64,000 nt of DNA from Mobula hypostoma (taxonomy: Eukaryota): positions 151,530,001 to 151,594,000 of the forward strand of contig NC_086097.1 in assembly GCF_963921235.1 (NCBI RefSeq), read 5' to 3'. This document shows positions 1 through 64,000 of the stretch, piece after piece. The position numbers were made by a program, and so were the translations under genes. Positions within the stretch are counted from its first letter, which is position 1. Each line of letters opens with the position of its first letter. Below the pieces are notes generated by a model. That model ran no database searches and was not told the origin of the DNA. It saw nothing but the letters and a program-made list of their open reading frames with translations.

Positions 1-89
1 GCCTGAGTAGAGGATGGATGTTAATTGAATGATACATAATAGTCCAGACAACAAGGGAGGTAATTATCTGCACTGAAGACCAATTGGAT

Positions 90-440
90 GGTGGGTTAGA
101 AATAGAATACGCCTCTACCAAAGGAGGTGTAAGGGGCTCCTTCCCTCCAATAGCCAGCAGGTCACCCTTGGGCAAGCTGTATCTGCTTAGCCCCCTGATC
201 AAGGTCACCTGAAGCAATTGGAGCAGGTGATGGATGGTGCACATCACAAGTCCTAGTTGTGCGACCATTGATGCCAGGCAGACAATCTCTGAAGAGTATT
301 GATCATGGCTGGGGTTACCCAGCTTGTAATGACACTGCCCAGAAGAAGGCAATGGCAAACCACTTCTGTAGAAAAATTTGCCCAGAACAATCATGGCCAT
401 GAAAGGACCATGATCACCTACATTATATGACATGATGCAT
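90..440 (+). mobile_element. RTE-related short element / SINE fragment
   Basis: Contains agaagaaggcaatggcaaaccacttctgta..., resembling the 3' tail motif of BovB/RTE-associated repeats; boundaries approximate. Confidence 0.5.
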
Positions 441-989
441 TAGAAACAAACAAAGACCAATCAACTTACATTTTTGTGGACACTTTGAAAGAAATCATAA
501 TTATTTCCACATCTGTTTTTTTGTGTACAAGTTCTTTGTCGTCTCTTGCCCTTTCTCAAAGCAAAACATCAACTGTCCACAGAAGCTGCCTGACCTACTG
601 AGTTACTCCAGCATTTAGTTTGATTCTCTAAATGTCAACATTTGCAAGCTTTTGTGTGCATCTACTTGCTAAGTCCTTAAAAAAAATTATATGCACCAGT
701 GCTCCACTTGACAGGGAATAAATCCTTTTGCCACCACCCTGACAAACAGTTGTTTAGGTATTTACATACTACTTTAAGTAAAAGGCAAATAAACAAAAGA
801 TAAGTTCAGTGAAAGTGTAAGTAGTTACAACAGAGGAAGAGGAAAACATGGAAAAACAGTTGTCTGAACTTGGGAATGTGGTGGCGGTAAAGGGTGTAGG
901 ACCCATGTTAATGCCAAAGAACAGGCAATACTTCCAGTCCCTGCTAACTCTTCAGCCATTCTCCATTCTGATGGCAAATAAACCACACT

Positions 990-3100
990 GCAATCAATCC
1001 AACCCTTCCATCCTACACAGCTTATAATCCATCACTTTTCTTACCACTACCTATCTAAGAATCTCTTTAATGTTCCTATTGTATCAGGCATCACTACCAC
1101 TCCTGGCAGTATGTTCCAGGCACCTATCACTCTATGTAAAGAACCAGCTTTAAACATCTCCATTCATCTTAAAATGAATCTCCTCTTATACCAGCCATTG
1201 CAGAAAAAAAGTGCTGGCTCTCCACTGTGTCTGTGCCTCTCATAATCCTATACACCTCTAACCAATTGCTCTCATCCTCCTTCACAGGAAAGAGAAAGGG
1301 CCTAGTTGGTCAGCTTTTTCTCATAAGATGTTCTCAAATCCAGGTAGTATCCTGGTAAGTCTTCTCTGCACTATCTCTAAAGCTTCCACATCCTTCCTAT
1401 AATGAGGCACAATACTCCAAAGGTATTATAACCAGGGTTATATAGAGCTGTAACATTGCTTCATAGCTCTTGAACTCAATTGCCTAACCAATGAAGGCCA
1501 GCTCACTATACACGTTCATAACCATCCTATCAACTTAGGCATACAACTTCAAGAAATCAATGGATACCAAGATCCCTTTGTTCCTCCTCACTGCTAATAA
1601 TCCTGCTATTAATCTTGTACTCTGCCTTCAAGCTCAATCTTCCAAAGTATATCAATTCACACTTTTCTAGACTGAACTCTGTCTACCACTTCTCTGCTCA
1701 GCTCCACATCCAATTTATATCCCTTTATGACATGTGACAACCTTCTATACTATCCCCCAGCACCAACCTTTGTATCATCTGCCAACTGACTAAACCACCT
1801 TTCACTTCCTCATGCAAGTCATTGATCAAAATCACAAAGAGCTGGGTTCCCACAACAATGCCTGAAAAATACCATTAGTCAGAGACCTTCAGGTAGAATA
1901 TTCTCCATCTATTACCAGCCTCTGACTTTGTGGACTAGCCAATTCAGAATCTTCACAGCCATTTCTGCCTGGATCCCATGCTTTGAGTCATAGCACTGAA
2001 ACAGGCCCTTCGGCTCACCTAGTCCACGTCAGACCATTATTCTGCCTAGTCCCACCGACCTGCACCTAGACCTTGCCCCATGCCCCTCCTATCCACTTAC
2101 CTATCCAAATTTCTCTTAAATGTTGAAATCGACCCTGCATCCACCACATGCACTGGGCAGCTCATTCCACACTCTGAATGAAGAAATTCTCCTATTGTTC
2201 CCCTTAAACAGTTTATTTTTCACCTTTAACCCATGACCTCTAATTGTAGTCTCACCCAATCTCAGTGGATAAAGCCTGTTTGCATTTACCCTATCTATGA
2301 CCCCTATAAATTTATATACCTGTATCAAATCATCCCTCAATTTTCTACATGCTAAGGAATAAAGTCCTAACCTACTCAACTTTTGCTGAGGTCCCAGCAG
2401 CATTCTTGTGATTTTTCACTGTACTCTTTCTATCTTACGTTTTTCCTGTGGGTATGTGACCAAAACCAGACACAACACCCTTTTAGGCCTCACCAACGTC
2501 TTATACAATTTCAACAAGGCCCGTGTGCCAAAGCTTTCTTTACGATCCTGTTTACCTATGACACCTCTTTCAAGAAATTATGGATTTGTATTCCCAGGTC
2601 TCTATTGTACCACACTCTTCACCATGTGAGACCTACCTTGGTTGTCCTCCCAAAGTGGAGCACCTCACACTTGTCTGTATTAACTTCTATCTGCCATCTT
2701 TCAGTCCATTTCATCAGCTGCAAGCTTTGATCGTCTTCCTTGCTCTCCACTACAGCCCCAATCTTGGTGTCATCCACAAATTTGCTGATCCAGGTTACCA
2801 CATTATCATCTAGAACATCGAAATAGATGACAAACAGCAACAGATCCAGCACCGATCCTCGCAGCACACCACTAGTCACAGGCCTCTAGTCAGAGATGCA
2901 GCCACTCACTGGCCTCTCCGCAAAACCAATGTCTAATGGAATTTACTACCAACTTGAATGCTAAGCAACTGAATCTTCTTGATTAACCTCCCATGTGGGA
3001 CCTTGTCAAAGGCCTTGCTAAAGTCCATGTAGACAATATCCACTGTCTTTCAACTTTCCTGGTAATTTGTTTGAAAAAACTCTTAAGATTGGTTAGGCAT
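990..3100 (-). mobile_element. Two adjacent degraded CR1 LINE 3' fragments (about 990-1980 and 1985-3100)
   Basis: Minus ORFs 2619-2879 (TSGVLRGSVL..SKFVDDTKIG..WQIEVNTDKCEVLHFG) and 2116-2403 (LGLYSL..LRDDLIQVYK..TIRGHGLKV) are CR1 RT and C-terminal motifs. Confidence 0.85.
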
Positions 3101-4013
3101 ATATTCCTCTCAGTGTAGGCTAATGAGTTAACTATTACTGTGAATACAAGTGAACAGCAACATAACTCGACAACACATGGGTAATAATGTGTCTAGAGTA
3201 AATATTTAGGTAAGCACACACATAAAAGTTTGATGGTTCATTCTAAGGCAAAACGGAGGCAATTACTGTAGAAACACTGACACACCCATGTAAATTTACT
3301 GTTCAATAGGAAACAATAATTTAACTCTCGCCAGTATAATCTTAAATTGAAATTGTATTGACTAAATATTTTAAACTATAACAAACAAAGTACTATACAA
3401 CACAAAATAAAGAAAGTGCCCACCCATATATATAAATATTAATCTATATCATGCACATAATCTTGGAGCTCATTGTTGCATAATCAAGCCAGCTTGCTTC
3501 ACTTAGTTTACTCATGATACCAAAATGGGTTTGCATTGAAGAATCTGTCTCAGGAAACAAATATTCATGCAACTTTCAAGGAAAAAGGCAACAAACTTTC
3601 TTCAATGCCATATGCTAACTATTGTCTGCATGAGGATTTCCCAACATCAGTATCTGTCCTTCCATATGAGGTCTGTGAGCATTTCACTCCGTTCCTATTT
3701 GATGTTCATTGTATGTTTCCATTCTCCTTTCTCCTGCAATCCCTCGCTGTCTCTAGAAAATGACTCCCCCATTCTTTTCCTGTGCACTTGGAAAAAATGT
3801 TAACAAGACAAATCTATTTGGCTAATGCAACAAACCTAACTTAATCAAATTTTATTTTAAATAAAAATGAAATACTTGATTATATAATGTAATTAAAGGA
3901 ATACTTATTGCACTTTGAGAAAATCTGCAGAAAGTAAAATACCCAACAGCATAACTGTATTAATAAAATAATAGATTATCTTAAACCAGAATATTCGAGA
4001 CACAAATTATCAC

Positions 4014-4286
4014 CAATGTTCCCTCTAATTTGTAATGACCAGTGTGTGCACTGAATAATTTCTTCAATAAGCCAGTTCTAAAATCCACAGACAAATCATC
4101 GCAAACTCCATGTTGACAACACTATGTGCATTGGAAACTGGAAAACGATTTGTGATTATGTATGATCATGAAATATACTTAACATGCCATTGAGTTAGAG
4201 GGTGACAACCTTTTGTTCACAGTTTAAATTCATTTGTGCAAAAGATGTGTGCACACTCACTCACACTCACAGTAGAGGGAACATTG
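4014..4286. mobile_element. hAT-type MITE
   Basis: 14-bp TIRs caatgttccctcta / tagagggaacattg; degenerate 8-bp flanks attatcac / cttaccat; same family as 44965-45231. Confidence 0.75.
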
Positions 4287-5640
4287 CTTACCATGCAGAA
4301 AGGCATGTTGTTTAACCATAATCAGTTCCTGTCCATCCAAATATTTCTATATCTGGTCCCTTAGAATACCTTCTAATAGCTTTCCCACTACTGATGTTAG
4401 ACTTAGAGCCTTTCTTAAACATCGGAACAACATTAGCTATCCTCTGGCATCTCACCCGCGGCTAAGGATGTTTTAAATAGTTTTGCTAGGGCCCTTGCAA
4501 TTTCGGCACTAACCTCCCTTATGGTCCAAGTGAACACCTTGTCAGGCCCTGGGGATTTGTTCACCCTAATTTGCTTCAAGTCAGCCAACTCCTCCTCATC
4601 ATCTTCTGTAATCAGACACACATACAAACTCTGCACTTTCAAAATTTCACTTTTGAAAGCCTCCCATTTACCAAGTACACCTTTGCTAGAAAACAACCTG
4701 TCCTAATCCACACTTGCCAGATCCTTTCTGAAACTGTCAAAATTGGCCTTTCTCCAAAACTTCTGTCACCTGCCTTTCTCATTCTCTAATAGGAGATCCA
4801 GTATTGCACTCTCTGTAGTTGGGACTTGTACTTACCGATTAACAAAGCTTACCTGAACACATTTAATAAACCTTTTCCCATCCAGCCCTTTTGCAGTTTG
4901 GAAGTCCCAGTCAATATGTGGGAAGTTAAAATCACCTACTATCACATGGTTTCTTACAACAGTCTGCGACCTTTCTACATATATTCTCTAAATCCTGCGG
5001 ACTGTTGGGTGGTCTATAATATAATCCCATTAACGTGGTCATACTTTTCTTATTCCTCATTTCTAAAGTCTCACTAGATGAGCTGTCCAGTCTATCCTAA
5101 GTGAGCCCTGTGGTGGCTTTTTCCTTTATCTAATAATGCCACTCCTTCCCCCTTTAATTCCTCCTGCTCTATCATGTCTAAAGCAACCGAACCCCCTCCC
5201 CCCAAACATTGAGGTATTTGTTCTGTCCTCCCTGCAGCAAAATGCCATTAATGGCTACAATGTCATAATTCCATGTTCTGATCTATGCCCTTAGCTCATT
5301 CACCATTCTTACAATACTCCTTGTAATGAAATATACACAGCTCAGAATACAAGTCCCATCATGCTCAACCTTTCGATTCCTTACTTTGTATGTAGGCTTA
5401 ACAGCATCATTCTTCTCAACCACTCGACATTATCTTTTCTGGAGCTCTGGTTCCCATCCTCTCCAGTTTTAACACCCCTTCCACCCCCAGCAGCATTAGC
5501 ACACCTTCCTGCTAGGATATTACCCCGCCTCCAGTTCAGGTGCAAACTGTCCCTTTTGTATAACTCCCACCTTCCCTAGAAGAGAACCCAATGATCCAAA
5601 AATCTGAAGCCCTCCCTCCTGCACCAACTCCTTGGCCACG

Positions 5641-7124
5641 TGTCTGTCCCCCACTTTTCCTTCGCTATATCGACGACTGCATTGGCGCTGCTTCCTGCAC
5701 GCATGCAGAACTCGTTGACTTTATTAACTTTGCCTCCAACTTTCACCCTGCCCTCAAGTTTACCTGGTCCATTTCCGACACCTCCCTCCCCTTTCTAGAT
5801 CTTTCTGTCTCTGTCTCTGGAGACAGCTTATCCACTGATGTCTACTATAAGCCTACTGACTCTCACAGCTATCTGGACTATTCCACTTCTCACCCTGTCT
5901 CTTGCAAAAACGCCATCCCCTTCTCGCAATTCCTCCGTCTCCGCCGCATCTACTCTCAGGATGAGGCTTTTCATTCTAGGACGAGGGAGATGTCTTCATT
6001 TTTTAAAGAAAGGGGCTTCCCTTCCTCCACTATCAACTCTGCTCTTAAACGCATCTCCTCCATTTCACGTACATCTGCTCTCACTCCATCCTCCCACCAC
6101 CCCACTAGGAATAGGGTTCCCCTGGTCCTCACCTACCACCCCACCAGCCTCCGGGTCCAACATATTATTCTCCGTAACTTCCGCCACCTCCAACGGGATC
6201 CCACCACTAAGCACATCTTTCCCTCCCCCCCTCTCTCTGCATTCCGCAGGGATCGCTCCCTGCATAACTCCCTTGTCCATTCGTCCCCCCCATCCCTCCC
6301 CACTGATCTCCCTCCTGGCACTTATCCGTGTAAGCGGAACAAGTGCTACACATGCCCTTACACTTCCTCCCTTACCACCATTCAGGGCCCCAAACAGTCC
6401 TTCCAGGTGAGGCATCACTTCACCTGTGAGTCGACTGGGGTGATATACTGCGTCCGGTGCTCCCGATGTGGCCTTTTATATATTGGTGAGACCCGACGCA
6501 GACTGGGAGACCGCTTTGCTGAACATCTACGCTCTGTCCGCCAGAGAAAGCAGGATCTCCCAGTGGCCACACATTTTAATTCCACATCCCATTCCCATTC
6601 TGACATGTCTATCCACGGCCTCCTCTACTGTAAAGATGAAGCCACACTCAGGTTGGAGGAACAACACCTTATATTCCGTCTGGGTAGCCTCCAACCTGAT
6701 GGCATGAACATTGACTTCTCTAACTTCCGCTAGGCCCCACCTCCCCCTCGTACCCCAGCTGTTACTCATTTTTATGCACACATTCTTTCTCTCACTCTCC
6801 TTTTTCTCCCTCTGTCCCTCTGAATATACCTCTTGCCCATCCTCTGGGTCACCCCCCCCCCGTCTTTCTTCCCGGACCTCCTGTCCCATGATCCTCTCGT
6901 ATCCCCTTTTGCCTATCACCTGTCCAGCTCTCGGCTCTATCCCTCCCCCTCCTGTCTTCTCCTATCATTTTGCATCTCCCCCTCCCCCTCCAGCTTTCAA
7001 ATCCCTTACTCACTCTTCCTTCAGTTAGTCCTGATGAAGGGTCTCGGCCTGAAACGTCGACTGCGCCTCTTCCTATAGATGCTGCTTGGTCTGCTGCATT
7101 CACCAGCAACTTTGATGTATGTTG
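5641..7124 (+). mobile_element. 5'-truncated Penelope-like retroelement (Neptune-type Cys-rich linker) with an open RT C-terminus and GIY-YIG endonuclease frame
   Basis: ORF 5591-6733: FLRYIDD, LPFLDL, YYKPTD, CKRNKCYTC linker, VIYCVRCSRCGLLYIGET..LGDRFAEH..E..LI..LGSLQPDGMN; then pyrimidine-rich 3' UTR and terminal repeat. The first ~17 aa of the ORF derive from flanking CR1. Confidence 0.93.
7026..7063 (+). ncRNA. Minimal type I hammerhead ribozyme in Penelope terminal repeat
   Basis: TAGTC-CTGATGA-AGG(gtctcgg)CCT-GAAAC-GTC-GACTG: intact core, stem I, 3-bp stem II, palindromic ACGT stem III, predicted cleavage after 7058. Confidence 0.8.
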
Positions 7125-8199
7125 TTAAACTATGATCTTCCTATTTCTGGCCTCATTAGCACATGGCACACGTAGCAGTCCCGAAATCACAATCCTGGAG
7201 ATGCTGTTGTTAAACTTAGCATCTAACTCTCTGAATTCACTTTGCAGAACCTTGTCACCCCTCCTACCCATGCCATTGGTCCCGATGTGGACTATGACCT
7301 TACTCCCTCCTCCCCCACTTTAGAATGGTGTGAATTCAATCCGAGGTTTTCCTCATCCTGCCACCTGGAAGGCAACAAACCACCTGGGGATCTTGTTCTC
7401 ATTGACAGGTTCCCTTTCCTGTTTCCCTAACCAATGAACCCCCTAACACTACAAGTTGCCTCTTCTATCCCCTTCCCTTCTGAACCACAGAGCCAGGGTC
7501 AGTGCCAGAGACCCTGTCAACTCCCCACCTCCCCTTTACCAGTATCCAAGGTGTTATACCTATTGTTGAGGGGAAGAGCCATAGGGATACTCTGCACTGG
7601 CTGCATATCCCCTTTCTCCCTCCTAATGGTCACCCAGTTACTTGTGTCCTGCACTTTTGCTGTAACTACCTCCCAGTATGTCCTATCTATCAACCCTTCA
7701 GCATCCCAAATGATCCAGAGTTCATCCAGTTCTGGCACCAACTTCTTAACACAGTCTGCCAGAAGCTGCAGTTGGATACACTTGCAAGTGTAGTTATCAG
7801 AGGCACTGGAGGTCTCCCTACCTTCCCACATTCCGCAAGAGGTGCATTCCAGTATCCTGTCTCTATCCTCAGTGCTTTAAATGTGTGATAACAAATAAAG
7901 AAATAATGAAAAAAAATCTACCTACAGCCTAGCCTCTCCTCATCAGAGCCTCAATAAAGCAAAGCCTCAACTCCCCACTCCAACATTGGCCCACTCAAAC
8001 AATGGCCTCTCTGCTTAAACCTAACCTTTTTTTTTAACTGCTTCTTGCCAATTGCTTAATTACATGCAATCCAATGTCTCTTTGGATCTGTGACGTGCAA
8101 AATGTACTGACTGACTCATGCTTAACTCTCTCCCACCAAACAATCTGGTGTCTCCTCGGGACTGTGGCATGCTTCATGAATTTTTCAGATATGCCTAAC

Positions 8200-8570
8200 T
8201 TGAGGAACGTTGTCAAACACCTTACTAAATATATATACTACATCCACTGCCCTACCTTAATTTGTTTTGTTACCACTTTAAAAAACTCAATCAGACTCGT
8301 GAGGCACAGCCTGCCCCTTATAAAGCCATGCTCATTATTCCTAATAAGTTTATGCTTCTCCAAGTGCTCATAAATCCTGACCCTAAGAACCCTCTTCATT
8401 AATTTGCCCACCACTGTCATAAGACTTACTGGTCTATAATATCCAGGATTTCCCTGTTACCTTTCTCAACAATAGAACATTTGCCATCCTCCAATCCTCT
8501 AATAATTCTAGTCAGCACCCTAAGGAATCTCTTCATTTGCTTTACATAGTAGCATGGGAATATGGTCAAT
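8200..8570 (-). mobile_element. CR1 RT fragment
   Basis: ORF 8238-8420 VVGKLMKRVLR..HGFIRGRLCLTSLIEFF. Confidence 0.8.
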
Positions 8571-8686
8571 AAGGTCTTCGGCTGAAGAACATGAGGCCTG
8601 ATTGAAAATTGAATTTAGTTAAAATAATATAAATGGCTAAACTTGGAGAAATCAGTATGAGAGTAAAATGAAGACTTAAAATGACA

Positions 8687-9409
8687 AATACAAAATGCTC
8701 AAGGAACTCAGCAAGTCAGGCAGCATCTATGGAAAGGAGGAAACAGTCAACATATTGGGCCAAGAACACATATCAGCACTGGAAAAGAAGGGAGAAAAGC
8801 CAGAGTAAGAAGATGGGGGGGAAGGGAAGGAGTACAAGCTAGAAGGTGATAGGTGAAACCAGGTGATCCATCGGCAACAAGCAGGATTTCTCTGTGACCA
8901 GCCATTTTAATTCCAATCCCTATTCCCATTACAACATGTCAGTCCATGGCCTCCTCTATTGCCACCATGAGGCTATTTCAGGTTGGAGGAGCAATACCTC
9001 ATATTTCATCTGAGTAAACTCAGACCTGATGACATGAACATTGATTTGTTTTTCTAAATTCTGATTTTTTTTTCCCATCTCCTTCCCTCTTCTTTCATCA
9101 CCCACACTGACTCTCCTCTTACCTCTTCTTCTCACCTGCCTATCACCTCCCAGCTTTTCACTGTTTCCCCCCGCTGCTCTACCCACCAGGCTTCACCTAT
9201 CACCTTCTTACTTGTACTTATTCCCTTCCTCCCACCACTAGCATCTTCGTATTCTGGTTTCTTCCCCTCCCCTTATTAGTCCTGATGTAGGATCGCAGCC
9301 AGAACCGGTGGCTGTTTATTCCTTTCCATACATGCTGCCTAACCTGTTGACTTCCTCTAGTATTTTGTTACTCTGGATTTCCAGCATCTGCAGAATTTCT
9401 TGTGTTTAT
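8687..9409. mobile_element. Older inverted Penelope-derived insertion (minus terminal repeat joined to plus 3' fragment)
   Basis: Left arm is the reverse complement of the terminal repeat; right part carries the endonuclease C-terminal remnant and tail; flanks gacttaaaatgaca (8673-8686) / gattaaaaatgaca (9410-9423), 12/14 identical. Confidence 0.75.
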
Positions 9410-12400
9410 GATTAAAAATGACAGGTAGCTGATTATCTGAGTCATGCTTGTATATAGAATTATATGTAGGAGATCATATTCTGAATGGAGAATACAATCA
9501 ACAATTTGAGAAGAGTTGGCAAGGTGGGCACATGGGCAGTATGGACTTGTTAAGCAGAAAGGGCTATATCCGTGTTGCATTGATCTATGACTAAGTTGCA
9601 TGTTCCAACCAACATTTGGTGTCCTTGAAGGTGGAATGGAAGGATTTTGAAAGGGCTGCTGTTGCATCTTTTGTGCTTCTAAGGGAAGTGGCCTGAGCAT
9701 TGTTATTAGGGTTGATGGAAAAGAAAAATTTTTGGAATGCTGAGAAATAAAATAAATTTTTGGTATCATCAAAGTTTAAATAACTGCATTTCCAGGAAAT
9801 GATCTGCTGAATGTAGAGGCTTGAAGAATGAGAATAAGGAACTGAGAATAAGGGCTGACCATTATAGTTTAGAGGGAACAGATTGAGGAAAATAAAGTGT
9901 GCATAATATAGTGTGGATTTTCCTAATTTAGTTATATTTGGACAACAGTAAAGCATACATAAAGGATTGATTTCCTTCAATTAATATTTTAATGCTGTCT
10001 TTATTTGTTTCTATATTAAAAACCAGCTTTGCAATGGAAGAAAATCAAAGAACTTTAGATGCAGTGTATTTAGAACAAAAATAAAAAATAGTGGAAACAC
10101 TCAACAAGTCAGCCAAAATCTTTGGAAAGAGAAAAGTTAGCATTTCGGGTCAGTGATTCTGTATTAAAGCCTTTATCTGGATCATCAACCTGAAATTTTA
10201 CTTTAAGATCCTCATGAAAAGCTGTGATAAAGGATCTTTAACCAAAAATATTAATTACTTCTTTCCATAATTGCAGTCTGATCTATAATGTAATAAAGAG
10301 ATATTAATGTTTAACCTCAGTTCAAGAGTAAAAAGAACATAATGTCATTTTGAAAATTTTAATTAATTAGAATTAGAATTTAATCTATTTCTAGTGCACT
10401 AAATTAGTACTGTGTTTACCAAAATGCCAAATTTAAGGGCCAGCAAGAATTACCTGCAAACTGGCCCAGCTTTGATCTGAGAAATCACTATTGTAATTTT
10501 ATTCTACCTACAAATATAAATAGAATGTGCTTTTCCTGTGCCGTTACGTTTGAGTTGTAACAGCAATGAAACGATCAGGAAACATCAATGTAAGTTCATC
10601 TGTGTATATACAGCAAATGTTTCACCAGGAGCTCTCCTGTATGGTTCCTGAAACTATTCAGCTTAGTCCTTGTTCTGCTGTGAATAAGGTTGTAGGTCAT
10701 GATCTCTTAGTGCATTTTCTATAAGTGTGTCAGAAATATGCAGCATGCATATTAATGATATCGCATGTGAATGATGGATAAATCACACCCATGGAAGGAT
10801 GAATTGTGAGGGAAATGCCCAGTCCAGTTTCCTCATTGAGCAGGACTTCAAGCAGGTAATAAATGCTAATACTTAAAAGCATGCACACTTTGTGCACTTA
10901 CAAAAGCATATGTTTTATTACTAATCCAATTTCTTGGCCTAGGTTGTTAACCTCATATTCTACATGTTATGTTCACTTTTGCTAAATATATTGGGACAGA
11001 TGGGCTGGTATTACATGATGAGGTATGGATGTATCTGTAGCCTATACTTCATTCCCACAAAATTAACAGGCTTCCTTTCTGTACATTTGAGAGTCTAGAG
11101 GATGACTGAAGTTGGATAGTTTCTGGCAGACCTTTGAATGCTTATGAAAAGCGGAATGCCCCATTAAAGCAAAATTGCAAACCTTGCTTTCATTTTTGCA
11201 TGAATACTACACTGAACTACACTGAATATTTATGGCAACACAAATGAGTTCCAGGAATTCCCCATTTTTGTGTTCCATCTTGGAGTTCTGGTAGAAATAG
11301 TCAAGACAAGGAAAGGATGAGATCCTGGTCTCCAGCAGCCACAAGAGGATCCCAAGGTCGTCATTAGTGGGTCTGGACAACTGGAATACTAGGCCATGGA
11401 GTTTAATTGACTTCACAAAAGCAATGAGGGTGAGTACTTATTGCAGTTGTCCCAACACCATCCAAGCGCATTGTTGTCATACTCTCCCAGAGTGCGCAAT
11501 AATTCCTTCCCTCTATTACATTCAACATATAAACTTATTTCCCCCACTAGAAATGGTGGCTGATAAGCTGTTAATGTTGACCCATATTTAAAGAGGAATT
11601 GGTTTGTGCAAAGTACAGCCTATTCTCTATTTAAGTCATAAAACGCTGAGGGATCATATAGATTACCATTGAGAACTGGACAGCTTAATCAAAGACAGTG
11701 AGCATAGATTCGGAAATTCCTGTCTGTTAGGGTCGGAATTTTTCTCAAGAAGGTAGCTAATGGTAGTACATTTGAAGAAATTTGGAACAATTTTTTAAAC
11801 TAGAGAAGCATGATAGTCTGTTCAAAAGGGAAAGTGGTGAGTTGGATTCAAACTGACTCTGATAAGAAGCAAAGAGCAAAGATTGGGTGTTATTTAACTA
11901 GACAGCTGTTTGCATTAAGTTCTTGAAGGTGCCTTTCCTTTTGTGTAATATATTAGATATCGAGACATATGTAGAAAGTTTGATTTGAAAAGGTTGTGGA
12001 TGATCTATGATATGTGATGAGAAAAGAAATCCCTGTACAGTAAATCATATGGACTGTAGGCAGATATTGAGCTGGTCAGTTAAGTAGTAAAGTGGCAAAT
12101 AATACTCAGTTTGGGATATATGTTATTGTGCTTTGGTGGTTGGGTTTGTGAGCAGGTCAAACATGCAAGGGGATACTCAAAAAAGGAACGCTATGCTGCA
12201 CATTCAGATTCTTCATGATACTCAAATGCTGGGTAAAGGTGATGCAGAGTTCTGACAAAATATTTTTCTTTATTACTGAAAAACAGAATAAGAGTGGAAC
12301 TGTGTGAAACAGCAATTAAAAAGAGAATGTTGGAAGTGGGGAGAGAAGCAGAATTACCTTAATAAAAACTAGAAAAGTGGGAAAGCATGTATTAAGTTAC

Positions 12401-15400
12401 AGAGAGGGAGGTTGGGTAGAATTGGGATATAGCATAAAATTGACAAAATCATGTTATTTTAAAAACTGGCAACTGGAGCAAAATTATAATGTTCAACGTA
12501 AATTGAATTGCCAGTTTCAATCACATCTGTGTGAATGTGTGTGTAATGAGAATGGGTTTCGCCAGAAAATACTGAGGTTAATAATAAGTTTCAACGGTTG
12601 TAACATGCCAAATCAGAGGATGAGATGCTGATCCACAAGTTATACTGAACATCCATGGAGTAATGCAGAAGACAGAAAGGAGAAGCCAGAACAGAAGTGG
12701 CATGCACGAGAATCTCAGAATTTACTTTGCAGACTGAATGAATGATGAATGGCAAAGGAGTAGTATAATCTGAATTTAGTTTCTCCTATGTAGAGGCGAT
12801 CTCATTATGAACACTGAATACATTTCACTACAAAGCTGCTGTGAAGCTGATATCTATGCTGCTTGTCATCTTGTGCACATCTATCAAGTGGACTCTCATC
12901 CTCCTTTGCTCCAAAGACAATAGCCCTAGCTCAGTCAACCTATTTTTAATAAGCACTAGCTAGCAATAGTTAGACCATTGCTTCGACAACTGTGCTCAGT
13001 TACATTCATCATCTTAGGAAAATTGTTCGGGCTTAGAGGTAATTTACAAGGATTCATTTGGGGATAGTGAATATTAGATATAAGAAAACGTTTAGAACAA
13101 ATGAAACTAAGAATTTAATTGAGCTATATTAAATTGTCAGGGCCTGGACAGCCATTCTTGTAGAGAGTTAGTAATCAGTGGTTTTACTGATTTGAAATCA
13201 TCTGTAGAAAATTTTTTTTCCTTGTAACAAGTGAAGCGAGCATTACATTTGTTGCCTGTAAGTCTGTTGTAGAGACAAGATTCCTCATTTTGTCTACAAA
13301 GTATTTGGAAGTGAACCTAAGGTGATAAAGCCACCGAGAACCAGCAGGAAGACTGGGATTAGGTTGGGTAGGCCTTCTTTAGCCAGTACAGATATGATGG
13401 CAAAGTGGGCATTGATGTCATAAATTTCAGTAATGTAATGATAAGGAAGCATTGCATCAAGCATTGTTAGTTCAGGCACACTGACTTCTCAGCATGTTTC
13501 TCTTGTATCCTATCTCGTGCACACTGTCAACATCTCCATCTTACGTCTGTGGCTTTATATTGTAACACTTCCCTATTTTCATTTTGTCCTTTTTTAATAC
13601 CTATTGATTATATTACATGCCTACATATTTCTTTTAACCTTTACGAAAATTTTCTTTTCTTCCTCCAGAACCTTTCCCCCACCCCAACCTTTTGTAGGGG
13701 AACACAAAGCATATGTCAGTCAGAGCACAAGTAGCATTACAGAGGAACAGGGATGGAAGAAATGAATACTCAACATTATAGCACTTACCCGGGCATAGCA
13801 GGATGGGATGAGAAACAGTGAGCCTTTGGAATCAAAGGATGATAACTTGACCGCGCAGGATATTTACAGTTACTTAAGTAAAAATGCAGCAGACTACATT
13901 CTTAATTTATTATCTTTAGCTGTTTTTTTAACCTTTCTAACTAATGAGTTTTCTTTTTCTAATAGGTCATTTTCAATAACTGGACTATTGATGAAGCAGT
14001 CTTGGAAGAGCACTATATCCTGGAGATGTATTTTATTGTCACTGCAAACTTTCCAGGCTCCGAGTTGACTTGGATTGTCACTCTGATTAAATTAGTTAAT
14101 AAGGCAGCAGGATCTACACATGGTAAATTGAGAATGAGTACCATCAGTATGGGCCTGGGGACAATCCAGGAGAAATCTCACTGGAGGGTGAGATTCTCTT
14201 TACGCTCTTCTGAGTACAACAGATAAAGCTTCCAACTATTGGGGGGGGTGGGGAATAAAAGGATCTCAAAAAGGTATTAGAAGATAAATAATAACTTTCA
14301 GCAAGTGACTCACATTTTGAAGAGCTCTGTTGACGTCATCTTGTTTAGCATCACTGCAGTCTACCTTAGGAAATATGAAAACTGAAGTCATCTTCTTATG
14401 AGAGAAACAGTGCCATAGCTATGCAGTTTTAGTGGAAGTTCCTAGAGGCAGTAATGGAAGCTCATATGAAAGACAGTTGAAACAGAATATAGGTTTAGCT
14501 CTTTTGGAATAATAACTAGTTCAATGAAAAATGTGGTTCTTGCCTTATTTTGATGTCAACATTTCATTTGTGCTCCTTCTTCACAACTGATAATCCACAT
14601 TCTGGCAGCAGATTAGTAGGACCAGGCTACCTCAGCAGGAGAAAAGTTTGCAGTAGTTCATATCTGAGGACCAACAGGGTAAAGAACATGCAGAACAAAC
14701 ATCTAACAACTTTATTAAGGTCTAAAGGGGAGCTCCCTATGGGAATGGTTCTATTCATAAACTTACCTCAAAAGAAATGCTCTAGATTGTTAACTTGATA
14801 GAAGGAAGAATGGGAGGAAGCTGCTGCCCAGTAAGTTAGACCCATTTCGTCAAATTTGACATCAGTCTGCAATCTTTAGTGTAAAGTTTGAATTTGTAAT
14901 TTTGCTATCAGTATAGAAATTATATAGGTGTTCTTAATACAGAGCAAGTGGAGTGGTAAAGGATGTAAAATGGATCCTTAAGTCGAGCAATAAACAGATC
15001 AAAAGAGTTATCAACCCAGCCTATCTTCAGCTAAGCTTTTCTTTCTATTTCATATCCTGATTTTACTTTGAATACTGACTTGTCCATATGACAAAGATGT
15101 GCAGCATGCGGCATCCCACATAAGGGAACATTTGTTTAACACAGTTTTAAAAGTAATTTGTTTAATAGGGCAAGTAACTATATCAAATTAACGTGATGAA
15201 AATTAAAATGGGTGTTGTGCTATTTACTGCGGACATGTCATATGTTTTGGTTAAAACTGCCTGAGTTCTTGAGACTTTGGTACCTAAACATTGGATATAT
15301 CTTATAGGGAGTGGGAGGGATGGAATTTGATCTCCATTTTAAGTAGGAGAAATTCAGCTGGTGGGGTTAATGTTAAATCATGGATGTGAGACCCAATCTT

Positions 15401-18400
15401 ACTCCATTGTGCAAATGTTAACATTTTAATAGAGTTGGTACTAGTCCTGCATTAGAGAGACAGATCCATAAATAATACTTAAGTTAGATTCATGAAATTT
15501 TAACAGTAGCTTGAAATTAATGTCTGTGGGAGAGTCTGTGGAATTGAATCAAGATCGTACAGCTCTTCGTATTATTGGAAACTAGGAATCAGACGTAAAT
15601 GAGGTTGCACTGGTCACTGCTGTTTTCCTTAGTTCTCTCTGCTATATTATTTACTGAGGAAACTTGTAAGAGTTATACAGTTGAGAACAATTTCATGGAC
15701 AAAAACATCAAGAGAAGAATCATGTAATTAAAATTTTATTATACCATAATAAATATTGTAATATCCTGTGCAGTTCCACTTCTACAACTTTGTCAGGAGA
15801 CTCAAATCATATTATCTCAAGAATAGTCATCATTAGACATTCACAACAATCTAGACTTCCTAGCATAGCAGTGGATTGAAATCCTTATCGGACTGTCCCT
15901 ACTTCCCTTTCATCTTTTAGGCTCTTGCTGGCACTGTACTGATCCCAGCATCTTAATTCTGAGACCCCAAAACACCTTAGCACATCTTCAGAACAATCCT
16001 TTCCCTCACCTGAATGACAGCAAATAACTCCAAACCTTTACCACTAGCAGCAGCAGTGTGGTAATAGGAAAGTTTTCAAGCTATTGAAGAATGAAAACAT
16101 TCTGTACTGCAGTGCTCATACTAATCATTTGCCCCAATATTTACCATACTGCTTTAATAAATTGAAATCTGGTCAATAAACACTCTCTCAAAGGAGTGGT
16201 AATAGTTTGTACAGTACAAATGGTGAAAGGAACTGACCAAGTAAACACAAGCTAATCAGTGTGGCAGTCATATTGGGCAAGTTATTAGATGCATTGTGAA
16301 GCATATATAATCACTTAGAGGGGAGCAGATTAATCAAGGTAGTACAAATTTATTAAGAATATGTCTAACTTAAGTATGTTTAAATTGACTTTGAGGTGGT
16401 AAAAAGGGGAGTTGTTGAGGGCAGCCTGTTAAATGGATATTTTGCATGGCTTATAACAAAGACACACAAAGTAAATTGATTAGGGTAGTAAAAACTCTTG
16501 GGATTGTTACACAAGAGAAGTCTTTACTTGGAGTGATGCAAAGGATGTTTGCAAGATTGTTTCTTGGGATGAAGGAATTGTTTTATGAGGAATGGTGTGA
16601 GTTAATTTGGCCTATTAGTCTTTGGGGTTTGGTAGAAAATAATGTGCACTTATTATTGAATCATGGTAAAATATTTTACACACACTCTAAAAGGCATAAG
16701 AGAACAAGGGCAATTATGTTTAGTATCCTACTAGCTCTAGGTTCCCACTGAAGTCTCAGATATAAAAACAGCATTAGTCATTTCCAAATGTGCCTAATGG
16801 AATTCTACTCCTAAGCCTAGCTTCAGGAGATCAGTTGCAACCTGGTTGAGAGTTTCTGAAAGTGGGGATTGGAAGGATTGGCAGCAGAAACAGTGAATAG
16901 GTACTGGAAACTTATCACTGGCATCATAGTGTTGGAGGAGATGGAACTGGATTAGGGTTAGGATCATGTATGCACTGGAAAGAAATAACATGAATGTGAA
17001 CATCACACTGTAGATGGGGATAAGTTGGGTCATGAGGAATCAGTGGTGGGAAGTTGGTGGTGGCTGAAGGATTTTAGCAAGTTATGTGTTTGTCTGCTGT
17101 TCCAGATCAATGTAATGTGCTTAAGATGTTATTTTGGGGAAATTTTACAACTAGTGCTGCAAACTACTACAATCCAAATTCCATTATAAGTCCAAGTTCC
17201 ATTATAATACTCCAAAAGGAGTGCTGCACATAAAACTTTATCGTTATGTGCCCCGACACAGAAATATTTTTAGGGGCATGAAGATAACTCAAAACATAAA
17301 GTGTCCTGTTGAATTTGCAGATTGACATAATTTAACTGAAAATTATTCTAATTTTGAGAGCACTTGACAGAGTATTTGCCGTTGGAATGTTTTCCTTGAT
17401 GGGAGCATCTAAAACTATAATACATTACATTACAACACAAAGGTTAAATTTAAAGTTGTGGAATATTTTCTCAAAAGATTATGAATCTTTGGAATTATCT
17501 ACCTCAGAGAGCTGTGAATACAGATTTTTTTTTTACTTTTAAGAGTTTTGCATTATAGGTGAATTTAGGATAATGAAGGTCAATCAGCAAAATGATATTG
17601 AGGCTTGCCATGTCAGAATGAAATTATTAAATGGTAAAATTGTTTCCAGTAACCTCCTTCTATTTCTGTTTCTCATACTTTCCCAAGACAGTGAGAAGTT
17701 ATATTGATATTTGACTTTGGGAAAAGCAAAGGCATGTTCAGTTTTGTACAATGAGTACAATCATTAGCATGTGCTTACGTGCATTCCAATGCTTGTCTAT
17801 TTTCTGTAATGGGATAAAGTTTGTGGAAATGTAGTTTTTGAGTGTGTAACCATCTCTGGGCTTTCACTCTTGGAGTTGGTTGGTGAGAATATAGCCAGAA
17901 AAATAATGTTAGTTTATTTAAAGAGGTCTATAACTTGCTGTTCTGGCAAGTTTAATTCTGGTGCGGTTTTCCTTATATGTTCCTTTTTAATTATAAATAT
18001 ACCTGTCCAAAGTTTGTCCTAGGAATTTGACTTTATATAAGTTGTAATATGATTTTTCAGAGCCTTGCTCTCAGATTTTACATAAAGTGATAATTGTTGG
18101 CAGATCCTTGAAATTCTTTAGAAGTTGAAGTCTCATTCTACAGTGAGTAGGGAAGCATTCAATATTTTCAGCCTTCTATTGCCTAGCTGCCAATTTTACT
18201 GAACTGAACTCTGTTCTTAGATACCACTTTTTATAGTATAAACAGATTCCCATCATGGTCAAAATATGGAACATGAAGCTGAAGATACTGAATTTAGCAA
18301 TTGCATTTTTTCCCTCATGCTACATAACCATTTAGAGAAGAACTTAATTATGGAGTGATGGTAAATACTAAGTTTTGATGGCTTGTGGAGAAATTATTTG

Positions 18401-19299
18401 AATGGTGATACGTTCAGTGTAACTGTGTATCTGTAAAACTTTTCCGGAACTTCTACTTAATGCAGAAAATGTTCTTCAGTCTGATCAATCTAACCTTCAG
18501 ATGTTTTCACAGTTCCTGAAGAAATAGAGGTTTTGGTTTCTGCCAAAAAAATAGTAGTTTTAATCAAATATTAAGTTTTAACTCAAATTAATTAAACTAA
18601 GTTCCTAACCTAGGGAAAAACAAATTTGTACAATATTTTACAAAGTAATTTGTTCATGAGACTCTATATTTTACATTACAAAGATATTGTTTAAAAATTA
18701 TTGACATGAAATTCTCTGCACTTTGCAATTTAGTCCAAACTGTAATTCTTCAATATCACTGTAGTTTCTTGAAATCATGGCTTACGTTTTACTATTAGGT
18801 GGTGTGCTGAGAGAATATTATTTCATTGTTATTTGCTTAAAGTGATAGATCTTTGTTGTTCTCATCTTAAGATCTGGCAAAAGGATTTATTGTTGAAGTT
18901 AGCAAATTAGCAACATTCCAGTATAATGAACTACTTAAATGAAATATAAAATAAATTATATATTTAAAGAATGTGGATTCTAAAACCTTTTTATTTTGGT
19001 TTATGATCTTCAAATTAATAGCACACTAAATTAAAGGTGATCACCTGTCTTAAGCCATAAACTAATGCTTAAGCCAGAAAGTCTAACTTGCTGAATTTGA
19101 ATTTCACTCTTTAAGGCTATCGATTTCTTCAGAATAGCCAGCCTTTATGATGCATGGTTAACTATTAACTGGTTCTTGTGCTAATCATGCTATCTACACA
19201 TGAATTGTAAAACTGTGGTTGAGAAGTTTGCTTATTACCATCTGCTGGGGGAGCTCAGCAGGTCAGGCAGCAGTTATTGGGTGGGAGGTTTTAGACTGC

Positions 19300-20050
19300 A
19301 CTGAAGTAACTTTAACTGGGCATAAAAATGATAAATGGAATTTAATGCAGAGAACTGTGAGGTAATATTTCTGGGGGAGGACAAACAGATGAAAGAATGA
19401 TAAATGGCAGGAGTATAGGGAAGCAGAAGGAACTAGGAGTGCATGTTCAGAGATCCTTGAAAGTAGCAAGATACTGAGATAAGAAAATTAAAAAGGTTTG
19501 CCTAAATTAGCCCAGGCATAGAGCATAGGAGCAGAGAAATAGTACTGGAATTGTTTAAAACACTTAATAGACCTTAAAAAATCATTGGTTACTGTCTGAT
19601 CACCTGTGAGAAATATGTGATCACACTAGAGAAGATGCTGAGGAAACTTTCAGATTTTGCTATAGATGGAGCTTTATAATTAATGAGAGTGAAGTTTTCT
19701 TCCTTGGAACTGCAGGAAGGTTTATTGAGGTTTAGGCTAAGTAAACAGGAAGGGCTTGTTTCTCTTCACAAAAGGATTACTGACAAAAAATGTCTTATTT
19801 AATTGGTAAAGGGATGGGAATGGAATTGAAAGATACTTTTTCAGCTTAAGTGTACTGACAATCTGGAACTTGCTGCCTGAAAGGATAGTGGAGGCAGAAT
19901 CGATCATTACATTTAAGTATGTACCTGAAAACATTTGAAGAGTACAAAGCAATGAACTGAGCTGAGGATTGGGAGCAACCCAAATAGCTCCATTTGCTTC
20001 ACATGGACTTGATGGGCCAAATGATCTTTGTCTTTGATGAAAGTTTCAAT
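19300..20050 (+). mobile_element. Highly degraded CR1 3' fragment
   Basis: atggaatttaatgcagag.., ctggaacttgctgcctgaaaggatagtggaggcag.., gatgggccaaatg tail motifs. Confidence 0.6.
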
Positions 20051-20455
20051 GATTATGAAACATTTAACCATATACATGATAGTTCACAAACTTCCATCAG
20101 GCTGAGGTATTGTGACAGCAAATTTAATAAACAGTGCATTGTAACTTTAACCTAGGAGTTGCTTACCATTCCACTTTTCATATTAAATAACAATTCTCAA
20201 TAATTTAACTCTTATGGTGAAAGAGTCCATTTAAAATCTGGAAATTATACCAGATTTTGTAGAATCATTAGAAAATTTTAAAAATTAATTTTGGTTATGA
20301 TGCCACTTTTGAAAGCCAATTAAAATATCTGATATACAATACAGTTTCTGATAGAAGAGTATGGTTTTAAATTTTATAATGTGAACTCTTATTATTCTGG
20401 GTTTGGCTGCTCTAATGTAGATTTTTATTTTGTATGTGTGTAACATTTCTAATAG

Positions 20456-20556
20456 GTCAGGAAGAGTGGACGAATTCCAACTCTCGGATGAAAGCTCCTC
20501 CAACAAGAGCACCTAAAGGAGCATACAGAGAGCATCCCTATGCACCAAGATACTGA
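20456..20556 (+). CDS. KHDRBS3: Terminal coding exon of a STAR/Sam68-family KH-domain RNA-binding protein, best match KHDRBS3 (SLM2/T-STAR)
   Basis: Acceptor ...taacatttctaatag| at 20455, phase-1 exon reading (G)QEEWTNSNSRMKAPPTRAPKGAYREHPYAPRY-TGA. This matches the Sam68-family C-terminus (KAPP..KGAYREHPY PY-NLS), and GQEEWTNS is the SLM2-type start. Too short to appear in the ORF track. No upstream exon recognised in the window; paralog assignment is less certain than the family. Confidence 0.85.
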
Positions 20557-21150
20557 TTTCACCATCTACTCTGTGAAATACAATCATCAGTTAGCTGTTT
20601 CTGCAGTGATGTACGCTGTTAAAAGTAATTGGTTATTTTATATAAAAGTTCTTTTTTTCCTAAATATAACAGATCTGTTTAATCAGTTCTGAATTCTTGT
20701 ATGAAGTCCTTTGGATGGAGGAATTATTTGACTTTGGGAAGGAGGTGGGTGGGAAATCTTTGATCTTGTTACGTGCTTTGTTGGAAACAAGTAAACAGGA
20801 CTAACGTTTTTAAGTTTAACTAGTCTTTAAAAAATCTATTACCAAACTAGGTTTGATAATGTAGATCACTTAAAATGTAAAGCAAGATTCAGTTGATAGC
20901 AATGTTTTTTCCATTTTGCTTTTAGTTATTGTTAAAACTTAGTTTAAGTTTGGTTTGAATTTAAGTTTAAGCTTGTGTTAGAGCGCTATCCCTTGTAAAC
21001 TTTTACTTAAACAACAGTAAACTCCAAATGCCAAGTAAAGTTGTATTCTTTTGTATCTGAAGTCTCCAGATATTCTGTAGTGTTAAGATCAAAGACATTG
21101 ACTATTCTTGCTTGATACAAATAAAGTTTTGAGAGAAAAAAAAACAAACT
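20557..21150 (+). other. Proximal 3' UTR of the KHDRBS gene
   Basis: AT-rich, TE-free sequence after the stop; AATAAA at 21120-21125 followed by a GU-rich stretch (ctttgctgtgtgtg). Confidence 0.65.
21120..21125 (+). terminator. Candidate proximal polyadenylation signal
   Basis: AATAAA with downstream GU-rich element; further AATAAA at 21204-21209 and 21894-21899 (the latter followed by a U-run). Confidence 0.55.
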
Positions 21151-22042
21151 TTGCTGTGTGTGACATATCAGTAACATTGATATATTTTCTTATAACACCA
21201 AATAATAAATCCACAAAAATCTTTTAAACAGGGAAAGCATACTTATGTATTTATAAAATCTTCTTTAAAAAAAGTTTGTCTTGAGAGGTCTATACAGAAA
21301 TATACCTGAGTGATGTCTTAAAACACAAAAAAGTCCATATTGTTGCCCTTTGCAAATACACTACTGAATAATGAATTTATATGAAGAATGTGATCAGCAT
21401 TTCATCTTGTCTAAGCATTTTTTCACTAGTGCACTTTGGAATTTTTATGAGAATTACCTAAATGAATCCTCCGCTGGAAGCAATTAAAGCTTTTTAGAGG
21501 CAAACAGACTTGACTAATGTGCCATTCGTCAGAGGCAGTGGATGTGTAACCCTTAAAAGGTCTTCAGTTCCAAAGGTAAATGAATCAAGTAGATTTTAAT
21601 ATCACTTAATTTACCTTTAACATTTAAAACCAGTAAACGCTAAAAGAAAGCAAGGTTGTAAAGTTATTAGAGTAAAAAAAAACTATAGAAAAGGTTCAAG
21701 TACTTCTAAACTCCTAACAATTATAAATCGATCTTGTAATTGTGTAGAGACTAAACTTTATAACTGCAAACTAAGCAGTAGCTGATCTCTTAAATTCTAT
21801 CCTGTTAAACAAAGTGTAAAAACCACATAACCTTTGTCTATAATTGTCATAGTTAGCCTCAACTGCTTAATGTTTGATTTTGTTTTGAATCAGAATAAAT
21901 TCACTCTAAACAATGTTTTTTTTTGTAGCAGTGCATGTATTTATTTTTATAAGGCTTGACTATTTTTTGAAATAATTTCATTCTGGTTGTAATTGATGTT
22001 GTAATATATTTTGTGTTTCACATTTTTTCCCTCCACTTACAG

Positions 22043-22104
22043 GATCTTTTTCTCACATTCCTGACCAAATGGGAATTAAAATGGTCCTCGAATTGGACAT
22101 TATG
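22043..22104 (+). other. Candidate 62-nt non-coding exon downstream of the stop codon
   Basis: Acceptor ttttttccctccacttacag|G and donor ATG|GTAGGT, both close to consensus, in TE-free sequence. Confidence 0.55.
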
Positions 22105-23769
22105 GTAGGTGTTTATAATAGTTTTATTTTTTGAATTCTTGCGTAGTTAGCAGTTCCCTCTTCAGTACTACTCATGACCTTGTCCAGTACTCCATAATAA
22201 AATTTTCCCCATTGTTCTTGAAAACTCAAACATTTGTACAAGCATGCAGTGGCATAAATATGAGGTAACTTGCATCTCCATGGAAAGAGCCTTTCATTTT
22301 AAAATCTGACAGTAACTGCAACCGCCACAACTAAAACTCATCCTGCGATTCCATAGAATTTCAACACATTTTACTGGGATAGGGACAATTGAGATGATTT
22401 CAATCACATCACTACCAAATGACAAACAAGAATACATCTTCCAACAGAAATCAATTGAATATTGAGGATAATTGTAATGTCATTCTTAGTTGCAATTAAA
22501 CTAGCACAAAATATTCATTATTCTAACATATTGTTCATAATATGAAGGAATAGTTTCTCTTTAAGTGTCTACTTACTGAATATTAGAGATATATTAATAC
22601 CTCCACCAGGTGCTTTAGTTACAGATTTCACTCTTCATGGAAATCTATGGTAATGCACCAATAAATGGGAAGATAGTCAAGCTACTCTCTTGCACTGATC
22701 AGTTTTCAAAGACTTGGTCCGCAATTTATAAATGTCATATTAGCTGATGTTTGTTGTATTTTAAGGCTTATCCCTGCAGAAGTTAGAAAGGGGATAAAGT
22801 CAACAGTAATTCATGTCTGTGTATCATACTTCCCTGAGTAAGGACTTCATCCTACTGTATCTTGTATGATTGGTATTATTCAGATTATTTCCATTATCAT
22901 CTTAAAAAAAAAATGAACTACATAGCAATGTTGTTCACGATGCACCTGAAATAAGTGAAAGTTTGTAGCTGGGTTTTAATAGTGCCATATCAGAAGGTTT
23001 CAGGACTTGAGTATTAACTGGATTAATATTCCACTTCAGTACTGAAGTAGTCTTGATTTTTCAAACTCTTAATTTTAAAATCTCATTTGTTTGCTTGTTT
23101 ATGTGAATATAAAGAAAGTAGGGGACTCAACTGGTGCCCCAGGGTGACCAGTCCCCTTTTTTGCAAATACTTTAGTATGTGATGATGATAATATATGAAA
23201 ATTTTTCCCCTTTGGCGCTTTCATGTGCTGGTTGTACCTTCCAATTTAGTGTTAACCGTTTTATAAATTTGCTTGCTAAAAGTTGTCCATTTTATTATTA
23301 CAGACCATTTTTTTTTAATCCTTATTCCCTTCTCTTCCAATATTTACTTTGGAAGAGCATTAATATATCCAAATGCCATTTTGAAGTGTATTGCCTCTGG
23401 GATTCATGTACGTCAGCTGCATTGAAAACATAGAGTTGTATGACTTTCTTCACCATTTTCTATTAAATATAAACCCTATTAACTTTTTGAGCACCTCAGT
23501 CTGAGGACCCCTTCATTTCTTTTTGGAGTCGGGGATTATAACTTAAGTGTGCTAGTAGCTAGCAGTTCACTGTACTGTAGTTAATTATTTTTCTGGCAAT
23601 TATCCAGATATGTTTTTGCTATCATTTCAGCAATCCTTTATTTCCTGCCATGTTTCCTTTAATAATGCCTTGACTGTAGTTGTGGACAATCATCATTATT
23701 TAATGTCATTTCCTTCCTTGGTTATTTTTTATTACTATTCTACCATTACAAGAGCCTTTGTTGGCTCTG

Positions 23770-24155
23770 GGTCTTTACTCGCTGGAGTTTAGCATGACAG
23801 GGGATCTCATTGAAACTTACTGAATGCAGTGGACATGCAGAGAATGTTTTCACTGGTGGAAGAGTGAAGGACCAGAGAGCACAATCAAAGGACATCCCTT
23901 TAGTACAGAGGTGATGAGGAATTTTTTTAGAGGGTGGTGAATCTGTGAAGTTCATTTCCAGAGGCAACTATGGAGGCCAAGTAATTGGGCATATTTAAAG
24001 TGGAGGGTGATAAGTTCTTGATTAATAAGTGCATCTAAGGTTGCGGGGAGAAAGCAGGAGAATTGGACTGAGAGAAAATTTGTCATCTATGAATGGATGG
24101 TGGAGCAGACTCAATGGGTTGAACAGCCTAATTCTGCTCCTATGTCTTATAGTCG
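23770..24155 (+). mobile_element. CR1 3' end fragment
   Basis: gggatctcattgaaact.., agggtggtgaatctgtg.., tail cctaattctgctcctatgtcttat. Confidence 0.75.
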
Positions 24156-24999
24156 TCTTTTCCATAGATGAATGAAATAATAAATGTCTTGGTTGGGGTA
24201 ACAGATACTGACCATAGTCTGGCAGGCAAGAGGGGGTGGAATGTGGTGGAAAAGGGAATTCAGGGAAGCTTTGTCCTCTGCTTTATTACCATTTCACAAA
24301 TGTCTTCTCCATTTTAATTTTAATGGGCCAGGGATTCCTGTGAATTAGTTGAGTTGTTGTACTTTTTCAAAAATGCTCTCAGAATATCCATAAGACATTT
24401 TCTTTGATCGTCTGGAGCTTGAAATTGAGCATCCCCTTTAGGAGTCAAGTGTTTGACGTGCAGCCTGTCCTTCAGAGCTATCAAATGTAACCACCATCTC
24501 GATTCTAAAGGTGTTGGCTAAAGAGAGAATATTGCCAATCATTTGCCTATCCTGTCAATGGATATGAATGATTTTGCCCACCCAAGGCCTGTCTTGAAAT
24601 TACACCAAATGGGTGTCATTTCTCCAATACTTTGAGATTACATCTCACAGAAGCACATAGTCAGTTATCATTACTCTCTGATGGATGAGGTTTGAAATTT
24701 TGATCTTTTCCTCAGATGACTAAAAGCTATGCTGACACATTGAAAGAAATGGTAAACTTCATTATTGATGTTTGTCTTCCTAGGGAAAGAATTTAACAAA
24801 CCTCTTTGTTATACTAAAACAATGTTTTATTTGGTCCATTGTATTGTATATAATTTCATTTATTTTATATATTGCTGTACAATAGAATCGCTCACAGTAG
24901 AGGCATTATTTCCTCCGTACCCTGCACTCATCATAAAGCAGAAATTTGCAGTGCATTTGAAGTATAAGTTCAGCATGTACAAACCTCATTGTCCATCTT

Positions 25000-26480
25000 A
25001 ACGGGTTCTAAAAGAGGTAGCATTAGAGATTGTGGTGACATTAGAAATGATCTTTCAAAAACCATTGGACTCTGCCATAGTGCCAGAGGACCGGAAGATT
25101 GCAAATGTCGCTCCATTCTTTAAGAAAGGAGGAAGGCAGAAGAAAGGAAATTATAGACCAGTTAGCCTGACATCAGTGGTTGGGAAGATGTTGGAGTCAA
25201 GTGTTAAGGATGAGGTGATGGCATACTTGGTGACACAGGATAAGATATTACAAAGTCAGTATGGTTTCCTTCAGGGAAAATCCTGCCTGGCAAACCTGTT
25301 GGAATTCTTTGAGGAGCTTAAAAGTAGGATAGATAAAGGGGATGCAGTGGATGTTGTATATTTTGACTTGCAGAAGGCCTTTGTCAAGGTGCCACACATG
25401 AGGTTGCTTACTAAGTTAAGAGCCCATGATATTACAGGGAAGTTATTAACATGGGCAGAACATTGGCTGATTGGTAGGAGACAGTGAGTGGGAATAAAAG
25501 GATCCTTTTCTGGTTGGTGCCAGTGACTAGTGGTGTTCCACAGGGGTCGGTGTTGGGACCACTTCTTTTTATGCTGTATAGAAATGATTTCGATGATGGA
25601 ATATATGGCTTTGTTGCCAAGTTTGCAGATGAAACGAAGATTGGTAGATGGGCAGGTAGTGTTGAGGAAACAAGTAGGATGTAGAAGGACTGAGACAGAT
25701 TAGGAGAATGGGCAAGAAAGTGGCAAATGAAATACAATGTTGGAAAATGTATGGGCATGCACTTTAGTAGTAGAATAAATGTGTGGACTATTTTCTAAAC
25801 AGGGAGAAAATCCAAAAATCTGAGATGCCAAGGGACTTGAAAGTCCTTGTGCAGAACACCCTAAAGGTTAACTTGAAGAATGAGTTGGTGGTGAGAAAGG
25901 CAAATGCCATGTTGGCATTCATTTCAAGAGGTCTAGAAGACAAGAGCAAGGATATGATGCTCAGGCTTTTTAAGGCACTGGTGAGGCCTTACCTTGAGTA
26001 TTGTAAACAGTTTTGGGCTCCTCGTCTTAGAAAAGTTGTGCTGGCATTGGAGAGGGTCCAGAGGAGTTTCACAAGGATGATCCAAGAATGAAAGGGTTAT
26101 CTCATTGAAACCTTCCGAATGTTGAAAGTCCTAGACAGAGTAGATGTGATGAGGATGTTTCCCATGGTGGGAGAGTCTAGGACAAGAGAGCACAGCCTCA
26201 GGATGGAGGAGCGCCCTTTCAAAACAGAAATACAGAGAAATTTCATTATCCAAAGGGTGGTGAATTTGTGGAATTTGTTGCCACATGCAGCTGTGGAGGC
26301 CAGGTTGTTGGATGTATTTAAGGCAGATATTGATAGATTCTTGATTGGATATGGCTTCAAAAGTTATGGGGAGAAGGCTGGGAACTGGGGTTGAGGAGGA
26401 GATGAAAAGGATCAGCCATGATTGAATGGTGGAGTAGACTCAGTGGGCCAAATGACCTCCTCCTGTTCCTATTTCTTATG
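25000..26480 (+). mobile_element. 5'-truncated CR1 LINE, RT pseudogene
   Basis: ORFs 25032-25487 (GNYRPVSLTSVVGK..QYGF..DVVYFDLQKAF), 25484-25684 (SGVPQGSVLGP..FADETK), 25783-26394; frameshifts and stops; tail tcctatttcttatg. Confidence 0.93.
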
Positions 26481-27080
26481 TTTTTATAAGTGTTAATGGA
26501 ATTAAGAAATATGCTTTTCAATTGGACTTTGTGTTTTGGAGAAAGAAGGTAGCTGAATACCAGGCAGGTCAGAATGCATCAGAAGCACCCATCTGCCTGT
26601 ATCCCCTGTTCTGTACTTCACTGCCTTGGGACTTCCCTTTCTGGCTATGACTGTATTTTGTTAACTGTGTGACTAGAAAACAAGATGCAGAACAATGCCT
26701 TTGATTGTAACAACTAGTTGCATCTTCGATTATTCTCCTGCTGCTTTCATAACAGACTTGGTTAAGATTCTGGTTTAGACTTCAGTGCATTACTACTTTT
26801 ATTTTTGGGCCCTCTTTCTCAGATTATACTAATGTTGATGCATCTTGAATTACCATGCTGATACCAAAATTAAAAGATTTGAGGTATTACAAAAGCAGAT
26901 TGCATGGATTATGTTTGTACTCCCTTGACAATGGTGGGTTACAAAATTATCTGTGTTAAACAATTAAAAGATTTGAATGCACAGGTAGAAACTGTCTTTT
27001 CTGCTACTGAGTCTGGGACAAAAGGTTTATAATAAAATTAGATTAAGGCTGAACATCAATGTTATATAGGATTTTTTTAA

Positions 27081-27707
27081 GCATTTATAGCGAGAGGATT
27101 CGAGTACAGGAGCAGGGAGGTACTACTGCAGTTGTACAAGGCCTTGGTGAGACCACACCTGGAGTATTGTGTGCAGTTTTGGTCCCCTAATCTGAGGAAA
27201 GACATCCTTGCCATAGAGGGAGTACAAAGGAGGTTCACCAGATTGATTCCTGGGATGGCAGGACTTTCATATGAAGAAAGACTGGATGAACTGGGCTTGT
27301 ACTCATTGGAATTTAGAAGATTGAGGGGGGATCTGATTGAAACGTATAAAATCCTAAAGGGATTGGACAGGCTAGATGCAGGAAGATTGTTCCCGATGTT
27401 GGGGAAGTCCAGAACGAGGGGTCACAGTTTGAGGATAAAGGGGAAGCCTTTTAGGACCGAGATTAGGAAAAACTTCTTCACACAGAGAGTGGTGAATCTG
27501 TGGAATTCTCTGCCACAGGAAACAGCTGAGGCCAGTTCATTGGCTATATTTAAGAGGGAGTTAGATATGGCCCTTGTGGCTATGGGGATCAGGGGGTATG
27601 GAGGGAAGGCTGGTGCAGGATTCTGAGTTGGATGATCATAATAAATGGCGGTGCAGGCTCGAAGGGCCGAATGGCCTACTCCTGCACCTATTTTCTATGT
27701 TTCTATG
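27081..27707 (+). mobile_element. Young 5'-truncated CR1 3' end
   Basis: ORF 27132-27626 (LVRPHLEYCVQFWSP..TRGHSLRI..FFTQRVVNLWNSLP); tail ttttctatgtttctatg; very similar to 39340-39976. Confidence 0.93.
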
Positions 27708-27853
27708 CTTAACATAAAAGGTAGTGAATTTTGAAGTTTCTTCTCAAAGTGCATCAGAAATTTTGATTCTGCACAAAGCGCAGAATCAGATATCGCTGTG
27801 ATGATTGTATGCTCTAGTATCAATTGGTTGGCGACAATAAAGTATAAAGTTAT

Positions 27854-30800
27854 TGTCTGTGCCATGTGAGTATAGGAATAGAGTGAGGTGGAGGGTTAAT
27901 GCGTGGCTGAGGGATTGGAGCAGAGGACAGGGATTCAGATTTCTAGATCTTTGGGACCTCATTTGGGGCAGCAGTGACATGTACAAAAAAGACAGGTTGC
28001 ACTTGAATCCGAGGGGGACCAATATCCTGGCAGGGAGGCTAGCTAAGGCTATTGGGGTGAGTTTAAACTAGAATCACTTGGGGGATGGGAACCGAACTGG
28101 AGATGGAAGAAGGGGTGGTTGGCTCACAAATTGAGAAACAAAACAGATGAACTTCAAATGTGGATCAGTACTTGGAACTATGATGATGTGGCCATTACAG
28201 AGACTTGGATGGCTCAGGGGCAGGAATGACTACTTAACGTGCCAGGCTTTAGATGTTTCAGAAAGGACAGGGAGGGAGGCAAAAAAGGTGGGGACATTGA
28301 ACTGCAGATCAGAGATGGCGTCACAGCTGCGAAAAAGGAGGAAGTCATGGAGGGATTGTCTACTGAGTCTCTGTGGGTGGAAGTTTGGAACAGGAAGGAG
28401 TCAATAACTCTACTGGGTGTTTTTTATAGACCACCCAGTAGTAACAGGTTCATCAAGGAGCAGGTGAGGAGACAGATTCTGGAAAGATGCAATAATAACA
28501 GGGTTGTCATAGTGGGAGATTTTAATTTCAGCAATATTGATTGGCATCTCCCTAGAGCAAGGATTTAGATGGGGTGGAGTTTTTTAGGTATGTTCAGGAA
28601 GGTTTCCTGACACAATATGTAGATAAGCCCACAAGAGGAGAGGCTATACTTGATCTGGTATTAGGAAATAAATCTGGTCAGGTGTCATTTCTCTCAATTG
28701 GAGTGCATTTTGGAGATGGTGATCACAATTCTATCTCCTTTACCATAGCATTGGAGAAGGATAGGAACAGACAAGTTAGGAAAGCATTTAATTGGAGTAA
28801 GAGGAAATATGAAGCTATCAGGCAGGAATTTGGAAGCATAACTTGGGAACAGATATTCTCAGGGAAATGGATGACAGAAATGTAGCAAATGTTCAGGGGA
28901 TATTTGCATGGTGTTCTGCATAGGTACATTCCAATAAGGCAGGGAAAAGATGGTATGGTACAGGAACTGTGGTGTACGAAGGCTGTTGTAAATCTAGTCA
29001 AGAAGTAAAGCTTATGAAAGGTTCAGAAAAACTAGGTAATAATAGAGATATAGAAAATTATAAAGCGAGGAGGAAGGAGCTTAAGAATGAAATTAGGAGA
29101 GCCAGAAGGGGCCAAGAGAAGGCCTTGGTGAGCAGGATTAAGGAAACCCCCAAAGCATTCTTGTTGTTCGTCCATCGTCGTCGATGAAGACCACGACACC
29201 ATTAGTCATAATGATGGTGTCGAGACTAGCGCATGATTTGGATTTAAGTGAAGTTCCCAATTCCCATCTGGATCCAGTGGCAAGACAAGAGTTGAGACGA
29301 CTGGAAATGGGACTGGGCACAGTGGATGACCAGGACGTCTTCTGTGTCATGTCATGCTCTACACATTCCACAACGCTTGCAGAGACTGCCCTCTTGAACG
29401 TTGGACCTTCCATTGGTCTCGCCCGCTCAATCCACCGGAGTCTGTTTTCACATGTTGGGATAGACAACTCCCTATCTCACCGAGGGTTTGAGACCTGTCG
29501 TCTACCCTCACCTGGTTTAGCCGGCTTGTCGAAGCTGTTGCCCAGGGTGTAGCTGCTGTCGCATGCAAACAGCTACGGGGAGCCACAGGTGAGGGCTGAG
29601 TGCCAGGAGGGGACCAAAGGTGGACTAACTGCCTTGAAAAGCACGTGACATGTTCCCCCACCAGAGGTGCTACCCCTCTCTGACACCCCATACACCCCAA
29701 GGCATTCTACAAGTATGTGAAGAGCAAGAGGATAAGACGTGAGAGAATAGGACCAATCAAATGTAACAGTAGAAAAGTGTGTATGGAACCGGAGGCGATA
29801 GCGGAGGTGTTCACTATGGAAAAGGACCTTGACGATTGTAGGGATGACTTACAGCAGACTGAAAAGTTTGACCATATAGACATTAAGAAAGAGGATGTGC
29901 TGGAGCTCTTGGAAAGCATCAAATTGGGTATGTCCCCGAGGCCAAACGAGATATACCCCAGGGCCTCTGGCAATGATCTTTGCATCATCGGTGAGGATGG
30001 GAGAGGTTCTGGAGGGTTGGAGTGTTGCAGATGTTGTTCCCTTATTCAAGAAAGGGAGTAGAGATAGCCCAGGAAATTATAGACCAGTGAGTCTTACTTC
30101 AGTGGTTGGTAAACTGATGGAGAAGATTCTGAGAGGCAGGATTTATGAATATTTGGAGAGGCGTAATATGATTGGGAATAGTCAGCATGGCTTTATCAAA
30201 GGCAGCTGAGAAGTGGCAGATGGAGTTCAACCCAGATAAGTGTGAGGTGGTTCATTTTGGTAGGTCAAATATGATGGCAGAATATATTATTAATGGTAAG
30301 ACTCTTGGCCGTGTGCAGGAACAGCGGGATCTTGGGGTGGGTGTCCATAGGACACTCAAAGCTGCTGCACAGGTTGACTGTGTGGTTAAGAAGACCTGCA
30401 GTGCATTGATTTTCATCAACTGTGGGATTGAGTTCAAGAGCGGAGAGTTAATGTTACAGCCATATAGAACCCTGGTCAGACCCCACATGGAGTACTGTGC
30501 TCAGTTCTGGTCATCTCACTACTGGAAGGATGTGGAAGCTATAGAAAGTGTGCAGAGAAGATTTACAAGGATGTTGCCTGGCTTGGGGTGCATTCCTTAC
30601 GTGAATAGGTTGAGTGAACTTGGTTTTTTCTCCTTGGAGCGACAGAGGATGAGAGGTGACCTGATAGAGGTATATAAGATGATGAGAGACATTGATCGTG
30701 TGGATAGTCAGAGGCTTTTGGCTAGGGCTGAAATGGCTAACACAAGAGGATACAGTTTTAAGATGCTTGGAAGTAGATACAGAGGGGATGTCAGGGGTAA

Positions 30801-31030
30801 GTTTTTTACGCAGAGAGTGGTGAGTGCGTGGAATGAGCTGCCAGCGACTGTGGTGGAGGTGGATACAACAGGGTCTATTAAGAGGCTCCTGGATAGGTAC
30901 ATGGAGCTTAGAAAAAGAGAGGGCTATGGGTAACCCTAGGTGATTTCTAAAGTACATGTTCGGCACAGCATTGTGGGCTGAAGGGCCTGTATTGTGCTGT
31001 AGGTTTTCTATGTATCTATGTTCCTATGAG
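27854..31030 (+). mobile_element. CR1 LINE: ORF1 SGNH-esterase end, APE endonuclease, RT with internal deletion near 30205; interrupted at 29161-29694
   Basis: 27853-28071 (WLRDWSRGQGFRFLD..DRLHLNPRG), 28239-28885 (YRPP, VGDFN, LDLVL, GDHN), 29895-30209, 30172-30933. Sequence jumps from QHGFIKG straight to AEKWQMEFN; tail ttctatgt repeats. Confidence 0.93.
29161..29694 (-). mobile_element. Non-autonomous RTE-derived short retroelement nested in CR1
   Basis: 13-bp TSD ccccaaagcattc (29148-29160) / ccccaaggcattc (29695-29707); minus-strand 3' end ..gacgaacaacaa, a (CAA)n-type tail; no RT ORF. Confidence 0.75.
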
Positions 31031-31310
31031 GGATATTGAGGATGTGGTCAGAAAAAACGGATGTAGGGGATAGGGTGCAGGCATCTGGAATCATGTGAAT
31101 TCCTGGAATAGTATATGGGCTGCTGGGGTATACCTGAGGAATTCAGAGGGGCATAAAAGGGGCATAAGATACCTTTGGGTGAGAAGATCAAGGAGAATCC
31201 TAAGAGATTTTATAAGTATATTAAAGGAAAAAGAGTTAACTGGAGAGAGACTAGGACCTAAAGACTAAAGTAGATATCTTTGTTTAGAGCCACAAATCAT
31301 GGGCAAAGCC

Positions 31311-32495
31311 ATAGAACTGTAGAAAAGTATAACACAGAATCAGGCCCTATGGTCCACCTAGTCCATGCCGAAACCACTTAAGCTGCCTGCTCCCATCAAC
31401 CTGCACTGGGACAATAGCCCTCCATATCCCTACTATTGCATTGAATTGACTTTATTACTTATATCCTTTATATACATGAGTAAAAATCTTTACATTACGT
31501 CTCTGTCTAAATGTGCAATGTGCAATTTATAGTCATTTGTAATGAATAGTATGTACAACAGGATAGCCAATATAACATAGAAATACAGTTAAGTCAGCAT
31601 GAATTAAGCAGTCTGATGGCCTAGTAGAAGAAGCTGTTCCAGAACCTGTTGGTCCTGGCTTTTATGCTGCAGTATCGTTTCCCGGATGGTAGAAGCTGGA
31701 ACAGATTGTGGTTGGGGTAACACGGGTCCCCAATGATCCTTCAGGGCCTTTTTACACACCTGTCTTTGTAAGTGCCTGAATAGTGGGAAATTCACATCTA
31801 CGGATGCGCTGGGCTGTCCACACCACTCTGTGTAAAGTCCTGTGATTGAGGGAAGTACAGTTCCCATACCAGTCAGGATGCTCTCAATTTTGCCCCTATA
31901 GAAAGTTCTAAGGATCTGGGGACCCATATCAAACTTCTGCAGCCATCTGAGGTGAAAGAGGCACTATTGTGTCTTTTTCACCACACAGCCAGTATGTACA
32001 GACCACATGAGATCCTTGGTGACATTTGTGCCAAGGAATTTAAAGCTGTTCACCCTCGCAACCCCAGATCCATTGATGTCAATAGGGGTTAGCCTGTCTC
32101 CATTCCTCCTGTAGTCCACAACCAGCTCCTTTGTTTTTGCGACATTGAAGGAGAGGCTGTTTTCTTGACACCTCTGTGCCAGGGTGATGACTTCCTCTGT
32201 GTGGGCTGCCACATTATTATTTGAGATTTGGTCAATCAGTTTAGTGTCATCAGCAAATCCAAACTTTGCTTAAATGTTGAAATTGAGCTTGCAGCTTGTG
32301 CTGGTAGCTCAGTCCACACTCTCATCTCATTGCTCTGAATGAAGAAGTTTCGCCTCATGTTCCCCTTATCTTTTCACCCTTCACCCTTAACCCTTAACCC
32401 ATGATCTCTGGTTGCAGTCCCACCCAACCTCAGTGGAAAAAGCCTGCTTACATTTACCCCCTCTATACCCCACATAATTTTACATATCTCTATGT
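31311..32495 (-). mobile_element. CR1 3'-tail fragment (31311-31435 and 32256-32495) split by a Rex1-like LINE
   Basis: Similar to 1985-2330; ORF 32374-32649 ends in SRLFPLRLGGTATRDHGLRVKG. Confidence 0.7.
31437..32255 (-). mobile_element. Rex1/L2-type LINE 3' fragment
   Basis: ORFs 31964-32212 (NVAKTKELVVDYRR..VNSFKFLG) and 31604-31927 (LRTFYRGKIESILT); ADDT at the 5' break; 3' end aataaagtcaattcaa. Confidence 0.85.
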
Positions 32496-34273
32496 TATGA
32501 ATGTACCTCTGTACTCCTACCTCCAAGTCATGCTTCCCCTCTTTACTTTGGTAAAAGACCACACGAAGACTTAGGAAATTGAGATAGTTAATAGTCTTGA
32601 GATTAGTCTGTGTTATAGAGGAAGTGCTGGATGTAATAAAATGTACCAAAGTAGATAAGTCTCCAGCACCTGATCCAGTCTATTAAAGAACATTATAGAA
32701 GGTAGAAAATGCAGGAGTTCTAACTGCAATTTTAGCTTCATCATTAGTGACAGGTGAAGACTGGAAGGTGGCTCATGATTTGCCTTTATTTAAAAAGGAT
32801 TGTAAAGAAAAACCTGGGAACTAATGGCCAATAATCCAAATATCTATGGTAGGTAAGTTACAAGAAGGAATTCAGAGGGATAAGATGTACAAGAATTTGG
32901 AAAGAGAGAGGTTCATAAGGATAATCAGCACAGCTTTGTGTGCAGGAGATTAAGTCTTTAGAACTCGAATGAGTTCTTTAGAAGTAACCAAGCAGCTCAA
33001 TGAGGGCAGGGCTGCAGACAGTTTATATGGATTTCAGTAAGGCCTCTGATAAAAGTTGTTTGGCATGGTAGAATGCTGGGGAACATTGTACAACAGTGGG
33101 ACCTACGTGTATATGAATGTGGTTCCCTGGAAGTGACATCACAGGTAGATACAATGCCTTTGCCATGCTGGCCATCATCAGTCTAGGCATTCAGTATAGA
33201 ACTTGGCATGTTATGCTACAGTTGTTAGTTGCATTTGGAATATTGTGTTCATTTTTGGTCACCCTGCTTTAAAAAAATTCCATTAAGTTAGAAAGAGTGC
33301 TGGACTGATTTACGAGGATGTTGCCGGGACTCATGGGACTGAGTATGGAGGGGATATTGAGCAGGCTGTGACTTTATTCAATGGAGCCTAGAAATATAAG
33401 GGGTATATTACAGAGAGATATAACATCATGTGGAGCAGAATTAGGGTGAGTATGCACACAATGTGTTCCAAGTTTGGAGAACCAACAACTAAAGGACATA
33501 GATATAAAGTGAGAGGAGAGATTTAATAGGAACCTGTGGAGCAACTTTTTCTACTGGGAGTGGTCACCTGCCAGAGGAAGTGGTTGGGTACATTAGCAAC
33601 ATTTAAAAAGACTCGGGCAGGTGAAAATGGTTTTGAGGGATGTGTATCAAATTAATTGAGATAGGGCTAGTTAGGAATCTTGGTCGGCATGGATGAAATA
33701 GGCCAAAAAACGCTGTTACCGTTTTATATATCTCACTGACTATATATAGAGGGATAAAAGAAACTGTTTATGTTTCCACAAATGCTACCTAAATTGCCAA
33801 GTGTATACAGTGTTTTCTGCTTTTATATGAAAATATGAACAATGTTAGCCTTTACAAAGATTTCTAGCAGCCTTTAATGTATACTCTAGTCCATGAAAAA
33901 GTTTATAAAGAAACTTTGGGGTTGCTGAATGTATATTTTTCAAATTCAAAATATTCACAATACCTCAGTAACTAAAGCAGAGCACTCTTGCATAGAGTAA
34001 AATCTAGATAATCAGGTATTGATGGGCCTGTGGAAAACAATGCTGTATTGCAAGACTTTCAGTATTGATCATCTTCAACAAGAGAATGTCCTGGGACTTA
34101 CCATTTACATTGACTAGTATTAGCATTGCAAATTTCTCACCATCAAAACCCTGTAGGGTCATATTGACCAGAATCGTATGCCAGCTAGCTGAATATATGT
34201 AGAGGCCAAATGAGCAGGTCAGGAACCTCATGAGTATTCTGATGTAAGAGGTTTAATTCTTGACACCCTAAAG

Positions 34274-34352
34274 CAGGGGTTCACAACTTTTTTATGCCAT
34301 GGGCCTTTACCAGTAATCAAGAGATCTGTGGACCCCAGGTTGGGAACCCCTG
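34274..34352. mobile_element. 79-bp hAT-Charlie-like MITE
   Basis: TIRs caggggttc / gaacccctg; 8-bp TSD ccctaaag / acctaaag. Confidence 0.8.
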
Positions 34353-34399
34353 ACCTAAAGCCTTTCCACCATCTTCAAAACATCAATATTGCAAGAGAA

Positions 34400-34680
34400 T
34401 CATAGAGAGATACAGGCCATTCAGCCCAGCATACGTGCACCATCTATCATCAACCCATTTGCACTGAAACCTGTTCTCCCTACTTACTATCAACTCTTCA
34501 GGTGCTGTCTTTCACCTACACTGCACTTTGCAGTGACCAATTAAACTACCAACTCACAAATCTTAGGTACAATGGAGCACTCGGAGGAAATCCATGTGGT
34601 CAGAGGGAGAATGTGCAAACTCCATCTTGATAGTGCCCAAGATCAGGATTGGATACAGTCTCTGACGTTGTTATCGGAAT
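34400..34680 (-). mobile_element. Degraded HE1-like SINE (tRNA-derived head, CR1 tail)
   Basis: caggccattcagccc tail and ggaggaaatccatgtggtcagagggagaatgtgcaaactcc core; related plus-strand copy near 53470-53670. Confidence 0.6.
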
Positions 34681-35961
34681 ACATTGCATTGAATGCAGCT
34701 GAACAAATGTCAAAAATCTCAAAACCAACCAGGACAAGGATTTCATTTTTCATCCTAAACATTCATTCCTTCCACCCCTGTTGCTCCAAGGCCGCAGTCT
34801 ATGCAATCAGAAAACGCACTGGAACTGTTCATCAAGCTAGCTCAGCAGCAACACAAAAACCTACAACCATAAAGCATAGGTTCTTTCCAAATTATGAGTC
34901 ATCCTAATATGGCTATGCAGGGGTTTTTCCCATCTAAATCTTGAAACTTGTCAACAGCTACATGAGGTTATATTCACCAACAGGAATGAGGTGCTTCAAG
35001 AAGATGGCCCACCTTTTCCTTCTTAAGGACAATTAATAAAAAAGAAATGTTTGAAGCACCTGCATCCTGAAATTGACAAAGTTGTGTATGTGTGACTTAT
35101 AAATCTGAACACAGTAGAAAATGTCAATGTTCCATGTTCTGCAAAAAAACACAAAATACTTTGTGTTACACACATGAAAGTTGCTTGAATTTCCAGCATC
35201 TGCAGAATTCCTGTTGAATACTTTGTGTTTTCATTTCTAAGCCAGTTGTTAGTAAATGCACAACTACTGTGCATAGTTGTGTCATGCATTCGTTGGTTGT
35301 GTTACTGGTCAATAATATCCATGGAAGCCTCTTGACTAAAGAGAACATGGTTGGACTTTGATTTTGTACAATTATGTTAAATGGAAAATAGTAAACTTGT
35401 GTCTCATTTTATATTTCTCCCCTTTTACTTCCAGTGAAGACAAAATTTAAGGCAGAGTTCAGATTCAATTATCTGAAAAAAATAAGATCTGTCAGCAACC
35501 TTGAAGTTTATTGTCAAATCAACTGAGCTTGTTTTCTGATGACTTTTGTCTTCCCTGTTTGATCTAGTCTGTATGTGTCTACAAATTACACTAATGTACT
35601 GAATTGGCTCTTAACTTCCTGAAGTGGCAAAGCATGCCTCTACTTGAAAGCCCTTCACTGGTAAATGCCAGCAAATATAAATTACTTTTTTTTTAAATTC
35701 CTTAATCCAGTGATACTGTAATACATGGATAAATAGTTTAATTTGGGTTATAATGACAAATAAAATTCAAGAATTGAATAGAGTCTGAAAATGATGGCAA
35801 TGTTTTGCAGTTATCTCAAAGGTCAAAATAAATTTATTATCAAAGTATGTACTGTAGATGTTACCATATATGACCCTGGGATTCATTTTCTTGCCAGTAT
35901 TCACAGTAGGACAAAGAAACAATATACTTGTAATAAAATTCTTTATTTGTCCTTTTAACAG

Positions 35962-36370
35962 GAGACTGTGCGTTTGACTTGTCACCGATTAAATGAAGAT
36001 GACCAAAAAGAGCAATCAACAAAATGACAGTCATATAGAATAAAAATCGAACATAATTGTTGATTCCATGTATAAACTGGTTGTAAAATTGTAAATATCT
36101 GTAAATTTAGTTTTTACCAAAGTAGTTGTGTTTTGCATTGTTTATTTGAATAATAGCTGCATTCTCACTTTTCTATTTTAACATAAAATATTTTTCATGT
36201 AATGAACTTTTTTAAAACGAAGTTAAATAGCTCATTGATTTCTAAAATATTCTGGCTTCCTTTGATCCAGATCCAGAAATTTATCATGTTTGTGTTCCTG
36301 TGTTTAACTTTGATAAATAAACAAGAAGCAAAACTGTATTGTATCTGTAATAAAATGTGGAAAATAATGT
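35962..36370 (+). other. Candidate distal terminal exon
   Basis: Acceptor ctttatttgtccttttaacag|G; 3'UTR-like composition with TGTAAATA at 36090; AATAAA at 36316 and 36349. Confidence 0.35.
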
Positions 36371-37061
36371 AGTGAATTTGTTAACTCAGAACTAAGACAA
36401 TTGGAATTATGCACACAATCTTTATTTCTGTGCCAGTGCAAAATCACTGAACTATTTTCTCCTGTAGCAATCTTGCCATCAAATACAATGCTGGAGATGC
36501 TTTAAATATGAGGTAAAATGATGGAAATACTCAGTAGATATGGCATCTATGAAGAAAACAAAGCCATGAACGATTCAGGTCAATGACCTTTCATCATAAT
36601 CTGAAAAAGTTACATATGCAGGATATTTTTCCCTCTGATATGAATTCCATACTACATTTGGAAAACTTAGGCCATAATACAAGGCATAAATTCAGATTAT
36701 ATTAGTTGTGGAATATCTCTTGAATGACAGCAAGATTGTGACTCTAGAAAATTAGATTGTAAATTCCTCAGATTATGGAAGGAGTGGTCAACCACTGGAG
36801 CCCAACCTTAGTTTTTCTTTTGTCCAGTGATTACTACTTTCTTTCTACAAGTTATTGAAATCCATTAATTTAAAATTATAATGTTCTCATTTCAGTTTGC
36901 CATTTCTGTTTCCTTTTGATGTTGTTAGTTTACTTTCCACCATGGTATTTATGTAAGCAGTTAGCTTACATAAATCCTAAACCCTGCAATGTTTTGTTCA
37001 GGCCTCTGGCATGCATTCTTCTCAAGCAGTGTTACTTTGCTTCTTGGCATTTTTGTGCAAC

Positions 37062-40000
37062 GTTCAAGGTAAAATTTATTATCAGAGTACATGCATATCA
37101 CCACACACACAACCCTGAGATTCTTTTTCTGCGGGCATACTTAGCAAATCTATAGAACAGTAACCAAACTGTAAACAAACTGCAAATACAGATAAAACAA
37201 TAATAGCAATAAAGATTAGCATAAAATAATGAGATACAGTTTTTAAATGAATATAGTTACCCCTTTTATTCAAGAGCCTGATGGTTGAGGAGTAGTAACT
37301 ACTCTTGAACCTGGTGGTACAAGTCCTGAGGCACTTGTACCTTCTACCTAATGGCAGCAGTGAGAAAAGAGCATGGTCTAGGTGGTGAGGATCTTTGATG
37401 ATAGATGCTGCTTTTCTACGGCAACGTTTCAATCAGGTGTGCTAAATGGTTGTGGGTAAAACCTTTCCAATGTACTGGGCCAAATCCACAACCTGTTATC
37501 TGATTTTCTGTTCAAAGACATCAGTATTCCCAGCCAGGCTGTAATGAATCCAGTCAGCACACTTCCCACCCTACATCTATAGAAGTTTGCCGAGGTTGTT
37601 GACGTAATCTCTACAAACTCCTGAGGAAGCAGAGGTGCTGTTGTGCTTTCTTTGCTATTATATTTATATGATGGGTCCAGGACAGGTCGTCTGAGACAAT
37701 GATACTCATGAATCTAAAGTTACTGATCCTCTGATGATTACTGGATTATGGACCTTTGGTTTCCCTCTCCTGAAGTCCACTATCATTTCCTTCGTCTTAT
37801 TGATGTTGAGTGAGAGGTTATCGTTATTACACCACTCAACCAAATTTTCAATCTCCAGCGCCCCCCACCCCCCATATGCTGATTCATCACACCCTTTGAT
37901 ACAGCCCAGAACAGTGGTGTCATCAGCAAACTTGTACATTGTGTTGGAGCTGTCCTTAGCCACACAGTCAAGGGTGTAAAACGAGTAGAGCAGGGGACTA
38001 AGTGCACATCGCTGCAGTGCTTCTGTGCTGATGGAGATTACGGAGGAGATGTTTTTGTCAATCAGAACTGACTGGGGTCTACAAGTGAGGAAACCTAGGA
38101 TCCAATTGCACAAGGTGGTATGGAGCCCCAGGTCTGACTGTAAAAGCTTTTATAGATAGGTGAAAAGAAAAAGATTCGTTAAGACAAATGTAGGTCCCCT
38201 ACAGACAGAAACAGGTGAATTGATTATGGGGAGCAAGGACATGGCAGACCAATTGAATAACTACTTTGGTTCTGTCTTCACTAAGGAGGACATAAATAAT
38301 CTTCCGGAAATGGTAGGGGATAGAGGGTCCAGTGAGATGAAGGAACTGAGGGAAATACATGTTAGTATGGAAGTGGTGTTAGGTAAATTGAAGGGATTAA
38401 AGGCAGATAAATCCCCAGGGCCAGATGGTCTGCATCCCAGAGTGCTTAAGGAAATAGCCCAAGAAATAGTGGATGCATTAGTGATAATTTTTCAAAACTC
38501 TTTAGATTCTGGACTAGTTCCTGAGGATTGGAGGGTGGCTAATGTAACCCTGCATTTTAAAAAAGGAGGGAGAGAGAAACTGGGGAATTATAGACCGGTT
38601 AGCCTAACATCGGTGGTGGGGAAAATGTTAGAGTCAGTTATCAAAGATGTGATAACAGCACATTTGGAAAGCAGTGAAATCATCGGACAAAGTCAGCATG
38701 GATTTGTGAAAGGAAAATCATGTCTGATGAATCTCGTAGAATTTTCTGAGGATGTAACTAGTAGAGTGGATAGGGGAGAACCAGTGGATGTGGTATATTT
38801 GGATTTTCAAAAGGCTTTTGACAAGGTACCACACAGGAGATTAGTGTGCAAACTTAAAGCACACGATATTGGGGGCAAGGTATTGATGTGGATAGAGAAT
38901 TGGTTGGCAGACAGGAAGCAAAGAGAGGGAATAAACGGGACCTTTTCAGAATGGCAGGCAGTGACTAGTGGGGTACCGCAAGGCTCAGTGCTGGGACCCA
39001 AGTTGTTTACAATATATATTAATGACTTAGAGGAGGGAATTAAATGCAGCATCTCCAAGTCTGCAGATGGAAGCTGGGCGGCAGTGTTAGCTGTGAGGAG
39101 GATGCAGGGTGACTTGGATAGGTTAGGTGAGTGGGCAAATTCATGGCAGATGCAATTTAATATGGATAAATGTGAGGTTATCCACTTTGGTGGCAAGAAC
39201 AGGAAAACAGATTATTATCTGACTGGTGGCCGATTAGGAAAAGGGGAGGTGCAATGAGACCTGGGTGTCATCATACACCAGTCATTGAAAGTGGGCATGC
39301 AGGTACAGCAGGCGGTGAAAAAGGCGAATGGTATGCTGGCATTCATAGCAAGAGGATTTGAGAACAGGAGCAGGGAGGTATTACTGCAGTTGTGCAAGGC
39401 CTTGGTGAGATCACACCTGGAGTATTGTGTGCAGTTTTGGTCCCCTAATCTGAGGAAAGACATCCCTGCCATAGAGGGAATACAAAGAAGGTTCACCAGA
39501 TTGATTCCTGGGATGGCAGGACTTTCATATGAAGAAAGACTGGATCGACTAGGCTTATATGTTCGTTGGAATTTAGAAGATTGAGGGGAGATCTTATTGA
39601 AATGTATAAAATCCTAAAGGGATTGGACAGGCTAGATGCAGGAAGATTGTTCCCGATGTTGGGGAAGTCCAGAACGAGGGGTCACAGTTTGAAGATAAAG
39701 GGAAAGCCTTTTAGGACTGAGATTAAGAAAAACTTCTTCACACAGAGAGTGATGAATCCGTGGAATTCTCTGCCACAGGAAACAGTTGAGGCCAGTTCAT
39801 TGGCTATATTTAAGAGGGAGTTAGATATGGCCCTTGTGGCTAAAGGGATCAGGGAGTATGGAGTGAAGGCTGGTACAGGGTTCTGAGTTGGATGATCAGC
39901 CATGATCATACTGAATGGCAGTGCAGGCTGGAAGGGCGGAATGGCCTACTCCTGCACCTATTTTCTATGTTTCTATGTCTTGGATTTTACTGATTAGTTT

Positions 40001-40135
40001 TGAGGGGATGATAGTGTTAAGTGCCGAGCTGTAATTGATAAAAAAAAACATCCTGGTGTATGCATCTTTGATGGCCACATGTTCCAGGGTTGTGTGAAGA
40101 GCCAATGAGATGTCATCTACTGTTGCTTCAGTAAG
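37062..40135 (-). mobile_element. Rex1/L2-type LINE split by a CR1 insertion
   Basis: ORFs 37082-37432, 37706-38113 (LSPLLYSFYT..KFADDTTVLG..KTKEMIVDFRR), continuing in 39965-40195 (INYSSALNTIIPSKLISK). Confidence 0.88.
38136..39976 (+). mobile_element. Young 5'-truncated CR1 LINE (RT), nested
   Basis: ORF 38160-39257 (KSPGPDGLHPRVLKE, GNYRPVSLTS, YLDFQKAFDKV, SGVPQGSVLGP) plus 39285-39886; tail ttttctatgtttctat; gtct on both sides (38132-38135, 39977-39980). Confidence 0.95.
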
Positions 40136-42769
40136 GCTAGTAAAAATACACCTTACACACCTTATTCCCTTCATGATTTTTCTCTCTATTTTCATCAGTA
40201 TCCAGATCCATTGATGTACTAAACCAGTGCTTAATTATAAAAGCCCACTAAATAGGTTGTAGATTCAGATGCACGGAAGGAAATGTATTTGATCGTGTGT
40301 TTATTTTGCTTTCCAGACCAAAAGTGATTAGATATGATTATACCATTTAGGATACTTTTACTACCTTGCATTTTGCTGGAAAAAAAAACTCAGCTTCACA
40401 ATCAAGCCACTTCCAGACTACAGCTGAAGAAAATTTGCCCTTTGTGCTTGAACTTGCTGAAGCCATTTCTGATATATCCTCTCTACCTCAAAAGATAACA
40501 TCTTGTACCATATCTGAATGCATCACTGCATAGATAAGAATATTCTCTTCATTTTCAAGTAGTGACATGAGCATTTCTTTTTCCAAAATTACAAGAGCCT
40601 AAATCATGAAGAGAATTTTTAAAATCCATGTAAACCTCTAACAATTTGGTGGTTAAACATGGCCTGGATTTTCCTTCTAAATACTGCTTGCTTTGATATG
40701 GTCCCAGAAAGCTCATGAGGTTTCCTCTGAGTGTATGATAAAAACTATCAGCAGACTCCTAGTCTCTTTAATGTAGACTTTACCATTGCATACCTTGTTT
40801 GAACATAAACTTTGAATGTCAAGAACTTGAATCTCCAATGTGTTGGAGGAGAAATTCAAGGAATATTACAAATAATAAGATTTCTAAAAGTAAATTTTTT
40901 TCCACATTAATCTACTACCCCTCCTTGTTTTTAATTTTTTACAGCCCAATGTGAGATACTTCGCTCTGCTTAATAATTGCTTTTCTTTTTGTTGCAGCTC
41001 CATCAAATGAAGATTTTGATTTCCCTTGGGAATCAATGTCAAAATTAGACTTTTGTGCATAAAAAAAACAAATAATTGAAAACTCTTTGCATGTAACTAT
41101 AATATCAAAGTCCATTTATCCTGCCAGACGCTATAAGCTAAAATAATTTCAAGTAGGTTATCCCAAAAGCTGGTAGCAGCTCATTTCAGATGCTGCTGCA
41201 CCTGCTGTGTCCCAGTGAATTTCTGTTGTTTCATCTCAAATATTGTTTTATCAATGTCAGTGGCACTAATAACTGGGCAAACTTGAGAATCTTCTGTTGT
41301 CTTATTATTTGAATATATTTTTAAATACAAACTGCCCCATGTGTCAAGTTGATATACTGTGCTACATAGAAATAAAATAGCTGTTTGCTTCTGTTATGGT
41401 CAACTATTCTTTGAAAATAGTAATTACATTGGTATGTGGTGATTAAGTACAAGATTTAGTGAAAACTGCAAGAAAGTAATTTAACAGTTGCTGAGATCTT
41501 TTTAAATGAGGTTGGATTGCAGCTTTTTGCTCAGAGATAATCATGCATATAACCAAAAGAATAGCCAAAAATGAGAAATCTTAACGTAATCTGCCAAAAA
41601 GTAAATAATTGAAAGTATCAATATTAGAGTTTTACTTCATTCCTTTGACATCTTGAACTCAAATCAAAGCCATTGAATAATCGTTTTGAGTTTGTAGTAT
41701 ATACATATTCCAGATGAAAAACTGCAGGCATGTCCCACTTTTAACTATCTTACAGCAGTCAACATAGAGTGTTACTTTGAATTAAAAAGTTCAAAGTAAA
41801 ATTTATTATCAAAGTACATATATGCTAGAATATAGACCTATTCAGGAAGATGAAATACAATAGTATTTTACATAAGCGAAGACCGACAGACAGCAAAGGT
41901 GCAAGAGAAGACAACCTGCAAATAAAAATAATGCTGATGACATGAGTTGTAGAGAGACTTTGAAAGATAAAATCAGTTTAGAGGAGTAGCAAATAAAGTT
42001 ATCCACACCACTTAAGGCTTCTGTATTTCCTTCCCCTACAATTATGAGGGGTATAGATAGGGTAGACTGCAGGAGAGTTTTCCCATTTCAGAGATCAATT
42101 TAGGGTAATGAAGTTTAGAGCAGCTCTGAAAGGGATATCCATCCAGAGAGGCTATTTGAAGCAGAGTCGCTAGTAGAATTTAAGTAGTATCTGATGAGTA
42201 CTTGAATCACCCAGGCTTGGAAGGGTACAGTCCAAATCTCAGAAAAAGGGATTATTGAGGATGGATATCCTCTAGGTAGCTTGGGCATAATGAGTTGATG
42301 CCCTCTATCGTTGCTGTAACTCATCTGTAGTTGTTGATGTACTCAGGAATGCATTATAGAAGCTTTGATTAAAGCAAAGTTGATCACTAATCTTACGTAA
42401 CCTTAAGTGGAATTTCAATGCCATTGCTAAACCTGACCAAAAGAATCTTATTTAATCTCAAATATGCATGGCTCAACTCCAAATGATATTTTAACCCTGT
42501 AATCTTTTAATATCTTTTGGTTCAAAAAAAAAGTCTGTCATTTTAGTTTTAAAACAAGCACTAGATCCTGGTGACTGAACTCCAGGGCCAACAGGACTCA
42601 AGACGTCTACACGTACGTGTTCTAGGACTCAGGACACATTCAGTTTGGACAGGCATAGGTCAGGTTTTATTTTTTTCCAACTTACACAGTATCTACTTAT
42701 GCAAGAGTTCTCCAAGCTTTTTCCAATCTTATGCAGAAATATTTAATAACAATGCTAAATCATAAAAAT

Positions 42770-43635
42770 CAAAAAGAAAACTTAGAAATCTGAAATAGGA
42801 ACAGGAAATGCTGCAGGTCAACAGATCAAGCAGAATCTGTGGAAGTAGGAACAAAAGGATATTTCAGGTCAAAACATCTGAAGTAAATAAACAATCTTGC
42901 AGTGAAAAGGGAGGAGGGGATGGGTAGGATGAAGCAAGTATCTATAATAAGGGGTGGTCAGGCTTTCCACGTTGAGTTCATCTACATCATTGGTTCATAG
43001 GGGAGTGAGAATATAAACAGAAGTATAGAACAGTGTGGAATACAGGGCTGTATAACGTGGCCAGCAGGTCAGAATGTGCTAATGGAGAAAAACTGAGCCA
43101 ATATCAAGGTGGATGAACAATAGCAGAAAGGATTAAGCAACAGATAAAGAGATGAGGCTGGGAATGGGATGGAGAAATACATGGAAGACAACAAGATACT
43201 AAGTTTTGCCTATGTGCATTGCATTTTGTTTCTCCAATCTAGCAGACACCAGACTGTGAGTATCAAATACAGCTCTCCAGTTTGGAGGAAATGTGTTTTC
43301 TGGAAGGACTGTTTAGACTCCTGGATGGTGGGAAAGGAAGAAATGATTGGACATGTATTGCATCTCCTGTAGTTGCATGGAAAAGAACTATAAGAATAAA
43401 ACATGAGGATGGAAGAATGGACCAGTGAGTTGCAAATGGAATGGTCGCTTCAAAATGCTAAGAGGGAAGATGGTGGAATTCCATTGAAGCTGATGGGGAT
43501 TGCAAAGGATGATCCTTTGAATTTGAAGGCAGGCACCATGATATCCTTTTTTTATTGAGAACGAGATGAGGTAAGAGGAGGGGTGTAAGGGTTCTGCCAT
43601 GGTACAAAAAGAAGGAAAGCACCTCAGGGGCACTT
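42770..43635 (-). mobile_element. Highly degraded Penelope-like fragment
   Basis: Terminal-repeat remnant at 42780-42880; GIY-YIG and linker remnants (PFQQSFQ..HF, RIILCN..LQW) at 43230-43620. Confidence 0.55.
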
Positions 43636-44964
43636 ATGTGAAAAGTTTTATCAGCAAACCAAAAGCAATGGAGACAGAGGAAGTGCACAATGAACTAATC
43701 TCGTCACAAGATATAGGTAGGATGAAGCATAATTGAGGTAACTTGTACAGAGTACCTGTAGATACTTTGTGATTAATATTTGTCAATAACTTGTCAACTG
43801 AGATAGTGATTAAGTATAACAAAGAAGGTTTTAGTTTTGTAATTCAGTTAGCTCATAAAAATATACTTTATATTGAATTGAATGTAAACATATCATTGAG
43901 CAAGCCAGAAATTAGCATCTGTCCTATGTTTAAGAGGCTATAGGTTTAAGATGAGAGGTAAAAGATTTCAAAGGGACCTGAGGGGTAATATCTTCACTCA
44001 GAGGGTGATATGTATATGGAATGAGATGCCAGAAAAAGTAGTTGAAACAAGTGCAGTAGCAACATTCAAGTTATTTGTATAAGCACATAGTCAGGCAGAA
44101 CTAGGCCAAACATGGGCAAGTGGGACTAGCTTGGTGCACACCATGGTCACCAAGGAAGAGTTGGGTCAAAGGGCCCTGTCTCCATGCTGTATTACTCCGT
44201 CTATTATCCAAAACCCATTATTAACTAGAGTCACTAAAAATATAAAACGAGGCAGCTGAAACCAAATATGAATTTTCAGCGTGGTACATATGAACAGACA
44301 AAGCAGGCATGAAACAGATGACCACAAATATCATGCATATAGGAGGCAAGGAGATTTGGAATGATCTTAAGGCCGAAGGTGATAAAGAAACTGGCAAGAA
44401 CTTCAGTATTAGTAAAAACCCAAACTTAGAGAGATGCTTAATTACAAATTAGAAGACATTGTGAGAAGGATGGTTAGTAAAAACAGGGTGAGAAGCTCAT
44501 GGTTTAGATTTTGAAAGTGAGGCACAAGAAATATGCAAAAGAAGATGATGGTTAATAATAATTCTGAATGACACTACATGTGTGAGCACTGAACCTCCAG
44601 TCATGATTGAGGAAGGAACTAAAAATGATATATAAATAAGAACCTAACTGGTTTGGTCAATTGATCTGTGAAACAACAAGTGAGAGAGATGGCCCTGAAT
44701 TCTGAATTCCGTACAGGTCTTGATTAGTAACAAGTCATATTGGGACAGACAGTTAGTCGCTGTCTGCTGTTCTTTGAATAAATATTATATGCATCACTTT
44801 TCCCTTCTCTGATTTTCTGCTCTTCAGTTCCAGCATTGTAATTACTGGAGAAAGCGAGAAAGGGATGGGAAGAATCAAAGATAGGTCATATCAGGGTGAG
44901 ACCACGGTAAAAATTGACAGCAAAAGTTAATTCTTGAGCAGGAAATAGCAACAATACTGCCATT

Positions 44965-45031
44965 CAATGTTCCCTCTAAGCTGTGTGCGTGCAGGTGCGT
45001 CGTGTGTGTATGTGGGTGTGTGTGTGTGGGT

Positions 45032-45069
<38 letters not shown>

Positions 45070-45231
45070 ACGTGTGTGTGTGTGTGTGCATGCGCGTACA
45101 CACATTTTTTGCTACTGGCACACAAAGAAATTTAAACTGCGTACAAAAGATTGTCAGCCTCTACCTTCTCATGTTAAGTACAGCACAACATTTTTGCGCA
45201 CACTGGCCATTGCAAATTAGAGGGGATATTA
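44965..45231. mobile_element. hAT-type MITE containing an expanded (GT)n
   Basis: TIRs caatgttccctcta / tagaggggatatta; 8-bp TSD ctgccatt / ctgccctt. Confidence 0.8.
45002..45088. repeat. Imperfect (GT)n microsatellite
   Basis: Visible gtgtgt run. Confidence 0.95.
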
Positions 45232-45239
45232 CTGCCCTT

Positions 45240-45630
45240 GGTGTGCTTGTAGAGGAATTGGACAAGGGGACCAGAGCAGGACCGGAACAAAGACCTTCAT
45301 GTACCCCACAAAAAGACAACCGTAGTCGGGGCCTTTGTGGGATGTCATTGCTACATCTTTGATCTGGGAAAATAAGCCAGACATGTGCGAGTGCTTATGG
45401 AGAGGTACTGGTTGGGCAGAAGCACAGGTCTTGATGTAGGGATGGAGGTGCAAAAACATTGTATGTCCTTGGTGAAGATGGGATTTGGAAATTATGACAA
45501 ATAGCATTTGAGTGCTGCGAATATAGGTGGGAAAGGAAGAAACAAGATAAAAAGTGGAATCAAAACAGATTCTGCTAAATAGGCTGAAACAATGGATCTG
45601 CCCAGACTGCCCTGATTGTAGATGTTGAGC
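45240..45630 (-). mobile_element. Degraded Penelope-like RT fragment
   Basis: ORF 45229-45507 contains QIKDVAMTSHKGPDYGCLFVGY, resembling the PLE RT motif GVAMG..GP.YA.LFVG. Confidence 0.6.
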
Positions 45631-45849
45631 ATTTCGGACTCTGTGGGCCTGTGTGACTTTTCATCTCCTATTAAAAATACTTAACTGATTATAAGTAAAA
45701 TGATTTTATAGGATATCCTAATATATTGGAAAATCTACTTAATCTCATTATAAAACTTGATGTAGCAACATCACATTACACACATCAGGAGTGTTGAGGT
45801 GAGAGTAAATCTAGTTAGCAACATAAATATTTGTTAAATTCGCAATTAT

Positions 45850-46668
45850 TAGAATCAGAATCAGAATCAGGTTTATTATCACAGGCATATGATGTGAAAT
45901 TTGTTAAATTAGCAGCAGCAGTTCAATGCGATACATAATATAGAAGGGGAAAAATAAATAAAATAAAATAATAATAATAATAAAAATCAATTGCAGTATA
46001 TTGAATAGATTAAAAAATGTGCAAAATTCAGAAATACTGTATATTAAACAAAGTGAGGTAGTGTCCAAGGGTTCAATGTCCATGTAGGAATTGGATGGTA
46101 GAGGGGAAGAAATTGTTCCTGAATCACTGAGTGTGTGTCTTTAGGCTTCTGTATCTCTGTATCTCCTACCTGATTGTAACAGTGAGAAAAGGGCATGCCC
46201 TGGATGCTGGAGATCCTTAATAATGGATGCTGCCTTTCTGAGACACCGCACCCTGAAGGTTTCCTGGGTACTTTGTAGGCTAGTACCCAAGATGGAGCTG
46301 AATAGGCTTACAACCCTTTGCAGCTTCTTTCAGTCCTGTGCATTTGCACCACTGCCCCCCCCCATACCAGAGAGTGATGCAGCCTGTCAGAATGCCCTCC
46401 ACGGTACATCTATAGAGGTTTTTGAGTGTATTTGTTGACATGCCAAATCTCTTCAAACTCCTAATGAAGTATAGCCGCTGTCTTGCCTTCTTTATAACTA
46501 CATCGATATGTTGGGACCAGGTTAGATCCTCAGGGATCTTGAAGCAGCTCACTCTCTCCACTTCTGATCCCTCTATGAGGATTGGTATGTGTTCCTTTGT
46601 CCTACCCTTCTTGAAGTCCACAATCAGCTCTTTCGTCTTACTGACGTTGAGTGCCAGGTTATGGTGGC
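45850..46668 (-). mobile_element. Rex1/L2-type LINE 3' fragment
   Basis: ORF 46280-46702 (LNVSKTKELIVDF..KKARQRLYFIRSLKRFG..EGILTGCITLWYG); (AGAATC)3 tail repeat. Confidence 0.88.
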
Positions 46669-47138
46669 AGAAGTCCACCAGCACATCAATACAGTCAATC
46701 ATCAGATTGGTATGCTTCTATTTACTTTGATTGAAAGAGCTGAAAATTCATAGTAGTTCAGTCAGCTGGAAGGGAACAACTCTTTAAAGTTACAGAAGAA
46801 TGTTTCAATAAATGGTAACTTTAAAGAGTTGATCAACCCTAATTAAAATAGTGACTGGGAACATGGTAGAACCAGGCATCCACTGATGTGCCTTTCCAAA
46901 AATATTTGGTTGCAAATTAATGAAAGTTCAAGCTTTAGATCAATCTCAAGAATATTAGAACATAATGAAAGACAAGAATGAAAAGGAGACTCAGCCCCTC
47001 AAATCTGCCTCACCATTCAATATAATCCTAGCTGAGCTGCCTTAGGCCTCACCTCCTGTTTCCATAGGCCTTTCCTAGATCGTTTGTAAGCTGCCCCCAG
47101 CACATCCTTGGTTGTTAATGTAAATGACATATTTCACT

Positions 47139-48752
47139 AACAAGAGAAGGTCTGCAGATGCTGGAAATCCAAGCAACGCACACAAAATGCTGAAGGAACT
47201 CAGAAGGCCAGGCAGCATCTATGGAAAAAAAGTCCAGTTAAGGTTTCGAGCTGAAACCCTTCAGCAGGACTGGAGAGAAAAAAGCCGAGGAGTAGATCGG
47301 AAAGGTGGTGGCGGGGAGAGAGAAACACCAGGCGATAGGTGACCGTCCCGCACTTTTCCTATGCTACACTGATGACTGCATTGGTGCTGCTCCTTGTACC
47401 CATGCTGAACTCGTCGATTTCATCCACTTTGTCTCCAGCTGCCACCCTGGCCTCAAAATCACCTGGTCCATTTCCGACACTTCTCTTCCATTTCCCGATC
47501 TTACTGTGTCTTTCTCCGGAGACAGCTTATCCAGCGATGTCTATTATAAACCAACGGACTCTCACAGCTACCTGGACTATACCTCATCCCACCCTGTTAC
47601 TTGTAAAAATGTCATCCCCTTCTCTCAATTCCTCCGTCTCTGCCGCAGCTGCTCTCAGGATGAGGCTTTTCATTCTAGAATGAAAGAGCTCCCCTCCTTT
47701 TTCAAAGAAGGGGGCTTCCCTTCCTCCACCATCAATGCTGCCCTCAACCACATCTCTTCCATGTTACGCACGTTTGCTCTTACCCCATCCTCCCACCAGT
47801 TACCAGGGATAGGGTTCCTCATCCTCACCTACCACCCCACCAGCCTCCGCATCCAGCACATAATTCTCTGAAACTTTCACCACCAAACACATCTTTCCCT
47901 CCCCCCACTTTCTGCTTTCAGCTGGGATCGCTCCCTATGAGATTCCCTTGTCCATTCGTCGCTTTCCACTGATTTCCCTCCTGGCACTTATCCTTGCAAG
48001 TGGAACAAGTGCCACACCTGCCCCTGTACCTCCTCCCTCACTACCACTCAGGGCCCAAAGCAGTCCTTTCAGGTGAAGCGACACTTCACCTGTGAGTCTG
48101 TTGGGGTTATTTACTGTGTTTGGTGCTCCTGGTGTGGCCTCCTGTATATCGGTGAGACCTGACGTAGATTGGGAGACCATTACGCCAAGCGTCAACGCTC
48201 CATCTGCCAGAACAAGCACGATCTCCCAGTAGCCACCCATTTTAATGCCAGTTCCCATTCCCATTCCCATTCTAATATGTCCATCCTTGGCCTCCTCCAC
48301 TGTCAGGATAAGGCCACACTTAGGTTGGAGGAATAACACCTTATATTCCGCTTGGGTAGCCTCCAACCTGATAGTATGAACATCGATTTCTCAGACTTCC
48401 ATTAATGCCTCCCCCCTCCCTCACTATTTCCCACCCCCTTGGTCCTCTCTCATGTTACCTCCTTGCACACCCATCGCCTCCCTCTGGTGCTCCTCACCCC
48501 CCCACCTTTTTCTTTCTTCCATGGCCTTCTGTCTCTTTCACCAATCAACTTCCTAGCTATTTGCTTCATCCCTCCCCCTCGAAGTTTCACCTATCACCTG
48601 GCATTTCTCTCCCCCCTCGCCCCATCTTTCAAATCTACTCCTCAGCCTTTTTTCTCCAATCCTGCCGAAGGCGTTTCGGCCCGAAATATTGACTATATTT
48701 TTTCCAATGATGCTGCCTGGCCTGCTGAGCTCCTCCAGTGTTTTGTGTGTGT
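47139..48752 (+). mobile_element. Penelope-like element with inverted 5' terminal repeat
   Basis: Minus terminal repeat 47139-47343 fused to plus RT/GIY-YIG remnant (ORF 47305-47871 YTDD..YYKPTD); 14-bp TSD tgacatatttcact (47125-47138) / tgacacatttcact (48753-48766). Confidence 0.9.
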
Positions 48753-49920
48753 TGACACATTTCACTCTGTGCTTCAATGTAGATGTGATAAATAATCCAA
48801 ATCTGATTCTCAATCCTATTTCCTTTCTAAATACCCTCAATAATCCAGTTACTCTAACCCTCTGGTGTTGAGAATTCCAAAAACTGAACACATAAGCATT
48901 TATAATCAATAAAAGATTGAAGTAAGAGAGATAACGTAGAAATACACTACACTTAAAAATGATCTCAAGAACAAATTGACTGCAGGAATGAATCTTCATA
49001 GTTTACGTTGTTTCTTTTCGGGACATCTGAAAAGGAGTTGCAGCATGGAAGTAAATCAAGCCATTACAGCTAACTCAGTGGTGAACATAATTGATTATTA
49101 ATATGCAAACCCAAAAATTTCTTAGAATTCATTAGCAATTGACCGTAAGCAGTTGTTTTCACAAGCCTAATGATGAAGTGGCAGAATCTACAGTTATAAA
49201 TCTGTGGTAATTACAAATGAAATCTGCAGCACAAGTAGCTGGATGATTTACACCTTAGTAATGATATGCATATTGCCACTTGCTATTTTCTCAGCAAACT
49301 CTTTGGCCAATTTCCATTTATCAATTTCTTTTAAATCTTAATTGGCTTGATGTACAGCATGTATCCAGATTTTTGTTAATTATATTAATTTTAATTATGT
49401 TTTTTTATCCTCCTGAGCTGTAGAACTAACATTGTTCAAAATAAAACTTCTTTTGTCCATAAAAAAGTTCCATAATGGTTATATTTGGCTATAATCTTAC
49501 ATTAGTCTATACAGTTTTACAGCAGTGTCTACTGTAAAAAGTCTCAGAATTAATATGGAGAAAAAGACAGTAATAATAAAATTAAGAAGTATCAGCATTT
49601 TTAAGCATTCATTCATAATAAGTAAATCTCTAATGGCAAGAAATAGATTATGTTGTAATATTCAAGTCTGGAAATTTTCATTGTCTATTGCTAATTCATG
49701 AAAAGTTACATAATTCTCAGTTTTTGTTAAAAGAGTAAAGGAATGTATGAGTTGTGGTTAGGACATTGCATGAATTTATGACTTTAAACTTGCCTTTAAA
49801 AGGTAGGATGAGTATCAAATTAAACTCTTATTTTTTATGAAAACTCAACTGTTTAGTAGTAACACACATCAAAGTTGCTGGTGAACGCAGCAGGCCAGGC
49901 AGCATCTTTAGGAAGAGGTA

Positions 49921-49958
49921 CAGTCGACGTTTCAGGCCGAGACCCTTCGTCAGGACTA
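49921..49958 (-). ncRNA. Minimal hammerhead ribozyme (minus strand)
   Basis: Reverse complement reads TAGTC-CTGACGA-AGG(gtctcgg)CCT-GAAAC-GTC-GACTG. Confidence 0.8.
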
Positions 49959-51370
49959 ACTGAAGGAAGAGTTAGTAAGAGATTTGAAAGTGGGAGGGGG
50001 AGGGGGAGATCCAAAATGATAGGAGAAGACAGGAGGGGGAGGGATGGAGCCAAGAGCTGGACAGGTGATTGGCAAAGGGGATATGAGAGGATCATGGGAC
50101 AGGAGGTCCGGGGAGAAAGACAAAGGGGGGGGGGACCCAGAGGATGGGCAAGGCGTATAGTCAGAGGGACAGAGGGAGAAAAAGGAGAGTGAGAGAAAGA
50201 ATGTGTGTATAAAAATAAATAACGGATGGGGTACGAGGGGGAGGTGGGGCATTAGCGGAAGTTAGAGCAGTCGATGTTCATGCCATCAGGTTGGAGGCTA
50301 CCCAGACGGAATATAAGGTGTTGTTCCTCCAACCTGAGTGTGGTTTCATCTTTACAGTAGAGGAGGCCATGGATAGACATGTCAGAATGGGAATGGGATG
50401 TGGAATTAAAATGTGTGGTCACTGGGAGATCCTGCTTTCTCTGGCGGACAGAGCGTAGGTGTTCAGCAAAGCGGTCTCCCAGTCTGCGTCAGGTCTCGCC
50501 ACTATATAGAAGGCCACATCGGGAGCACCGGACGCAGTATATCACCCCAGTCGACTCACAGGTGAAGTGTCGCCTCACCTGGAAGGACTGTCTGGGGCCC
50601 TGAATGGTGGTGAGGGAGAAAGTGTAAGTGCATGTGTAGCACTTCTTCCGCTTACGAGGATAATTGCCAGGAGGGAGATCAGTGGGGAGGGATGGGGCGG
50701 ACGAATGGACAAGGGATTCGCGTAGGGAGCGATCCCTGCGGAAAGCGGGGGGGAGGGAGGGAAAGATGTGCTTAGTGGTGGGATCCCATTGGAGGTGGCG
50801 GAAGTTACGGGAGAATAATATATTGGACCCGGAGGCTGGTGGGTTGGTAGGTGAGGACCAGGGGGACCCTATTCCTAGTGGGGTGGCGGGAGGAAGGAGT
50901 GAGAGTAGATGTACGTGAAATGGGGGAGATGCGTTTGAGAGCAGAGTTGATAGTGGAGGAAGGGAAGCCCCTTTCTTTAAAGATGAAGCCACACTCAGGT
51001 TGGAGGAACAACACCTTATATTCCATCTGGGTAGCCTCCAACCTGATGGCATGAACGTCGACTTCTCTAACTTCCACTAATGCCCCACCTCCCCCTCGTA
51101 CCCCATCCGTTATTTATTTTTATACACACATTCTTTCTCTCACTCTCCTTCTCCCTCTGTCCCTCTGACTATACCCCTTGCCCATCCTCTGGGTTCCCCC
51201 CCTCCTTGCCTTTCTCCCCAGACCTCCTGTCCCATGATCCTCTCATATCCCCTTTGCCAATCACCTGTCCAGCTCTTGGCTCCATCCCTCCCCCTCCAGT
51301 CTTCTCCTATCATTTTGGATCTCCCCCTTCCCCTCCCACTTTCAAATCTCTTACTAACTCTTCCTTCAGT

Positions 51371-51408
51371 TAGTCCTGACGAAGGGTCTCGGCCTGAAAC
51401 GTCGACTG
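51371..51408 (+). ncRNA. Minimal hammerhead ribozyme
   Basis: TAGTC-CTGACGA-AGG(gtctcgg)CCT-GAAAC-GTC-GACTG. Confidence 0.8.
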
Positions 51409-52774
51409 TACCTCTTCCTAGAGATGCTGCCTGGTCTGCTGAGTTCACCAGCAACTTTGATGTGTGTTGCTTGAATTTCCAGCATCTGCAGAATTCCTGT
51501 TGTTTAGTAGTAACCTTTGGGAAGGTAATCTACCAGGCTACTATTTGCTACGTTATGTACTATTTGCTACATTTGACTAGAAAATAAGAACTGACAGAGG
51601 AATATTCTTCCTCTTTAAAAAAAAACTCACAAAGACCTATCCTCTGCAATGCTCTAAGATAGAGAATTCAAGTGACTCACTAACTTTGTAAGAAGTTCCC
51701 ATAGACTCTAGTTATAAATGACAACTTCTTTTCTTTAAATAAGGCCCTCATTTGGGTTTCGTCCACCAGTGAAATGATTTGCCATCTACCCTATCATATC
51801 CACTTCGTGTTTAAATAAGATCACCGCATATCACGCTACATGCCAAAGAATATAGATTTAATTTCTTCAGTTGTTTGTGATAAGACAAATCTCTCGTCCC
51901 TGGAATTGCCTTGCTGAATCTCTTGCCAATATCTTCAGTGCTTGTATATCTTTTCTAAAGTAATGAGAAAAAAATTGTGCATAGAACTCCAGATACTTTC
52001 CAATTGCTAAACTTCAGCCCTCTCGTTGCTTGCTGCACTTCTCTGCAGTTCATGCACAAGAAGATCACTTTGCTCATCTGCAATCTTTCTCCATTTAGAT
52101 AATAGTCTGCCTTTTATATTCCTTTTGTCAGATATACATTCTCATTCTCATATTAATTCAATGATTAAATAATTAAAATTTATAAAGTTATTAAATTGCA
52201 GTTGGTCAATAAAACTCATCAATTGAAGTAGATGTAATACAGAAAAAAAATCACATGTGAGCAATTTAATGACGGACTGATAAAGGTTTACCTCTACTTC
52301 AACTTAAGGCAAAGTCAATTACACCAAAAAAACTCAGCTTTGGCACTAATTAATTATGCAATCTCCAGAAAGATGGCTGATTTGATTTGAGAATGAGAAT
52401 GTGACACTTTATAAAGGTGTAAATGGCAGTCTGGTGTGAAGGTAGTGATGTACATTCTTAAATAACTGTGAATTTGTTCAGGACAAAGAGAACCGATGGA
52501 AGAATGCTGTGTTGTGCCAAAGTAAAGAGGGAACACACTGGAATAATTTAAATTCTCGGTGGCTATGAAACTAAGTTACTGATGAAATTGAGCAAAGAAT
52601 AAAAATCATAAACAGAATGTAACACATTGTTTCAGGTCTTGATCTTTTATCAGAATAAGTACCATTTTTTCAATATTTTTGTATCAAAAAAACTAAAATA
52701 AAAGAGCATAAAAGCCCACAGAAGAAGAGTCCTGAAATGATAAGGGAAAGTACACCCTTTTTTATGTTCTTTCA

Positions 52775-53385
52775 AGGGATGAGTGTTCTGCAGGCTGAAC
52801 CAGCATTTATTGCACATCCCTAATTTCTCTTGAAAATATGGTGGTCAGCTGCATTCTTGAATGGCTGTAGTCCTTGAGGTCCGGGTATTCCCACAATGCT
52901 GTGAGGAAGAAAGGCCCAGTGACAGTGAATGAGTATTGATATATTCCCAAATTAGGATGGCATGTGGCTTGGAGGGCAGCCTCGGGGTAGTGGTGTTCTC
53001 AAGCTTTTACTGTTCTTGTCCTTCAAGGTCATATCTTGGAAGGTGTTGCCCAGAATTCTGGTGAGTAGCTGCGATGCATCCTATGCATGGCACAGGTTGC
53101 TGCCACTGTGAGTCAGTGGTGCAGTGAGTCAATGATTGTAAATTGGGTGTCTATCAACTGGGCGACTATGTCCTGTATAGTGTCAAGCTTCTTGAGTGCT
53201 GTTGAATCTGCACTCATTGAAGCAAGAGGTGAGTATTCCATCACACTCCTAACTTGAGCCTTGTATATAGTGGACAACCTTTGGGGAGTTAGGAGGTGAG
53301 TTACTTGCCACAGAATTCCTACCCTCTGACCTGCACCCCATTGTGTATTAGACAGCTCCAGTTCAGTTTCTGGGTAGGTGTATCA
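52775..53385 (-). mobile_element. Old CR1/L2-clade LINE 3' fragment
   Basis: ccagcatttattgcacatccctaatt 3' motif followed by degraded RT C-terminal sequence; related plus-strand remnant near 34790-35040. Confidence 0.55.
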
Positions 53386-53679
53386 TCCCAAAAGGCTTAA
53401 ACATAGAACTATAAGAGAGTTTTGAAAATAAATGGACTAGGGTGATATTCAATACCTAGTTGCAGAAGTTAGTGGTGTTGCCTCCCAACTCCAGAGTCAT
53501 AGGTTCAATTCTGATCTCTGGTGATGTCTGAGTGGAATTTGCACATGCTCTCTGTGACAACATGTATTTTTCCCACCTTTTGATCCAGTTCATTAGTAAC
53601 TGTAAATTGTCCCCAAAGTAAGTGGAAATTGATAGGGAAAAGAGGGGAAAATACCATTAGTGTTGATTGAGAGCAAATT

Positions 53680-54068
53680 TTTTCCCTCCCCCTTCCTTCT
53701 TCTTCTATGCCCCACTCTGGCCTCTTACCTCTTCTCCTCACCTGCCTATCACCTTCCCCTAGGTCCCCTCTCCTTCCCTTTCTCCCATGGTCCACTCTCC
53801 TCTCCTATCAGATTCCTTCTTTTCCAGCCCTTTTCCTTTTCTATCCAGCTGGCTTCACCGATCACCTTCCAGCTATCCTCTTTCCCCTCTCCCTCACTTT
53901 TTATTCTGGCATCTTCCCCCTTCCTTTCCAGTCCTGAAGAAGGGTCTCGACCCCAAGCATCAACTGGTTTTTCTCTCATTCCCATCAATGCTGCCTGACC
54001 TGCTGAGTTCCTCTAGCATTTTCTGTGCGTTGCTTCGGATTTTCAGCAACTGCGGAATTTATCATGTT
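53680..54068 (+). mobile_element. Penelope-derived 3' tail with degenerate hammerhead
   Basis: Pyrimidine-rich UTR, cagtcctgaagaagggtctcgaccccaagcatcaactg (GAAA lost), gctgcctgacctgctgagttcc. Confidence 0.75.
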
Positions 54069-55309
54069 TGGAATCTGTTATCTTTCTCAAAGGAGGTTGT
54101 AAGGGAAGCCAATCGAAGTAATTTTGGTGAGCCACAACAGTGGCCTGGATAATATCAAGCTTCTTCAATGTTGGTAGAATTCCATCAGACTCCTTGATCC
54201 TTGTGAATGTAACGTGTTTGAGTGTTTGAACTCCGTATTAGAGTTTTCTGTACATCCAAGTAGAAGAATAGGATCTCAGTCCTCTGTTCATCAAAATAGA
54301 ATATGCTGTTTTAGAAGGTGAGCCTGTCCTCTGAAGATCCAAACTCACATCACATAACATAGAACATAGTAGAGCATTGGACAAGCCATCTGGCCCACGA
54401 TGTTCTAAGGAAAACAATCCAAGTCTGTCCAACCTGTTCTTGTAGCTCCTATTCTCTAATCCAAGCAGCTCATATCCTCTAATCCATTCAAGAAATCAGC
54501 TTTCCTTTCCCAGCTCCCAATTATATCACTTCAAGTAGCACCAGAACTATTTCTGTTAGGGCCTGTTTTCCTATTAGAGATCCAAGTTGTGGCCCAGTGT
54601 AGCAGCAGTGACACTCGAAATGCATGTATGATGATCTTTAGCACAGCTGCATGCCCAATATCACCAATGAATTTTACACCTCAGTTCAGTCATGTGGCAT
54701 TCAGAAAATCAACTTCCAAGCAAGCCTATTAGTCCACTTAGCCTTCCCTTCCAAGGTATGTTCAGTTTTTGTGCTCTAATAACCGATTGCTTCATCATTT
54801 GTGGAATTGCTTATGAGGAGCGAAGTAAAATTTAAGAAATTGTTGAAAAATATCAACAATTTTTGTCCACTGGCCAATCACCACAGATGCAAAGAAGCAG
54901 ACACACACTGAAGGATAACTCAAATCAAACTGGATTGGGAGCAAGTTTCCACATTTGCTGCACCCTCCCACACTGCTGCCAAAATAAGAAGTATTGTTAT
55001 GCTGTCTAGCTCCCTTTTGTGCGAAATCAATACTTGCTGCAGAAAATTTACTCATCAAATCTTAGAAAGGAGATGCATCATTGAACAGCTATTATGTGAT
55101 AACTACCTTTCCTGGAAAAGAGACAATTCCTGTTGCCTGTACACATTTTTTGAAGTTTGGCCATGCTGTGGCTTACTCATCTTAGTCTTACACTGTTCCT
55201 ATATAGACCAAACCCGATGCAAGTTCATTTAAACTCTTGACCCTGAAAAAGATCAGTGTAGAATGGTGGTATATGGACCATGTGAACCCCAAGGGAAAGC
55301 AATGATAAA

Positions 55310-55475
55310 CATGTGTGATTTGCGAGTGCTGGAAATCCAGAGTAAATAGTTAACATTTCTTGCCAAGACCCTTCATCGGGACTGTTGAAGGGTCTCGTCT
55401 TGAAACGTTGAAAGTTTATTCCTTTTCATTGATGCTGTCTGACCTGCAGAGTTCCTCCAGCATTTGTATGTGTTA
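55310..55475. mobile_element. Miniature head-to-head Penelope terminal-repeat element
   Basis: Minus half ..acatttcttgccaagacccttcatcgggact abuts plus half gttgaagggtctcgtcttgaaacgttg..gagttcctccagcatt. Confidence 0.65.
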
Positions 55476-56923
55476 ATCAGGAAATCAATGATGATGGCAC
55501 TGACTCATCTGGATTGCAACCCTGCAGGTGTCAATACAGGACTCATGAGGGATGGTGCTTCACCTACATGTAAATATGCTGAGTAGAATAGAATAGACAT
55601 GCACTCCGTGTTTCAGGAACTGTTTCTACGCGCGCCCCCCCCCCCCCGCCATCAGATTTCTATTATTACGTATTGCACATACTGTTGCAACAAAACAACA
55701 AATTTCATGACAAGTGCCAATGATGTTATACCTGATTCTGATTCTCTACACATCTTCATTTTCAGTTTCTTTACAGTCCCCCATCACTGCCTTCCATTCC
55801 ACAACCAATGTTGTGTAATGACCTCAAAACTGCATTCTCACTTTTCCAACATTATTTCTCGATGGAGTTTCCAAGATTTCTCTCGCTTCTCTACCTCAGC
55901 AATTTCACTTTAGGATTTGAATCCTCAATTTCAGATCCCTTTGTGACTTCTTCCCCAGTCACACTCAACCAGTAAACTGCAATGCTCCCAACCTTCCATC
56001 TGCCCCTCCCTTATCAATATCAAGTGATCTCCTGCCCTCCTGCCTGGTGCTCATGGAGTATGGTTACCTTTCGTTTCCTGCTTCTCTTTCTACAGCTCCT
56101 TCAGAGGATTCAGTTTTATTCATTGGGTTCCACCTGCTGCTGACCCCTCTGACCAGTCTGCGTTCATAATCTCCCAAAAAGCCCTGACTCCAAATAATAC
56201 TTTCGTACCTTTCATTTTGCTTACCCTTTCAGACACCCTCAATGCTCACTGTTTCACTAGACCTCTTAAGTGGGGTCTTCCTGTGTAGAAGGGACGTACA
56301 GTACTGAATTGATTTAATTTGCAACTTGGCTTCCTTTAATTAATGTGACATTCCCTACTAATGTGACATTAGTAGGACTTACAAATCTAACACACGAGTG
56401 GGAAACATTATCTATTGTGAGCAGCCAAGCTGCCTGGGCATGGCAGTGAGAACTATTGTACCAATCAGCCTCATTAAAGTACCTCTGAGAACCTGCTGAC
56501 AGATATAGACCAGGTTAACTGCCACGAAGCCACTGGCAAGCAGTGGTGACTTCAGGGGCAACTAGTGGTCTGTGAAGAATGGGGGTGGTGGGGCACTGGT
56601 TAGGTTAATGTTTCCCTTGGGGGCTCTGAAAGAACACGTCGTCACATAGAGAAATAAGTAAACGGCTTTCTCAGTGATCTGACCGGATCTTGCAAACTGT
56701 GTTGGCCAGCAAGATCTACTCAATCAGACAGGTTTAACTCTCCCTGATATCTAGTTCAGAGGTCACTCTTTTATGGTCGGAAGATAATGCAAATGTATAA
56801 TTAAGAACTGGACATCAAAGGGAAACTCCTAGAATAAGAAGGCATAGAAAGTACAAGTGCTTATGTGTCTGACAAACATGGGAGAGCAGTATAATAAAGA
56901 AAGTATGTATTATATCAGGATTG

Positions 56924-57816
56924 CATAAGTCCTGATGAAGGATCTCGGCCTGAAATATCAACTGTTTATCATTCTCCATAGATGCTGCCTACGTTCCTGC
57001 AGCATTTTAGATTATGAGAACACTCAGTCCTCGTTTATTGTCATTTAGAAATGCATGCATGCAATAAGAAATGATACAATGTTCCTCCAGAGTGATACCA
57101 CAGAAAAACAGGACAAACCAAAGACTAACACTGACAGAACACATAATTATAACATATAGTTACAGCAGTGCAAAGCAAAACCATAATTTGAGGAAGAGCA
57201 GACCATGGACACGGTAAAAAAAAGTCTCAAGGTCCCGATCGACTCCCGAGTCCCCGATAGCAGGCGACAAAAGGGAGAAACTCCCTGCCATAAACCTCCA
57301 GGCACCGAAAACTGCCGATGCATTGGAAGCGACCAACAACAGCCGACACTGAGTCCATCCATCCGAAAACTTCGAGCCTCCGACCAGCCCCTCCAATACC
57401 ACCTTCCAGGTGCCATCCTCTGCCGAGCGCCTTCGACTTTGCCCCGGCCGCCAAAACAAGCAAAGCCGAGGATTCAGGGCCTTCTGTTCCAGAGATTCTG
57501 GACCACACAGCAGCAGCGGCAGCGAAGCGGGCATTTCAGAAGTTTTTCCAGATGTTTCTCCGTACTCTCACATCTGTCTCCATCAAATCAGAATTGTGCA
57601 CGGTATCCTACTTGACAGATTACAAATATCATTCACCAGAGTGGCCGCGCGCGCTGTGTCACGTCGCCATCTTCTCCTCCTCCTTTTGTATGTGTTAGTC
57701 TGGATTTTAGCAGCTGCAAAATCTCTTGTGTTTATTTTCTTGACCCGAAACGTCGACTGTACTCTTTTCTTAAACACTGTCTGGTCTGCTGAGTTCCTCC
57801 AGCATTTTTTGTGTGT
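56924..57816 (+). mobile_element. Tandem Penelope terminal repeats with nested insertion
   Basis: Two direct partial copies (56928-57735, split by the insert, and 57740-57816); flanks tattatatcaggattg (56908-56923) / tattatatcagggttg (57817-57832). Confidence 0.7.
57009..57683 (-). mobile_element. Non-autonomous retroelement with CpG-rich 5' end and Rex1/L2-like tail
   Basis: Minus 5' GGAGGAGGAGAAGATGGCGACG..; 3' gacaataaacgaggactgag..ataatct; TTTT on both sides; host repeat resumes after it. Confidence 0.7.
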
Positions 57817-57959
57817 TATTATATCAGGGTTGAGTTCTATACACATCAACCAACTGCAACGAAAGACATCTAGTTTCCGCTGTAGGCATTAAATGTATAA
57901 TCTTATGTGTGAAGTATCTTGTAATGCTTTACAATATATTGTTAACTGAATCAGGCAGG

Positions 57960-58263
57960 AGTTACCATAGCGTTAGGACAAAAGCTGTTAGGATGAAGAA
58001 ACAGCTTCTTCCCCGAGGCCGCAACATGACTGAACTCCCTGCCACCACCCAGGTCTCATCACGCGTGAAGGACAAGTAGAGTTGTTCTATTTACTTTTAA
58101 ACTTGTATCTCAAAGGCTCCTTCTATCTTGTTAATTTACTAGTGGTAATATTACTTTCTGTGTTATGTGTGTGAGTTGTGTGAGTTCTGTGTCCAGAGGA
58201 ACATTGTTGCATTCATGTACATGTGCACAGTTGAATGACAATAACCTTGAACCTGAACTTGAA
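57960..58263 (+). mobile_element. Rex1/L2-type 3' tail
   Basis: aaacagcttcttccccgaggcc.., gacaataaccttgaacctgaacttgaa hexamer tail. Confidence 0.7.
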
Positions 58264-58269
58264 TATTGC

Positions 58270-59900
58270 TGTCACTTGCAGTGAGACAGAGTGAAAGGCT
58301 TTGTGTGCCATTTGTACAGATCATTCCATATATACTGTAAGTCCTATGCATCAAGGTACTAAGAAAAAAAAGCAGAACACGCAAAATAGTGTGACAGTTA
58401 TGGAGAAAGTGAAGTGTAGTAGACAAGTAAAGTGCAAGCACCATGGCAAAGTAGGTTTGAAGATCAAGTGTTCATCTTTTAGTGTATCTGAGGGTTGTTC
58501 AAGATTCTGATAACAACTTGTTTAAGTTGGCTGCTTTACAAATGCAGTGGGAAGTACGGACTTAGTCAATGCAGGGAAGACTGTGTGATAGACTGGTCTC
58601 TGTCCACAACTCTGCAGTTTCTTGCGGTCTTGGACAGAGTAGTTGCCATACCAAGCTGTGATTGTTTAAGTAATCAAGGGCAAGGTGAATTTCTATAGTT
58701 TTCTAAAGAAGTAGAAGTGCTGATGTGCTTTCTTGACGTTGGCATACATACGTCTGGAGCAAAGCAAATTGTTGGTGATATTTACAACTAGCTACTCTAA
58801 GCCACGTCCACCTCAGAATCTCTGATATAGACAGGGGCACGTATACCAACCCACTTCCAGAAGTCAGTGACCAGCTTTTCTCATTTTGCTGATATTGAGC
58901 ACGAGATTGGTGTTTTGACTCCATGCTACCAGGCTTTTTACCTCTGTCCTGCACTGCATCTCATAGTTTGAGATCTGGCCCACCAGCTGGAGTCAGCTAC
59001 AGACTTGTAAATGGAGTTAGAGCAGATTTTGGCCACATAGTCATTAGTGTATAGGAAGTAAAGCAGGAGGTGAAAATAGGGCACCTGTGTTGGGGATACA
59101 GTAATCATGGTGAAAGTGTTGTTGCCTCTCCTTATTGATTGCAAACTGTTGATCAAGAAGTCATGGATTCAGTTGCAGAAAAGGGTTACAGAGACGTGGG
59201 CCAAGGAGTTTGGAGGTAAGTTTGTTATCCGTATGTTCCAAAGATGAATGTAGGACCAAGAAGTGGCATCCACCAGGGGTCTGCCACGGTGATAGGGAGA
59301 CTGCAGTGGGTCGTGTTCGTCTAGGAGGTTGGAAGCACCTCAAAGCATTTCATGATGGATGTCAGAGCCACTGGATAGTAGTTGTATAGGCACATTATCA
59401 TTTTTTTTTAGCATTAGGATGATAGTGGTTTTTTAAAGCAGGTGGGATCCTTGGGCTGAAGTAGGGAGAAGTTAAAGGTATCTGTGAATACACCCACCAG
59501 CTGCTTTGCACACAATCAAGAAATACATCTAGGTCGGTTACTTTCCACGGGTTGACCCTCAGGAAGGCTGATCTGACATCTGTGACTGTGACCATGGCTA
59601 CAAGCATATCAAAGGCTGTTGGGGTGGGTGGCATCGTTTCACCGATATTCTGTTTTAAAAATGCATAGAATACATTGAGCTCATTGGTAAGGGGTGTGTT
59701 ATTACCAACTAGATATATTGCCTGACTTTGCTTTCTAGCCCTTTAAAGCCTGACGGCAAAATTGGTGGCTTGTGTGTCACTGCAGCTGGGTCTGGTATTT
59801 TCTCTTGATGGCTTTGCAAAATTCATACATAGATTTTCTATATAGGTCAGGGTCACACTTCTTGACAGGAAGTCTAAGTACGAGATGTTAAAACCACCAA
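58270..59900 (-). mobile_element. Old degraded Rex1/L2-type LINE
   Basis: ORF remnants LLYFLYTNDYVAK..SIYKSVAD and VRSAFLRVNPWKVTDLD. Confidence 0.7.
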
Positions 59901-60902
59901 TGATATTGCTGTTGCTATCCCGGAAGTTGGGGGCACCAAGTAATGAAGCCACAGCACGTGGTCAATCCAGAGTCTCTAGAAAATAGCCACTATCCTGACT
60001 CAAAAGCACTGAGTGATATGCTGGTGCTTTTCTTACCCTTTTTGTGTTGACAAGGTCAAGGCATAGTTTGGAATGGGAAAAACAGTTGCTGAAAATCTGG
60101 AAAAATGCTGAAGGTGCACAGTACTCGGGCAGCATCTGTGAGAGTTATCATTTGATGACCTTTCATTAGAACTAGGAAAAGTTAGAAGTCCAGTGTGTTT
60201 TAAGAGATGGAGAAGAGGGATGTGTGGAAAGAGCAGAAGCAATGCTTGGGAAAGGTGGACACCAAGGGAGATGTGGAGGTTTTGGAGATGGTGCAGAAGA
60301 GCTTCAACAGGATGCTGCCTGGATTAGAGAGTATTAAGCTTGAGATATAACAAAATGATGAAAATACTCAGATTGTCAGGAACTATCTGTGACAGGTAAA
60401 AGGCCAAGTTAATTTTATAGTTTAGTGATCTGTCATCAGAACTAGCTAATTTTAGTACAAATTGGAGAGGTAGGTTATCTGAAATAGTTGAATCCTGAGA
60501 GCTGTACCACACTGAATTGGAAGATAAAATATTGTTCCTTGAGTTCATATTGGGCTTTTCTGGAACAGTGTAGGTAACCAAGGAGAGCATGTTTAGAGTG
60601 AGTTGTAGACAAAGTGACAGGCAACTGGAAACTTGTGATTACTCTTTCAGACGGAACAAAATGTGCACTAAATTGGTCACTCAATCATTCTATGGTGTTT
60701 CAATTATGGAGGGTATTTCATTACTATTATTATAAAAGGCTAAATAATTTTTATGACGTTCAAGTGAATTACTGCTTCTCCTAGAAGGAATGTTTGTATT
60801 TCTGGATAATGAGAAAGGGAGGAATAGAAGGGCAAATATTATGTATCCTTCAGTGTTGGTAAGGTGCTGTAAAAAGGAAAATAATGGTCACAGTCCAGTG
60901 AC

Positions 60903-61800
60903 TTCAAAGTTCAAAGTAAATTTATTATCAAACCACATATTTGTCACCATATATAACCCTAAAATTCATCTCTATGTGGGCTTACTCAGCAAATCCAAAA
61001 AGCACAGTCAAATCAATGAAAGAGTGCACCCAGCAGGATGGATTAACAAACAATGTGCACAAGACAACAAACAGTGCAAATACAAAAGAAAAAAGAAATA
61101 AATAAAAAAACAATAAATATTGAGAACAGGAGATGAAGAGTCCTTGGAAATGAGTCCATAGGTTGTGGGAACAGTTCAACGATGGGATAAGCGAAGCTGA
61201 GTGAAGTTATTCTCACTGGATCAAGAGCCTGATTGTTCCTGAACCTGGGGTTTTGTGTCCTACCTTCTTCCTGATGTTAGCTGTGAGAGGAGAACATGGC
61301 TGAGGTGCTGGAGGTCCTTGATGATGGATGCTGCTTTCCTGTGACAGCACTCTGTGTAGGTGTGCTCAATGGTGGGAAAGGCTTTACCCATGATGGACTG
61401 GGCCGTATCCGTTACTTTTTGTAGGATTCTCCATTCAACAGCAGTGGTGTTTCCATATCGGGCCATGATATAACCAATCAATATACTCTCCTCCACACAT
61501 CTATTGCAGTTTGTCAAAGTTTTACATGCCATGCCGAATATTCGCAGACATCTAAGAAAGTAGTGGATTGTTAAAGTGCTGTGTTTTTGTTGTTGTTTGG
61601 CTCTTAAATTGATCAAACCTTGGACCTTTCCTTGCTCTTCCCGGCTCCACCTCAAGTTGCCTCCAAGTCCGCTCCGACAACTCCTGCATGGACAAACATC
61701 CTGCCCCAGCGAGACCCCAGTCACACCGCAAAAATGCCAGATTGTAAAGGCAGTTCAACTCAACTCCGACAGGGAAGCCACGGGCCGCTATTTGGCAGTA
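60903..61800 (-). mobile_element. Rex1/L2-type element, internally deleted
   Basis: ORF 61260-61724 (FLRCLRIFGM..ESILIG..RKAASIIKDLQHLSH); tail ttcaaagttcaaagtaaatttattatc; related tail fragments near 35817 and 41788. Confidence 0.8.
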
Positions 61801-62439
61801 ATTGTTTCCCAGAAACAGTGTGAATAATTAAATATTTAGTTGCTTTCTTTGTTTCATTGACCACTAGCAAGATGTCGCTTAAAGCTGTAAACAGCGCCTT
61901 CTTAAGTCGGAAGCCTTCATGAGTAAGGGAAAATTGATACATTTTTAGTCTAGATCTGGAACTGGTAGCTACCATCATGGTTGTTTAACTTATATAGACT
62001 TCTGTCCTGAAACTGAATTGATGTTGGTAGAGATGTAAATGTTATCAGCTGTAACATTTACTCAGTTTCCACCTCCACAGCTGCTGCTTGACCTGTGGTA
62101 TATTTCCAACGTTCTCTTTTATTCCATGTCCTGCAACTGCAGTTACATATTTATGTCATAGTTCCACAATTCTTTATCACTGCTTTCTTTTTTGTAGCCT
62201 TTGAATTCTTTCTACTTGCACCTCCATCAGACAGCTCAGCTGCATTTAACAAGCCTTCACCACAGTAATGTTGATAGATTTTACCAGTGCGTAGTTTCAG
62301 TGGTATACATTGCAGTATCATCTAGCAAAAATCTCCTTTTCTCTTTAGGAGTTATTTTTGACTCTGCCAGTACTATGATAAGCTACGCGTGGATTCATGG
62401 TCAAGGTCTTAAATTAATGCTTCTCGTCTATATTTACTC

Positions 62440-64000
62440 TGAAGAGGACACAGATGCTAGGAAGTTTAGGAGAAGGAAGAGTTGATGTCCTGTAGCATAA
62501 CTACATAACAAAGGAGGAAGTGTTGGAGGTCCTGCAATGCATGATGGATAATACATACCTAGGGTTTAATGAGATTTATCCTCGGATGTTATGGGAGGCA
62601 AGGGACAAGAGTGCTAGCAGACATTACTGTATCTTTGTTAGCTACACGTGTAGAACTGAAAGACTGGAAATCAGCTGATGTTGTGCTTTTACTTAAGAAG
62701 AGTAAGCTTTACATTAGTAGTGAGAACATAATTGGTAGGGATTCTGGAGACAGCATTACTGTATTTGGAAGTGCAAGGATAATTGTAACACGCTGTAAGG
62801 TTTCACTGCTAATGTAATGGCTTCTTTGTAATGTTCACTGCTGAAGTAACAGTTTCTCTGTAGCAGCAATGTTTGGGCTATGGCTGGAGAAAACAGGACT
62901 GTGGAATGCATGTTAACCAATCGAGATTTTGTTGCCCTGTCTTGTGAATCTGGAAGCAGTTGATTTCGTGGGCATTTGCCGGACAGAGATAGATAAAGTG
63001 AGAAGACGCGAATGGACAAACTTGGTAGACCGCCAGACAGGGTGGACTCGGATTGAGGGTCCGAAGGGCAGCAATGATCGAAGGAGGTTGATGGGGACCG
63101 ATAGGCCTATGAGTGAGCTCCAACTTTGCGCACAGACTGTTTAATAAAATTGGGCCCTTGTTTAAATTTTGTTTCTCTACTAACCATATAGTCAAAGTAA
63201 GAACTATAAAGCTTAATCATTTAATCGCATATTGTGTACTGTTTGTTATTTCGGGGTACTGATTTGTAACAGGGGACACTGCACAGCATCCTCCCAAACA
63301 AGATTTCTTAAGTTTGGCCAGACAGGGGGTTATCACCCCCTATATTAAGCCACTAGGCGAAGTGAGAGTTACATAATTAATACTAGTCAGCATGGATTTG
63401 GGCATGGGAAATCACCTCTCATGAATTTGATTGAGTTTTTTAAAGAGGTGACCAAGAGCACTGATAAAGGCAGTACGGTATTTATTGGCTACATGGAGGT
63501 GTCAAGGCCTTTGACATGGCTGTGCGTAGTAGGCTGGTCTGGAAGAATAGACACATGGGATCAAGGATGAAGTGGCTTATTGGATACAAAATTGCCTTGG
63601 AGGTCGGAGGCAGAGAGTGTAGTAGAGGACTGTTATTTAGATTGGATGCCCATGACTATGACCAGTGTTGTGTTGCATCGATTAGAGTTGTGTCCTCTAT
63701 CATTTGTCATTTATATTCATGATCTGCATGAGAATGCAGCTGACATCAGAACTGGTGGTGCAGTGGACAATGAAGCAGGTTGTCCAAAATTATAAAAGGA
63801 CATAAATCTACTGGGGAAGTGAGCAAGGGAATGATGGATGGAATTTAACTCTGACAAGTGTGAAGTGGAGAATTTTGGGACGTTAAATCAGACAGTTAAT
63901 GGCAGGTCCCTGGAGAGTGTTGCAAGTACACAGTTTCCCAGAAGTGGCAACACTGTTGGGATGTCATATTAGCATTATACGAAGCATTGGCTGGGCTGTA
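62440..64000 (+). mobile_element. Degraded CR1 LINE interrupted by a solo LTR, runs off the window
   Basis: DWKSADVVLLLKK, agtcagcatggattt, aatttgattgagtttttt, atggaatttaactctgacaagtgtgaagtg. Confidence 0.8.
62784..63373 (+). mobile_element. Solo LTR (590 bp), Gypsy-like by TSD length
   Basis: TGTAAC...GTTACA termini, exact 4-bp TSD TAAT (62780-62783, 63374-63377), internal AATAAA near 63143. Confidence 0.88.

What the first reader, a model, noticed from the sequence alone, without database searches (positions are those of the whole stretch)
20556..22110. Candidate splicing-NMD autoregulation cassette behind the KHDRBS3 stop codon
Seen: a donor-like AAA|GTAATT at 20624/20625, 68 nt past the TGA, and 1.4 kb later a cleanly bounded 62-nt exon (ttttttccctccacttacag|22043..22104|GTAGGT). 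The intervening DNA contains the AATAAA signals and no TE. Established: a junction more than ~50-55 nt after a stop triggers NMD, and mouse Slm1/Slm2/Sam68 levels are controlled by alternative splicing from the last coding exon to downstream non-coding exons coupled to NMD. Inference: splicing 20624->22043 would remove the poly(A) sites and make an NMD substrate, so this feedback loop may be conserved in a cartilaginous fish and date to the jawed-vertebrate ancestor.
Basis: partly seen in the sequence, partly recalled or inferred. Interest (0 to 1): 0.8.

Follow-up and report, generated by a model that had tools for sequence, protein, structure and literature searches.

The report
Ray SLM2 gene's spliced self-limiting tail
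In this cartilaginous fish (likely a ray), the brain splicing-factor gene KHDRBS3/SLM2 really does splice two extra exons onto its message after the stop codon, the same layout that lets mammalian SLM2 limit its own level by mRNA decay, so that known feedback loop likely reaches back to the first jawed vertebrates, though decay and feedback are untested here.

Summary
One 477-nt contig of an RNA-like run joins 20624 to the 62-nt exon 22043-22104 (GT..AG joint shown). The same contig continues into a third, terminal exon at 35962-36347, which ends 26 nt after an AATAAA. A second organism uses both borders of the 62-nt exon and joins it to 35962. Four of 6 RNA-like runs show only the unspliced end. 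The gene is KHDRBS3 (last exon 31-33/33 identical to shark and ray proteins). Junctions lie 68 and 130 nt past the stop, so NMD is predicted. The layout matches the published SLM2 'alternative end 2' (exon 9 internal donor, exons 10 and 11) of human, mouse and chicken (PMC5199341). That paper already proposes that the loop predates the SLM2/Sam68 split, and zebrafish khdrbs1a is annotated similarly. What is new is direct evidence for KHDRBS3 in a cartilaginous fish. NMD, autoregulation, tissue and sequence homology to mammalian exons are untested. The scan has an unchecked similar note for an octopus KHDRBS. Verdict: real, a known system, range extension.

The parts
20456..20624 (+). KHDRBS3 last coding exon ('exon 9'), short form: coding end, TGA 20554-20556, and 68 nt of 3'UTR up to the internal donor
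   Evidence: tblastn 32/33 to Mustelus KHDRBS3; 33/33 to three cluster members; loose ends before 20455 in all 4 runs, reading as the end of the previous exon in X1, X3 and X6
20622..20630 (+). Weak internal 5' splice site AAA|GTAATT; a UUAA/UAAA motif overlaps positions -6..-1
   Evidence: joint 20624->22043 GT..AG in X1, and the main X1 contig breaks at 20625; motif positions
20625..22042 (+). Alternative 3'UTR intron (1418 nt), which is the ordinary 3'UTR when unspliced; 70% A+T, 57 UWAA motifs, no TE
21120..21125 (+). Main poly(A) signal of the productive mRNA ('end 1')
   Evidence: contigs of X3, X5, X10 and X11 end at 21135-21137; a genomic A-run starts there, so internal priming is not excluded
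22043..22104 (+). 62-nt non-coding exon ('exon 10')
   Evidence: X1 477-nt contig, 0 differences; X6 91-nt contig starts at 22043 and leaves after 22105, 1 difference
22105..35961 (+). 13,857-nt intron, TE-rich from about 23,750; ends in ...GTCCTTTTAACAG
35962..36347 (+).
   Evidence: X6 loose end maps to 35963 with 1 mismatch, 0 expected by chance; X1 477-nt contig covers 35961-36347 with 0 differences
36316..36321 (+). AATAAA, likely poly(A) signal of 'end 2', 26 nt before the contig end

Best explanation
This is the ray counterpart of the SLM2 (KHDRBS3) 'alternative end 2' cassette: a weak donor 68 nt after the stop is spliced to a 62-nt exon and on to a terminal exon 13.9 kb away, giving an mRNA with the normal protein-coding region that is predicted to be destroyed by nonsense-mediated decay and that likely lets SLM2 limit its own level. 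Shown: the gene, both splices, both 3' ends and the geometry (junctions 68 and 130 nt past the stop). Inferred from mammals: the nascent RNA either is cleaved after AATAAA 21120 (stable end 1) or, when U1 engages the weak donor, loses that signal with the intron. SLM2 (or a paralog) binding the UAAA/UUAA-rich intron would favour the second route as its level rises. The two exon-junction complexes left behind the stop would then recruit UPF1. Rough odds by step: splicing real 0.97, orthologous to the amniote cassette 0.9, NMD substrate 0.8, driven by SLM2 itself 0.7.
For:: joint 20624->22043 (GT..AG) in one X1 contig (477 nt, depth 18.8, 29 letters on the 5' side; 22043-22105 on record letters 386-448); a record of the same run, length, depth and strand covers 35961-36347 on letters 1-387 with 0 differences, and 29+62+386=477. 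X6 (another organism and study) starts at 22043 and continues into 35962; contigs of DNA run X22 pass unbroken over 20624, 22043-22104 and 35962; differences in X22 are 5/637 (20400-21035), 33/1368 (21174-22555) and 13/315 (35825-36138) against 175/2450 in five intron pieces (Fisher P 9e-13, 8e-11, 0.043). In X6 they are 5/653 in the exon against 10/156 in the upstream intron (P 7e-5); gene identity. PMC5199341: identical exon arrangement in human, mouse and chicken, induced by SLM2 and stabilised by cycloheximide. PMC7310861 S3 Table: human KHDRBS3 ENST00000521461 has its farthest 3'UTR intron 117 nt from the stop (130 here). PMC7310861 abstract and passages: EJC-dependent NMD operates in zebrafish.
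Against: The 20624->22043 joint is seen in only 1 of 6 RNA-like runs and in one contig. X3 (same organism and study as X1), X5, X10 and X11 show no exon 10. In X6 the main contig runs unbroken through 20624 and no record shows what is joined to 22043. No NMD or SLM2 perturbation data exist for this fish, and tissues are not on record. UWAA density in the intron (57) is not above dinucleotide shuffles (49.5+/-6.0, P=0.12), and the stretch before the donor is not depleted beyond its composition. No sequence homology to mammalian exons 10/11 could be shown: the four published reverse primers match no better than chance. In X6 the spliced contig is deep (107 against 260), not obviously a decayed minority, although contig depth is a poor measure. 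PMC5199341 itself saw no consistent UPF1-knockdown stabilisation for SLM2, only for Sam68.
Confidence: 0.72

Rival explanations
1. The spliced form is a stable alternative 3' end that swaps a 580-nt AU-rich UTR for another UTR (changing localisation or translation) and largely escapes NMD.
For: The isoform assembles without NMD inhibition in 2 of 6 runs, with contig depth 107 against 260 in X6. Exon 11 has its own AATAAA and some conservation (P 0.043). In HeLa only 60% of transcripts meeting the 50-nt rule rose significantly on NMD inhibition (10.1101/2020.07.01.183327, passage).
Against: Two junctions lie 68 and 130 nt past the stop. The human equivalent is stabilised by cycloheximide (PMC5199341). 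Mouse end 2 is also seen in untreated brain, so detectability does not exclude NMD. Depth was 18.8 against 298.6 in X1.
Confidence: 0.13
2. It is an NMD switch, but thrown mainly by another factor (Sam68, SLM1 or an unrelated AU-binding protein) and not by SLM2 itself.
For: Cross-regulation exists in the family: SLM2 controls the Sam68 and Slm1 ends (PMC11077083 passages). UWAA enrichment is not beyond composition.
Against: In mouse, Slm2 end 2 drops in Slm2 knockouts and does not change in Sam68 knockouts (PMC5199341; PMC11077083).
Confidence: 0.1
3. It is splicing noise or a lineage-specific cryptic exon that only resembles the amniote cassette.
For: The donor is weak. All organisms laid are close relatives (about 7% intron divergence). 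No alignment to mammals, sharks or chimaera was possible.
Against: Both exon borders and the 13.9-kb jump are used in two organisms. The region is 3-9 times less diverged than the neighbouring intron. The exon number and distances match human KHDRBS3 and zebrafish khdrbs1a.
Confidence: 0.05

Closest known systems
SLM2/T-STAR/KHDRBS3 'alternative end 2' autoregulation in human, mouse and chicken (Ehrmann et al. 2016, PMC5199341; Cesari et al. 2024 as PMC11077083, author name recalled)
   Same: Same gene; internal donor in the last coding exon after the stop; two downstream non-coding exons with their own 3' end; competing unspliced end; AU/UWAA-rich intron; conserved region. Stop-to-last-junction distance is 130 nt here and 117 nt in human ENST00000521461.
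   Different: Cartilaginous fish instead of amniote. NMD sensitivity, SLM2 dependence and brain/testis bias are shown there and untested here. Nucleotide homology of exons 10 and 11 is not established.
Sam68/KHDRBS1 alternative end 2 (PMC5199341; 10.1101/2020.07.01.183327 Fig 2C) and zebrafish khdrbs1a ENSDART00000125633 (PMC7310861 S3 Table)
   Same: Paralog with the same architecture. The zebrafish transcript has 11 exons and its farthest 3'UTR intron 121 nt past the stop (its Type '2' is undefined in the file; two introns is my inference).
   Different: Different paralog. The zebrafish entry is an annotation with no functional test, and the table has no zebrafish khdrbs3 row.
Slm1/Khdrbs2 AS-NMD controlled by SLM2 (Traunmueller et al. 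2014; not held; known only from citing passages)
   Same: Third paralog, with NMD through splicing to downstream exons.
   Different: Cross-regulation by SLM2 instead of self-regulation.

Membership tests
SLM2/KHDRBS3 alternative end 2 AS-NMD cassette | Host gene is KHDRBS3 | tested here: met
   3 of 3 hits are named KHDRBS3 or 3-like. Of 17 proteins compared, 14 end in this exon at 31-33/33 identity and 3 have other C-termini. Paralogs were not compared directly, and only the last coding exon lies in the window.
SLM2/KHDRBS3 alternative end 2 AS-NMD cassette | Internal 5' splice site in the last coding exon, downstream of the stop, is used | tested here: met
   Joint 20624->22043 in X1; 1 of 6 RNA-like runs.
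SLM2/KHDRBS3 alternative end 2 AS-NMD cassette | Two downstream non-coding exons (10, 11) with their own 3' end | tested here: met
   22043-22104 and 35962-36347; AATAAA 36316.
SLM2/KHDRBS3 alternative end 2 AS-NMD cassette | Competing unspliced end 1 with a poly(A) site inside the intron | tested here: met
   4 of 6 runs end at 21135-21137 behind AATAAA 21120; an A-run follows, so internal priming is not excluded.
SLM2/KHDRBS3 alternative end 2 AS-NMD cassette | Junctions more than 50 nt past the stop | tested here: met
   68 and 130 nt.
SLM2/KHDRBS3 alternative end 2 AS-NMD cassette | Region under sequence constraint | tested here: met
   0.8% and 2.4% against 7.1% differences in DNA run X22; close relatives only.
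SLM2/KHDRBS3 alternative end 2 AS-NMD cassette | Sequence homology of donor and exons 10/11 to the amniote elements | not testable with these tools
   No vertebrate genomes are held; published 20-mer primers gave chance-level matches.
SLM2/KHDRBS3 alternative end 2 AS-NMD cassette | Many UAAA/UUAA sites downstream, depleted just upstream of the donor | tested here: inconclusive
   40 per kb in the intron against 1 in 159 nt upstream (3 in 169 with the last 10 nt). Only 1 of 313 sliding windows reaches 57, but neither figure departs from dinucleotide shuffles.
SLM2/KHDRBS3 alternative end 2 AS-NMD cassette | Enriched in brain and testis | not testable with these tools
   Library and tissue are not on record for the runs.
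SLM2/KHDRBS3 alternative end 2 AS-NMD cassette | Stabilised by NMD inhibition and induced by SLM2 protein | not testable with these tools
   Needs cells or a minigene.

The most novel reading that the evidence does not exclude
The 62-nt exon does double duty. Joined to the donor at 20624 it makes the NMD target. Joined directly to exon 8, skipping exon 9, it would be read in frame (62 = 2 + 20 codons, no stop), run 21 codons into exon 11 and stop in the last exon. That would give an NMD-proof SLM2 with a new tail of about 42 residues lacking the C-terminal RxHPY nuclear-import motif (motif role recalled). For: the phase fits, the frames are open, and the X6 contig begins exactly at 22043 with no intron cover before it, as if more than one upstream partner existed. 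Against: such frames are open by chance with P 0.25 x 0.17, a second frame of the exon is open too, no exon 8-10 joint was seen, and no protein with that peptide was found (a weak search).
Probability: 0.07. Interest if true: 0.55.

Novelty: new member of a known kind. Interest (0 to 1): 0.3.

Why it matters
It gives direct transcript evidence that the two-exon unproductive tail of SLM2 exists on the cartilaginous-fish side of the deepest split among jawed vertebrates, where published evidence for KHDRBS3 stopped at mammals and chicken. This supports, but does not overturn or go beyond, the 2016 proposal that the KHDRBS feedback loop is older than the gene triplication. It also supplies exact coordinates for a minigene test of whether the UWAA-driven switch works across species, and for finding the constrained cis-elements by alignment.

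Tried and rejected
No own genome is held. Looking for upstream KHDRBS3 exons in the window found none; intron 8 exceeds 20 kb. Published mouse and human primers gave no match above chance (best 13-15 of 20 anywhere). The KHDRBS2/KHDRBS3 paralogous conserved element of PMC3595034 is not this cassette: its KHDRBS3 partner is listed as intergenic (supplementary file 1 could not be searched). Rfam over 19000-38000 gave 0 matches. UWAA enrichment is not beyond composition. No RNA holder is on record as RNA; I treat X1, X3, X5, X6, X10 and X11 as RNA because they show splice joints or ends at exon and poly(A) borders. X3, X5, X10 and X11 have no cover on exon 10, which is not proof of absence because contigs drop rare forms. 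The wide second laying was swamped by TE rows (479 difference rows, 1626 joints and 7791 loose ends hidden). So the 22104->35962 joint row and the state of the GT/AG letters in X22, X10 and X11 were not visible; the chain was rebuilt from record coordinates. A genomic deletion or processed copy as source of the joined form was rejected: X22 contigs run through all three borders, and the joint shown has GT..AG ends. A protein search with the exon-10 frame found nothing. A loose end after 21894 in X1 does not map to the window. MaxEntScan was not available, so a plain consensus count was used.

Full report
Observation. The interval has no self-repeat and single-copy depth in a DNA run. On sequence alone the case is weak. 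The donor matches 7 of 9 consensus positions, as do 162 of 3573 GT sites on the + strand, and 6 acceptor-donor pairs of this strength occur in the window.

The gene. The exon starting at 20456 encodes a C-terminus 32/33 identical to Mustelus KHDRBS3 and 31/33 to Scyliorhinus KHDRBS3-like. Of 17 proteins compared (15 of the 41 cluster members were listed, plus two other hits), 14 end in this exon at 31-33/33 and 3 have other C-termini. Three are identical, one of them named Mobula. That protein carries Qua1, KH and Sam68-YY domains. The loose end before 20455 in X1, read by hand, gives the same ten residues that precede this exon in the Mobula protein. The organism is therefore a cartilaginous fish, likely a ray. 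No other exon of the gene is in the window. I did not compare shark KHDRBS1 or KHDRBS2 directly.

Transcript evidence. Twenty-four runs hold the stretch, none on record as RNA. I laid 6 of the 18 RNA-like runs and 1 of the 6 large runs. In X1, which has no substitutions and one 1-base gap against the window in the non-repeat pieces shown, the main contig breaks at 20625. One 477-nt contig (depth 18.8) joins 20624 to 22043 with GT..AG ends, with 29 letters on the 5' side and 22043-22105 on record letters 386-448. In X6 (another organism and study) a 91-nt contig starts exactly at 22043, leaves the genome after 22105 and continues with letters that map once, with one mismatch, to 35963 (0 expected by chance). 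That site lies directly behind the acceptor ...CCTTTTAACAG|35962. Laying X1 on 20400-36500 showed a 477-nt record of the same depth and strand on 35961-36347, letters 1-387, with no differences. The three parts sum exactly: 29+62+386=477. The record ends 26 nt after AATAAA 36316. The joint row for 22104->35962 was hidden among 1626 rows cut from that table, so this link rests on record coordinates in X1 and on the loose end in X6. The 20624->22043 joint is thus seen in 1 of 6 runs and the exon 10-11 link in 2 of 6. X3 (same organism and study as X1), X5, X10 and X11 show only the unspliced form, ending at 21135-21137 behind AATAAA 21120; an A-run follows there, so internal priming is not excluded. 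In X6 no record shows what is joined to 22043, and its main contig passes 20624 unbroken. Contigs of the DNA-like run X22 pass unbroken over 20624, over 22043-22104 and over 35962.

Conservation. In X22, differences are 5/637 over 20400-21035, 33/1368 over 21174-22555 and 13/315 over 35825-36138. The five other pieces shown, all intronic, have 175/2450 (Fisher P 9e-13, 8e-11 and 0.043). Gaps were not counted, only 8 pieces were shown, and the 90% likeness filter makes the background a lower bound. In X6 the exon/UTR differs at 5/653 and the upstream intron at 10/156 (P 7e-5). The donor is unchanged in X1, X3, X5 and X6 (complete table). These are close relatives; sharks, chimaera and mammals could not be aligned (no genome held; published primers at chance level). 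The intron holds 57 UWAA motifs (40 per kb), a count reached by only 1 of 313 sliding windows (location not printed; it may overlap the intron itself). The 159 nt before the donor region hold 1. Neither figure departs from dinucleotide shuffles (49.5+/-6.0, P 0.12), so AU-richness explains them.

Mechanism. Shown: two alternative 3' ends that encode the same protein, one with junctions 68 and 130 nt past the stop. Inferred: the spliced form is an NMD substrate by the 50-nt rule (10.1101/2020.07.01.183327, passages), which operates through the EJC in zebrafish (PMC7310861, abstract and passages). Use of the weak donor likely competes with cleavage 500 nt downstream and is favoured by SLM2 binding UAAA/UUAA sites, giving negative feedback. 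Confidence in the whole chain is 0.72. The rivals are a stable alternative UTR (0.13), control by another factor (0.10) and lineage-specific noise (0.05). Contig depths (18.8 against 298.6 in X1; 107 against 260 in X6) are too crude to decide between these.

Comparison with what is known. Ehrmann et al. 2016 (PMC5199341; I read parts 1-4 of 6 of the main text, legend passages, and parts 1-2 of 4 of supplement 1) describe exactly this layout in human, mouse and chicken SLM2: an internal donor in exon 9 and non-coding exons 10 and 11. The spliced end is induced by SLM2, reduced in the knockout and stabilised by cycloheximide. They show the same for Sam68 and conclude that the pathway was likely present before the triplication, which PMC3636136 (passages) places just after the lamprey/jawed-vertebrate split. 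PMC11077083 (passages) confirms it and adds cross-regulation of Sam68 by SLM2. The S3 Table of PMC7310861 (7 khdrbs rows) lists human KHDRBS3 transcripts with distances of 50, 82, 117 and 4237 nt, and mouse Khdrbs3 with 544 nt. It also lists zebrafish khdrbs1a (11 exons, 121 nt) and khdrbs1b (206 nt), and no zebrafish khdrbs3. I found no paper reporting the cassette in cartilaginous fish (search listings; PMC5758493 passages have no shark or UTR mention). The library lacks most subscription papers, Traunmueller 2014 was not held, bioRxiv supplements were closed, and RefSeq transcript models of rays, which I could not see, may already include these exons. It works like, and by every feature testable here is filed under, the SLM2 alternative-end-2 cassette. 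The functional defining features (NMD, SLM2 dependence, tissue bias) and nucleotide homology remain untested.

Most novel reading. Exon 10 is stop-free in the phase that exon 8 would supply, and the frame continues 21 codons into exon 11. Skipping exon 9 would therefore give an NMD-proof isoform with a new tail. This is open by chance about 4% of the time, no such joint or protein was found, and I put it at 0.07.

Verdict. The event is real and now completely mapped, but it is a range extension of a published system whose antiquity was already proposed. Novelty: new member of a known kind. Interest 0.3. The scan's notes hold no look-alike of this DNA; one unreviewed note proposes a similar 3'UTR intron in an octopus KHDRBS, which I did not test.

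Noticed in passing
window 21894: One X1 contig matches up to 21894 and then runs on for 255 or more unlike letters. These do not map to the window, and no GT donor follows in the genome. It may be a paralog's UTR, another locus or a chimeric contig.
   Followed up: partly
window 22043-22104 and 35962-36027: Exon 10 is open in two frames, one in phase with exon 8 and continuing 21 codons into exon 11; chance-level on its own.
   Followed up: partly
window 21213-22501: Low-depth (3-7) X1 contigs cover the distal intron and run past both borders of exon 10: unspliced read-through RNA or DNA carry-over.
   Followed up: no
window 20300-20484: X6 has a 1081-nt contig (depth 16) running from intron 8 into exon 9: retained intron or pre-mRNA.
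   Followed up: no
proteins P0011, P0015, P0006: Annotated shark/ray KHDRBS3 isoforms with other C-termini that replace exon 9; their tails give no convincing match in this window.
   Followed up: partly
window 23750-35900, 38160-39257, 5564-6733: High-copy repeats fill the second intron. A reverse-transcriptase frame lies at 38160-39254 (RVT_1, E 6e-30), and a frame with a weak GIY-YIG match (below cut-off; Penelope-like by recall) at 5564-6730.
   Followed up: no
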